From: Chrysemys picta bellii
Taxonomy: Eukaryota
Reading direction: 5' to 3'
Length of the DNA stretch: 63,808 nt
Assembly: GCF_011386835.1 (NCBI RefSeq)
Contig: NC_088794.1
Coordinates: 1,240,193 to 1,304,000 of the forward strand
Of the stretch, positions 1 through 63,808 are shown in pieces (position 1 is the first letter of the stretch; each line of letters starts with the position of its first letter). The translations under genes were made by a program, and so were the position numbers. Under the pieces are notes generated by a model. It was given only the letters and a program-made list of their open reading frames with translations, had not been told where the DNA came from and did no database searches.

Positions 1-451
1 CATTTAATTTGCCTGATTTTTATACTTTTCCCTCGGAGGAGTCGCCTGCCTGACGAGCGCCCAGTGGGCTCCTGACCTTTACCCAATTGATGCTTTAGGA
101 GGAGACTGCGGAGCGGTGCCAACTGGACCTGCCCCACATTCACTCCGGTATCGCTCATTCCCTGCAGCCCCCGCGCGCTGTCCCTCAAGAGGGTCGAGAA
201 GCCCGGTCAGCCCATGCGCCACTCGGGATGTTCTACACGTGTCGTTTGCTTCCCAGGGGACGGCGTCGCTGACCCGGAGATCAGGATGGATCAGACACGC
301 AGCGTGGAGCCGTCAGCTTCACCTCGGCCGCCTGCCTGACGCCGAGAGAAGGATTCTGCTCCCAGAATCCTCTTCTGCAGTTCAGCCATGTCAAGCCGTG
401 TTCTCCCCATTCATTCAGTAGGGCCACACCAATTCAGCGCCACCCAACTAC

Positions 452-1260
452 CCCCTGCCCCAACGGAACCCCCTCCGATCCCCACGTAACCCCCCTCCGA
501 TCCCCACATAACCCCCCTACCTATCCCCCTACGATCCCCACGGAACCCCCCTACGGACCCCCCCTATGATCCCCACGTAACCCCCTACTTACCTTCCTGA
601 TCCCCATGGAACCCCCCTACAGAACCTCCTACGATCCCCACGGAACCCCCCCTCCGATCCCCACATAACCCCCCTACCTATCCCCCTACGATCCCCACGG
701 AACCCCCCTACGGACCCCCCCTATGATCCCCACGTAACCCCCTACTTACCCCCCTGATCCCCATGGAACCCCCCTACAGAACCTCCTACGATCCCCATGG
801 AACCCCCCTCCGATCCCCACATAACCCCCCTACCGATCCCCCTACGATCCCCATGGAACCCCCCTATGGACCCCCCCTATGATCCCCACGTAACCCCCTA
901 CTTACCTTCCTGATCCCCACGGAACCCCCCTACAGAACCTCCTACGATCCCCACGGAAACCCCATCTGATCCCCACATAACACCCCTACCTATCCCCCTA
1001 CAATCCCCATAGAACCCCCCTACGGACCCCCCATGATCCCCACGTAACCCCCTACTTACCCCCCTGATCCCCACGGAACCCCCCTACAGAACCTCCTACG
1101 ATCCCCACGGAACCCCCTACCTATCCCCCTCAGATCCCCATGGAACCCCCCTACGGAACCCCCTCCAATCCCCATGTAACCCCCCTCCGATCCCCACATA
1201 ACCCCCCTCTGATCCCCGCGTAACTCCCCTACCTAACCCCCTCTGATCCCCACATAGCCC
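452..1260. repeat. C-rich minisatellite built from short CCCCCTAC/GATCCCCAC/GGAACCCC subunits
   Basis: Continuous degenerate repetition of ccccctacgatccccacggaac-type units. Confidence 0.9.
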
Positions 1261-1844
1261 CCCTTGTGGGGAGCCACTGGATGTGCTGGGGTCCCCCCGA
1301 GCCCGCCGGCCCCGACAGCCTGGGTTCCCTGGCACTGGTCTGCTGTGTCAGGCCCTCAAACCCCTTCCCAGCACACACCAGGCCAGGCCAGGCCAGCCCC
1401 AGCTGCAGACACAGACTGAAACCGGCTGTGTAGGCGGATTCAGGGGCTGCCGGGGTCTTGTTCTGGCCCGGGGAGAAGGGGAGGGGAAAGGCTGTTTGGG
1501 GCGGCTCTGGGGCCAGAAGGGCTGGATCTAGCCCACCTACAAGGCCCTAGTGGGGGCAGGAGCGGGGCCGGGGCCTCGGGGAAGGGGGTGGGCGCAAGGA
1601 TGTTCGGTTTTGCGCAGTTAGAAAGTTGGCAGCCCTACGGGGCCCCACCCTGAGCTGGGGGTTTGGGGCTGTGTTTGTTTAATGCTGGGCACGTGTTCGG
1701 TTTGTTAGCGATTCAGGGGCAGCGGCGCACTGCGATCTGCCTGGCCTGGCTCGGCCTTTGCCTTTCACTTTCGGTTTGGGATTTAATTCACTGTCTGGCT
1801 GGGAGCTGGAGGGGAGTTGGGGTGGGGGGGGTCTGCACGGCACC

Positions 1845-1975
1845 CGACATGATGGGGGCCCCGACCCTGATCTGGGGGGGTGTGTCTGCGCAGACCCCAG
1901 CATGATGGGGGCCCCGACCCTGATCTGGGGGGGGGTGTCTGCGCAGACCCCAGCATGATGGGGGCCCCGACCCCT
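1845..1975. repeat. Short tandem repeat of about 53 bp (2.5-3 copies)
   Basis: catgatgggggccccgaccctgatctgggggg...ctgcgcagaccccag repeated. Confidence 0.8.
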
Positions 1976-3927
1976 AATCGGAGGGGCGGGTCTGCTCGGC
2001 ACCTGGTGTGCCGGAGGCCCCGCTCTCGGCGGTCGCTGGGAAGTGCTGCTGTAACAGATAATAATAAAGAGCCGTGTCGGTAACAGCGTTTGGGCTCCGG
2101 ATTTAACTCCCACGCGGCCTTGGCAGCTTTCAAAACCCAAGTCAGCAGAAATCAGCTTCCCTCCTAAACGCGCCACACGTCCTGCTTCTGCTTTCGCTGG
2201 AGATGGGCCGTTTCTACCCCAGGCTTTGGCGGATGGCCTGGTGCTGCCCGTTCTCCTACGTGGCGTTCCTCATTCCCCTCTGGGTTTGGCTTTGGGGCAG
2301 GTCTGTGGACACAGGGACGCAGGCTCTGGACCGGGCGTTGAGGCGAGGGATTTGCAGCCTGGGAACGTCTCAGGCGGGACAGAAGCGAAGGTGTTTGATT
2401 AATTCCCGAGTGACTCGTTTACAGACCTCGGTGCTCCGAAGAACTTTGCAGAATCGTCCCTTCCACGCCAGCAAAGGCGACTCGGCCGAGCCTGAGCTGG
2501 AGGGAGGGAGGGAGAGGGACCCTCCAAAGGACGTGCTGGGTTTAGACGGGCCCGAGACATAGAGCAGGCGATGAAATTCAATTCACAAACGGGAATTTTG
2601 CAAAGATCTGCAGGAGCCCTGAGCGCCGTGTCTAGCACGCCGAACGCAGTCCCGTCTGTCTGTCTCCAGCCGGCTGTCGTCTCTCCTCGTGCTGAGACTG
2701 TACGGTTCTCGGGGCAGGGACGTCTTGTGCAGCCCCTGGCACGACAAGGCCCTGATCCCGGCCGGGGGTCCTGGGGCGCCACTGTGAAGCAAAGAACAAA
2801 TAATAAAAATAGCAGCAAGCCGGGGGTGCGGGTGAGCCGTGTGGATGTAATGCACACCCCCCCCCCAGGGACCGGGGTGCAGCTGCTGGAAAGCAAAACA
2901 AACAGGGCTTCTCCATCTTCTCCTGTATCGATTACCGTTCTCTCACTAGCAGCGGAGTTCGGGCTGGGCCCGGGGCCTGCTCAGAACTGGGCGACAGTTT
3001 TTTGTAGCGGCTTCTTGACCAAAATGACAATTTTTCACCAAATTTAAATATTCCAGTTTATCATTTTAAAAATGGTCAAATTTCCTGTTTTCAATTTAAA
3101 AAACGTTGATTTCTGAGAACAGAAGAAACTCCCGAAGCAGGGCAGGTTCCCGCTGTGGGATGAAAAGCCAGGAAAAGTTTGCAGGAAATTTTTTAAAAAT
3201 TAATTCTCTGTGAGAAGCATGCGGCATTTTCTGTCCCTCTCTGATGAGGGGTGCGCGGCCGGCCAGGGGAACCGGGGCAGCTCCTGGCTCTGACACCCCC
3301 GGGCCCCTGAACCAACCCCACCTGGGCAGGTTTCTAGGTGGGGCAGGAGCGCCGCCAGAACCGACGCCACCACCAGGTGGGCCGAGCTCAGAGCCCCTAA
3401 GAGCCGGGACCCGGCCAGCGCTGACCCATCACCCGCCTCCGGGCCGGGCCTGAACCGAAACAGACCCCAGAGCAGAGAGAAACTCGCTGGGCCAAGAGAC
3501 CCCATAGGGAGCTGGACAGCGACCTCCAGCCTGAAACACACGGGTGACGGGGGGAGCTGTCGTACCCCCGGCGGGTCCCCCAGCTCCCAGCCTGGGGCTC
3601 CCCCGGAGGGATCCTCCGATCTCCCCCCCCAGCCCCAGGGGTCCCGGACCTTCCCGCTGGGATCCCCCCAGCGCACCCCCCCATTGCTCCGCTCTCCCGC
3701 CCCCCCCCGACGGGTCCGCCCCCGGGTCCCTGCCCGGGTCTCTGGGGTGGTGGGTCGGTGGTGCTCGGAGCCCCGAGCGGTGGGTCCCGCCCAGCCCCGT
3801 ATCCTGCCCTTATCTCGCCCGCCCAGCCAGGCCGGCCCCTCCCCTCCCCTCCCCTGCCCGCTGCAGCAGCGAAAGTCACGGGGGCTGGGGCCGCACCGCA
3901 GCGCCCCACACCGCACCGCCCCGCACG

Positions 3928-6900
3928 ATGCCCCTCGCCGTGGCGCCCGGCCTCCTGCTGCTGCTGCTGGCGAGCGGGGCCCGTGAGTAGCCGCCGGGGC
4001 CGCCCCCTGCTCCCCGGCCCCAGACCCTGCCCCAGGGGGGCGGCGTGGGCAGGAAACCCGGCCCCGCGGCCAGCCCGGGCGGTGCCTTGGCGGGATGGGG
4101 GTCCGGGCTGGGCGCAGGGTCCCGCCGGGCCTGGGGGGGGGGGTCTCCGAGCCAGAGGGGCTGGTGGGTGAAAGGGGGGACTGGGAGCCAGGACTCCTGG
4201 GTTCTCTCCCCGGCTCTGGGAGGGGAGTGGGGGCTGGTGGGTCAGAGCAGGAGGGGCTGGGAGCCAGGACTCCTGGGTTCTCTCCCCGGCTCTGGGAGGG
4301 GAGTGGGGGCTGGTGGTTAGAGCAGGGGGGTCTGGGAGCCAGGACTCCTGGGTTCTCTCCCCGGCTCTGGGAGGGCAGTGGGGGGCTGATGGGTGAAAGG
4401 GGGGAGCTGGGAGCCAGGACTCCTGGGTTCTCTCCCACACTGACACACCCCATGGCCAGCCCCCACTACAAACCCACGTCGTGCTCCCTCTAGGCCGCTC
4501 CTGCCCCCCAGCCCCATCGCACCCATCGCCCGCAACCTGCCCTGGGGTTCTGGGGCTAAATTTCAACACCCCCCCCCGCCCCCCACAGGGACCAGCTCAG
4601 CGCTGACGCCAGGGCCCTGGGGCGACCACTGTGGGGCTGGCAAGGGGGGTGTCATGGCCACCGAATTGGTTAATGCTGCTGGGGGGTGCACGGAGCCCTG
4701 ACCAAGTCAGCCCGGAGAGTTGCCCGATTAGTAGGAAGGCGGGTCGGACAGGTGGTGTTGGCTTTGGGGTGGGGGTTGGGTGTGGCGCTGACGTGGGGGT
4801 CAGACACAGGGCAGGGGTCCTGCTCACCACCCCAGCATGGGAGCAGTTGCGGGGAGGGTGGCCCCTGAGGGGAGCTTGAAGTAGGAGACTCAGGCTGTGG
4901 GTACAGAGGGGGTAGGTGGGGGGCTGGGGGCTCAGGCTGGGGGCACAGGGCGGGTAGGGGCTGGGGGCTCAGGCTGGGGGCACAGGGCGGGTAGGGGCTG
5001 GGGGCTCAGGCTGGGGGGCACAGTGCGGGTAGGGGCTGGGGGCTCAGGCTGGGGGCACAGGGCGGGTGGGGGGCTGGGAGTTCAGGCTGGGGGGCACAGT
5101 GCGGGTAGGGGCTGGGGCAGGGGGCTCAGGCTGGGGACACAGGGAGTGAGTGGGGGGCAGGTGGGGCAGGCTGGGGGGCACAGTGTGGGTAGGGGCTGGG
5201 GCAGGGGGCTGAGGCTGGGGGGCACAGGGGGCAGGTGGGGGGCTGGGGGCTCAGGCTGGGGGGCACAGTGCAGGTAGGGGCTGGGGACACTCAGGTGGGG
5301 CAGGCTGGGGGCACGGGATGAGTGGGGGGCAGGTGGGGCAGGCTGGGGGCACAGGGCGGGTAGGTGCTGGGGCAGGGGGCTCAGGCTGGGGGCACAGGGG
5401 GCAGGCTGGGGGCACAGGGCGGGTAGGTGCTGGGGCAGGGGGCTCAGGCTGGGGACACGGGGTGAGTGGGGGGCAGGTGGGGCAGGCTGGGGGCACAGGG
5501 CGGGTAGGGGCTGGGACCGTGACCGGGGTGGTGCTGGGGAACCATGTAACGGCCCCACCACAAGCTGCGCAAACAGGAAGCACGTCGCTTCCTCTGCCTG
5601 AGGCTCGGCGCCGCCTGCCCCCGCGGGAACCCAGCGCCCGGGCCACGTGGGACACGAGGCTGCCACGCCTCGGCCTGGAGCCCCCCCTACTCCCCCAGCA
5701 CTGACTGGCCCTTGCCGAGAGGATGTGGGCTCCCATGGTGCTGGGGCAGGTGGGGGGCTGGGGCAGGAGGCTTAGGCTGGGGGGCACCGGGCGGGTGGGG
5801 GCGGGAGGGGGTCAGTCCCTGGGGGGGGGGAGAGTCTCCCCCCTGGCTGCCCCACCCCTGCCCCCATGCCCCGCAGAGCGGCGAGTAATCCCGTCCGTCT
5901 GTCTGTCTGTGCAGGGGGTGCCCTGATGGTCTCTGTCCCCACTTCCCCGGTGCGGGCCCAGCCGGGCTCCGACCTGCTCCTGGGCTGTCACTTCTCCGTG
6001 GGGGGCACCGTGGACATGGAGGTGCTGGTGGTGCAGTGGAAGGTGGGGAGCCGCCTGGTGGCCGAGTTCGATACCACCCCGTCGTACCCCAGGGCCGGGG
6101 CCAGCCTGTCCCTGGAGGGGCTGCGGGTCGGCAACGCCTCCCTGCTCCTCCCGCGGGTGGGGGGCGCTGACGCCGGGCTCTACACCTGCATTGTCATCCA
6201 CTCCCCGAGCCGGGAGAGTCGGCAGGTGGAGCTGCGCGTGGAAGGTAACTGCAGGATGGGCTGGGGGGGCAGGGTTGGTTGGGGGGCAGGGTCCCAGGGC
6301 AGAGGCCAGAGGGGCCGTGGCTCCAGGGTTGGGTCCGGAGCCACCCTGTGGCCCCAGCACCTCTGGATAGGTCCGTGTTGGGAGCTCCTGCCCACGTGGC
6401 GATCAATGGGGGGAGGGTCCCAGCTGCATTGAGGGATCAGCCCCACTAAGCCACCTCCCCAGCTGCCCCTTCCCCATGGCCCAGCCAAGTCTCCATGGAC
6501 AGCACGATGGGGGCGGTTGGGGGTGGATGTGGTGGGGGGTGGCAGATGGGGTGGGGGGCAGATGAGGGAGGTGTGGGGCGGTTGGGGGCAGCTGAGGGGG
6601 TCTGGACCCCATTGACTCCCCCCTCCCCTTCCCCCCCCCAGCCCCGCCCCGTGTCTCGGTGAGCGGCACCGTGGTGAGGGCCGGCAAGCACAGCCCGGTG
6701 ACCTGCAGCGTGAGCGGCTTCTACCCCGGGAGCGTGAACGTCACGTGGCTGCGGGACAAGCAGGTCCTGGGGGGCTCCGAGACGCCTCCCGCCCAGCTGG
6801 GCCCCGACGGCCTGTACAGCACGACCAGCACCCTCCAGCTGGTGCCCAGCATCTCCCACGCCGACGCCAAGTACTCCTGCCACGTGCAGCACGTCGCCCT

Positions 6901-9900
6901 GGGGGAGCCGATCCAGGAGCCCTTCCGGCTGAGCGTGTTGTGTGAGTCACCCCACAGCACCTCCACCGCACCCCCCACTGCCAGAGCCCCACCCCACTGC
7001 ACCCCATTCCCCCCACAGCACCCCCACAGCACCCCCAACTGCCCATCCCCCGCCAGAGCCCCATCCCCCTCTGCACCCTCACTTCTATATACACCTCCGC
7101 AGCACCCCCCACTGCCAGAGCCCCACCCCACTGCACCCCATTCCCCCCACAGCACCCCCACTTCTATATACACCTCCACAGCAGCCCCCACTGCCAGAGC
7201 CCCACCCCCCACTGCACCCCATCCTCCCCACAGCACCCCCACTTCTATAGACACCTCCGCAGCACCCCCACTGCCAGAGCCCCACCCCACTGCACCCCAT
7301 TCCCCCCACAGAACCCCATCCCCCACAGCACCCCCACTTCTATATACACATCCGCAGCACCCCCAACTGCCAGAGCCCCACCCCCCATTGCACCCCATTC
7401 CCCCCACAGCACCCCATCCCCCACAGCACCCCCACTTCTATATACACATCCGCAGCACCCCCAACTGCCAGAGCCCCACCCCCCATTGCACCCCATTCCC
7501 CACACAGAACTCCATCCCCACAGCACCCCCACGTCTATACACGCTTCCGCAGCACCCCTCAGTGTCCATCCCCCACCAGAGCCCCATCCCGCTGCTGCAC
7601 CCCATCCTCCCCACAGCACCGCGCCCCATACTGCACCCCACAGCACCCCCATCCTCCCCTCAGCAGTGCCTACTCCACTGCCAGAGCCCTGTCCCCAGTG
7701 TAGCTCCCCCTCCCTATACAGCACCCCATTCCCATGCAGCACCCCCTCACTGAGCCCCCCGTGCCACTGGGGGCCCCCTTCCTTCTGCCTGGACCCCACA
7801 GGTGTCTGTTCCCCTGCTCTTACCTAGAGAGCCCCCCTTAACCTGCAGCAAGGGAGGTTTCCGTTGGTGTGACGAACTGGGACTGTTCTTACTGTGGTCT
7901 GTGAATGCTGACAGGGGAGTGTGGCTAGGATAGTCTGCATTGGGGTATGGGAGACTGGCCGAGGGAGAATACCTGAGCATGTAACATGAGAACCCAGGAA
8001 GGGGTTAGAGGCCAGGTGACACCTTTGCCTGGGAGACAGAAAAAAGGCTGTGGGGGGGTTGCTGAAGGGGGAGTTTCAGGAGCTGGCTAGGGACTTGGCT
8101 GGGAGGCAGACGGGGCTCTGACCTCCCAAGGGGGCTGGGGCGATTAACCCCTGGGAGTGTGTGACCAGTGAGAAGGACTGTTGCAGTAACAGGGTCCCCC
8201 GGGGGGATCGCAGCGAGCGGTCCCGGGGCGGAGGAGTCTGCAGCTCGACCCTGGCAGAGAGGTGGTGACCTGAAGAAGGGCTGGCACACTAGGAGTCTCC
8301 CTGGAACGGTGGAAAGCGGAGAGCACAGGCCGGCGAGTGGCCAGCAGGAGGATGGATGCTAAACGCCTTAAGAGCGACCTGGTGGAGCTGTGCAGGCAGA
8401 GGGGGCTGCACGTTGGGAGGTCCACCAAAGAACAGCTCATTGCCCAGCTGGAGGAGAGGGATCGCTTGGATGAACCGAGCCCTGTCCCTGAGGGAAGCCG
8501 CCCGGTGGATGCAGTGTGGGCCCTGGGGCCTGACATGGCTGGGAGGGGTCAGACTGCTGCCAAGGACATCCCGAGACCCTGTCTACCTATACCTAGGGGA
8601 GGGGTTGGGGGAAGCCCAGCGAATACCGAGGGCACCCTGACCCCGGCGGCCAGCAGGGGATCGTCCCGGCGGAGCTCCCTGTCCCGGGAGAAGATGCGGC
8701 TGGAATGCGACAGGGAGATGAGACGGGAAGAGCTTGAGTTAAGGAAGCAAGAACTGAAGCCGGAGCGGGAAGAGAAGGAGAAACAACGTCAGCATGAGCT
8801 AGAACTGGCCAGGCCGAGGAGCAGTGGGGCCCCGGCTGCGGTGAGCGAGGGGGGACCCAAGACTGCAAAGAGCTTTGATAAGTGCTTCCTGGCCCTGCGT
8901 AAGGAGGGGGAGGACATGGATACCTTCCTGACGGCCTTTGAGAATACCTGTGAGCTGCTCCAGGTTGACCCTGCAGACAGGCTCCAGTTTCTCATCCCCT
9001 CACTGGACCCCACAGCCAGGGAGGTGTACAGCCGACTGAAAGGGGCGGAGACAGGGGACTACGAACTGTTCAAAAAGGCCCTGCTCCGCGAGTTCGGGCT
9101 GACCCCTGAGACGTACCGGCAAAGGTTCCGGAATCAGCGTAAAACCCGTGAGGTCACATACCTACAACTAGCCAACCGGGCGCAGGGGTATGCCCGCAAG
9201 TGGACAGCTGGGGCCCAAACTATGGAGGACCTGCTTGACCTATTCGTACTGGAGCACGTGTATGAGCAGTGCCCACCCGACCTGAGGCGATGGTTGATGG
9301 ACCAAAAGCCAGAGAACCCACAGCACACAGGCCAGTTGGCCGACGAGTTTGTGAACAGTCGGGCAGGGGATAACCGGGAGGAGTCCCAAAGGAACCGGCC
9401 CGCCACAACGCAGAGAGAGAGTCACCATGGGACCTCCCAGCGGGGAAATATGGAGAACGCCCACCAAAGGGGAACATCCAGCGTCAGGTCCATCCAACCC
9501 GCTCAAGGGGACCCATGGGACATGGGCTGCTATCACTGTGGCCAAAGGGGCCACATACGGGCCCAGTGCTTCAGGCTCAGGGACAGACTGAGTGGACCCA
9601 ACCCACAGAGGGTTGACTGGGTAGAGACCCAGCCCGGCGAGAGGCAGCATTCCCAGGGAAGGGGGGCTGGCAGTGTACCACCTGCTAAGGACGGCGGAGA
9701 GCTCCAGGACAGCTCCTCTGGGGGGCTGGATGCTCCAGACTCAGGGTTTTTGGTTTATACGGTGGGCGCGGGGCAGTCCCTGCGGAGCGAGTACCTTGTT
9801 CCCCTGGAGGTGGATGGGAGGAAGGTCAATGGATACTGGGATACGGGCGCAGAGGTGACACTGGCCCAGCCCGAGGTGGTGGCCCCAGATCGGGTGGTGC

Positions 9901-12900
9901 CCGACACCTACCTGACCCTGACGGGGGTGGGTAGGACCCCATTCAAGGTGCTTGTGGCGAGGGTATACCTGAAGTGGGGGGCCAAGGAAGGCCCCAAGGA
10001 TGTGGGGGTACACCCGTATTTGCCCACTGAGGTATTGATGGGGGGGGGGGACCTGTAGGACTGGCCAAGCAACCCCCAGGGTGTCCTGGTTGTGACCCAC
10101 AGTCAGAGCTGGCGAGGGGCACTGTGCCCTGGCCTTGGGGAGGGTGCCTTGCCTGAGGCGCAGGACCCTAACCTGGTGGGGAGGGAACGCCCAGGGACAC
10201 GGCTCAGGGAGGCTGCAGCTTCAGACCCAGCGGGCGAGAAAGAGCAGGTGGCCATCCCTGTCCCAGCTGCTGAGTTCCAGGCCGAGTTGCAGAAAGACCC
10301 CTCCTTGCGGAAGATAAGGGACCTGGCCGACCTCAATGCGGTACAGACCATGGGACGAGGTGGCCGGAAAAGGTTCCTGTGGGAGAAGGGGTTCCTGTAC
10401 CGAGAATGGGCTCCCCCAGGGAAAATGGAGTCGGGGGGATCAGGAGGCAGCTGGTGGTTCCCCAGAAGTATCGCCGCCAGCTGCTGTGCCGGGCCCATGA
10501 CATTCCCCTCTCAGGGCACCAGGGAACCTGGCGTACCCAGCAGAGGCTGCTACGGAGCTTTTACTGGCCTGGGGTCTTTGCTACTGTCCGACAGTACTGC
10601 CGATCCTGTGACCCCCTGTCAGAGGGGGAGGAAGGCCTGGGACAAGGGGAAAACGGCTTTAGGACCCTTGCCCAGCATAGAGGAGCCTTTCCGGAGGGTG
10701 GCCAAGGTTAAAAGGGCGGCTCTGAACCAAGAGAGCCCAAAGCACAGACCTCCAGACTGGAGCGCTGGGAGAAGACCACAGCCCAATTGGAACCCCAGAG
10801 GTATGGGGGTGGGAAAAGGGCACAGGCCGCATAAACCTTCCCACATGCGAACTGCGAGTGCCATCAAGCACCCCCGACCTAAGGGGGGGCGTGAAACTGG
10901 AGGGGCTGGGTGTGCAGGGTGTCACAGAGTGTGGGGGACTCAGGGCCCTGTACCCCCGGCTTCCTGCAATTCACCATGACTCTCAGCTGGCCAGTAAAGC
11001 AGAAGGTTTATTTAGACGACAGGAACACAGTCCAAGACAGGTCTTGCAGGCACACACAACAGGACCCCCCAGTTAGGTCCATCTTGGGGTCCCCGGGTGC
11101 CCCAGCCCCCTTGGGAGGTCAGAGCCCCGTCTGCCTCCCAGCCAAGCCCCTAGCCAGCTCCTGAAACTCCCCCTTCAGCAACCCCCCCACAGCCTTTTTT
11201 CTGTCTCCCAGGCAAAGGTGTCACCTGGCCTCTAACCCCTTCCTGGGTTCTCATGTTACATGCTCAGGTATCCTCCCTTGGTCAGTCTCCCATCCCCCCA
11301 TGCAGACTATCCTAGCCACACTCCCCTGTCAGCATTCACAGACCACAGTCAGAACAGTCCCAGTTTGTCACATCTCTCCCCCCTTTGAGACCGAACTGAG
11401 CGGGGTCACTTTAGCCAGTGACCTGGGGAAGTTCAAATCTACCCCCGTTCCCATGGATGCCCCAACATCCCTCCCATTCCTTGATGAGAATTACACCAGG
11501 CCCCTCCAGTGTGTCCCCCCACACTCCGTGACAGTTGGACGTTAGGAAAAAGTTCCTAACTGGTTAAACACTGGAATAAATTGCCTAGGGAGGTTGTGGA
11601 ATCTCCATCTCTGGAGATATTGAAGAGTAGGTTAGATAAATGTCTATCCGGGATGGTCTAGACAGTATTTGGTCCTGCCATGCGGGCAGGGGACTGGACT
11701 CGACGACCTCTCGAGGTCCCTTCCAGTCCTAGAGTCTATGAATCTATGATGGTGTGACGAACTGGGCCTGTTCTCACTGTGGTCTGTGAATGCTGACAGG
11801 GGATAGTCTGCATTGGAGGATGGGATCTGCCCGAGGGCGCATACCTGAGTGTGTAACATGAGAACCCAGGAAGGGGTTGGAGGCCAGGTGACTCCTGAGC
11901 CCGGGAAACTGAACAAAGGCTGGGGGAGGGGTCGCTGAAGGGAGAGTGCTGGAAGCAGGCTGGAGAGATGGCTGGGAGACAGAGATGGCTCTGACCCCCC
12001 CGAAGGGGGGTGGGCTGGAATGCCCTGGGACCCCAAGCTGGACTTAACTGAGGGGGTCCTGCTGTCTGTGCCTGCAAGACCTGTCTTGGACTGTATTCCT
12101 GTCATCCAAATAAACCTTCTGCTTTACTGGCTGGCTGAGAGTCATGGTGAATCGCAGGAAGCCGGGGGTGCAGGGCCCTGAGTCCCCCAATACTCCGTGA
12201 CAGATGGTCCCCTCTGGGGGCCCCAGCCCATGGGGAGGGAGCCCAGCACCCTGACCTTGTCTTCCCACCCGGCAGCCCGGCCCTCCCTGACCCTGCAGAC
12301 GGTGGTGACACCGGCGGGGCTGGGCGCCCTGCAGGTCCAGGTGAGTGGCTACTACCCCCCCAACATCACGGTGGAATGGCTGCGGGACAGGGGGATCCTG
12401 CACAGCATGGAATCACTCCCCACACGGGCACCGGACGGGTCCTTCACCCTCCGCAGTAGCTACATCCTCGACCGCCCAGAGCCCGACACCCGGGTCGCCT
12501 TCACCTGCCGCGTGCAGCACCCGGCGCTGCCCACCCCGCTGGCGCAGAGCGTCACCTGGAAAGGTGAGTGTGACGGGCGGGGGGTGGGGTGGGGGAGTGT
12601 CTTTAACGAAGTGGGGATTTTCCCTTGTTACGTTGTGTTAAGCAAAAAGATTTTTTTTTTTTAAAGAATTAGGTAAGCATAGATGATATTGAAGGGGGGT
12701 TATTTGTGGTATTGGGAAGACTGACAAGCTGCTTCAAAAATATGGTGCCATAGTGGCCAGTTATATACATTCTTTTATTAATTTATTTGCATTTATTTGT
12801 ACATACAGAGACAGACGTTATAAGTCAAGACAGAACCCCAAACAAAGGTAAAAATAAGAACAGTGCGTACATATAGAGGTTATTTTATTTGCATTCAATT

Positions 12901-15194
12901 TGTATGGGTATTTTGTGGAAGAAGGAGGCGGGGGGGTAGGGATGAGTGCTCACAGACATCCGTTGGGTTGTGAAGGGAGGGTCAGCGTTGTTCTTTTTTA
13001 CTATTAAGCTGAGCTAAGTTACTAGGTATTGACAGAAACTATGTCCTTGCTTTTTAGCAGATTCTGTCTTTTTTTGCTGGCTGAATTTTAACTCCTTCCT
13101 AACAGTTGTATGCGAGTTTTACTGTTTTGCATGAATACGGTGTGTGCCTCAGTTTCCCTGTGTGCTGCACCAATACCTCGGTGGTGGGAATAGGGGTGTG
13201 TGACTTTGGCTGAGACCTCTGGGGCAGGTGAGGCTGGGCCAGCTATGACTGGTGCCCTTCCTAACCTGAGACACAGGAGGGGGGTGCGACCAGGTGACTG
13301 TCCGGAAAGCGAGACAAAGGAGGAGGAGGAGGAGCAATGGGGGTGTTGGAGGTGGAATCGCTGGAAGTTGGCAGTTTGCTTGGGGGGAATGGAAGAGGGG
13401 AAGTCCAGGCCGTCTGGCCCACGACTCCCCAAGATGGACTGGGCTGAAAGTCACTGATTTTTGTGCTAACAAGCTCTGTCCTACGTTGTGTTCCTGTCGT
13501 CTAATAAACCTCTGTGTTACTGGCTGGCTGAGAGTCACGTCTGACTGCGGAGTGGGGGTGCAGGACCCTCTGGCTTCCCCAGGACCCCGCCGGGGTGGAC
13601 TCGCTGTGAGAAGCGCACGGAGGGGCATATGCTGAATGCTCCCAGGAGGGACCCAGGAGGTGAAGCCGTGTGAGCTTCTTGCCCTGGATGTCAAGTATCA
13701 GAGGGGTAGCCGTGTTAGTCTGAATCTGTAAAAAGCAACAGAGGGTCCTGTGGCACCTTTGAGACTAACAGAAGAATTGGGAGCATAAGCTTTCGTGGGT
13801 AAGAACCTCACTTCTTCATGTTCTTACCCACGAAAGCTTATGCTCCCAGTACTTCTGTTAGTCTCAAAGGTGCCACAGGACCCTCTGTTACTTCTTGCCC
13901 TGGAGACAGTCTCCTCCAAGGAAGAGGAGGCTCCCCAGAGTCCTGACTGGCTTTGTGGGGAGCAGTTCCAGAGCATCGCCCGGGGACTCCGTGACATGGT
14001 CTAACACCCCCCCAGGCCTAGCCGGCCTCAGCATCGCTCCGCCTGTGCTGCCCCCTTCCCTGGCATTGGTCCCTCCCTGCTCCCCCAACTGTGTTCAGAT
14101 GACCAGCCTCCACTTTCATCTGCTCCCACGGGCGCCGGGGAACCTGTGAGCAGAGTCTGTCTCAGCCTAGGGCAAGGTGGGTGGGTGGAGCCCATTGCTG
14201 GAGGGAGCAGCCTGCTTCGTCTGTCTCTGGTTTTGGTGCTTCTGGGGCATCGTCCTGGGCTCCAGACACTGAACCTGAGTCACGCCGCAGCCCCCGGCAG
14301 GAGCCTGGATGGTCTTTAACTGCTCTGGGTGTGGGGCTGGGAGCGGAGCAGTAACGCTGTGCCTCTCCCTCGCAGGACCCGAACCAAGCCCAACTCGGGT
14401 CTGGATGTGGTTATGGCTGGCCATGGTGCCCCTACTGGTCGTGGTCTTGCTGTGCATCGGGTACTGGAGCTATCGCATCAGCAGTAAGTGGGCCCAGACC
14501 CCGTCCCCGAGGGGTTCCTCCTCCCTCCCCAGCCTCATGCGCTGCGCTCCCCTCCCCCACCACCCCCTCCCTCCGCCTCATGCCCTTCCCCCGCCTCCCC
14601 TTCCCCACGCCCTCCTCCCTATGGGCTCCTGCCCTTCCCCTGCCCCATGACCCACTCCCTCCAGCTCACACCATTCCCCCGCCTCCCCTTCCCCACGCCC
14701 TCCTCCCACTGGGCTCACGCCCTTCCCCCCACCTCCCCTCCCCCACGCTCTCCTCCCTATGGGCTCACACCCTTCCCTCTCCCCCACACCATCCCCTCTC
14801 CCCCAGCCCCACAGCTGCCCCCACCCAGCCTGACGCGCTCACCTCCCCGCAGTGTCCTCGATCCGTGCCTGGGAGTGTTGGCCGGAGGGCAGCGTGACAG
14901 CGCTGCTCTGCGAGGCGGAGGGGAGGCTCCGCGACACAGACAGCCTGACCTGGAGGAGCAAGCGCCAGGGGAAGGAGCTGGGGGCTGGGCAGCCCGGGGA
15001 GCTGAACACGCTGATGCCGAAGCTGGAGCAGCACCGCGTGGTGACGTGGCGGCGCGACCTCGGGCTGGGCAGGCGGCGGCTCACGTCGGTCGTCACCATC
15101 CAGACCCCGCGCGAAGACGACACTTTCAGCTGCACGTTCCAAGGCGCGAGGGGCATGAAGCAGACACACATCACAATCCCCGGCGTGCCGGCGG
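3928..15194 (+). CDS. B7/NCR3LG1/tapasin-like IgSF membrane protein: signal peptide-IgV-IgC1-IgC1-TM-post-TM Ig-like domain (about 475 aa; terminal exon uncertain)
   Basis: Exons 3928-3982 (MPLAVAPGLLLLLLASGA), 5915-6244 (V-set: LGCHF, QWK, GNASLLL, DAGLYTC), 6642-6941 (C1: VTCSVSGFYP, VTWLRD, YSCHVQH), 12276-12563 (C1: VSGYYP, VEWLRD, FTCRVQHPAL), 14376-14483 (TM: WMWLWLAMVPLLVVVLLCIGYW), 14853-15194 (LLCEAEG, LTW, FSCTF). All introns are GT-AG and phase 1, and the frame is open across all six exons. Confidence 0.85.
4185..4440. repeat. About 70-bp GGGAGCCAGGACTCCTGGGTTCTCTCCC repeat family, tandem and dispersed
   Basis: Four tandem units here. The same unit recurs in both orientations near 24190, 24490, 33150, 34290-34540, 55000-55360, 56070-56830, 57565-57660 and 61905-61950. 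Confidence 0.9.
4920..5515. repeat. G-rich minisatellite in IgSF intron 1
   Basis: gggggctcaggctgggggcacagggcgggtagg units. Confidence 0.9.
6950..7640. repeat. C/A-rich minisatellite of about 60 bp in IgSF intron 3
   Basis: cacagcacccccacttctatatacacctccgcagcacccccactgccagagcccca units. Confidence 0.9.
7868..11533 (+). mobile_element. Gmr1-like Ty3/gypsy LTR retrotransposon, non-autonomous (gag-pro plus integrase N-terminus only), with rearranged ends
   Basis: TGTGAC start and GTGACA end flanked by the 5-bp duplication GTTGG (7863-7867, 11534-11538), inside a CR1 3' fragment. Truncated 5' LTR 7868-8140; gag-pro ORF 8337-10058; integrase zinc-binding remnant (HDIPLSGHQG...YCRSCDP); inverted full LTR 10920-11372. 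Confidence 0.92.
8337..10058 (+). CDS. Retrotransposon Gag-protease ORF (SAP-like N-terminus, SCAN-like capsid, CCHC knuckle, aspartic protease), 573 aa
   Basis: LKSDLVELCRQRGL...KEQLIAQL (SAP-like); FGLTPETYRQRFR...LFVLEHVYEQCPPDLRRWL (SCAN-like); CYHCGQRGHIRAQC; YWDTGAEVTL. Confidence 0.85.
   Translation: MASRRMDAKRLKSDLVELCRQRGLHVGRSTKEQLIAQLEERDRLDEPSPVPEGSRPVDAVWALGPDMAGRGQTAAKDIPRPCLPIPRGGVGGSPANTEGTLTPAASRGSSRRSSLSREKMRLECDREMRREELELRKQELKPEREEKEKQRQHELELARPRSSGAPAAVSEGGPKTAKSFDKCFLALRKEGEDMDTFLTAFENTCELLQVDPADRLQFLIPSLDPTAREVYSRLKGAETGDYELFKKALLREFGLTPETYRQRFRNQRKTREVTYLQLANRAQGYARKWTAGAQTMEDLLDLFVLEHVYEQCPPDLRRWLMDQKPENPQHTGQLADEFVNSRAGDNREESQRNRPATTQRESHHGTSQRGNMENAHQRGTSSVRSIQPAQGDPWDMGCYHCGQRGHIRAQCFRLRDRLSGPNPQRVDWVETQPGERQHSQGRGAGSVPPAKDGGELQDSSSGGLDAPDSGFLVYTVGAGQSLRSEYLVPLEVDGRKVNGYWDTGAEVTLAQPEVVAPDRVVPDTYLTLTGVGRTPFKVLVARVYLKWGAKEGPKDVGVHPYLPTEVLMGGGDL
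11534..11749 (+). mobile_element. CR1 LINE 3' end; its upstream part (about 7838-7867) was split off by the LTR element
   Basis: gttggacgttaggaaaa...ggtcccttccagtcctagagtctatgaatctatga terminal repeat; joins in register with ...gggaggtttccgttgg at 7867. Confidence 0.85.
11753..12202 (+). mobile_element. Solo LTR (450 bp), same family as the 7868 element
   Basis: TGTGAC...GTGACA with 5-bp duplication GATGG (11748-11752, 12203-12207); internal AATAAA. Confidence 0.93.
12637..13104 (-). mobile_element. AT-rich insertion, probable 3' end of a non-LTR retroelement
   Basis: Sharp drop in GC; T-run at 12651-12662; flanked by GTTGT on both sides (12632-12636, 13105-13109); family not recognised. 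Confidence 0.45.
13689..13890. mobile_element. Penelope-like element fragment folded back on itself (70-bp inverted repeat)
   Basis: gtagccgtgttagtctg...ggcacctttgagactaac...agctttcgtggg; arms 13737-13806 and 13820-13889 match 68/70; 14-bp duplication CTTCTTGCCCTGGA (13675-13688, 13891-13904). Confidence 0.8.
14520..14790. repeat. C/T-rich minisatellite between the TM exon and the post-TM Ig exon
   Basis: ccccacgccctcctccctatgggctc units. Confidence 0.75.
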
Positions 15195-15393
15195 GTGAGC
15201 AGGGCACGGACTGGGGGAAAGGGGCTGTGGGGGTGGCAGATCAGCGCAGCGGGAGCAGGAGGCTGTGGGGTGCAGGGCTGCAGGGGCATGTGTAGATTGG
15301 GGTGCCATGGGGAGACAAGGAGATTTGGGGCATAGGGGGCACAGAATGCAGGGGGAGGGGAAGGGGGTTCTGTTGGATATGGGGTGTAGTGGA

Positions 15394-15971
15394 TGTCACG
15401 GCGTCCCCGGGCGATGCTCTGGAACTGCTCCCCACAAAGCCAGTCAGGACTCTGGGGAGCCTCCTCTCCCTCAGAGCAGACTGTCTTCAGGGCAAGAAGC
15501 TCACACGGCTTCACCTCCTGGGTCTCTCCTGGGAGCATTCAGCCTATGCCCCTCCGTGCACTTCCCACAGCGAGTCCGCCCTGGCGGGGTCCTGGGGAAG
15601 CCACAGGGTCCTGCACCCCCCACTTCTCAGTCAGACGTGACTCTCAGCCAGCCAGTAACACAGAGGTTTATTAGTCGACAGGAACACGGTCTAAAACAGA
15701 GCTTGTAGGTACAGGAAACAGGACCCCTCCATCAAGACCATCTTGGGGGGTGGGGAGCCCAGACCCCGGTGCCGGGCCTCCCCCATCTCCCCAGCCAGCT
15801 CCAAACTGAAACCCCTTTTTCCTGCCTTCCGCAGCCACACACCCCAACTCCTCCTGCACCTTTGCCTAGTTTCCCTGTCAGAAGTTGTCACCTGGCCCCA
15901 ACCTCCTGGACTCAGGTTATGAAGATCAGCCTAGTCTACAATCTGTTTACAAGACAGGAAGGCTGGTTACA
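15394..15971 (-). mobile_element. Solo LTR (Gmr1-type)
   Basis: Reverse complement of the 3' half of the 12602-13996 LTR; TGTCAC and GTTACA termini; no clear target-site duplication. Confidence 0.8.
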
Positions 15972-18055
15972 CGTGATCTCCCCCCCCCCCACACCGCCTG
16001 CCCCTCCCCAGCATGAACCCTACAAAGTCAGGAAGCGCCAAGTTCTGGGGCAGCTCCGAGCCGTCGCCTGATGCTCCCACAACATGTTTCCAGGGGCGGT
16101 GACAGACTCGCACCTCGCAGGGGAGCTCCTGGGGCCTGGAAGGGATGTGCCCAGCCGCTGGGATGTGCCATGCTCAGCCCGGGTCGACAGACACGCACTC
16201 AGTCTGCTCCAGCTACCGCCTGACAATAGCCGTGTGGGCACAGCGGGGCAGTGGGGGGCCAGGCTAGCACCGAGTGAGCACCCAGGGGCCAGGCAGGGCT
16301 GTACTCCGGTGACTAGCCTGAGCTCCCGCGGCCACGCGGCTGTTTTTAGCACCAGGCCGTCTGTCTGTCCCCGCTGGGAATGACCCCTCCCGGCCGCTGT
16401 GTAGACGTGCCCGGCCAGATACGGACACACCGCAATCGGCACCCGCATCTCCCTGCCAATACACCACCAAGCTGTCCCTGTGAGCTCCCACCCCGTACAC
16501 ACAGCTCTCTGGGTGGAGTGCAGGGAGATTGTCAGCACCTTTGGCGGCAGCCCTGCGCCAGTCAGTGGGGCTGGGAGCTTTTCACACCAGGGCCAGAGAT
16601 TCGTTTGTTCTGGTTCGTTCCTCCCCGGCTCAAACGGCTGCCGGGATCGTGCCCAGACGTTACACGAGTCACCTCGGGGGCCAAACCTCACAGGAACTTT
16701 AGCAAAGGTGTAGAATGAAACCCCTTGTGCAGCCGTAAATACAGCGTGTGCAGCATCGCCCACAGCAGCCTGGGGCAGGGATGTTGCCCCTTTTCCCCAA
16801 GGAGGGAAGGATTCCCTGGGATTTAAGGGCCAGCTGGTGATCCCCTCGTCAGGGTGGGTAGCAGAGCTAGAGTCACCTGTCAGCAGGTTCCCCTGGGCTC
16901 GGCCGTTACAAGCACATTACGAACCCTGGGGGATTCCTGGCCCAGTCCTGGTGCTTCCTTGTTTGGGTGCATGGGATTTAAATGTTTTCACACCTCAGCT
17001 CGGAGAGAACCAAGAGCCGGGACATGGGCATCTCGTGTGAGATCAGCCCTGTCTGTCCCCACCCGCCCCCTTTCCCAGCGACGCCTGAGTCGGTTCCCTG
17101 GAGAGACGTTAAATTCTCCCCTTTACCAGCTAGCGTGGGACATATCTCTGCTCTCCAAACTCCCTCACCATCAGCGCCCAGGGTGGACAGCACCTGACCA
17201 TGCTGGCAGCCTGGTTCTCTGGCCTGGGGAGGGAAGAGCTAACAAACAGCTCAGAGGCATGGGGGGCTGTTTCCCAGATACCCAGCCTGGAGCAGTTACA
17301 GCCAGGTCTGAGCTCGGTATGTCCCAGGATTCCCGGGGCAGGCAGCGAGCTGTGGGGCCCCCCAGAACCCAGCACCCACCTGGGTGAGGTCATGGGGTGG
17401 TTTCTCCCCCTCTCGGGGCAGGGTCTGTTCTGTGGATGGCAGGGCTGGGCAGTGTGGGGAGCAGAGGTGGGTCAGCTCCCAGGGACTGAGTCTGGTGTAT
17501 TCACAGGGTCCCCAGGCAGGGGCCTCATTCCCGTTCTGTTCCTCCCTCCAGGTGGCCCGCTTCTGGATGGAGACATGGCCATTTTTTGACCGTCCTGCAC
17601 TCACGCTACGGCCGGTGCTGGGGGGAGAGAGAGAGCCAGCTGCAAACTGCTCGTAGAGGAGAGAACAAACTGACCCCTTGTGATGCTGTGTGATTGACAT
17701 GTGACTGTGTACAGCCTTGGTGTGGCCACTGTGCTCCAACTGCAAGAGAACTTGTACCAAGTGCGTCGTGTCCGGTGTCACTGGAAAAGTTGCGAATTGC
17801 TAAGTATGGATATCCTGCTTATATGTGTACCACCCCCCGCCCCCGTCCACTGGCCCAGTGTGAGGTTGTTCCAGATAGGGGAAGCCTCTTTGTGACCTTT
17901 TACACAACTTTAGGGGACTGGGCCTGAGGCTCCTTTGTGTGCTCTGCGTTGTGTGTCAGTGTGTTCACCTCAGCCCAGACCCACTCAGACAAACCACCAG
18001 AGAGCGCGACCGCACTGTCCCTTTAAGGCGCTTTAAGCTGCTAAGTGTCGACTCA

Positions 18056-18588
18056 GGCTACGGCTACACGAGAGAGTTCAAAGCGCTGCCACCTGAGTGC
18101 TCCCGCAGCAGCACTTTGATGTGCGAGTGGGGTTGTGCGCGAGACAGCTCTCCCAGCGCGCCTGGTAATCCACCTCCACGAGGGGAGTCGCTCCGAGCGC
18201 CGGGAGCCTGTCTACACTAGCGCTTTAAAGCGCTCAGACTTGCTGCGCTCGGGGGTGATTTTTCACCCCCCTGAGCAGCGGCGGCTCCAGGCACCAGCGC
18301 CCCAAGCGCATGCCTGGGGCAGCAAGCCGTGGGGGGCGGCCTGCCGGTCCCTGCGAGGGCAGCAGTCAGGCAGCCTTCGGCAGCATGCCTGCGGGAGGTC
18401 CATGGTCCCGCGGCTTTGGCGACAATTCGGCGGCGGGTACGTCGAAGCCGCTGGACCGGCAGACCTCCCGCAGGTGTGCCGCTGAAAGCCGCCTGACAGC
18501 CGTGTTTGGGGCGGCAGAAAAGCTAGAGGCACCCCTGCCACTGAGCCAGCGAGTTAGAGTGCTATAAAATCTACGTGTAGACAAGCCC
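18056..18588. mobile_element. PIF/Harbinger-like MITE containing a nested hAT-like MITE (18276-18537)
   Basis: Outer ends ggctacggctacac and gtgtagacaagccc with tca/tta flanks; inner ends cagcggcggctccag and ctagaggcacccctg with 8-bp flanks cccctgag/ccactgag. Confidence 0.7.
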
Positions 18589-19481
18589 TTAGCCATGGTG
18601 TTTGTTCCTGGGGTAACACCGCCCAGGCGTGGACTATCCGAGTTCGATGGCCCATTAAAGGAGACTCCCCTAACCATACAGGGAGCTGGTCCCGCCAGGT
18701 GAGCCTTCCTGTGGACGCCCCAGCCAGAATCCGGGTAATGGCTGCCGCTGTGAGTCAGCAAGGCGTGTAAGGTCATGTGACGTGCTCATGTGACCCTGGG
18801 CTCCATCTTGGGCCAATAATTTTCCACACACTGTGCCTGTGGGCTTTGTTTGGGACAGTAACATTCCCAGCACGTGGCAGAGGCTATCAAAGACCCCTGA
18901 GACATCTCCAATTTGTCTTCATTTCCTGCTCCGATTCTCTGGACTGGATTTACAGCTACAAGGGTCATTTGAACTATGGACCGAGGACCATCCAATCTTT
19001 TGGAAATTGGCTACGAGACTTTACAAGCCAGCCGTCTATTCCATCATTGATTCACTGCTACAGCCCTGATCCAAGAGCATTGCCATTATTGTATGCATAT
19101 GAGCTAGTAACCATGTTTAAGGCTTGTCGTCTTTTCTCTATTAATAAACCTTTAGATATTAGTTACTAAAGAGTTCGATTCTGCCCAGAGGGAGGCAGCT
19201 GCAGGAAGCCGGATGGACGGCTGGATGAGCTGGGGAACAAAGGACTGAGGAGGGGCCAGGCAGGGTTGTTAAGTGTGGGCTGCTGGAAGATGGAGACTCT
19301 CGTCAGAGGGCGCTGGGCTGAGCAAGCAGGACCCTGCTGCAACGTTGTGTTCTCTGTTTGCCAACCAAGCCGTTCTGGGCCGTGTCCCAGACAGCTAATA
19401 AACCCGACTGCTCTCACCCCGGAAGTTTCAGTTCCTAACAGCCAGAAATTTTCTGTGGTGAATGGAGCCACTGACTTTCCT

Positions 19482-20590
19482 TGTGAAAGATCCAGTGTGG
19501 GTAGCTTAGAGAAGGTCTCAGATGGAGTAAAAGCTGTTAAGGAATTTAAACAGCCCTATGACCAAGTGGTTGTGCTTGGCCAGCTTGTTGGGGAGACAAG
19601 GTTGTTGGGACAGGAAGGTCTCCAGGCTGATTCTGGGAGTGACCAGTCTGTGACTCCGGTTCAGAGGGAAGACGGGGTAGCGGAGTCTGCAGAGCAGGAC
19701 AGCTGAGCAGTGAATCTCTTGAGAGTTTACCTGCCATCCCCTGCGTTCTTATCTCTAGATACTTGGGAGATGACTTGTAGTCTGTCAGTGAATTTAACAT
19801 CTGAAACCCTAAGCCATAAGGATTGAGATCCCCAGTCACTGACTGGAGTCACCCTGAATATGGACATTGGACTATAACCTGGACCTGGGAAAGTGGCAGA
19901 ACAACCTTTTGCCTTCACGTCAGTTTGGGTACATAGTGCTGACAACTTCCGCTGGCAGCATGGACCATGGGGAAGCAAGGTGAAAACACTGGAGGCAAAA
20001 TCCTGGGATTCTTGTTCTAAAACTTGTAAAACAGACATACTAATAAATTGTTCAAATGGAGAAAAACAACCACCTACGGACTATTTCTAAAAGGACTTTT
20101 GGCAACTACAAACTCACCATCTCTGCTGGGTATCTGAACCTCAAGAAATTGAACTCAAGTCTGTCTGTATATTGATCTTTTAACCAACACACTCTCTCTT
20201 TTCTTTTTTAATAAATTTTAGTTTAATTAATAAGAATTGGCTATAGCGTGTATTTTGGGTAAGATCTAAGTTATCATTGGACCTGGGTGTGTGGCTGATC
20301 CTTTGGGGTTGGAAGAACCTTTTCTTTTATATGATGAGATAAGATTTTCAGGAATCATCATCATATCTGACAGGTGTGTCTGGACGGAGGCCTGAGGCTG
20401 GGCACGTTAAGGGAACTGCGTTGTTTGGACTCTGAGTAACCAGTGAGGTAATACAGAGGCTGTTTTGGGCTGGTTGGGAAATCTAAGTATTGGAATATTC
20501 ACCAGCTTTTGGGGTTTGTCTGCCCCGTTCTGTTTGCAGTTCACCCTGATTGAGTGACCTCAGCCGGCTCCCACAGGCAGCACCGTCACA
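19482..20590 (+). mobile_element. ERV/LTR-like sequence inside a larger block of decayed LTRs (about 17680-20840)
   Basis: TG start, gcagcaccgtcaca end, AATAAA near 20209; a second LTR-type end cccgtcaca at 20840; no target-site duplication found. Confidence 0.5.
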
Positions 20591-21458
20591 GCAGCGCAAG
20601 ATGGTACAAGTTTGGGTTTATCGTCTAGAGGGGGGGGTGTATTTGAGTACTGGGCAACTCCTCAGCTGATCTCAGCATCCGTGTGTACAAGCTGCAGTTG
20701 GGTGTGTCCCTACAGCTGTGAGCTGGAGGGGGTGTGAGAGCCTGTCACAGCAGCACAGGGTAAAGGGAGCCCAGGCTGGTGGGTCAGGCGGGCTCAGTGG
20801 TACCCCAGTTCCAAGTGGCACCCCGGGGGGATCCCGTCACACCCGGATCCCTGAGCTGGAGCCCAGCTGGGCTGCCCTGTCCCATCTCCCAGGCAGACAC
20901 AGTACGTGGTTCACCTGTGGAACTGGCAGCTGCAGGGTGTGGCTGGGGCCTCCCCACACAACATCACTCAGGATGGAACTGCAGCTGCACTGGCCCAACC
21001 CAGCGTCTCAGGCCAGAAACCCCCAGGGGTGGGGGCTGCTTTGCGCTGGCTCCCCCCATACCCCGATAACCCTGGGCGCTGGGGAGGAGCCTGCAGACAC
21101 AGGGAGAGCGCGTCTCTGGCTTGGTTAATGGCAGGAGAGGTTTTGGGGATGGAGATCCCGCTGGCAGGGCCTGGCTCTGGGGCTGCATGCTGGGGGCATT
21201 GGTACCAGCAGGGGGTCTCAGCCCAGCTCCGGGACTCAGGGTGAACTCCCAGCCTGGGAGTCACTGCAGGGTGGAGACCGGAGGATGGCACATTGTTCCT
21301 TCCGGGGGTGGAGGCCCCAGGGGCCCAGAGCGAGGGGACTCCTTGAGGGGCCCCACTGCACAGACAGGCTGCTGAGGGCTCAGAGGTGCGGTCACCGGAG
21401 GCAGCGGAGTCAGAGGGACCTAACCCCAGAGAGAGAGCGCAGCCTTCCCGGGGGGCTG

Positions 21459-22241
21459 TGTCACACCGAAGGGGGGGCTGCTCTCGGAGGCCGCACGGAG
21501 CCGGCAGCCCGGGGCCTGGGTGACAGCCGCCCCTGCGAACATTTTGGTTGGTGAACATGGAGCAAATGCTTAATAATAAACATTGCTCTTAGCTGTAGAA
21601 ACTACAAAATAATTCCCAGAGCTTAGCCGGCTGCTGTCTCTGCCCCTCCTCCCGCTGCTGCTTCCCTCCTCCGCCCCCAGGTTCCTGTTTATTGAATGTC
21701 AGAGCCCAGCCCAGGCAGTTCTCAGGGCTCTTGGGCCTGGCCAGTTTCAGCCCCAGCCAGCTGGGTCTGTCCCCGTCCCCATGGGCTCTGGCTGCTCCTT
21801 GTCCCCAGCCGCCTCCTGCTTCCAGCCCAGCCCCCTATATTCCCTCCCCCAACAGCCCCTCCTTCGTCCTCTGTCTTCTGTCCCAGGTAAACAGGTCACC
21901 TGGGCCCCTCTCTTCCGTCCTTTGTTCCCCTCTGGCTGGAACCGGCTGGTCAGGTCACCGGCCCCTTTCTTCTGTTCCTTGTTCCCCTCGGGCTGGAACC
22001 GGCTGCTCAGGTCACCGGCCCCTCTCTCCTCAGCCCCACACTGGCCAGAACCAGCTGACTGCCAAGCTGGGGGCTCGCTGGGTCCCCCATCTCAAGGGTC
22101 CTGGCTGCCAGGTGAGGTCACACCTGGTCCTCTGCAACAACAAACCCTCTCCCACCACCTTGTTACACACACAGACACAGGGAAACTGAGGCACGCACTG
22201 TGTTCATGCCAAGCACTAAGAAAGCTCCCCACTTTGTCACA
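21459..22241 (-). mobile_element. Solo LTR (Gmr1-type)
   Basis: Ends gggaaactgaggcacgcac...ccccactttgtcaca like the other subfamily members; left end tgtcac. Confidence 0.7.
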
Positions 22242-22574
22242 GTGAGACATTATGGGGTGAGGCCAGGCAATGGGGGGGGGGGGTCAGACAATAATTAGTT
22301 AAGGACAGTAACTGCTGAGCTGCACAAACTGAGAGCCTGATAAAGTATTAAAACACAAACTACCAATGTCACGTGACAGCAGATACAAAGGCAAAAGGCT
22401 GAAGTCAAATTCAGGCATTCGCAAGCAGCATTCTTCTTACTTTGCCTGTTTGCAAACCTCAATGATCATCCATGGGACTATTGTTTTGTGAGGCCTGCAG
22501 CCACCTGCTATCCCAATGGGGCCGAAGCCACCTGGTACCACTCGAGAGAGAGTCTGGGAGTCACTGGGGACAGT

Positions 22575-23080
22575 TCTGTGAAAACATCTGCTCAGTGCGC
22601 AGCGGCCGTCACAAAATGAGCAGAATGCTGGGAATCACTAGGAAAGGGAGAGTGAGACAGAAAATATCAGGTTGCCTCTATATAAATCCACGGTATGTCC
22701 ACACCTTGAATACTGCGTGCAGATGTGGTCGCCCCATCTCAAAACAGATTGGAATTGGAAAAGGTACAGAAAAGGGAATAGAAATGATTAGGGGCATGGA
22801 ACGGCTGCCATGTGAGGAGAGATTAATAAGACTGGGACTGTTCAGCTTGGAAAAGAGATGACTAAGGTGGGATACGATAGAGGTCTGTAAAACCCTGACT
22901 GGTGTGGAGAAAGTGGATAAGGAAGTGTTGTTTACTCCTCCTCATAACACAAAACGAGGGGTCACCCAATGACAGTAACAGGCAGAAGGTTTAAAGCGAA
23001 GGGCAGTGTTTCGTCACACAGGCTGGGAGCCCGTCACCGGTGCTCCCTTGAGGTCGAAGCCGATCGCTTTCACAGGGTTT
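22575..23080 (+). mobile_element. Degenerate CR1 LINE ORF2 3' fragment
   Basis: Translates as YINPRYVHTLNTACRCGRP and GMERLPCEERLIRLGLFSLEKR (CR1 RT C-terminus). Confidence 0.85.
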
Positions 23081-23483
23081 ATTTTTCATGGGTCCTTAGG
23101 AGTCTGACCCTCGAACTCGTTGGCCGACGTGGCAGGTGGTGTTGGAAGACGGGGTTGGCCCGTGATGGCTGCGTGACCGTTGTCTTTCCTTTCTTTGGGC
23201 CTCCCCGTTTCCTTTCTCCTTTGGGGCGTTGGGCGCACGGAGGTTGTTCTGCTGGGTGGACGTTGGGCGCACGGTGCCTGCTGCACCTCAGCGGGGGCTG
23301 GATCACCGGGGCCTCGACGCTGACGATGTTGGCGCCTCTGTGCGGACACTGGCATTGGCGCGACAATCCTCCCGCTTTACGGCGAGGCGGTGCCGGTGCT
23401 GGCGTGCCAGGCTTGCTCGGGGTTTCCTGTGGTTCACCCGAGTCTCCCAGCCGCCGGGCCGAGCCCCCCAGCCCCATGTGAGA

Positions 23484-23739
23484 ACTACAACTCCCAGCGG
23501 CCCCTGTGCTTCAGGGGGTGGAGCCGAGCCCCCAGCCCCACCTGGGAACTACAACTCCCAGCGGCCCCTGTGCCTCGGGGGGGTGGGTGGAGCCGAGCCC
23601 CACCGCACCTAGGAACTACAACTCCCAGCGCCCCCTGCGCCGCGGGAGGCGGAGCCGCCTGGTCTGGCGTCACCGAACCTCCGGAGCCGTGGCCAATGGC
23701 AGGGCAGGGGCGGGGCTGAGTGGGAAGGTCTAAGCCAAT
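23484..23739 (+). promoter_or_regulatory. NFATC2IP promoter: three ACTACAACTCCCAG (ZNF143/THAP11-type) motifs, two CCAAT boxes and a GC box
   Basis: Motifs at 23484, 23548 and 23615; CCAAT at 23693 and 23735; GGGGCGGGG between them; ATG at 23768. Confidence 0.75.
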
Positions 23740-23767
23740 GGGTGGGAGCGACCTGGGAGCCCGCGCC

Positions 23768-26700
23768 ATGGCGGAGCAGGTGAGTGGCGAGGGTCTCTGG
23801 GTGGGGCTGGGGGCTAGTCAGTGGAGTGGGGCTGTGGGGGGTCTCTGGGGGGCAGGAGGGGCTGTGGGGGGTCGAGTTGTGGGGGTCTCTGGGGGGCAGG
23901 AGGGGTAGTGGGGGTCTCTGGGGAGCGAGGCTGTGGGGGGGTCTCTGGGCAGGGGTGGGGGGTCTCTGGGGGCAGGAGGGGCAGTGGGGGTCTCTGGGGA
24001 GCGAGGCTGTGGGGGGGGGTCTCTGGGCAGGGGGGGGTCTCTGGGGGCAGGAGGGGCAGTGGGGGGTCTCTGGGCAAAGGGGTGGGGTTGTGGGGGGTCT
24101 CTGGGGGGCAGTGGGTGAGGGGGCTTGGGGTCTGCTCCTCCCTAGCCCCTGTCTTGGCGCAGGATCGAGGGGGCCGCTGGGCAGGTGGGAGAATCCGAGG
24201 GTAGAACCTAGGAGTCCTGCCCCCTAACCCTGGCTCTCCCATCCCCATCCAGGTTGGCCCTGCCCCACCCCCAATATACGTGGGGGGCAGCAGCAGCAGT
24301 GACAGTGAGGGGGAGCTTGTGAGACCCCCGAGGGGGGCAGCGGGGCAGCCGCGCCCCAAGCGCCGGCGTGTCCTGTGCAGCACCGAGATCCCCGCTGTGC
24401 CTGTCTACTCGAACAAGGTAACAGGGACCCAGGCATCCGAGCACCCCCTCTCCCCCAGCACTAACCACCAGACCCCTCTCCACTCCTGGAGCCGGGGATA
24501 GAACCCAGGAGTCCGGGCTCCCAGCCCCCTCCCCCCCCCCCTCCGGCCATGCTCATCCCTCTTGTGCCCATCCTGAGGCTCGTGCCCCCATGGGGGTGCC
24601 CGTGCAGCAGGGCCCTGTGGGTAACATGCCCCCTTCCTCTCCAGGTGAACAGCAGCTTCCAACTGTGCCCCGCGGAGCTGCGCCAGGAGGTGCCCGCCCT
24701 GCAGTGGCAGGGAGGTAAGGGGGTGCTAGGGCTGGGCGGGAGTAGGGGGGTTTGGCCTTGGGGAGGTGGGGGCTATGTATGTGCTGTGGGGGAGTGGGAG
24801 GAGGCAGCAGGGATACATCTGGGGGGCTGTGTCTGGCCGGGCTGTGGTTGGAGTCCCCACAGGGGTGGTGATGTTTGATGGCCTCCTGTGCCCTTAAAGT
24901 CTGAGAAACCCCCCCGATCTGATCACAGACCACAGAATCTCCCTCCGGCTGAGTCACTGACGTCCTCACATCATGGGTTAAAGTTACAGAGACTCCACCA
25001 CTGACACTAGTTCTAGCCTGTGAGTGACCCGTGTCCCACACTGCAGAGGAAGGTGAACCCCCCCCCCACCCCCCCGGGTCTCGGCCAGTCTGACCTCGGG
25101 GAAAAATTCCTTCCCAACCCCAAATACAGCGATCAGTTAGCCCTGAGCGTGTGGGCAAGACCCACCAGGCAGGTACCCGGGAAAGAATTCTCTGTAGTAA
25201 CTCAGAACCTCCCCATCTAGTGTCCCGTCTCTGGCCGCTGGGGATTTTTGCTACGGGCAGTCGCACGCCATTGTAGGCAGTCCTGTCATACCAGCCCCTC
25301 CACACACTTATCAAGCTTGGGCGTGAAGCTAGTTGGGGGGTTTCCCCACTGCTCCCCTTGGGAGGCTGTTCCAGAACTTCACTCCTCTGATGGTTAGAAA
25401 CCGTCCTCTAATTTCAAGCCTAAACTTGTTAATGGCCAGTTTATAGCCATATGTTCTGGGTCCACATTGGCGCTTAACTTAAATAACTCCTCTCCCTCAC
25501 TGGTATGTATCCCTCTGATGTATTTATATAGGGCGATCCTATCTCCCCTCAGCCTGCGTCTGGTCAGGCTAAACAGGCCAAGCTCTTTGAGTCCCCTCTC
25601 ATGAGGGAAGTTTTCCATTCCTCGGATCATCCTAGCAGCTCTTCTCTGCACCGGTTCCAGTTTGAATTCATCTTCCTTACAAATGAGAGACCAGAACATC
25701 TTTGCCAGAAGCTGGGAATGGGCGACAGGGGATGGATCACTTGATTCCCTGTTCTGTTCATTCCCTCTGGGGCACCTGGCATTGGCCGCTGTCAGAGGAC
25801 AGGATACTGGGCTAGATGGACCTTTGGTCTGACCCAGTCTGGCCGTTCTTATACAGTACTCCAGATGAGTCTCACCAGTGCCTCGTATAATGGTACTGAC
25901 GCATCCCTTTCTCCACTGGAAATACCTCGCCTGATGCACCCCAGGGCTGTTCTCCTTTTTCATGGCCACATCACATTGGCGGCTCCTAGTCCGCCTGTGA
26001 TCAGCCAATACACCGAGGTCTTTCTCCTCCTCTGTCACTTCCAACTGAGAAGTCCCCAGCTTAGAGCAAGACTTCTTGTTGTTGGTCCCTCAGTGCACTT
26101 TGCACTATTAAATATCATCCCGTTTCTGTTACTTCAGATTACAAAATCATCCAGATCTTCTTGTAGGATATTCCGGGCCTTCTCCATATTGGCAACGCCT
26201 CCCCACTTTGTATCATCCCCAAATTTTATTAGCATGCATCCACTGTTTGTGCCAAGCTCAGTAATAAAAACGAGGGCTGTCAAGCGATTAAAAAAATTAA
26301 TCACAATTAAAAAATACCTATATGTAAATACCTTGCAAGCCGGCTACAAAAGTGCCATGAGAACACCTGTTCTCACTTTCTGGTGCCATTGTAAACAAGA
26401 AGCAGGCAGCAGCATCTCCTGTAAATGAAGAGAAACAAGTTGGTTTATATTTAGCGATTGGCTGAACAAGGAGGAGGCTGAATGGACCTGTAGGCTCTGA
26501 AGTTTTACATTGTTTTGTTTTTTTGAATGCAATTATATAACAATCTACGTTTGTTTAAGTTGCACTTTCACGACAAAGAGATTGCACTACAGGACTTGTA
26601 TGAGGGGAACTGAAAAATACTCTTTCTTTTGTTTGTCATTTTTACAATGCAAACATTTATAAAAAAAACTGTACACCTTGATTTCAATTACAATACAGAA

Positions 26701-29700
26701 TACAATATATAGGAAAATGTAGAAAAACATCCAAAATATTTAATACATTTCAATTGGTATTCTATTGTTTAACAGTGCGATTAAAACTGTGATTAATCGC
26801 GATGACATTTTTTGAGTTAATTGAGTGAGTTAACTGCAATTAATCGACAGGTGTAATAAAAATGTTAAATAAGGTTGGTCCCAAGACCGATCCTTGAGGA
26901 ATTCCACTAGTAACCTCCCTTCAGCCTGACAGGTCACCTTTCAATAGGGCTGGTTGCAGTCTCCCCTTTAACCAGTTCTTACCCACCTTCCAGTTCTCCT
27001 AACAATCCCCCTCTTCTCCAATGTAACGAATAGTTTCCCATGTGCAACTGGATCCAAACCCTTCCGGACATCCGGGTAGATTGGATCCACTGCACTTCCT
27101 TGGTCTAAAACATCAGCTCTCTCCTCAAAGAAGGAGCTCAGGGCGGTCTGGCAGGATCCACCTCTTGTAAAACCCGCTTGTAGTTTATCCCAGTTACCGT
27201 TCACCCCATGTCCTTAACAACTTCCTCTTTCAAAATTGGTTCCAAGTCCTTGCGTACAATTGAGGTCAAACTAGCAGGCCTGGAGTTTCCCGGATCACGT
27301 TTTTTTCCCTTTCTTAAAAACAGGAGCTAGATTAGCAGCTCTCCAGTCATAGGGTACGACCCCCGAGTTTACAGAGTCGTTGCAATCCTTGGTGTTGGGC
27401 TGGCAATATCCGGAGCCAGTTCCGTTAATGTGTGGCTGTGTGCTGGATGTGTTTGGGGGGGTCGGGGTACGTGCACTGGATGGGGGTTTATTGTCTTTGG
27501 GGGGCAGCTGTGGGGAGAGGTGCCCCCTGCCTGGCCATCACAGCTGCTGTCTCCCCTCCCCCCCCCCCCCCAGGGGCGGATCTGGACGTCGATGAGATTG
27601 GCCCTGTCACGCCCCCCCGGCCGGAGCGGCCTCACGCCCCACGCCTCCCCCAGGGCCCCTGCACTGACTGGCCGGAGGAGGAGCTGCAGCAGCAGGGGGC
27701 AGTGAGAACGTAGGTGGGGGGGAAGGACTGCGGCAGGGTTACCGTGGGGGGTGTATGGGGGGAGGGGACAGGACTCCAATGGGAGGTGGGGGGATCGGGG
27801 TGGGGGCAGGGTTACCATGGGGGTATATGGGGGGAGGGCTCTAATGGGTGGGGGCAGGGTTACCATGGGGGTAGGGCTGTAAAGGGGAGATAGGGGCATG
27901 GCTCAGGCTCTGTGGCCTCTGGCTTTGGGGTCTGTCCCCTGCGGGGGGGGGGGGTCACTTATGGGGCACAGCTTCCCAGGCCCCCTTCACAACAGCCCCC
28001 ATCTCACCCCCTGCGCGCTCGCTTGCTCACACTCTCTCTCAGGGTCCGGGACGAGTCTCCCTCTCCCCCTCCCCCACCACAGCCCACACGCCGGCAGAGG
28101 GGCCGGACCCGACGGTGAGTAGCTGCCCGGATGTGGGGGGGGTGTTGAGGCTGGGTGTGGGGGTCTCTGCTGGAATCTCTGCCCCGTCAGGAGTTGGGGA
28201 ATTGAGGGACAGGTTCTCTGGGGGGCACCTCTCTTGTAGAGAGCGGGGAGGGTCTCTGGGGGGGATCTGTCTGGGGAGTCTCTGGAGGTGGGGAATGGGG
28301 GGAGTCTGTCAGGGGTCTGATGGTACCTGACCCCAGGGAGGTGTGTGTGTGGGAGGTCTGGGGGGTCTGACGGCCCTGCCCCCCAGGGAGGTGGGGGGGG
28401 GGTCTGTGGGGCACAGGGGTCTGTGGGGGTCTGACGGCCCTGCCCCCCAGGGAAGTGTGTGTGTGGGAGGTCTGGGGGGTCTGACGGCCCTGCCCCCCAG
28501 GGAGGTGTGGGGGGGGGTCTGTGGGGCACAGGGGTCTGTGGGGGTCTGACGGCCCTGCCCCCCAGGGAGGTGTGTGTGTGGGGTCTGTGGGGCACAGGGA
28601 TCTGTGGGGGTCTGACGGCCCTGCCCCCCAGGGAGGGGTGTGTGTGGGGTCTGTGGGGCACAGGGGTCTGTGGGGGTCTGACGGCCCTGCCCCCCAGGGA
28701 GGTGTGTGTGGGGTCTGTGGGGCACAGGGGTCTGTGGGGGTCTGACGGCCCTGCCCCCTAGGGAGGTGGCACGCCAGCTGCGGGGTCTCAGCACGTGGCT
28801 CTCGGCCGCTCAGCGCAGCCTGCGGGAGGAGCTGCCCGAGGACGACGTGATCCTGGTGGAGCCGCCCCCGTCCCCCGCGCCCCGGCAGCTGCAGCTCAAG
28901 GTGCGGTGCCGGGCCGAGATCCACCGCGTCGCCATGGAGATGGTGAGTGACCCACCCCTGCACTCCCACCTCTCAGCTTTTCCACATCCCCATGTGGCTG
29001 GAGAGTGAGCCCCCCATCCCCTCAATGTGTGCCGGGCCCCTGTGCAGGCTGTATATATCCCCCATGCCACCGCCCAGCCCCAAAACCTTTCCCCCCCGCA
29101 GACACTGTATCTCCAACCCTGCCCCCACAGCCGGGCTCTGAGCTAGCCCCTGCCCCAGCGTGCAGACCCTGGCCATGCCCTTGCGGGGTGGAGGATCTCG
29201 GGGAAGGCAGAGCGCAGATCAGAGCGCACCGCTCAGGCGGGTGTGGGTAGGGCATGGGAGGTGCCGGGGCAGGACAGCGGCCAGGTGGAGGAAGGGTGTC
29301 AAGGGGCTGGTTCACCCCTCCAGTGTAGAGCTGGGAGGACGGGGTGGGATTAAGACTGATTGCAGGGGGCGGCGGAACTGCCCGACACTAGATCTCTCGG
29401 AAATGGCCCAGGGACTGTATGGGCCCAGCTGGAGTCACTCGGTGGCGAATGTACCAGGCGATTGGCACCGGCCGTGCCAGCCCTGCTGCCTGGCTCACGC
29501 TGGCCCCGAACAGCCCAGCAGGCTGCCAGGCTGAGCCGGGCTGTCCCCCTGTCCCTCCCTGACTGTCCCCTCCCCCGGCGCAGTCACAGCCCCTGCAGGC
29601 GGTGGTGGAGCACATGGCCGAGAGGCTGCAGGTCCGGCCGGAGCAGATCCTGCTGCTGCTGCGAGACACAGAGCTGCCCCCCGGCAGCACCCCCCTGGGC

Positions 29701-31975
29701 CTGGGCCTGGGCGTGGCCGACATCATCGGTGAGTGAGGGGCAGGGGGCTTCTCTTGGCACAGGTGCAGGGTCTGTGGGCAGATTGGGGCAGGCGCGGACG
29801 GGCCGCGGTCGTGGGACAGGCGGCTCTCGGCTGGGGGGGTGAGCAGCAGCGCTGTATGTGAGACACGGGCGGGAGCTGTCCCACGTGCGCTGGGCAGGCC
29901 CAGCTGGAATGCCGGGGGCAGCTCTGGGCACCGGGCGTTAGCCAAGTGGGGACAAAGGGGAGAGTCCAGAGCCGGGGTCTGAAACCCTGACCCGAGGAAG
30001 GTTAAAACCTGGGTGAGTTTAGAGCCCGGCAGCCGGAGGGACCCTGAGAGCAGGGGTCAGCTCTAGCGGGGGCTGGTATCGGAGTCCCGGGAAATCCCGT
30101 CCATGTGCCAGACCCCCTGGGGCCTCACCGCCTTGGACTGAACCTCTGGGCTGCAGCCTCCTGCTTCCCCCGTGAGCTCTGCCCAGCGAGTCCCCCTGAG
30201 CCAGACCCTGGCAGAGACGTGCCCATGCTGCCGGGACGGTGCCCCTCGCCCAGCGTGGCAGGGACAGCCCCATAGCGCTGGCGTGCAGTCGGGTGTGTTA
30301 GTTAGCTGGCCACGGCACAGGGAGCCCTTAGGGTAGCGCAGAGGGGTGCAGGTTACAGCCCAGTCCGTTCTGCCCAGCCCAGAGCCCCGCCAGGCTGTGG
30401 GAAGCCCCTTGGGGCAGGCTGTCTCTCGCTCACTCGCTCTCTGACTTCCTTCCTGAGTCTGTTCCCGGGTGAGAGCCCCCAGCGTCCACCTTGCCCCTCA
30501 GGAGCGCTGCCATCAGCTCTCTGGCCCACTGCTGATCTGGGGCGGTTTCAGCCAGTTCCCTAATGACTGTTCTTCCACCAGCCAGGGCGGTGATGCGCAT
30601 ACCCTGTGTCTTAGACTGCCTTGAGAGCAAACTTAGTCCTCCCCTGGCACTGGGTAGCCGTGCAAAGTATAGGGGAAACCGAGGCAGGCGTGAGACTCCT
30701 ACAGATGCTACAGAAAATTCCCCGTTCGTCACAGGGATCAGTTATTCTCCGTGTTCGCTGGAGGCAGGACAGGCAGTGATGGGCTCCGTCCATGGCCAGG
30801 GAGACTTAGGTCGAATATTAGGAACCAGTGTCTAACTGTAAGAGGGGGAGCTCGGCCTGGAACAGGCTGAGGGAGGTTGGGGAGTCCCCCGCACGGGAGG
30901 TGTCGAAGAACAGGTTGGACAAAGAGCTGTCAAGGCCGGCCCAGGTTTGGCTGGCCAGGGGCTGGGCACGGTAACCCGTCAAGGTCCCTTCCCGCCCCAC
31001 ATTTCTGTGTTCTGGGGGCGCCCAATGCTGCACACGGCTTTCCAGCGGAGCTGTCCCGACAGCATCTCTGCTGCACCCGCCTGAGCCGTCCTGGGGTCCC
31101 CTTGCCTCCCCCTTAGCCGCCTCCCACTGGAGGCTCATGGTGGCCCCACGCACCAGGCCTCTCTCCCGCTCCATGGCGGCCAGCTGACGAGTCCGCGGCC
31201 AGTAGCGGAAATTGGGTTACTGGCCCCGAAGTGCATGCTGTGCCCCCTGGGCTGGGGGCGGGGGGTCTGACATCAGTGGGGGTCCCCCAACCCGGGACTG
31301 GGGTAACAGGAGTGATCAGTGCAGCGCCCCCAGCTGCCCGCCCCCGCGCTCTCTATCTCCGTCTGTCCCCTGCAGATTGCGTGGTGGACATGGCAGCTGG
31401 GGAGCCGCAGGGCGGGGGAGAGCCGGGGGCCGGGCCGGGCCCTGGGGAGCTACGTCTGACCGTGCGAGGCCAGGAGAAGGACTCACAGCTCACACTCAAC
31501 GTGCCCAGGGTAAGGGGGGAGCCTACGGGGGGGGGGACCATCTGGGGGGGCACCTACAGGGGGAGGGGCCATGCCAGGGGGCTGTGAGGTGCTGTTTGCA
31601 GAGGGGGGGAGGAGGGGGTTGTCACAGCCTCGGGGGGGAAGGGGCTGTTGGCTGAGGGGGGGCTGGGGCAGTCGCGGGAGGGGGGCTAGTCTGGGGCAGG
31701 CCCCTCTCCTCCTGGGGCTGCTTTGGGAGGGATGCTGGGGCAGTCCCTGTAGTGCCCCCTCCCAGGCATGTCTGCGGCGTGTGCCCCCACCCCGCTAACC
31801 CCCCACCCCCGGCAAGGCGGAGCCGCTGCACCGGCTGATGGAGCGCTACCAGGAGGCCATGGGGCTGGGTGGCCACCAGCTCCGCTTCTTCTTCGACGGG
31901 CAGCGCCTGGCGGGGACCCGCACGCCCGAGCAGCTGGGCATGGAGCCCGACGACGTCATTGAGGCCTGGGCCTAG
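23768..31975 (+). CDS. NFATC2IP: NFATC2-interacting protein (NIP45) with two C-terminal SUMO-like domains, 357 aa
   Basis: Exons 23768-23779, 24253-24417, 24645-24714, 27574-27709, 28043-28114, 28762-28942, 29584-29728, 31376-31509, 31817-31975 sum to 1074 nt in frame. Motifs: SQPLQAVVEHMAE...LGVADIIDCVV and LRFFFDGQRL...LGMEPDDVIEAW. AATAAA at 32913. Confidence 0.93.
23820..24120. repeat. G-rich minisatellite in NFATC2IP intron 1
   Basis: gggggtctctgggggcaggaggggc units. Confidence 0.85.
24893..27420 (-). mobile_element. Mosaic of CR1 LINE fragments in NFATC2IP intron 3
   Basis: Minus-strand translations EKDLGVL, QRRAARMIRGMEN, LGLFSL, QAGFTRGGSCQT and VDPIYPDVRKG are CR1 ORF2. Confidence 0.85.
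26272..26855. mobile_element. AT-rich hAT-like MITE inserted in CR1
   Basis: Ends gagggctgtcaagcgattaa and ttaatcgacaggtgta; 8-bp flanks ataaaaac/ataaaaat. Confidence 0.75.
28310..28761. repeat. About 64-bp minisatellite whose unit contains the NFATC2IP exon-6 splice acceptor
   Basis: gtctgacggccctgccccccag|ggaggtg repeated; the last unit (TAG at 28759-28761) is the in-frame acceptor. Confidence 0.9.
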
Positions 31976-32601
31976 CCCCCCCGGGATGCCCCCGCCCCTG
32001 CATAGCTGGGCAGGGAGCCCGATGGAGGCCTGGGCCTAGTGCCCCCCCTCCCCGCGGGATGCCCCCGCCCCTGCATAGCTGGGCATGGAGCCTGATGGAG
32101 GCCTGGGCCTAGCCCCCCCGGGATGCCCCCGCCCCTGCATAGGTGGGCATGGAGCCCGATAGAGGCCTGGGCCTAGTGCCCCACTGCCCCCCTCCCCACA
32201 GGATGCCCCCACCCCTGCATAGCTGGGCATGGAGCCCGATGGAGGCCTGGGCCTAGTGCCCCCCCTCCCCGCGGGATGCCCCCGCCCCTGCATAGCTGGG
32301 CATGGAGCCCGATGGAGGCCTGGGCCTAGCCCCCCCGGGATGCCCCCGCCCCTGCATAGGTGGGCATGGAGCCCGATGGAGGCCTGGGCCTAGCCCCCCC
32401 GGGATGCCCCCGCCCCTGCATAAGTGGGCATGGAGCCCGATGGAGGCCTGGGCCTAGTGCCCCCCTACCCCCCTCCCCACAGGATGCCCCCACCCCTGCA
32501 TAGCTGGGCATGGAGCCCGATGGAGGCCTGGGCCTAGCCCCCCCGGGATGCCCCCACCCCTGCATAGCTGGGCATGGAGCCCAATGGAGGCCTGGGTCTA
32601 G
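31935..32601. repeat. Ten-copy array of the last NFATC2IP codons, stop codon and proximal 3'UTR
   Basis: ctgggcatggagcccga...gaggcctgggcctag...gggatgcccccgcccctgcatag units of 62-80 bp. Confidence 0.9.
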
Positions 32602-33425
32602 CGCCCCCTTCCCCCCCCCCCCTCCCTTCCGCCCCCCCCACCCCCCCCCCCCCCCCCCGCGGGATGCCTCCCCACAGCTGGCCAGGGAGCCGGCTGCTGC
32701 TGTCCCTGAGCCTGGGGGGATCCCCATTCCTACCCCCTGCAGCAGCTGGGCACGGCCCTGCCCCCACCCCCTGCACCTAGGCATGGCCCAGAGCCTGCCC
32801 ATCATGTCAGCGAGGCCTAGACCCAGCCCCAGCCCTGCAGGCCTGTTCTGTAAATAGGGGACTTTAGGGGCATTTATCCCCAGCACTGAGGGGGGCGAAG
32901 CTGCTTTTATGAAATAAATAAATAAATGAACCCAGCTGTCGGGCCTGAGCCTCTTGCCCTTTACTTGTGGGGAGGGGGTGGGCGGACGCAGCTGTGGGGC
33001 CAGAGCGACTGGCATCACGCCGATCCCTGCTCCCAGGGTTCAGGGCCCCATCGCAGCTCAGCGTGAGACAGGCCCTGCACCCACAGAGCTCACACGCTCA
33101 ATACACAGCAGGGATGGACCCACCCGGGATCACACAGAGTCTGTGTCCCAGCCAGCCATGGAACCCAGGAGTCCTGGGCCCCAGCTCTGCCCCAACCCCC
33201 TAGACCCTGCTCCCCACCCAGAGCTGGGGACAGAAGCCAGGAGTCCTGGCTCCCAGCCCCCCCCCCCCCCCCCCGCCCCGTTCTTCCCTTTGGGCCCAGC
33301 AGCTCCCCCCAGCCAGGTTTCTGCCCTGGCCGGCCTGTTTTACAGCTCACCCTCCCGGCAGCTCTGAGCCGGGCACCCAGGGGTGTTTCTGGGTCCCTCC
33401 ACCTCATTTCTCGGAGCTCCTTCAT

Positions 33426-34262
33426 TCAGTGGGGGGGAGCTGGCCCCATCTCCTCCCCCTCGGGGGGCGGCTGTATCTCCTGGTCCTTGGGCACCAGGGT
33501 CCCGCTCAGCTGGGCCCCGAAGGTGCGCTGCAGCAGGGCGGGGATCTCGTGGGGCTGCAGGGGGGTCTCCGTGCGCTCCCCGCCCCGCGTGGCGATGAGG
33601 CGCCAGCCCATGTAGGTGAGGCGGCCACCGCCCGGCTGGGGCAGGCTGCAGAAGGACTTGCAGGCGAAGATGGAGCTGGGGGCCTGTTGGTGGTAGCAGC
33701 ACATGGCGGCGAAGTCTCCCAGCTCCCGCTCCTCCAGCGTGAAGGTGTAGAGCATCTGCCCCTCCTCGCCCGGCGCCCGCAGCCGCTCCAGCGCCCAGAC
33801 GCCCCCCGCCAGGCCCAGCCGGAAGGTGCCGCCCTCCTGCGGCTGCTCCAGGCCCGGCTCCAGCCACAGGGGCTCCAGGAAGCCGTCCCCGAAGCCCACG
33901 TCGCACAGGAAGCGCTGGCCCCCCAGCCGGGCCAGCAGCACCAGGTGGTCGCAGGGTGGCCCGAGGCGCCCGGTGAAGCGGTTCCGGACGCGGCCGGCCA
34001 GCCCCACGACACAGAAACCCAGCGCCCGCAGCAGCCACTGGAAGAGCCCGTTGTTCTCGTAACAGAAGCCGCCACGGCGCCGCCGGACGATCTTGTCGTA
34101 GAGCAGGGGCAGCGCCAGGGTGATGGGCTCCCCACAGTGCATGCTCAGGCTCTCAAAGGGCACCGAGAACAGGTGGCAACGGTGCAGCCCCCGCAGCGTC
34201 TCCAGGGTGGGCTCTGTCGGGCCCTGGTACCCGATCCGGGAGAGATAGGCACCCACGTCCAT
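33426..34262 (-). CDS. Arylamine N-acetyltransferase with intronless CDS, 278 aa
   Basis: MDVGAYLSRIGY, VPFESLSMHCGE, RRGGFCYENNGLF (catalytic Cys), DHLVLL (His), LCDVGFG (Asp). Splice acceptor 6 nt upstream of the ATG. Orthology to NAT1/NAT2 not claimed. Confidence 0.93.
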   Translation of the reverse strand: MDVGAYLSRIGYQGPTEPTLETLRGLHRCHLFSVPFESLSMHCGEPITLALPLLYDKIVRRRRGGFCYENNGLFQWLLRALGFCVVGLAGRVRNRFTGRLGPPCDHLVLLARLGGQRFLCDVGFGDGFLEPLWLEPGLEQPQEGGTFRLGLAGGVWALERLRAPGEEGQMLYTFTLEERELGDFAAMCCYHQQAPSSIFACKSFCSLPQPGGGRLTYMGWRLIATRGGERTETPLQPHEIPALLQRTFGAQLSGTLVPKDQEIQPPPEGEEMGPAPPH

Positions 34263-35349
34263 CCCAGGCTGGGGGGCAAAGCGGGGACTGTGAGCAGAGA
34301 ACCCAGGAGTCCTGGCTCCCAGACCCCCACCCCGAGCCAGAGTTAGAACCCAGGAGTCCTGGCTCCCGGCACTCACCACTGGATCCCCTCCTCCCCAAGC
34401 TAGGGAGAGAACCCAGGAGTCCTAGCTCCCAGCACTCACTGCTGGATCCCCTCCTCCCCGAACCAGGGAGAGAACCCAGGAGCCCTGGCCCTGAGCCCCC
34501 CGCTCTAACCCCCCAGCCCCCCTCCTCTCCCAGAGCTGGGTTCGAATCCGGGCCTACAGCACTCACACTGGGGTGCAGCTGGCCCTGCCCAGGGTTTTGC
34601 TTCCGCATCTCCGGGGGCGGGGAGGCACGTGGTTCTGCCCCCCCCCCCACGTGACAGCTCCTTAACCCCTCCTAGCCTGGCCTCTCCCTGGTAGCCATGG
34701 GGCAAAGGGGGTTGGCATCATCCGTTGGAGCAGCCTCCCACTCTCCCACCTGGTAATCACCCCCCGGTCTCCCAACTCCCCCTTCCCAGTGCCAACAGAT
34801 CCCCCGACATCTGAGGCCCCTGTGCCCCCCATGCCCTGTGTTCCCAGCCCCCATTGCCCCCCCCCCTTAACCACTGAATTCAAAGCACAGGGAGTATTAC
34901 CTGTGCACCCCCCCCACACACACACACAGGTGATTTGATGAGTTTCGGAGATGCTGGATTGGGGGGCAGGGGCAGCAGGGGGTGAGGTCAGAGGTCAGCA
35001 CAGGTCCCATGGCATGGTCAGCAGGTGCACGCTCCTCCCGCTTGGAGAGGGCGGCTCCGGGGCACTGACAAGCAGCCAGAGGTGGGGCCGGGGCAGAGCA
35101 TGGGCACCTGCTGGGCCTGCACCTCCCACCGCTGCCCCAGGGGGGCGTCATTGGGCACCGCTGTGGGCAGGGGCTGGCACCGGGATCGGGCACCGGGGCC
35201 AGCTCGGGCAGCATCTCCTCCTGCTCCTGCCGCTGCCAGCCCCGGGCGCCAGCCTGTCAGGGGTCCAGCAGCCACAGCGCCCGCAGGGTGGGCATCCAGC
35301 CGCTCCACCAGCCGGGCGACGCAGCGTCTTATCCCGGTGCTTGGCCTCC

Positions 35350-47700: not shown

Positions 47701-50700
47701 AGAAAATCAGTCCACGCTCCAGCACTGGTTCTCCCTCGGGGGAGCCTTCCCCTCCCCAAGCCAGGGGTCCCCTCACTCCCCTCCCATACAGCAGCTGTAA
47801 AGGGGAGAACCCCGTGGGGTAAATACATGTCCCCATCCTGCAGATGCTGGTCCAGGAAAGTCTTCAGCATCATCTTCAGGGTCCCATTGAACCTCTCCAC
47901 CAGCCCCCAAAGGGAATGTTTCCCTGCAGCCCCCCCTTAAGGGTTCCTCGGCGCTGCGGCCAGCAAGGCCCTTCAGCTTGTCTAAGGAGGGATCGTTCTG
48001 CAGCTCTGTCTGAAATTCAGCTGCAACGCACAGGGGAAACCGAGGCACACACAATATTTATACCAAACATTAAGAAAATCCCCCCATGGTGACACGGGGT
48101 CACCCTCTCTGCCCCCCAGGTGACACCGGCGCTGGGTGTGGTGGCTGTGGTGCTGCTGGTCACGGTGCTGCGGGAGCCACCGCGGGGGGCCGTGGAGCGT
48201 CATTCTGACTCCCCCCTGCGCTACACCTCCTGGGCCGCCGACGTCCGGGCACTGAGCCGCAAGTGAGTGGGGCGGTGCAGCGGGGCCGGTGATGAGAGAA
48301 CTGTGGGTGCTTGGCAGGGGCCAGGGATGGGAGGAGCAGAAAGTGCGGGGGTGTCAGACAAAGAAGGGGTCAGGAGAAGGTGGGGCTGGGAGGAGCAGGG
48401 TATAGGGCTGGGAGGGGTGGAGATGGGGAGGGGTGAGAGGCACTGGGGTCAGTGTGCAGCTGTGAGGAGTGGGGCTGAGCTGGGGATTGGCAGGGGACTG
48501 GGAGGAGTGGGGCGGGGCCAGGGGGCTGGGAGGGGTGGGACTGTGGGTCAGTGAAGGGCTAGGGGAGCAGGATGGGATCGGGGCGGGTGGGGGCGGGGCT
48601 GGGGATCAGTGGGGGGGCTGGGAGGAGCAGGATGGGATCGGTGCTCGGGGGGGCTCTCACCTCTCCCCCCCCCGGCAGCCGCAGCTTCGTGCTGTCGTCG
48701 CTGGGCTTCACGGCGGTGGCGTTCGTGACGGGGTCGCTGGCGCTGTGGGCCCCGGCGTTTCTGTACCGCTCCTGCCTGGCCACGGGGCAGTGCCGGCCCT
48801 GCCCCGACGGGGACACCTGCAGCTCCCAGCAGAGGTGAGCGCCGCTGGGGGGCTCGGCCCTGAGCTCCACTCTGGAAAAGGGAGTCACCCAGTGACCCCT
48901 GAACTCTGACCCCCAATGTTGGGGCTGTTCTCTCCCCAGTAACCCCTGAACTCTGACCCCTGGTGTCAGTCGTTCCCTCCACAGTGACCCCTGAACTCTG
49001 ACCCCCAATGCTGGGGCCGTTCCCTCCCCTGTGACCCCTGAACTCTGAACCCTGGTATCAGAGCCGTTATCTCCCCCAATGACCTTTGAACTCTGACCCC
49101 CTGGTGTCAGGGCCGTTCCCTCCCTGGTGACCCCCAAAGTCTGACCCCTGGTGGCAGGGCTGTTCTCTCCCCAGTAACCTCTGAACTCTGACCCCCTGGA
49201 ATTGGGGCCGTTCTCTCCCGCAATGACCCCTGAACTCTGACCCCCGGGTATTGGGGGCCGTTTTCTCCCTGGTGACCTCTGACCCCCCTGTCTTCACAGC
49301 CTGATCTTCGGGCTCATCACCTGTGTGACGGGGTTCCTGGGCGTGGGGTCCGGCGTGGAGATCTCCAAGCGCCTCCGCAGAACCAACCCCCGGGCTGACC
49401 CCCTGGTCTGCGCCGCCGGCCTGCTGGGCTCCGCGCCCTTCCTCTTCCTGGCCCTGGTGTGTGCCCAGGGCAGCAGCGTCGCCACCTACGTGAGTCCTGG
49501 GGCGGGGGCTGGGGGTGCCTGGAGCCGGGGGGGGAGGGGCTGGGGGGGCCCAGGGCAGCAGCGTCGCAACCTACGTGAGTCCTGGGGCGGGGGGCGGGGG
49601 CTGGGGGTGCCTGGAGCCGGGGGGGAGGGGCTGGGGGGGGCCAGGGCAGCAGCGTCGCAACCTACGTGAGTCCTGGGGGAGGGGGGCGGGGGCTGGGGGT
49701 GCCTGGAGCCAGGGGGACAGGGGCTCGGGGGGGCCCAGGCCAGCAGCGTTGCCACCTACGTGAGTCCCGGGAGGGGGGCTGGGGGTGTCTGGAGCGAGGG
49801 GACGGGGGCTCGGGGGGGCCCAGGCCAGCAGCGTTGCCACCTATGTGAGTCCCGGAGGGGCCAGGGAGAGCAGGGCTGAGGGGAGCAGGGCTGAGGGGTG
49901 CCTGGAGCCGGGGGTGCCCGGGGCCAGGGGGTGCCCGGGACTCCAGAACCCTGTCTTGTTGAGCCAGACATGCTAGCCTGCTGCAGCATAGACCCAGGTC
50001 TGGTCCACACCCCCAAAGCTGCAGACTTTAACCAAAAACTGCTCAGCCGGTCACCTATCTCCAGCACCCAGATTTACCCAGGGCTGGGGGGGTGCCTGGG
50101 GCCGCGGGGTGGCCGGGGCTGGGGGGAGCAGGGCCGGGGGGTGGCCGGGGCTGGGGGGAGCAGGGCTGGGGGGTGGACACCCCACACACTCGTGTGCCTG
50201 GTGCCCAGCGTTGGCCGGGGAGGGAGGACTCAGGGAGGGGCAGGGGGGGTCCTTAGCCTCAGTAACCGGCTCCCTCCCCCTGCAGGTGTTTATCTTCATT
50301 GGGGAGACGCTGCTGTCCCTCAACTGGGCCATTGTGGCGGACATCCTGCTGGTGAGTCCGTCCTGCGGCCGCGTGTCCGGAGCCACAGGGCCAGCGCTGC
50401 CCCGGCCCCTGGGAGTGATCTTCACCCCGGCCCTTAGCCGGCCCCTGGGAGTGATCTTCACCCTGGCCCTTAGCCGGCCCCTGGGAGTGGCACCCCCCCT
50501 CCGTGCTGGCCCCTGGGAGCGACACCCCCGAACCCCGGCCCTTAGCCAGCCCCTGGGAGCAACACCCCCCCCCCACCTGCCCAGCCCCTAGCCGGCCCCT
50601 GGGAGTGACACCCCCCGGCCCTTAGCTGGCCCCTGGGAGCGACCTGGGGCGGCAGGGACAGACAGACGGACACAGAGCGGGGGAGGGGGCAGGGGCAGAC

Positions 50701-52275
50701 GGACACACAGCGGGGTGGATGGGGGGCAGGGCCCCCCCAGCCTGTGCTGACCCCGCCCTTCTCGCCCGCAGTACGTCGTGGTCCCCACACGCCGCTCCAC
50801 GGCCGAGTCCTTCCAGATCGTCATGTCCCACCTGCTGGGCGACGCCGGCAGCCCCTACCTGATCGGCGTGGTGAGTGCGCGGCAGCGGCACTGCTGGGGG
50901 GAAGCTCGCAGCGCCGGGGGGGTGCTGGGGATTGTGGGACGGCTCCGCTCACCCTCTCTGCCCCCCAGATCAGCGACAGGATCCAGCGGGGCCGCCCCCC
51001 GTCCTACCTGCTGGAGTTCCACAGCCTGCAGTATGCCCTAATGCTGAGTGCCTTCGCCGGGGTGCTGGGGGGCGGCTTCTTCCTCGCCACCGCCCTCTTC
51101 ATCCAGGGCGACCGCAAGCGGGCGGAGCTCAGCACCCAGGGTACGTCCCCCCGACCCCCAGCGCCCCCTAACCCCATTGCCTCCCGCTGCCCCCTAACCC
51201 CATTGCCTCCCGCAGCTCCCCCCCGGCCCCCCACACCTGCCCTCTTCATCCAGGGCGACCGCAAGCGGGCCGAGCTCAGCACCCAGGGTACGTCCCCCCA
51301 GCGCCCTCCAGTGTCCCCCAGACCCCTAACCCCATCATCTCCCTCTGCCCCCTAATCCCGTCACCTGCCGCAGCTTCCCCTGGCCCCCCACACCCGCCCT
51401 CTTCATCCAGGGCGACCGCAAGCGGGCGGAGCTCAGCACCCAGGGTACGTCCCCCCAGCGCCCTCCAGTGTCCCCCAGACCCCTAACCCCATCATCTCCC
51501 TCTGCCCCCTAATCCCGTCACCTGCCGCAGCTTCCCCTGGCCCCCCACACCCGCCCTCTTCATCCAGGGCGACCGCAAGCGGGCGGAGCTCAGCGCCTAG
51601 GGTACGTCCCGCCGACCCCCAGCGCCGCCCAGCGCACCCCAGCCTCCTGCTGCTCCCTAACCCCGTTGCCTCCTGCCGCTCCCCACTGAGCTCCCCACAC
51701 CTGCCCTCTTCATCCAGGGCGACCGCAAGCGGGCCGAGCTCAGCGCCAAGGGTACGTCCCCCTGACTCCCAGCGACCCCCAGACCCCTAACCCCGTCACC
51801 TCCCGCTGCCCCCTAACCCCATCACCTCCTGCTACACCCCCGCACCCCCACGCTGCCGCCGAATTGAGCAGCCAGGGTACATCCCCCCCCAGCGCCCCGC
51901 AGCCTCCTAACCCCATCGCCTCCCGCTTCCCTCTAACCCCGTCACCTCCTGCTGCACCCCCAGCCCCCCACGCTGCCGCTGAGCTCAGTGCCCAGGATAC
52001 GTACAGCCCCACAGTGCCCCCCACTGCCCCGAAATCTTGGTAATCAAGATTCCCCCCCCCCCATCCCCAATGGCACCTGCAGCTCTGTGCCCAAGCTGCA
52101 GCCCTGGTGCCCCCCACATCGAGCCCTGCCCCACTGCCCACCATGTCAGCCCCCCTGACTCTCCCCCCTCCCTCCGCCAGGCCTGCTGCCGGAGGAGACC
52201 GAGCCGGAGGAGCGTATTGTGGTGCCAAAGCGCGGCCGATCCACCAAAGTGCCCGTCTCCAGTGTCCTCATCTGA
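38756..52275 (+). CDS. SPNS1: Spinster homolog 1, lysosomal MFS transporter, 521 aa
   Basis: Exons 38756-38978, 39256-39321, 39492-39628, 42805-42956, 43337-43403, 48120-48262, 48679-48834, 49300-49489, 50286-50351, 50772-50870, 50969-51140, 52181-52275 sum to 1566 nt in frame. Motifs: [51 protein letters not shown]-terminal [20 protein letters not shown] at 52641. Confidence 0.97.
39747..41714. mobile_element. About 2-kb non-autonomous DNA element with long AT-rich imperfect inverted repeats
   Basis: About 39796-39980 is the reverse complement of about 41525-41712 (ggggaattctgcaccaaaaa...tttgtcaaaataacac...gtacgtctgaaacaa); TA on both outer flanks. Confidence 0.7.
41717..42570. repeat. G-rich minisatellite in SPNS1 intron 3
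   Basis: gagagctggagcggtgcagaggggctgggggctgtgcgtgggggagctgtgc units; related units also lie left of 39747. Confidence 0.9.
45302..45846 (-). mobile_element. CR1 LINE 3' fragment inserted between RT and RNase H of the LTR element
   Basis: [19 protein letters not shown]...[12 protein letters not shown], nearly identical to the copy at 56842-57563. Confidence 0.92.
46630..47266 (-). mobile_element. Solo LTR nested between integrase and RT
   Basis: Interrupts ...EIRVVPH / PCSYPQLFS...; flanks TGGGG/TGCGG; ends ccactttgtcaca. Confidence 0.8.
48885..49290. repeat. About 41-bp minisatellite in SPNS1 intron 7
   Basis: gtgacccctgaactctgacccc units. Confidence 0.85.
49465..49855. repeat. Five-copy array of the SPNS1 exon-8 end and donor site
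   Basis: cagcagcgtcgccacctac|gtgagtcc with donors at 49490, 49575, 49666, 49760 and 49845. Confidence 0.9.
50400..50640. repeat. Minisatellite in SPNS1 intron 9
   Basis: ggcccttagccggcccctgggagtga units. Confidence 0.8.
51090..52005. repeat. Array of the SPNS1 exon-11 end and donor site (5 intact plus 2 degenerate copies)
   Basis: ccgccctcttcatccagggcgaccgcaagcgggcggagctcagcacccagg|gtacgtcc with donors at 51141, 51288, 51445, 51602 and 51752. Confidence 0.9.
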
Positions 52276-52869
52276 GACCCACACACACCCCCGGCGCTGG
52301 GGCCGGGCACCGCCGGCCATGCAGAGACTCTCGCTGCCCCCCACTGGCTGGGCTCAGGGCGGGCGGAACTGTGCCAGTTTGGGGGGCTGGTTTTTATGTG
52401 GGCGTGGAGCTCCCCGTGAAGGAAACGGGGTCAGGGACATGGATGGGGCACCCTGGGCTGGGACAAGCCAGGGACCCCCAACTGAACACCCCCAGGCCCC
52501 TGGCGCAGGGAAGGGCTTAGGGACTGAGGGGGGGCCCTTGGATTCCTTGGGGGGGTGGGCTGTGAGGCCCCCCAAGGTCATACAGGTCCCCCTTGGGGGG
52601 CTGGGGTCCTGCCCCCGTCCAGCCACCATATTTTCACCCCATTAAACTCTTTGTTACGTCTCCTGCTGCTGGTCTCTGTCCCGGGGGGCAGGACTCCGGG
52701 CCGTGCTGCCGGGCCCGGCTCCCCCCTGGGAGGGCATTAGCCCCCCACTACGCCCCCCCTACCCTGGGTGTGAGCTCTGCTCCTTGGTGAGCCACTCGCC
52801 CCCTTGCACAAGAGCGTGAGCCCTCGTGCCCCTGTGGGGGAGGCCCTCTGAACCTCACACACCTGCCGC

Positions 52870-52998
52870 TCGCTCAGCGCTACGACTTCCTGCCGGGAGC
52901 TCATTGCCCGCCGCAGCTTCCTGCCGGGGGGAGAGCGCGAGCAGCGCGGCGTGGGTGGCAGCGCCGGAGGAGCCAGCGCCGGACGCGCCACGGCCCAG
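52870..52998 (+). other. Candidate non-coding first exon and promoter of LAT
   Basis: CpG-rich, no ATG, ETS-like CTTCCTG at 52885 and 52916, strong donor CAG|GTAGGT at 52999, about 230 bp after the SPNS1 poly(A) signal; 5' boundary is a guess. Confidence 0.5.
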
Positions 52999-53809
52999 GT
53001 AGGTGCCGGCCCCCCCGCCCGGCTGCAGCCACAGGAAGCCGGACGTGGCGTCTGTCCCCCGGGGCCGGCCAGATGCACGGACGCTCCCCTCCGCCCCCAG
53101 CTGCTAGCATCAGCCTGCCATCTGGGTGACCCTATTGTGCGCTGGATTCGGGGCTGGGGCCCTCTCGGGGGCCGGGCGAGGGCCCTGGACTGGGGGGTCT
53201 CCAGCCTGTCCTGTGGGTCTGAGCCAGACTCTGCTTGGCCCCCTGCCTGTGAAATCCCCCCGCCTCTCCTGCTGGGGAGTGGGAGTGGGGGGCTCTCAGC
53301 TCCCCCAAATCTCCAGTGACTGGCCCAGACCCACGGCGCTATTCCCCGGACCCCGCGCGGCCACTCCCGGAGACGGGGGCTGTGGCCCCCCAGCCGGGGC
53401 TTGTGCCTGTGACCCCTGCAGGGATAGTGGTGGGGGCGAGGCTCAGTGGGGGCCTTGGGCGCTGTCCGGAGACGGGGCCTGGACCAGGCATCTCCCCTCT
53501 GGGGTTCGCAGATGAGGTTGCGAAGGGGCCAGTGGTGACCCTGGGGGGCTGCCCGGAGCAGGTGTTGCCGTGGGGCACGGTGGGGTTGGGCACCGGGGGG
53601 CAGCGTCTCCAGGGTGTGCCGCGCCCCCCGATACCATCTCGGCTTTTCCTGTTTTGCTGCCTCGAGCGCGAGCTCCATCCGCGGGGCGTTGGCGCAGGCA
53701 CGGCGCCCCCCTCGGGCCGGGACAGGCAGCGCAAGCATGCGGCCAGGGCCCACGCGGAGCCGGATGGTCACTCAACGGCGCCATGGGGTTGGGACCCTTC
53801 AACCCCAAC

Positions 53810-54640
53810 CCACCGTTAGCCCTGGGCTCCCCTGCTGCTCCCCCACCTATCCGGTGTCCCTCAACCCCGACCCACAACCCCGATTAGCCCTGGGCTCCCC
53901 CCTGCCCCCCCATCTCTCCACTGCCCCTCAACCCCGACCCACAGCCCCTGTTAGCCCTGGGCTCCCCCACTGCTCCCCCCCCCACCTCTCCAGTACCCCT
54001 CAACCCTGACCCACAGCCCCTGTTAGCCCTGGGCTCCCTCCTGCCCCCCCATCTCTCCACAGCCCCCATTAGCCCTGGGCTCCCCCACTGCTCCCCCCCC
54101 CTCCAGTGCCCCTCAACCCTGACCCACAGCCCCCTTTAGCCCTTGGCTCCCCCACTGCTCCTCCCCACCTCCAGTGCTCCTCAACCCCGACCCACAGCCC
54201 CCTTTAGCCCTGGGCTCCCCCACTGCCCCCCCTCCAGTGCCCCTCAACCCTGACCCACAGCCCCTGTTAGCCCTGGGCTCCCCCACTGCTCCCCCCCACC
54301 TCTCCAGTACCCCTCAACCCCGACCCACAGCCCCTGTTAGCCCTGGGCTCCCCCTTGGCCGCCCCACCTCTCCAGTGCCCCTCAACCCCGACCCACAGCC
54401 CCGTTAGCCCTGGGCTCCCCCCTGCCCCCCCACCTCTCCACTGCCCCTCAACCCCGACCCACAGCACCCATTAGCCCTGGGCTCCCCCACTGCTCCCCCC
54501 CACCTCTCCAGTACCCCTCAACCCCGACCCACAGCCCCTGTTAGGCCTGGGCTCCCCCACTGCCCCCCCTTCCAGTGCCCCTCAACCCCGACCTACAGCC
54601 CCCGTTAGCCCTGGGCTCCCCCACTTCCCCCCCCCCACCT
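53810..54640. repeat. About 63-bp C-rich minisatellite
   Basis: ttagccctgggctcccccactgc...cccctcaaccccgacccacagcccc units. Confidence 0.9.
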
Positions 54641-56841
54641 CTCCAGTGCCCCCATCAGCCCTGGTCTCCCCACCCTACTCCTGCTGGTGCCCCTCAATCC
54701 TAACCTTGATGGGGGTCCCCCCCATCTTGTTCTCCAGCTCCCCTACCACCCCCCCGCCCGGTTCCTCTCGAGTGAGTTCCCAAGCGCTGCCGGTTTCCGC
54801 CCCTAACCGACCCGGTGGTTTGTGGTCGCCCCTTGGCCACGCTCCAGGGCTCAGGCTGTCCGGCCAGGGCCTGTTTGCAGGAGCGGCACTGGCAGGGCCT
54901 GGCCTGGATGGGGGCCTGCCAGGGAGACGCGTCCAGCCCTGTGTGGGGCTGTGCCCCTCTGACACATGGGGACTGGGACAGGCGCAGGATGGGGGTCGTG
55001 ACTGGGAGCCAGGACTCCGGGTTCTGTCGTGGTTCGGGGGTGGGGGGTCTAGTGGGTAGAGCAGGGGGGGCTGGGGGTCAGGACTCCTGGGTTCTCTCCC
55101 CGGCTCTGGGAGGGGAGTGGGGACTGGTGGGTTAGAGCAGGGGGTGCTGGGAGCCAGGACTCCTGGGTTCTCTCCCCAGCTCTGGGAGGGGAGTGGGGGG
55201 AGGGCTGGGAACCAGGACTCCTGGGTTCTTTCCCGGGCTCTGGGAGAGGAGTGGGGGCTGGTGGGTTAGAGCAGGGGGGGCTGGGAGCCAGGACTCCTGG
55301 GTTCTCTCCCCAGCTCTGGGAGGGGACTGGGGTCTGGCTGGGAGCCAGGACTCCTGGGTTCTATCTGTGTGCTTTGGGGCTGGTCCCTGCTCCCAGCAGA
55401 GCGTCAGTTTCCTTTCTCACCCTTTGTGTGTTTTGGGCTGCGAATGCTGTGGGGCTGGGACTGTCTCTTCCTCTGTGTCTGGGCAGCACCTGAACTCATG
55501 GGCCTTTGATCTGGGCAGTGGGGGAGGAGCAACTGGGCAGAGCCCAGGGAGTTTGGGTAGGTCCTATTATAATAAGGGACAATAAGAGAGGTGTGACTCT
55601 GGCGTGCGTGGGGATGGTGCAGACGGCTGGGGCAGCGGGAGCCTGGCGCACCCCGGGGTCTCTGGCGCAGGGGCCTGGCCTGCGTGTGAGCTGGGCCCCG
55701 CTGCGGCTGCTTTGCCGGGAGCTTGGTGCAGGCCCCAGCCGAGGCTCCCCGGGGGCGGCAGCTGCAGCGAGAGCTGGGCGCCGCTGGGGTGGAAACCGCA
55801 GCTGCAGAGACGGAGCCGAGCGGCGCCTGAGCCAGCAGCCCCGCTCCCTCCACCCACCTGCTGCAGCAGCAGATCCGGCCTCCCCCACCCCGGTGACTCA
55901 GCCTCGCCCCCCAGCAACCGGCAGGATCCGGTCCCACCATCAGCCAAGCCTGGGACCCGGCGCGCTGGGCGCTGCACAGACCCCGCGAGAGACGGGCTCA
56001 GTGATGCCAGGCTCAAGGGTCGAGGGCCTGGTGCAGATATCACAGCCTGGCAGGCAGCAGAGCCAGGGATGGAACCCAGGTGTCCTGGCTCCCAGCCCCC
56101 CCTGCTCCAACCCACCAGGCCCCACTCCCCTCCCAGAGCCGGGGAGAGAACCCCGGAGTCCTGGCTCCCAGCCCCCCTGCTCCAACCCACCAGCCCCCCT
56201 CCCCTCACAGAGCTGGGGAGAGAACCCAGGAGTCCTGGCTCCCAGTCCCCCCTGCTCCAACCCACCAGCCCCCACTCTCCTCACAGAGACTGGGAGAGAA
56301 CCCCGGAGTTCTGGCTCCCAGCCCCTGCTCCAACCCACCAGCCCGCACTCCCCTCCCAGAGCCAGGGAGAGAACCCAGAAGTCCTGGCTCCCAGCCCCCC
56401 CTGCTCTAACCCACCAGCCCCCACTCTCCTCACAGAGATGGGGAGAGAACCCCGGAGTCCTGGCTCCCAGCCCCTGCTCTAACCCACCAGCCCCCCGTCC
56501 CCTCCCAGAGCCGGGGAGAGAACCCAGGCGTCCTGGCTCCCAGCCCCTGCTCTAACCCACCAGCCCGCACTTCCCTCCCAGAGCTGGGGAGAGAACCCCG
56601 GAGTCCTGGCTCTCAGCCCCTGCTCCAACCCACCAGCCCGTACTCCCCTCCCAGAGCTGGGGAGAGAACCCAGGAGTCCTGGCTCCCAGACCCCCCTGCT
56701 CTAACCACCAGCCCCCACTCCCCTCCCAGAGCTGGGGAACGGACCCAGGAGTCCTGGCTCCCAGCCCCCCCCTGCTCTAACCACCAGCCCCCACTCTCCT
56801 CCCAGAGCCGGGGACAGAACCCAGGAATCTGGAGAGATCCC

Positions 56842-57563
56842 ATACACTGCTACAGACTAGGGACCGAGTGGCTAGGCAGCAGTTCTGCAGAAAAGGACCT
56901 GGGGGTCACAGTGGACGAGAAGCTGGATCTGAGTCAACAGTGTGCTCTTGTTGCCAAGAAGACTAATGGCATTTTGGGCTGTATAAGTAGGGGCATTACC
57001 AGCAGATCGAGGAACGTGATCGTTCCCCTCTATTCGACATTGGTGAGGCCTCATCTGGAATACTGTGTCCAGTTTTGGGCCCCACGCTACAAGAAGGATG
57101 TGGAAAAATTGGAAAGAGTCCAGCGGAGGGCAACAAAAATGATTAGGGGTCTGGAGCACATGACTTATGAGGAGAGGCTGAGGGAACTGGGGTTATTTAG
57201 TCTGCAGAAGAGAAGAATGAGGGGGGATTTGATAGCAGCCTTCAACTACCTGAAGGGGGGTTCCAAAGAGGATGGCTCTAGACTGTTCTCAGTGGTGGCA
57301 GATGACAGAACAAGGAGTAATGGTCTCAAGTTGCAGTGGGGGAGGTTTAGGTTGGATATTAGGAAACACTATTTCACTAGGAGGGTGGTGAAGCACTGGA
57401 ATGGGTTACCTAGGGAGGTGGTGGAATCTCCATCCTTAGAGGTTTTTAAGGTCAGGCTTGACAAAGCCCTGGCTGGGATGATTTAGTTGGGGTTGGTCCT
57501 GCTTTGAGCAGGGGGTTGGACTAGATACCTCCTAAGGTCCCTTCCAACCCTGATCTTCTATGA
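56842..57563 (+). mobile_element. CR1 LINE 3' fragment (about 720 bp)
   Basis: ORF 56911-57486 is the CR1 RT C-terminus ([28 protein letters not shown]); 3' end tcttctatga. Confidence 0.95.
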
Positions 57564-57684
57564 GTCCTGGCTCCCAGACTCGCCCACCCTGCTCTAACCC
57601 ACCAGGCCCCACTCCCCTCCCAGAGTCTGGGAGAGAACCCAGAAGTTGGGGTTCCCAGCCCCTCACCTAAATACTAAACCCCAC

Positions 57685-60600
57685 TGTAACGAACTGGGAC
57701 TGTTCTTAATGTGGTCTTTAAATGCTTTACTGGCTGGCTGAGAGTCATGGTAAATCGCAGGAAGCCGGGGGTGAAGGGCCTTGTGTCCCCCCACACTCCA
57801 TGACAACTGGTGGCAGTGGTGGGATCTACTGCACCCCGTGGACGGTGCTGTCTGCAGTAAGTGACTGGGGAGCAGTAAAATGAAGGGGGATCGACGGGGA
57901 CCAGGTGGGCTGAAGAGTCAGAAAGAGACAATTTCAGGGGGCGATTCACCCCTGGGAGTGTGTGACCAGAGAGAAGGACTGTTGCAGTAACAGGGTCCCC
58001 CGGGGGATCGCAGTGAGTGGTCCCAGGGCAGAGGAGTCTGCAGCTCGACCCTGGCAGAGAGGGGGTGACCTGAAGAAGGGCTGGCACACTAGGGGTCCCC
58101 CTGGAACGGTGGAAAGCGGAGAGCACAGGCCGGCGAGTGGCCAGCAGGAGGATGGATGCTAAACGCCTCAAGAGCGACCTGGTGGAGCAGTGCAGGCAGA
58201 GGGGGCTGCGCATTGAGAGGTCCACCAAAGAACAGCTCATTGCCCAGCTGGAGGAGAGGGATCGCTTGGATGAACCGAGCCCTGTCCCTGAGGGAAGCCG
58301 CCCGGCAGATGCAGCGTGGGCCCCGGGGCCTGACATGGCTGGGAGGGGTCAGACTGCTGCCGAGGACATCCCGAGACCCTGCCTACCTATACCTAGGGGA
58401 GGGGTTGGGGGAAGCCCAGCGAATACCGAGGGCACCCTGACCCCGGCGGCCAGCAGCGGATCGTCCCGGCAGAGCTCCCCGTCCCTGGAGCAGAGGCGGC
58501 TGGAATATGAATGGAAAATGAGACAAGCTTGAGTTAAGGAAGCAAGAACTAAAGCAGAAGCGAAAAGAATGGAAAAAGCGTCAGCATAAAAAGAAACAAC
58601 GTCAGCAGGAGCGGGAAGAGAAGGAGAACCAAGGTCAGCATGAGCTGGAACTGGCCAGGCTGAGGAGCAGTGAGGCCCCGGCTGCGGTGAGCGAGGGGGA
58701 CCCAAGACTGCAAAGAGCTTTGATCAGTGCTTCCTGGCCCAGCGTAAGGAGGGGGAGGACATGGAGACCTTCCTGACGGCCTTTGAGAATACCTGCGAGC
58801 TGCTCCAGGTTGACCCTGTAGACAGGCTCCAGTTTCTCATCCCCTCACTGGACCCCACAGCCAGGGAGGTGTACAGCCGACTGAAAGGGGCGGAGACAGG
58901 GGACTACGAACTGTTCAGAAAGGCCCTGCTCCGCGAGTTTGGGCTGAGCCCTGAGATGTACCGGAAAAGGTTCCGGAGTCAGCGTAAAACCCGCGAGGTC
59001 ACATACCTACAACTGGCCAACCGGGCGCAGGGGTATGCCCGCAAGTGGACAGCTGGGGCCCAAACTATAGAGGACCTGCTTGACCTATTCATACTGGAGC
59101 ACCTGTATGAGCAGTGCCCATCCGACCTGAGGCGATGGTTGATGGACCAAAAGCCAGAGAACCCGCAGCACACAGGCCAGCTGGCCGACGAGTTTGTGAA
59201 CAGCCTGGCAGGGGATAACAGGGAGGAGTCCCAAAGGAACAGGCCCGCTACAACGCAGAGAGAGAGTGACCCTGGAACCTCCCAAAGGGGAAACATGGCG
59301 AACCCTCTCCCAAGGGGAACACCCAGTGTCAGGACCAACCGACCGGCTCGAGGGGACCCACGGGACATGGGCTGTTATCACTGTGGCCAGAGAGGCCACA
59401 TACGGACCCAGTGCCCCAAGCTCAAGGACAGACTGAGCAGACCGAACCCACAGAGGGTCAACTTGGTAGAGACCCAGCCAGACAAGGTAAAAACGGCCCA
59501 GGCAAGTGGGGCTGACAGCTTCCCAACGGCTCAGGAGGGAGGAGTGGCCAGGCCAGCTCCTCTTGGGGGCTGGATGCTCTGGACTCAAGGTTCTCCGTTT
59601 ATACGGTAGGCGCGGGGCTGTCCCTGCGGAGCAAGTGCCTTGTTCCCCTGGAGGTGGATGGGAGGAAGGTCAATGGATACTGGGATACGGGCGCAGAGGT
59701 GACGCTGGCCCGGCCCGAGGTGGTGGCTCCAGATCAGGTGGTGCCCAACACCTACCTGACCCTGACGGGGGTGGGTGGGACCCCATTCAAGGTGCCCGTG
59801 GCGAGGTTACACCTGAAGTGGGGGGCCAAGGAGGGCCCCAAGGAAGTGGGGGTGCACCACCATTTGCCCACTGAGGTGTTAATGGGGGGGGACCTTGAGG
59901 ACTGGCCAAGCAACCCCCAGGGTGCCCTGGTCATAACCTGTAGCCAGAGCTGGCGAGGGGCACTGCGCCCTGACAACGGTGGGGAGGAAACACCCAGGGA
60001 CACGGATCAGGGAGGCTGCGGCTTCAGACCCAGCCGGCGAGAGAGAGCAGGTGGCCATCCCTGTCCCAGCTGCTGAGTTCCAGGCCGAGTTGCAGAGAGA
60101 TCCCTCCTTGCGGAAGATAAGGGACCTGGCCGACCTCAATGCGGTACAGACCATGGGACGAGGTGGCCGGAAAAGGTTCCTGTGGGAGAAGGGGTTCCTG
60201 TACCGAGAATGGGCTCCCCCAGGGAAAATGGAGTTGGGGGGGATCAGGAGGCAGCTGGTGGTACCCCAGAAGTATCGCCGCCAGCTGCTGTGCCGGGCCC
60301 ATGACATTCCCCTCTCAGGGCACCAGGGAACCTGGCGTACCCAGCAGAGGCTGCTACGGAGCTTTTACTGGCCTGGGGTCTTTGTTACTGTCCGACAGTA
60401 CTGCGGATCCTGTGACCCCTGTCAGAGGGGGAGGAAGGTCCGGGACAAGGGGAAAACAGCTTTAGGACCCTTGCCCAGCATAGAGGAGCCTTTCGAGAGG
60501 GTGGCCAGGGTAAAAAGGGCGGCTCTGAACCAAGAGAACCCGAATCAGCGACCTCCAGACTGGAGCGCTGGGAGAAGACCCCAGCCCAGTTGGAACCCCA

Positions 60601-61904
60601 GGGGTATTGGGGTGGGAAAAGGACACGGGCCGCATAAACGCTCCCACATGCGAACTACAAGTGCCATCGACGTAAGGGGGGGCGTGAAACTGGAGGGGCC
60701 TGGTGTAATTCCCACTCAGGAATGGGAGGGATGCGGGGGCATCCACGGGAATGGGGGTAGATTCGAACTTCCCCGGGTCACTGGCTGAAGTGACCCTGCT
60801 CAGTTCAGTCTCCCCGTGACGAACTGGGACTGTTCTTAATGTGGCCTTTGAATGCTGAGTGGGGGGTGTTGGCTGGGAAGGCAGCGGAGTGTGGCTAGGA
60901 TGGTCTGCATTGGGGAAGGGGAGACTGACCGAAGGAGAATACCTGAGCATGTAACATGAGAACCCAGGAAGGGGTTAGAGGCCAGGTGACACCTTTGCCC
61001 GGGAAACTGAACAAAGTCTGGGGGAGGAGCCAGGAGAGGCTGGGTGAGAGATGCTGGAGGGAGTTGGAGTTGTCAGGAGCTGGCTGGTGTAATGGAGGGG
61101 AGCCCAGACAGGTAGGGTTACCATATCTCATAAATAAAAAAAGAGGACCCTCCACGGGCCCTGGCCCCGCCCATTTCCCCACCCCAACTCCGCCCCTTCC
61201 CCACCCTAACTCCGCCCTCTCCTCCCTCCCACTCCCAGCCACGCGAAAAGGGCTGCCCGAGCGCTACCGGCTTCACGGTTTGCCGGGCAGCCCCCAGACC
61301 CTGCGCCCCCAGCCGGCGCTTGCCCAGCGCAGCTGGAGCCCGGGAGGGGAAGCGCCCAGCCGGGGGCGCAGGGTCTGGAGGCTGCCCGGCAAACCGTGAA
61401 GCCGGTAGCGCTCGGGCTTCGGGCAGCCCCTATGCCCCCGGACCCTGCGCCCCCGGCCGGGCACTTCCCCTCCCGGGCTCCGGCGGCGCAGGGTCTGGAG
61501 GCACGGGGGCTGCCCGAAGCCGGTAGCGCTCGGGCAGCCCGGCTCTTAAACAGAGCCGAAGAGTCGGGGAGGAGCAGAGCCGCCATTTTCCTGGACATAT
61601 TCGGCTTTTTGGCAATTCCCCCCGGACGGGGGTTTGAATGCCGAAAAGCCGGACATGTCCGGGAAAAAGAGGACGTATGGTAACCCTACAGACAGGGCTC
61701 TGACCTCCCAAGGGGGCTGTGGGGCCCTGCGACCCCAAAATGGACCTAACTCAGGGGGGTCCTGTTGTGTGTACCTGCAAGACCTGTCTTGGACTGTGTT
61801 CCTGTCGTCTAAATAAACCTTCTGCTTTACTGGCTGGCTGAGAGTCATGGTGAATCGCAGGAAGCCGGGAGCGCAGGGCCTTGTGTCCCCCACACTACGT
61901 GACA
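57685..61904 (+). mobile_element. Gmr1-like non-autonomous LTR retrotransposon (gag-pro plus integrase N-terminus), second copy
   Basis: 5' LTR 57685-57805 (internally deleted); PBS TGGTGGCAGTGGTGGGAT 57808-57825 (17/18 match to the complement of the tRNA-Leu AAG/TAG 3' end); frameshifted gag-pro; 3' LTR about 60815-61904; flanks CCCAC/TCCAC. Confidence 0.92.
61113..61688. mobile_element. hAT-superfamily MITE (576 bp) inside the 3' LTR
   Basis: TIRs TAGGGTTACCATA/TATGGTAACCCTA; perfect 8-bp duplication CAGACAGG (61105-61112, 61689-61696); internal 38-bp perfect inverted repeat (61255-61292, 61380-61417). Confidence 0.93.
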
Positions 61905-61954
61905 TCCACTCCCTGAGCTGGGAAGAGAACCCAGGAGTCCTGGCTCCCCTCCCC

Positions 61955-62640
61955 CACACCCCCAGGTGCGATGGAGGCCGTCTCTCTGGCCGGGGTCCCC
62001 CTAACTCCCTCTCCCCCCCCAGGAGCGATGGAGGCCGTCTCTCTGGCCGGGGGTCCCCCTAACTCCCTCTCCCCCCCCAGGAGCGATGGAGGCCGTCTCT
62101 CTGGCCGGGGTCCCCCCCAACCCCCTCTCCCCCCCGAGGTGCGATGGAGGCCATCTCTCTGGCCGGGGTCCCCCCTAACTCCCTCTCCCCCCCCCAGGTG
62201 CGATGGAGGCCGTCTCTCTGGCCGGGGGTCCCCCTAACTCTCTCTCCCCCCCCCCAGGTGCAATGGAGGCCATCTCTCTGGCCGGGGGTCCCCCTAACTC
62301 CCTCTCCCCCCCCAGGAGCGATGGAGGCCGTCTCTCTGGCCGGGGGTCCCCCTAACTCTCTCTCCCCCCCCCCAGGTGCAATGGAGGCCATCTCTCTGGC
62401 CGGGGGTCCCCCTAACTCCCTCTTCCCCCCCAGGAGCGATGGAGGCCGTCTCTCTGGCTGGGGTCCCCCTAACTCCCTCTCTCCCCCCCCAGGTGCAATG
62501 GAGGCCATCTCTCTGGCCGGGGGTCCCCCTAACTCCCTCTCTCCCCCCCCAGGTGCAATGGAGGCCATCTCTCTGGCTGGGGTCCCCCTAACTCCCTCTC
62601 TCCCCCCCCAGGTGCAATGGAGGCCATCTCTCTGGCCGGG
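61955..62640 (+). repeat. Twelve-copy 57-60-bp array of the LAT acceptor, start codon and first 8 codons
   Basis: cctaactccctctcccccccag|g(t/a)gc(a/g)ATGGAGGCC(a/g)TCTCTCTGGC; ATGs at 61971, 62028, 62086, 62144, 62203, 62263, 62321, 62381, 62439, 62498, 62558 and 62617. Confidence 0.95.
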
Positions 62641-63481
62641 GTGCTCTGGGCCTTCGTGCTGGTTCTCCCGGCGGTGCTGGCCACGGCTCTCTGCATCGGC
62701 TGCCGGGACACGGGCTCTCCTGGTAAGTCCAGTGCCCCCCCCGCCCCCATACAGCGTGGCCCGGGCCTGGGGGGCTGCACATGGGCTGCCCCAGCTCCAG
62801 CCATGGGGGCAGCGTGACATTCACCTGCCCCCCATGCCTTTCTGCCCCCCCCAGGTACCCCCCTTGCCCCCACCCCTGCTCCCCCCCCAGAACCCTCCCA
62901 CAAACACCCTGCTCCCCCCAGGGAAACCCCCACACGTTCCTCCCCCCTGAGCCCCCCCAACATACACCCTGCTCCCCTCCAGACCCCACACCAGCCCCCT
63001 CCCCTGTGCTGGGCTACCATGGGGGGTCCTGTCCCCTCAATCTCTCCCATCCCCCGCAGGAGCAGAGTGGGACGGACCCCCCCTGCCCCCACCCCTAACG
63101 CTGCGCCCTGCTCTCTCGCCAGCCCACGGAGCCCAGGCGGTCGGGGACTACGAGTACAAGTGAGTCCGTCTGTCCCCATGTCTGTCTGTCTGGCGCACAA
63201 CGAGGGAGCTGCCCAGCAGGGGCTTGGGGTCCCCGGGGGAGGGGCGAAGGGTGGGACAGTGGGGTGGGGTGTTAAGGGCTGGGATTGGCCAGGGGGCAGG
63301 GGGGTCTGGGCATAGGGGGGCTCCCTTGGGGTGAGTTTGGGGGGGCAGGGGGTCTCCCTGGGGGTATCTGGCAGGTGCTGAGGGGGGACCTTGCCTGGCT
63401 CTAATGGCATCTCCTCTGCCCCCCACAGACCCCCACCTTGTGTCCCCCCCAACAGCTTCATGGTGCTGACCAGAGCCAACT
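62617..63481 (+). CDS. LAT: Linker for activation of T cells, 5' part (continues past the window)
   Basis: Exons 62617-62722 (MEAISLAGVLWAFVLVLPAVLATALCIGCR: N-terminal TM plus CxxC palmitoylation motif), 63123-63159 and 63429-63481, with compatible phases; lies directly after SPNS1 as in mammals. Confidence 0.85.
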
Positions 63482-63489
63482 GTGAGTAC

Positions 63490-63808
63490 CCCCCATGCAC
63501 CCCACCCCGTACCCCTGTAACCCCTTGTATCCCCTGCACCCCACCCTGTACCCCTGTGACCCCTCGTATCCCCTGCACCCCACCCTGTAGCCCTGTGACC
63601 CCTCGTATCCCCTGCACCCATCCCCTATCCCCCCCCACCCTGTATCCCTGTAACCCCTTGTATCCCCTGCACCCCATCCCCTAATCCCCACCCCCACCCT
63701 GTATCCCTGTGACCCCTCGTATCCCCTGCACCCATCCCCTATTCCCCACCCCCACCCTGTACCCCTGTGACCCCTCATATCCCCTGCACCCATCCCCTAT
63801 TCCCCCCC
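63490..63808. repeat. C-rich minisatellite in a LAT intron
   Basis: ccctgtacccctgtgacccctcgtatcccctgcacccca units. Confidence 0.85.

What the first reader, a model, noticed from the sequence alone, without database searches (positions are those of the whole stretch)
14853..15194. An Ig-like domain exon after the transmembrane exon: a B7-like receptor with an apparently cytoplasmic Ig domain
Seen: after signal-V-C1-C1-TM, a clean 342-nt phase 1-1 exon (branch-like CTGAC/CTCAC, pyrimidine tract, CAG...G|GTGAGC) continues the frame. It encodes LLCEAEG...LTW...LTSVVTI...FSCTF, a C1-like Cys-Trp-Cys pattern with about 74 residues between the Cys. Established: in a type I protein with one TM this segment is cytosolic, where B7/butyrophilin relatives carry B30.2 domains or Tyr motifs and where an Ig disulfide should not form. 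Inference: an unusual signalling or trafficking module, or an isoform switch. The predicted tail contains no ITIM/ITAM-like Tyr motif. I cannot say whether this architecture has been described before.
Basis: partly seen in the sequence, partly recalled or inferred. Interest (0 to 1): 0.8.

Follow-up and report, generated by a model that had tools for sequence, protein, structure and literature searches.

The report
Turtle receptor with cytoplasmic Ig domain
In the painted turtle, a B7/SIRP-like surface receptor gene splices an extra immunoglobulin-fold domain onto the inner side of its membrane anchor; all turtles examined share this, gene-prediction pipelines have modelled it, and I found no paper describing it.

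Summary
RNA-derived contigs from four studies join the TM exon (14376-14483) to the exon at 14853-15194 and then to a last exon at 17552, all GT..AG. The spliced window exons translate 100% to Chrysemys picta bellii XP_065447118.1, misnamed "SIRP-alpha-like".

The exon has no Pfam hit. AlphaFold2 gives a confident beta-sandwich (pLDDT 80.6). It superposes on C1-type Ig domains of HLA class II, butyrophilin, PD-L1 and CH3 at Z about 11, 2 A over 90 residues.

The domain occurs in every turtle lineage sampled, including a side-necked turtle. Cys-Trp-Cys is invariant. Purifying selection is moderate: omega 0.48, omega=1 rejected at p=7e-7. Squamate homologues have a short non-Ig tail instead.

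There is one signal peptide and one hydrophobic span, so the domain is predicted cytosolic. It has no internal glycosylation sequon and a variable number of cysteines.

Function is unknown. My best guess is a cytosolic interaction module, analogous to the butyrophilin B30.2 domain. The main rival is an extracellular role in isoforms without the TM exon. I rate it a new variant of a known kind.

The parts
3928..3982 (+). Exon 1, coding part: start codon and signal peptide, with donor C|GTGAGT
   Evidence: Sequence read. Matches residues 1-19 of XP_065447118.1 (P0012).
5915..6244 (+). IgV exon, phase 1-1
   Evidence: Pfam V-set. The spliced translation is identical to P0012. Best solved relative of the V-C1 pair is CD276.
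6642..6941 (+). First C1-set Ig exon (C1a)
   Evidence: Pfam C1-set E 3e-16. Identical to P0012.
8274..10976 (+). Intronic LTR-retrotransposon gag-like remnant. It is not part of the protein, but it enlarges intron 3.
   Evidence: Long open frames. Pfam SCAN plus zf-CCHC. A second copy lies at about 58074-60785.
12276..12563 (+). Second C1-set Ig exon (C1b). The B-strand cysteine is replaced by Val in this species.
   Evidence: Pfam C1-set E 1e-8. Exon ends fixed by RNA joints. Compared across turtles.
12809..12847 (+).
   Evidence: GT..AG joints on both sides in all 4 runs. Sequence. Present in P0012.
14376..14483 (+). Transmembrane exon: one hydrophobic span of about 23 residues, then YRIS. 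The last base starts the split Met codon.
   Evidence: Translation. Joints. It is the only hydrophobic span besides the signal peptide in six orthologues.
14853..15194 (+). The finding: a 342-nt exon encoding a C1-type Ig-fold domain on the C-terminal side of the TM span. Cys19, Trp33 and Cys93 are invariant in turtles.
   Evidence: Joints 14483>14853 and 15194>17552 in 4 runs. AF2 pLDDT 80.6. VIA-align Z about 11 to C1-set domains. Conservation. Omega 0.48, p=7e-7 against omega=1.
17552..17590 (+). Coding part of the last exon: 12 residues then TGA. The 3' UTR runs on beyond 18099.
   Evidence: Joint in 4 runs, with contigs continuing to the end of the laid stretch. Sequence. Identical to the P0012 C-terminus. 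Predicted disordered.

Best explanation
This is a real, constitutively spliced coding exon of a painted-turtle B7/SIRP-like type I membrane protein. The protein reads: signal peptide, IgV, C1, C1, short stalk, one TM helix, this domain, then a 12-residue tail.

The exon encodes a divergent C1-type immunoglobulin beta-sandwich of about 113 residues. With a cleaved signal peptide and a single TM span, it lies on the cytosolic side in the main isoform.

The domain is shared by both turtle suborders and is absent from the squamate homologues, which keep a short tail. No archosaur homologue was recovered, so gain in the turtle stem and loss elsewhere cannot be told apart. How it arose is not resolved. 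I infer that an Ig exon downstream of the TM exon was captured into the transcript.

Shown here: splicing, conservation, purifying selection and the predicted fold. Inferred: the cytosolic location and the function.

Most likely function, at roughly 40% given the architecture: a folded cytosolic protein-interaction module that couples the ectodomain to signalling or trafficking partners. It would stand where butyrophilins carry a B30.2 domain and SIRP-alpha carries ITIMs. The invariant surface motifs, EGRL after strand B and LGRxRL entering strand E, are candidate contact sites.

The confidence given is for the core claim: a real exon, an Ig-like fold, and a cytosolic position in the main isoform.
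For: Splicing: RNA joints link C1b, micro-exon, TM exon, this exon and the last exon in 4 runs from 4 studies, and one contig bridges four of these exons.

Identity: the spliced translation is 100% XP_065447118.1.

Other species: the same exon order and splice sites are seen in Chelonia, Dermochelys and Caretta DNA. The same architecture appears in 11 turtle proteins from several annotation pipelines.

Fold: AF2 pLDDT 80.6, pTM 0.75, reproduced with a deeper alignment. VIA-align gives Z 10-11, rmsd about 2 A over about 90 residues, to HLA class II, BTN, PD-L1, B7-H6, ICOS-L and CH3 constant domains. Foldseek hits are all Ig domains. Protein-language-model neighbours are C1-set and C2-set clusters.

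Selection: Cys, Trp, Cys and 19 other positions are invariant. Codon ML gives omega 0.48, against 0.60 (V), 0.25 (C1a) and 0.35 (C1b). Omega=1 is rejected with 2dlnL 24.7, p=7e-7. All indels in the exon are in frame. Neutral simulation kept all 10 frames open in 1 of 400 runs.

Cytosolic side: there are only two hydrophobic segments. The domain has no N-glycosylation sequon, whereas the ectodomain has 1-4. Cysteine number varies from 3 to 8 among species and is often odd. In sea turtles and tortoises a Cys-Cys pair sits next to the membrane, as at palmitoylation sites (my reading). In no annotated isoform is this exon present without the TM exon.
Against: No sequence-based method recognises an Ig domain, so the fold rests on prediction from shallow alignments of 6 and 11 sequences.

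Topology was not measured. It was not run through a dedicated predictor either. Flanking charges are only weakly positive-inside.

Both canonical disulfide cysteines are invariant in an otherwise fast-changing domain. That is what one expects of a domain that folds in the ER lumen.

All structural neighbours are extracellular domains.

Contigs drop rare variants, so a minor isoform skipping the TM exon cannot be excluded. All exons are phase 1, so such skipping would stay in frame.

No binding partner or signalling motif was identified.
Confidence: 0.65

Rival explanations
1. The domain works outside the cell. Its selected context would be a minor secreted isoform that skips the TM exon (V-C1-C1-Ig). 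In the membrane isoform it would be carried into the cytosol only as a by-product of shared 3' exons.
For: All exons are phase 1-1, so skipping the 108-nt TM exon keeps the frame. Both disulfide cysteines are invariant across turtles. Tortoise models show cassette use at this locus, including a TM-less secreted form and an extra canonical C1 exon after this domain. All structural neighbours are extracellular.
Against: No TM-skipping joint appears in any of the four runs, while the TM-to-domain joint is in all four. The one TM-less model also lacks this exon, so the two exons always travel together. The domain has no glycosylation sequon, unlike every ectodomain Ig domain of the protein. Its cysteine number is variable and often odd, which is unusual for secreted Ig domains.
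Confidence: 0.17
2. The domain is a tolerated evolutionary relic. An Ig exon was captured into the 3' end of the gene and is translated, but it has no function of its own beyond being a harmless tail.
For: It is the fastest-evolving part of the gene: tree length 4.7 substitutions per codon against 1.1-2.3 for the other Ig exons. Simple pairwise dN/dS is about 1. No motif, partner or Pfam family is recognisable. No tyrosine motif is present.
Against: Codon ML, which accounts for the strong GC3 bias, gives omega 0.48 and rejects neutrality at p=7e-7. The frame is open in all species (1 of 400 under neutrality). Indels are in frame. Fold-determining and several surface residues are invariant in both turtle suborders.
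Confidence: 0.12
3. It is not an Ig domain or not a real exon: a chance open frame in G+C-rich DNA, wrongly modelled by gene predictors.
For: Random open frames over 100 codons are common in this window. Pfam finds nothing. Profile comparison with the gene's own C1 exons shows no similarity.
Against: Spliced RNA from 4 studies, conservation with purifying selection, and a reproducible confident beta-sandwich model with Z about 11 to C1 domains.
Confidence: 0.03

Closest known systems
B7 family, especially CD276 (B7-H3)
   Same: An IgV followed by a constant-type Ig domain, a single TM span, and phase-1 exons with one domain each. CD276 is the best solved sequence match for the V-C1 pair (E 2e-24, full coverage). 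PD-L1, B7-H6, ICOS-L and CD80 IgC domains are among the best structural matches of the extra domain.
   Different: This protein has a second C1 domain in the ectodomain and a folded Ig-like domain after the TM span. As far as I know, B7 proteins have short unstructured tails. No receptor is known for it.
SIRP-alpha / SIRP-beta (PTPNS1), the name RefSeq gives the gene
   Same: V-C1-C1 ectodomain order. SIRP-alpha is the second-best non-antibody sequence match (E 4e-20).
   Different: There is no ITIM or any conserved tyrosine in the tail, and no conserved basic residue in the TM span for DAP12 pairing. The tail is an Ig-like domain.
Butyrophilins (BTN1A1, BTN3A1)
   Same: A B7-related V-C ectodomain, one TM span, and a folded beta-sandwich domain in the cytoplasm. 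This is the closest analogue in design. BTN IgC domains are top structural matches of the extra domain.
   Different: The butyrophilin cytoplasmic domain is B30.2 (PRY-SPRY), a different fold and family. None is detected here.
Squamate homologues (Tiliqua, Gekko, Rhineura, Varanus; P0016-P0019)
   Same: The same signal-V-C1-C1-TM layout, 41-44% identical over the ectodomain.
   Different: After the TM span they have a short, lysine-rich, non-Ig tail of about 25-90 residues. The extra Ig domain is seen only in turtles.
Cytosolic Ig domains of titin, obscurin and myosin-binding protein C
   Same: An Ig fold working in the reducing cytosol (from general knowledge). Papers using the phrase 'intracellular Ig domain' concern these proteins.
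   Different: Those are I-set domains of soluble sarcomeric proteins. They are not a C1-type domain attached to the cytoplasmic end of an immune-type membrane receptor.

Membership tests
Immunoglobulin C1-set domain (for the exon 14853-15194) | B-strand Cys, C-strand Trp and F-strand Cys pins | tested here: met
   Cys19, Trp33 and Cys93 are invariant in 11 turtle sequences. They lie in predicted strands 14-23, 30-35 and 89-97. The Cys-Cys spacing of 74 is longer than usual for C1, because of a low-confidence insertion at residues 45-59.
Immunoglobulin C1-set domain (for the exon 14853-15194) | Match to the family's sequence profile (Pfam PF07654 or any other Ig model) | tested here: not met
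   No Pfam family at E up to 10 for any of six orthologues. A PDB profile search gave only non-significant VH hits at E 0.1 or more.
Immunoglobulin C1-set domain (for the exon 14853-15194) | Seven-strand constant-type beta-sandwich that superposes on solved C1 domains | tested here: met
   AF2 pLDDT 80.6. VIA-align Z 10-11.3, rmsd 1.9-2.5 A over 85-95 residues, to HLA-DP beta2, BTN IgC, PD-L1 IgC, CH3 and IgNAR C domains. This rests on a prediction, not a solved structure.
Immunoglobulin C1-set domain (for the exon 14853-15194) | Intradomain disulfide formed in an oxidising compartment | not testable with these tools
   The predicted topology puts the domain in the cytosol. The redox state of the Cys pair needs biochemistry.
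B7 family | IgV plus IgC ectodomain with significant similarity to B7 members, and a single-pass type I layout | tested here: met
   CD276 E 2e-24 over residues 1-197 of the V-C1 query; B7-H6 E 5e-15. One signal peptide and one TM span.
B7 family | Binds a CD28/CTLA4-family or related receptor | not testable with these tools
   No partner is known.
SIRP family | V-C1-C1 ectodomain | tested here: met
   Pfam V-set, C1-set, C1-set. SIRP-alpha E 4e-20.
SIRP family | Cytoplasmic ITIMs (alpha) or a basic TM residue with a short tail (beta) | tested here: not met
   Zero to two tyrosines in the cytoplasmic part, none conserved. No conserved Lys or Arg inside the TM span.
Butyrophilin family | Cytoplasmic B30.2 (PRY-SPRY) domain | tested here: not met
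   No SPRY or PRY hit. The fold of the tail domain is Ig C1-type.
Tapasin / TAPBPR (names given to the Chelydra and Pangshura models) | Large N-terminal domain before the IgV-like and IgC1 domains | tested here: not met
   The mature protein starts directly with the IgV domain after a 20-residue signal peptide. TAPBPR matches only the V-C1 part at E 3e-15.

The most novel reading that the evidence does not exclude
A canonical C1-type immunoglobulin domain, with its disulfide cysteines still conserved, has been recruited to the cytosolic face of an immune-type receptor. It has been kept there since the two turtle suborders split, as a signalling or adaptor module. It would be a turtle-specific functional analogue of the butyrophilin B30.2 domain, and the first Ig domain I know of that operates inside the cell as part of an IgSF surface receptor.
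Probability: 0.35. Interest if true: 0.8.

Novelty: new variant of a known kind. Interest (0 to 1): 0.62.

Why it matters
IgSF receptors are built on a strict rule: Ig domains outside, short motifs or dedicated signalling domains inside. This protein appears to place an Ig domain on the wrong side of the membrane, and has kept it under purifying selection in both turtle suborders.

If the cytosolic location holds, three questions become testable:
- How does a disulfide-type Ig domain fold and act in a reducing compartment?
- Can an exon captured behind a TM exon become a new intracellular module?
- Do reptile B7-like receptors, like butyrophilins, sense or signal through a folded cytoplasmic sandwich?

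There is also an annotation problem. Orthologues are currently named hemicentin-2, SIRP-beta-1-like, LSAMP-like, tapasin-like and PTPNS1-like. None of these names is apt.

Tried and rejected
Sequence-family searches
- Pfam on the exon and on five orthologues gave nothing.
- Profile-profile comparison with the gene's own C1a and C1b exons, and with the tortoise extra C1 exon, gave no signal at probability 1.2% or less. The source of the captured exon is unresolved.
- A PDB profile search returned only antibody VH and nanobody hits at E 0.1-2, with an FR1/FR2-like stretch. These are not significant, and the structure search favours C-type over V-type.

Selection
- Nei-Gojobori pairwise dN/dS was about 1.0-1.3 for this exon and also for V and C1a. 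I replaced it with codon ML because GC3 is extreme and kappa is about 4.
- Exon-versus-intron divergence depended on the alignment and was not used.

Binding
- Homodimer test of the domain: no verdict (score 0.03, controls not run, alignment not used). This counts neither for nor against self-association.

Distribution
- An exhaustive HMMER search with the exon found one turtle cluster representative plus one low-complexity false hit.
- Word-indexed searches found turtles and squamates only, with no archosaur or amphibian homologue.
- A tblastn for the tortoise extra C1 exon in the window and in three sea-turtle loci found none.

Other
- Flanking charge (the positive-inside rule) was uninformative.
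- Earlier scan notes near this place: none.
- Three literature searches found no description of the architecture.
Full report
WHAT IS THERE

Branch-point-like CTGAC and CTCAC, a pyrimidine tract and a CAG acceptor precede it. A G|GTGAGC donor follows it. Its 342 nt in phase 1-1 translate without a stop. An open frame of this size is not remarkable in itself here. The window is about 65% G+C and is full of chance frames over 100 codons. The case therefore rests on RNA and on comparison between species.

RNA EVIDENCE

I laid Logan contigs of four small RNA-type runs, from four different studies, on 12100-18099. The runs come from a closely related or conspecific organism, about 2% diverged by my estimate from the word shares. 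All four show the same GT..AG joints:
- C1b exon (12276-12563) to a 39-nt micro-exon (12809-12847)
- micro-exon to the TM exon (14376-14483)
- TM exon to 14853
- 15194 to 17552, with contigs running on to the end of the stretch

One 624-nt contig carries C1b, the micro-exon, the TM exon and the first 162 nt of the exon in question. No joint skipping the TM exon was seen. Contigs drop rare variants, so that absence is weak evidence. One run shows a minor alternative acceptor near 15834 at low depth.

GENE MODEL AND IDENTITY

The exons at 5915-6244, 6642-6941, 12276-12563, 12809-12847, 14376-14483, 14853-15194 and 17552-17590 splice to a translation 100% identical to residues 20-499 of P0012. 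The signal exon at 3928-3982 supplies the start. P0012 is XP_065447118.1 of Chrysemys picta bellii, named 'tyrosine-protein phosphatase non-receptor type substrate 1-like isoform X1'.

So the window is painted turtle and the architecture already exists as an automatic RefSeq model. The protein reads: signal peptide, IgV, C1, C1, 13-residue stalk, one hydrophobic span, the 114-residue exon product, then a 12-residue tail ending in TGA. Everything else was right.

IS IT AN IG DOMAIN?

Sequence methods say nothing:
- No Pfam family at E up to 10 for the painted-turtle sequence or five sea-turtle orthologues.
- No profile-profile similarity to the gene's own C1 exons.
- Only insignificant VH hits in a PDB profile search.

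Structure prediction is clear:
- AlphaFold2 with a six-sequence alignment gives an eight-strand all-beta model, mean pLDDT 80.6, pTM 0.75.
- An eleven-sequence alignment gives the same strands and a disordered tail.
- An all-against-representatives structural search gives Z 10-11.3 at about 2 A over about 90 residues. The matches are constant-type domains: HLA-DP beta2, butyrophilin IgC, PD-L1 IgC (24% identity), B7-H6, ICOS-L, CD80, CH3 and IgNAR C domains.
- Foldseek against PDB and Swiss-Prot models returns only Ig domains.
- Language-model neighbours are C1-set and C2-set clusters.

The strand-E to strand-F stretch (RLTSVVTI ... FSCTF) resembles, to my eye, the CH1 pattern. The unusually long Cys-Cys distance of 74 is explained by a low-confidence insertion at residues 45-59. 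I therefore call it a divergent C1-type Ig-fold domain. The caveat is that the fold is predicted, not solved.

DISTRIBUTION

An exhaustive HMMER search with the exon found one cluster representative, green turtle XP_037754784.1. It has the same order of parts.

Further searches recovered orthologues with the domain in five sea turtles, Emys, Malaclemys, Mauremys, three tortoises, Chelydra and the side-necked Emydura. They carry unrelated automatic names: hemicentin-2, SIRP-beta-1-like, LSAMP-like, tapasin-like and TAP binding protein-like.

In green turtle, leatherback and loggerhead DNA the TM and Ig exons have the same splice sites: AGCA|GTAAGT, CAG|TGTCC and G|GTAAGT.

Squamate homologues (41-44% identical over the ectodomain) have the same V-C1-C1-TM layout but short lysine-rich tails without the domain. 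No archosaur homologue was recovered, and the searches were limited in reach.

The domain is thus shared by both turtle suborders. By general knowledge that split is on the order of 200 million years old. The domain is not detectable elsewhere.

SELECTION

Across eleven turtles 22 positions are invariant. They include the B-strand Cys, C-strand Trp and F-strand Cys, an EGRL motif after strand B and LGRxRL at strand E.

Pairwise Nei-Gojobori dN/dS is about 1 for this exon, but also for the V and C1a exons. That method is unreliable here, given the extreme GC3 content and kappa of about 4.

Codon maximum likelihood (GY+F3X4) on ten species gives these omega values:
- V: 0.60
- C1a: 0.25
- C1b: 0.35
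- this exon: 0.48

Fixing omega at 1 is rejected for this exon (2dlnL 24.7, p=7e-7). Its indels are all multiples of three. Neutral simulation on the same tree left all ten frames open in only 1 of 400 runs.

The exon is the fastest-changing part of the gene: tree length 4.7 against 1.1-2.3 substitutions per codon. It is nevertheless constrained about as much as the ectodomain Ig domains.

WHICH SIDE OF THE MEMBRANE?

Six orthologues have exactly two hydrophobic segments: the N-terminal signal peptide and one span of 19-31 residues. By the established rules of type I insertion, the domain is then cytosolic.

Supporting hints:
- The domain has no N-X-S/T sequon in any species, apart from one directly at the membrane. 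The ectodomain has one to four.
- The number of cysteines in the cytoplasmic part ranges from 3 to 8 and is often odd.
- Sea turtles and tortoises have a Cys-Cys pair directly after the span, as at palmitoylation sites.
- The domain never appears without the TM exon in any annotated isoform.

Against: both disulfide cysteines are invariant, and every structural neighbour is extracellular. Flanking charges are uninformative. I put the cytosolic location at about 75%.

ISOFORMS IN TORTOISES

Gopherus models add a further, canonical C1 exon between this domain and the last exon (602-residue isoform). They also include a form like the painted turtle's (487 residues) and an Ensembl-derived form that skips both the TM exon and this exon and would be secreted (453 residues). 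That extra exon is absent from the window and from three sea-turtle loci.

This shows cassette behaviour at the 3' end of the gene and keeps the isoform rival alive. It also shows that the TM exon and the Ig-like exon are used as a unit.

MECHANISM

Shown: the exon is expressed, in frame, conserved, constrained and predicted to fold as an Ig sandwich behind a single TM span.

Inferred: it sits in the cytosol and serves as a protein-interaction module. It would replace the tyrosine motifs of SIRP-alpha or the B30.2 domain of butyrophilins.

A test for self-association gave no verdict. No tyrosine motif exists. Most species end in a [S/T]-x-[L/F/V] C-terminus that could be a PDZ ligand, but emydids and tortoises do not. 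This is only a lead.

COMPARISON AND NOVELTY

The ectodomain is closest to CD276 (E 2e-24), then SIRP-alpha, TAPBPR and B7-H6. It fails the defining tail features of SIRPs and butyrophilins and lacks tapasin's N-terminal domain.

Three full-text searches found no description of an IgSF receptor with an Ig domain behind its TM span. Phrases such as 'intracellular Ig domain' lead mostly to titin and obscurin.

The gene model is known to annotation pipelines. The architecture as a biological feature appears undescribed. I rate it a new variant of a known kind, with interest 0.62.

Noticed in passing
window 12809-12847: A 39-nt in-frame stalk micro-exon lies between the second C1 exon and the TM exon and is used in all four RNA runs. 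It is present in emydid and Mauremys models but absent from sea-turtle, tortoise, Chelydra and Emydura models.
   Followed up: partly
window 12276-12563; loci L001-L009: The second C1 domain has lost its B-strand cysteine in Chrysemys, Emys, Malaclemys, Mauremys and Chelydra, but keeps it in sea turtles, Gopherus and Emydura. C1b and the TM exon fall into two sequence types that do not follow the species tree: Gopherus groups with sea turtles there, but with Mauremys in the Ig-like exon. This suggests gene conversion, old allelic lineages or hidden paralogues.
   Followed up: partly
window 8274-10976 and 58074-60785: Two copies of an LTR-retrotransposon gag-like open frame (SCAN-like capsid plus zinc knuckle). 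The first sits in the intron between the two C1 exons and enlarges it to 5.3 kb. Related LTR-like repeats flank it near 8000-8350 and 11080-11400.
   Followed up: partly
window 14484-14852: The intron between the TM exon and the Ig-like exon is a C/T-rich repeat that would read as proline-rich in all frames. It is 369 nt here, 145 nt in green turtle, 330 nt in loggerhead and 486 nt in leatherback.
   Followed up: no
window 15834-17471: One run (X4) joins 15194 to an alternative acceptor near 15834, in a 1.6-kb low-depth contig with many differences. It may be a minor alternative 3' end or a retained intron. It would give a different short tail.
   Followed up: partly
locus L007 (Gopherus evgoodei); proteins P0028, P0010, P0008: Tortoises have an additional canonical C1-set exon after the Ig-like exon. 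They also have a modelled isoform without the TM and Ig-like exons that would be secreted. The extra exon is not found in the painted-turtle window or in the sea-turtle loci.
   Followed up: partly
window 33429-34421, minus strand: An intact single-exon arylamine N-acetyltransferase gene (Pfam Acetyltransf_2, E 2e-62).
   Followed up: no
window 38681-39754 and 49283-50434: Exons of a major-facilitator (spinster-like) transporter gene. The Pfam MFS_1 hit is weak; the similarity to spinster is my own reading of the translation.
   Followed up: no
proteins P0007 and P0039 (Eretmochelys imbricata): One hawksbill model (410 residues) reads the Ig-like exon in a shifted frame and ends early. Another hawksbill model of 489 residues sits in the 90%-identity cluster of the intact Caretta protein; I did not read its sequence. 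This could be an assembly or annotation difference, or an allele with a frameshift.
   Followed up: no

Follow-up and report, generated by a model that had tools for sequence, protein, structure and literature searches.

The window analysed here is a stretch of 63,808 nucleotides from the painted turtle Chrysemys picta bellii (RefSeq assembly GCF_011386835.1, contig NC_088794.1, positions 1,240,193 to 1,304,000 of the forward strand), and near its right-hand end it carries the start of a gene that, by homology, is LAT. The window matches the Chrysemys picta bellii locus L008 exactly. In T-cell receptor signalling LAT acts as the central scaffold, and mammals are sensitive to its dose. The first LAT coding exon (62612 to 62722, + strand), delimited by translation, RNA joints and homology, starts its reading frame with the ATG at 62617, comprises 35 codons plus one nucleotide and is followed by a GTAAGT donor from 62723. 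Its peptide consists of eight residues, a hydrophobic stretch (the transmembrane helix) and the C-x-x-C sequence C-I-G-C, whose cysteines are putative palmitoylation sites by analogy with mammalian LAT. Scanned against Pfam, the 35 residues alone give a weak match to positions 1-32 of PF15234 (E=0.29). A HMMER search finds the peptide 91% identical to the N-terminus of a 241-residue tortoise protein (P0001), which matches PF15234 (LAT) at 2e-21, and the peptide is the N-terminus of P0028, the LAT protein annotated for Chrysemys and Malaclemys. The exons at 62617-62722, 63060/63123-63159 and 63429-63481 translate identically to P0028. The short form of the second of these (63123 to 63159, + strand) is used by all three RNA contigs (X15, X16 and X17), with GT..AG joints from 62722 to 63123 and from 63159 to 63429; the other in-frame acceptor, at 63060, yields the form 21 residues longer that is found in the NCBI model P0028. 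The exon that follows (KPPPCVPPNSFMVLTRAN..., 63429 to 63481, + strand) begins at the joint from 63159 and matches the orthologous proteins. Upstream, the neighbour of LAT at three turtle loci (L004, L005 and L006) is an MFS-family gene encoding 522-581 residues, which a Mauremys model calls spinster homolog 1, and an SPNS1-like C-terminal open reading frame lies at about 51 kb in the window. The gene shows homology to LAT, a short N-terminus with one helix and the C-x-x-C motif, and SPNS1 directly upstream.

Running into the first coding exon is a minisatellite of 12 units of 57-60 bp (61933 to 62641, + strand). TRF calls a single array there, at 61959-62641, with a 58-bp period, 11.6 copies, 91% matches and a score of 1060. 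The exact 9-mer ATGGAGGCC occurs 12 times at a spacing of 57-60 nt, starting at 61971, 62028, 62086, 62144, 62203, 62263, 62321, 62381, 62439, 62498, 62558 and 62617, and a further repeat search returns the identical 12 copies in register (D4). Alignment of the units shows the make-up of each: about 33 nt from the end of the intron (CTAAC, a C/T tract and AG), then 5 nt of leader, then the opening 25 nt of LAT coding sequence. The G of the acceptor falls at 61965, 62022, 62080, 62138, 62197, 62257, 62315, 62375, 62433, 62492, 62552 and 62611, and is part of a CAG in every unit except the fourth, which has GAG at 62138. CTAAC stands about 20 nt before the AG in 10 of the 12 units, being absent before units 1 and 4 alone, and the stretch between the two contains only C and T. 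All 12 ATGs are in a strong start context, with G at -3 and G at +4 (GCR-ATG-G). This anatomy had been described in a sequence-only reading of the same DNA, namely twelve acceptor plus ATG cassettes of 57-60 bp, without CTAAC in the first and fourth and with eleven CAGs and one GAG; the three repeat analyses reproduce the cassettes and the unit alignment the details. Two unit types (GGAGCG..G and GGTGCA..A) alternate in part, unit 2 is identical to unit 7 and unit 6 to unit 8. The head-to-tail arrangement, high similarity, higher-order structure and concerted evolution are those of a minisatellite. The GGG/GTCCCC of each unit was considered as the donor of a mini-exon and rejected, as it matches three consensus positions and would leave an intron of about 28 nt.

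The figure of 12 units comes from one painted-turtle assembly, and short-read contigs break within the array: a DNA run, possibly from the same animal as the assembly, yields contigs of just 83-115 nt inside it. The assembly of the close relative Malaclemys has only three units. An assembly artefact concealing a true locus of one or few units could be read into these observations. However, the units carry diagnostic variants and a higher-order pattern, the 115-nt DNA contig is an exact match to units 3-5, and separately made assemblies of Emys, Chelonoidis, Lepidochelys, Caretta (two) and Eretmochelys contain 5-17 units. We give an artefact a negligible chance. The array is real and old, and the earlier judgement that it is no simple product of assembly agrees with the unit variants and with the arrays in independent assemblies of six other turtle species. 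An attempt to derive copy number from contig depth was abandoned, each Logan contig having one depth value that is inflated by shared k-mers.

Inspection of the orthologous locus in other turtles, which had been proposed as a check, finds the array with 2-17 units across species. The trionychians have two units, Malaclemys three, Chelonoidis five, L. kempii 11, Emys 12 and Caretta 17; the arrays in two Caretta assemblies are identical, and two assemblies of the hawksbill (Eretmochelys) give 13.6 and 15.6 copies. Variants specific to a species are common to most of its units, such as CTAAC in Chrysemys and CCAAC in Emys. Judged from these assemblies, the array is present in at least three turtle families with 2-17 copies and evolves in concert within each species. 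The strong context is kept by all 11 upstream ATGs in Chrysemys and likewise in Emys, and four upstream ATGs are still standing in the decayed array of the tortoise. Sea-turtle arrays are built of 40- and 65-bp units and carry ACG in place of many upstream ATGs.

The AG that lies 5 nt before the LAT ATG is a genuine 3′ splice site, because two transcripts use it. In the softshell Pelodiscus, nt 1-499 of the mRNA contig L002 correspond to 3698-4196 of the genomic locus L005 and nt 495-608 to 17241-17354. Comparison of this mRNA with the genome gives a LAT intron of 13 kb that ends in CAG, followed by GTGCGATGG. The other transcript is a 1055-nt LAT mRNA contig from another emydid-like species (X16), in which 59394-59496 (7 differences in 103) is joined to 62607-62721, with six letters (CCCAGG) shared between the two sides. 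Its upstream exon lies in a gag region (59394 to 59501, + strand); the putative donor AG/GCAAGT at 59501/59502 would define a GC-AG intron ending at 62611, and the GC is kept in three emydids. Both spliced transcripts use the last acceptor. The premise of the sequence-only reading, that the AG before the ATG acts as an acceptor, is borne out by the softshell comparison and by the X16 joint (62607-62613).

The exon that would supply the donor in the painted turtle lies just downstream of SPNS1. BLAST places the softshell mRNA leader at 52858-53000 of the window and an upstream block of Carettochelys at 52799-53076. Together with an alignment of six sequences (A1) and the Pelodiscus splicing, these matches delimit the conserved 3′ part of a non-coding LAT exon 1 and the proximal promoter (52858 to 52998, + strand). 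The exon ends in ...CCCAG, its donor GTAGGT begins at 52999, and the block contains two conserved TTCCTG (Ets-like) motifs. In the alignment, exon 1 and the donor CAG/GTAGGT are kept in every turtle compared, four besides the painted turtle. With its donor at 52999 and an acceptor at 62611, the painted turtle would join 52998 to 62612, and its intron 1 would, if ended by this last acceptor, measure about 9.6 kb (52999 to 62611, + strand). Besides 11 of the 12 cassette units, the intron would hold minisatellites of 70-73 bp, the tail of a CR1 element and an LTR retroelement. The structure of LAT is corrected accordingly: in turtles the gene opens with a conserved promoter block and non-coding exon, some 9.6 kb ahead of the array, and the donor of this exon can feed the acceptor.

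Human LAT is not known to have an intron between its transcription starts and the ATG. Turtles are unlike it in having a separate non-coding exon and an intron that ends 5 nt before the ATG, and it is that boundary which has been amplified. The 5′ regions otherwise resemble each other: in human and mouse, too, LAT is preceded by SPNS1 and its proximal promoter contains Ets-type motifs (PMC1382244). The transcription starts of human LAT are found 250-335 bp ahead of the ATG, where the DNA is G/C-rich and has no TATA box (PMC1382244), so that the turtle array might by comparison occupy the promoter or 5′UTR of a first exon, with no intron and with an acceptor-like appearance produced by a chance C-rich tract. 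A painted-turtle RNA contig that is colinear across 62611 (X17) would agree with this arrangement. Nevertheless, the softshell mRNA is spliced exactly at the AG from an exon 13 kb upstream, exon 1 and its donor are conserved in the window and the X16 joint falls at the same AG (62611). The comparison of softshell mRNA with the genome and the conserved donor largely refute the arrangement, which we regard as highly improbable.

The ATGs at 62086, 62203 and 62263 share the frame of 62617 and are ended by a TAA at 62176 or 62353. The remaining upstream ATGs are in a different frame, and the one at 62144 opens a reading frame of 268 codons that ends with the TGA at 62948-62950. The nearest upstream ATG overlaps the LAT start out of frame in five species. 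The transmembrane exon (62617-62722) is reached in frame from the last unit only, and an mRNA in which the ATG of LAT comes first results from acceptor 62611 only. These frames, the in-frame TAA stops and the 268-codon frame (62144-62950) had been pointed out before and are confirmed by a check of the open reading frames. The same check and the translation of the exon agree with the earlier claim that only the last unit yields LAT, and frame analysis with the claim that splicing into an upstream unit would add strong ATGs ahead of it. The upstream ATGs are present in strong context in the DNA, and their entry into a mature leader hinges on which acceptor is used.

Use of upstream acceptors is only hinted at by the RNA. 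The main painted-turtle LAT contig (X17) is colinear with the genome over 62568-62721 without differences, and so reaches into unit 11. This colinear path, which is not a canonical junction, was assembled with spliced LAT exons, and introns 2 and 3 are covered thinly or not at all. Contigs cannot tell mature RNA from pre-mRNA, and the colinear stretch of X17 fits unspliced RNA too. X15 and X16 contribute low-depth contigs within the array. In the 6-kb stretch over which RNA contigs were compared, which lies downstream of the exon 1 donor, none was seen to join an exon to an upstream unit. One reading of these data is that the array is a pure passenger of the intron: the last acceptor alone is used, the upstream units are spliced out to no effect and colinear RNA is unspliced or partly spliced pre-mRNA. 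Both transcripts with a visible junction (softshell and X16) use the last acceptor, the array contigs of X15 and X16 could stem from rare pre-mRNA because assembly boosts k-mers common to many units, and every turtle compared has an annotated LAT protein of normal length. Against this, it is hard to see how eleven near-identical acceptors with branch motif and unbroken pyrimidine tract could be wholly ignored, and X17 combines its colinear path with spliced exons where introns 2 and 3 are nearly or entirely uncovered. A wholly inert array is possible but, in our judgement, unlikely.

The explanation to which we give somewhat better than an even chance is that the array is a minisatellite of decoy acceptors which is tolerated and has at most a passive, lowering effect on LAT output, not that of a regulated switch. 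The minisatellite is GC-rich and repeats in tandem the junction of intron 1 with the first coding exon of turtle LAT; the 11 upstream copies would be decoy 3′ splice sites inside intron 1. Exon definition would favour the last copy, because it is close to the real exon body and its donor at 62723, and LAT would be made. Splicing to an upstream copy, or retention of the last part of the intron, would bring strong-context upstream ATGs into the mRNA. Most of these would overlap the LAT ATG out of frame and allow little LAT to be made, and nonsense-mediated decay would probably remove the mRNAs that bear them. Unequal exchange may have created and kept the array, in a region that is rich in minisatellites and close to a chromosome end, and any effect on dosage would be an attenuation that becomes stronger as ATG-bearing units are added. 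Several observations sit uneasily with a passive decoy. Taken at face value, the colinear main contig of X17 would mean that inclusion of upstream units is not rare. Selection could be read both into the strong-context ATGs kept in Chrysemys and Emys (and four in the tortoise) and into the change from ATG to ACG in sea-turtle units. Persistence since the cryptodiran ancestor is also long for a neutral, mildly harmful array.

Other readings give the array a function. In one version it is a heritable, stepwise attenuator of LAT, in which each ATG cassette diverts some splicing to decay-prone mRNAs, unequal crossing-over shifts the dosage of the T-cell adaptor in single steps and lineages offset the load by changing ATG to ACG, as in the hawksbill and other sea turtles. 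We consider this unlikely; if true, it would be a minisatellite built from splice and initiation signals and acting through decoy acceptors. A second version, which we hold to be distinctly unlikely, is a selected form of the dial proposed in the sequence-only reading, an attenuator tunable by copy number in which unit number and cell state set the share of splicing and thereby LAT dosage, through upstream open reading frames and mRNA decay. A dial would be compatible with a genuine acceptor and complete cassettes, with retention of the array from trionychians to emydids and sea turtles, and with differences between close relatives (three units in Malaclemys against 12 in Chrysemys) and between the two hawksbill assemblies. 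The ATG to ACG change in sea turtles opposes the usual direction of CpG decay and would fit pressure from the load of upstream ATGs, the X17 contig runs colinear into unit 11, and the NCBI isoform X1 of Mauremys mutica begins in an upstream unit. However, some lineages keep the ATG and others have lost it, which is what neutral homogenisation of whichever variant spreads would produce, and GC-biased gene conversion could also drive the change to ACG. Three units in Malaclemys beside 12 in both Chrysemys and Emys give no sign of a constrained copy number. Similar arrays are found in neighbouring genes and introns, so that mutation is explanation enough.

The closest documented mechanism is that of human INS, where a weakly spliced 5′UTR intron adds upstream open reading frames and cuts translation (PMC2939332). 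As in INS intron 1, whether upstream ATGs enter the leader would depend on which 3′ splice site just ahead of the start codon is used, or how efficiently (PMC2939332). The out-of-frame upstream frames of INS intron 1 reduce translation of the main frame, as those of turtle LAT would if they entered the leader. INS has one weak acceptor and one short retained intron, whereas turtle LAT repeats the acceptor and ATG cassette 2-17 times; being repeated as a minisatellite, the number of decoys and upstream ATGs can therefore change by unequal exchange. The array also resembles NAGNAG and wider-spaced alternative acceptors in that several AGs face one donor (PMC2018619, PMC2699507). Known tandem acceptors lie 3-30 nt apart and have a common branch point and tract (PMC2018619, PMC2699507), in contrast to the AGs of the LAT array, which have each their own branch motif and tract, are spaced by 58 nt and lie in the leader and not in coding sequence. 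With VNTRs in promoters, 5′UTRs and introns that modify expression, such as the INS VNTR mentioned in PMC2939332, the array has in common GC-rich units of 40-65 bp, higher-order structure, a copy number that differs from species to species and in two assemblies of one species, and a position near the start of a gene. It differs from anonymous VNTR DNA in that the signals copied by its unit have a function, one as a 3′ splice site and the other as an initiation codon. The literature searched yielded papers on tandem acceptors and on 5′UTR introns with upstream open reading frames, and no description of a repeated acceptor plus ATG cassette or of turtle LAT was found there, which is no proof of absence elsewhere.

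In cryptodiran turtles amplification has turned the acceptor and start codon needed for a productive LAT mRNA into an unstable array. If the decoys are used, the locus would join minisatellite instability, 3′ splice-site choice and control by upstream open reading frames and mRNA decay in one natural system, and species with 2, 3, 5, 11, 12 and 17 copies, together with the ATG and ACG variants, would provide ready-made comparisons. If they are not used, it would offer a clean natural experiment on how the spliceosome passes over as many as 16 near-perfect acceptors less than 1 kb from the real one.

Immediately upstream, the array adjoins an LTR retroelement, degenerate and oriented like LAT (about 57700 to 61900, + strand), recognised from its open reading frames and a direct repeat (D7). 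It has gag-, protease- and integrase-like pieces of open reading frame and LTR-like ends, 57723-57791 and 61823-61891, which are 94% identical and 4100 bp apart. Orthologues about 93% identical are present in Emys and Malaclemys, and no such element was found at the orthologous position in Chelonoidis or the sea turtles; it is emydid-specific. The LAT loci lie 0.24-1.3 Mb from the ends of their chromosome records. Other minisatellites in the window occupy 51090-51829, 54057-54652, 56058-56826 and 63492-63808, the first of which likewise copies an exon boundary, that of SPNS1.

The sequence amplified by the minisatellite is the boundary between intron 1 and the first coding exon of LAT. It forms a single tandem array at 61933-62641 (TRF: period 58, 11.6 copies, 91% matches, score 1060). 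An exact-word search finds ATGGAGGCC 12 times in the array at a spacing of 57-60 nt, and a separate direct-repeat search places the same twelve copies in register, bearing out the twelve units claimed by the sequence-only reading. Within each unit, a C/T-rich stretch of about 33 nt runs up to an AG and is followed by GTGCR or GAGCG and by ATGG with the next 21 nt of coding sequence. The finer features described in that reading also hold. CTAAC is absent only ahead of units 1 and 4, the acceptor is CAG in 11 of the 12 units and GAG in unit 4, and every unit ATG lies in strong start context, with G at both -3 and +4. Three ATGs, at 62086, 62203 and 62263, are in the frame of LAT and are each terminated by TAA, while that at 62144 starts a 268-codon ORF (end at 62948-62950). 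Unit 12 alone continues into the transmembrane exon, and only the last unit, with its ATG at 62617, gives LAT. Two unit types partly alternate along the array, with unit 2 repeated exactly as unit 7 and unit 6 as unit 8; such identity and alternation are the signature of recent unequal exchange. At its left edge the array meets a copy of a 73-bp element that occurs both interspersed and in tandem; the motif GAGAACCCAGGAGTCCTGGCTCCC lies at 61920-61950.

The AG ahead of the LAT ATG is a real 3′ splice acceptor. In a softshell-turtle RNA contig (L002, 1408 nt), a 502-nt leader precedes the LAT ATG. Aligned to the Pelodiscus locus (L005), its nt 1-499 match 3698-4196 and its nt 495-608 match 17241-17354, 13 kb downstream of the leader exon; the splice join reads ...GGCCCAG followed by GTGCGATGG. 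Carettochelys, Chelonoidis, Lepidochelys and the window all have a conserved copy of the upstream exon, which in the window lies at about 52858-52998 on the plus strand with 85% identity to the softshell mRNA. Among the turtles compared, two TTCCTG (Ets-like) motifs in the exon-1 block are invariant, as is the donor, CAG/GTAGGT, at 52999. The human LAT proximal promoter likewise relies on two Ets sites (PMC1382244). Together, the softshell splice join and the conserved exon and donor indicate that turtle LAT has a non-coding exon 1 and a first coding exon starting 5 nt ahead of the ATG. Set beside this join, a structure with no intron, in which the array would lie within the promoter or 5′UTR, is very improbable. 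The literature searched yielded no description of a turtle LAT structure with a non-coding exon 1 and an array. In Pelodiscus, another tandem array (L005 3059-3830, period about 45 bp) sits between LAT exon 1 and the SPNS1-type gene. It contains the 5′-most 156 nt of the softshell contig, so the far 5′ end of the contig may not belong to a single transcript.

Three small RNA runs (X15, X16 and X17) and one DNA run were compared with window positions 57809-63808 as contigs, not reads; the exon-1 donor at 52998 lies outside this span. Each RNA run gave one LAT contig spliced from 62722 to 63123 and from 63159 to 63429, both GT..AG, which fixes the donor of the first coding exon and the next two exons. 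The X15 contig begins at 62627 and is uninformative on acceptor choice. The X16 contig, from another emydid-like species (1 difference in 115 nt of the first coding exon), joins 62607-62721 to a segment resembling window 59394-59496 (103 nt, 7 differences); six letters, CCCAGG, are common to both sides of the join. With the join set from 59501 to 62612, the skipped piece opens with GCAAGT after AG and closes with CAG, which makes it a textbook GC-AG intron ending at the last acceptor. The X17 contig, labelled as Chrysemys, is colinear with the genome over 62568-62721 with 0 differences, crossing the last AG into unit 11. Low-depth contigs also lie within the array in X15 and X16 (depths of about 5.5-6.7 vs 6.8-12.9 for the LAT contigs), and introns 2 and 3 have no coverage in X15 and little in X17. 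The colinearity and the array contigs are compatible with use of upstream acceptors and equally with partly spliced pre-mRNA. The latter fits because contigs merge any overlapping 31-mers, k-mers common to several units clear the abundance threshold more readily, and a GC-rich exon-1 path could have dropped out at low coverage. That the upstream acceptors are never used, the array being a pure passenger, is a possibility of some weight but an unlikely one.

The second coding exon has two in-frame acceptors, 63060 and 63123, 63 nt apart. All three RNA contigs chose 63123, giving the short form seen in 225-aa sea-turtle proteins, and the NCBI model P0028 (LAT of Chrysemys and Malaclemys) takes 63060, adding 21 proline-rich residues. 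The X15 contig ends exactly after the A/G position 62626 (LAT codon 4). This position marks the Ile/Val difference between the two unit types, and between Chrysemys and Emys LAT. Conversion from upstream units might have seeded a polymorphism here, a conjecture based on the end of a single contig.

The upstream segment in X16 is the gag-like part of a degenerate LTR retroelement of about 4.2 kb in LAT intron 1 (57700-61900, on the LAT plus strand), directly ahead of the array. It has LTR-like ends at 57723-57791 and 61823-61891 and a gag-like ORF at 58761-59609. An orthologous copy with about 93% identity is present in Emys and Malaclemys, and locus comparison found none at this position in Chelonoidis and sea turtles, an insertion confined to emydids. 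The joining of the gag zinc-knuckle region (59394-59501, donor AG/GCAAGT) to the LAT coding exon in this one contig suggests either that an ERV supplies an alternative upstream exon or that an LTR drives a LAT transcript.

Between species, the proposal of a variable-number repeat was upheld at the orthologous locus in other turtles, where copy number is highly labile, from 2 to 17 units (true start included). There are 12 units in Chrysemys, 12 in Emys orbicularis (59-63 bp), 3 in Malaclemys, 5 in Chelonoidis (decayed, 76% matches, with 9-nt deletions in two), 11 in Lepidochelys kempii (40- and 65-bp units) and 17 in Caretta, the same in two assemblies. Eretmochelys has 13.6 and 15.6 TRF copies in its two assemblies. 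That the array is an assembly artefact is scarcely conceivable. Pelodiscus and Carettochelys have 2 units, the upstream copy already decayed in both and lacking AG in Carettochelys, so the first duplication occurred before trionychians diverged from other cryptodires, or it occurred twice. Emydids, tortoises and sea turtles are the groups with large arrays, and diagnostic variants common to the units within a species point to concerted evolution. Emys mostly has CCAAC in place of CTAAC, so that two upstream ATGs open in frame. All eleven upstream ATGs are kept in Chrysemys and Emys; ACG replaces ATG in many sea-turtle upstream units (in L. kempii the three closest to the start, in Caretta four, and in hawksbill all except the first). 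The sea-turtle pattern fits selection against upstream ATGs, but GC-biased conversion or the neutral spread of a single variant would fit it as well. In Chrysemys, Emys, Malaclemys, Chelonoidis and Caretta, the upstream ATG closest to LAT overlaps the LAT ATG in another frame. An NCBI isoform X1 of Mauremys mutica starts in frame in the upstream unit, adding 19 residues. One 164-Mb record carries two such annotated proteins (P0033 and P0034), which differ by one residue and both begin at the upstream-unit ATG, suggesting that LAT is duplicated in this assembly.

Four further minisatellites lie within a 13-kb part of the window: 157-bp units at 51090-51829, which reproduce an SPNS1 exon end together with its donor, 70-bp units at 54057-54652, 73-bp units at 56058-56826, and 39/58-bp units at 63492-63808 within a LAT intron. 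The 73-bp unit, which also flanks the LAT array, is a turtle element with a genome-wide distribution. The distance from LAT loci to the ends of chromosome records is 0.24-1.3 Mb. This minisatellite-rich setting argues for a mutational origin of the array, which is probably a tolerated minisatellite exerting at most passive attenuation. Exon definition would favour the last acceptor, with the upstream copies acting as decoys. Now and then one of these would be used, or the end of the intron retained, yielding mRNAs burdened with upstream ATGs, poorly translated and prone to decay, for which INS intron 1 offers an analogue (PMC2939332). The sequence-only reading had cast the array as a splice-choice and uORF dial; a selected dial of this kind we consider doubtful. 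No description of a repeated acceptor-plus-start-codon cassette was found in the literature searched.

The 35-residue exon by itself gives a weak Pfam LAT match (E=0.29), and a word-index protein search with the LAT exon region, blind to full-length relatives, returned no match. A full HMMER search recovered a 241-aa Chelonoidis protein with 91% identity across the exon and a Pfam LAT match of 2e-21, and in a cluster look-up the first 69 residues of P0028 read exactly as the exons of the window. Locus L008, taken from the Chrysemys picta bellii assembly, is identical to the window over 61700-62800, which identifies the window as painted turtle. An MFS (SPNS1-type) gene is directly upstream of LAT in 3 other turtles, as an SPNS1-type gene is in mammals. 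The conserved exon-1/promoter block lies about 200 bp downstream of a probable SPNS1 poly(A) signal, ATTAAA at 52631, so the putative LAT promoter adjoins the SPNS1 3′ end. Outside the window, 'uncharacterized' transmembrane adaptors of 187-203 aa from Mauremys and Chrysemys (P0043, P0046, P0049, P0051), with C-x-x-C and several Y-x-N motifs, fall, oddly, in the same 90% cluster as sea-turtle LAT and may represent a LAT-family paralogue.
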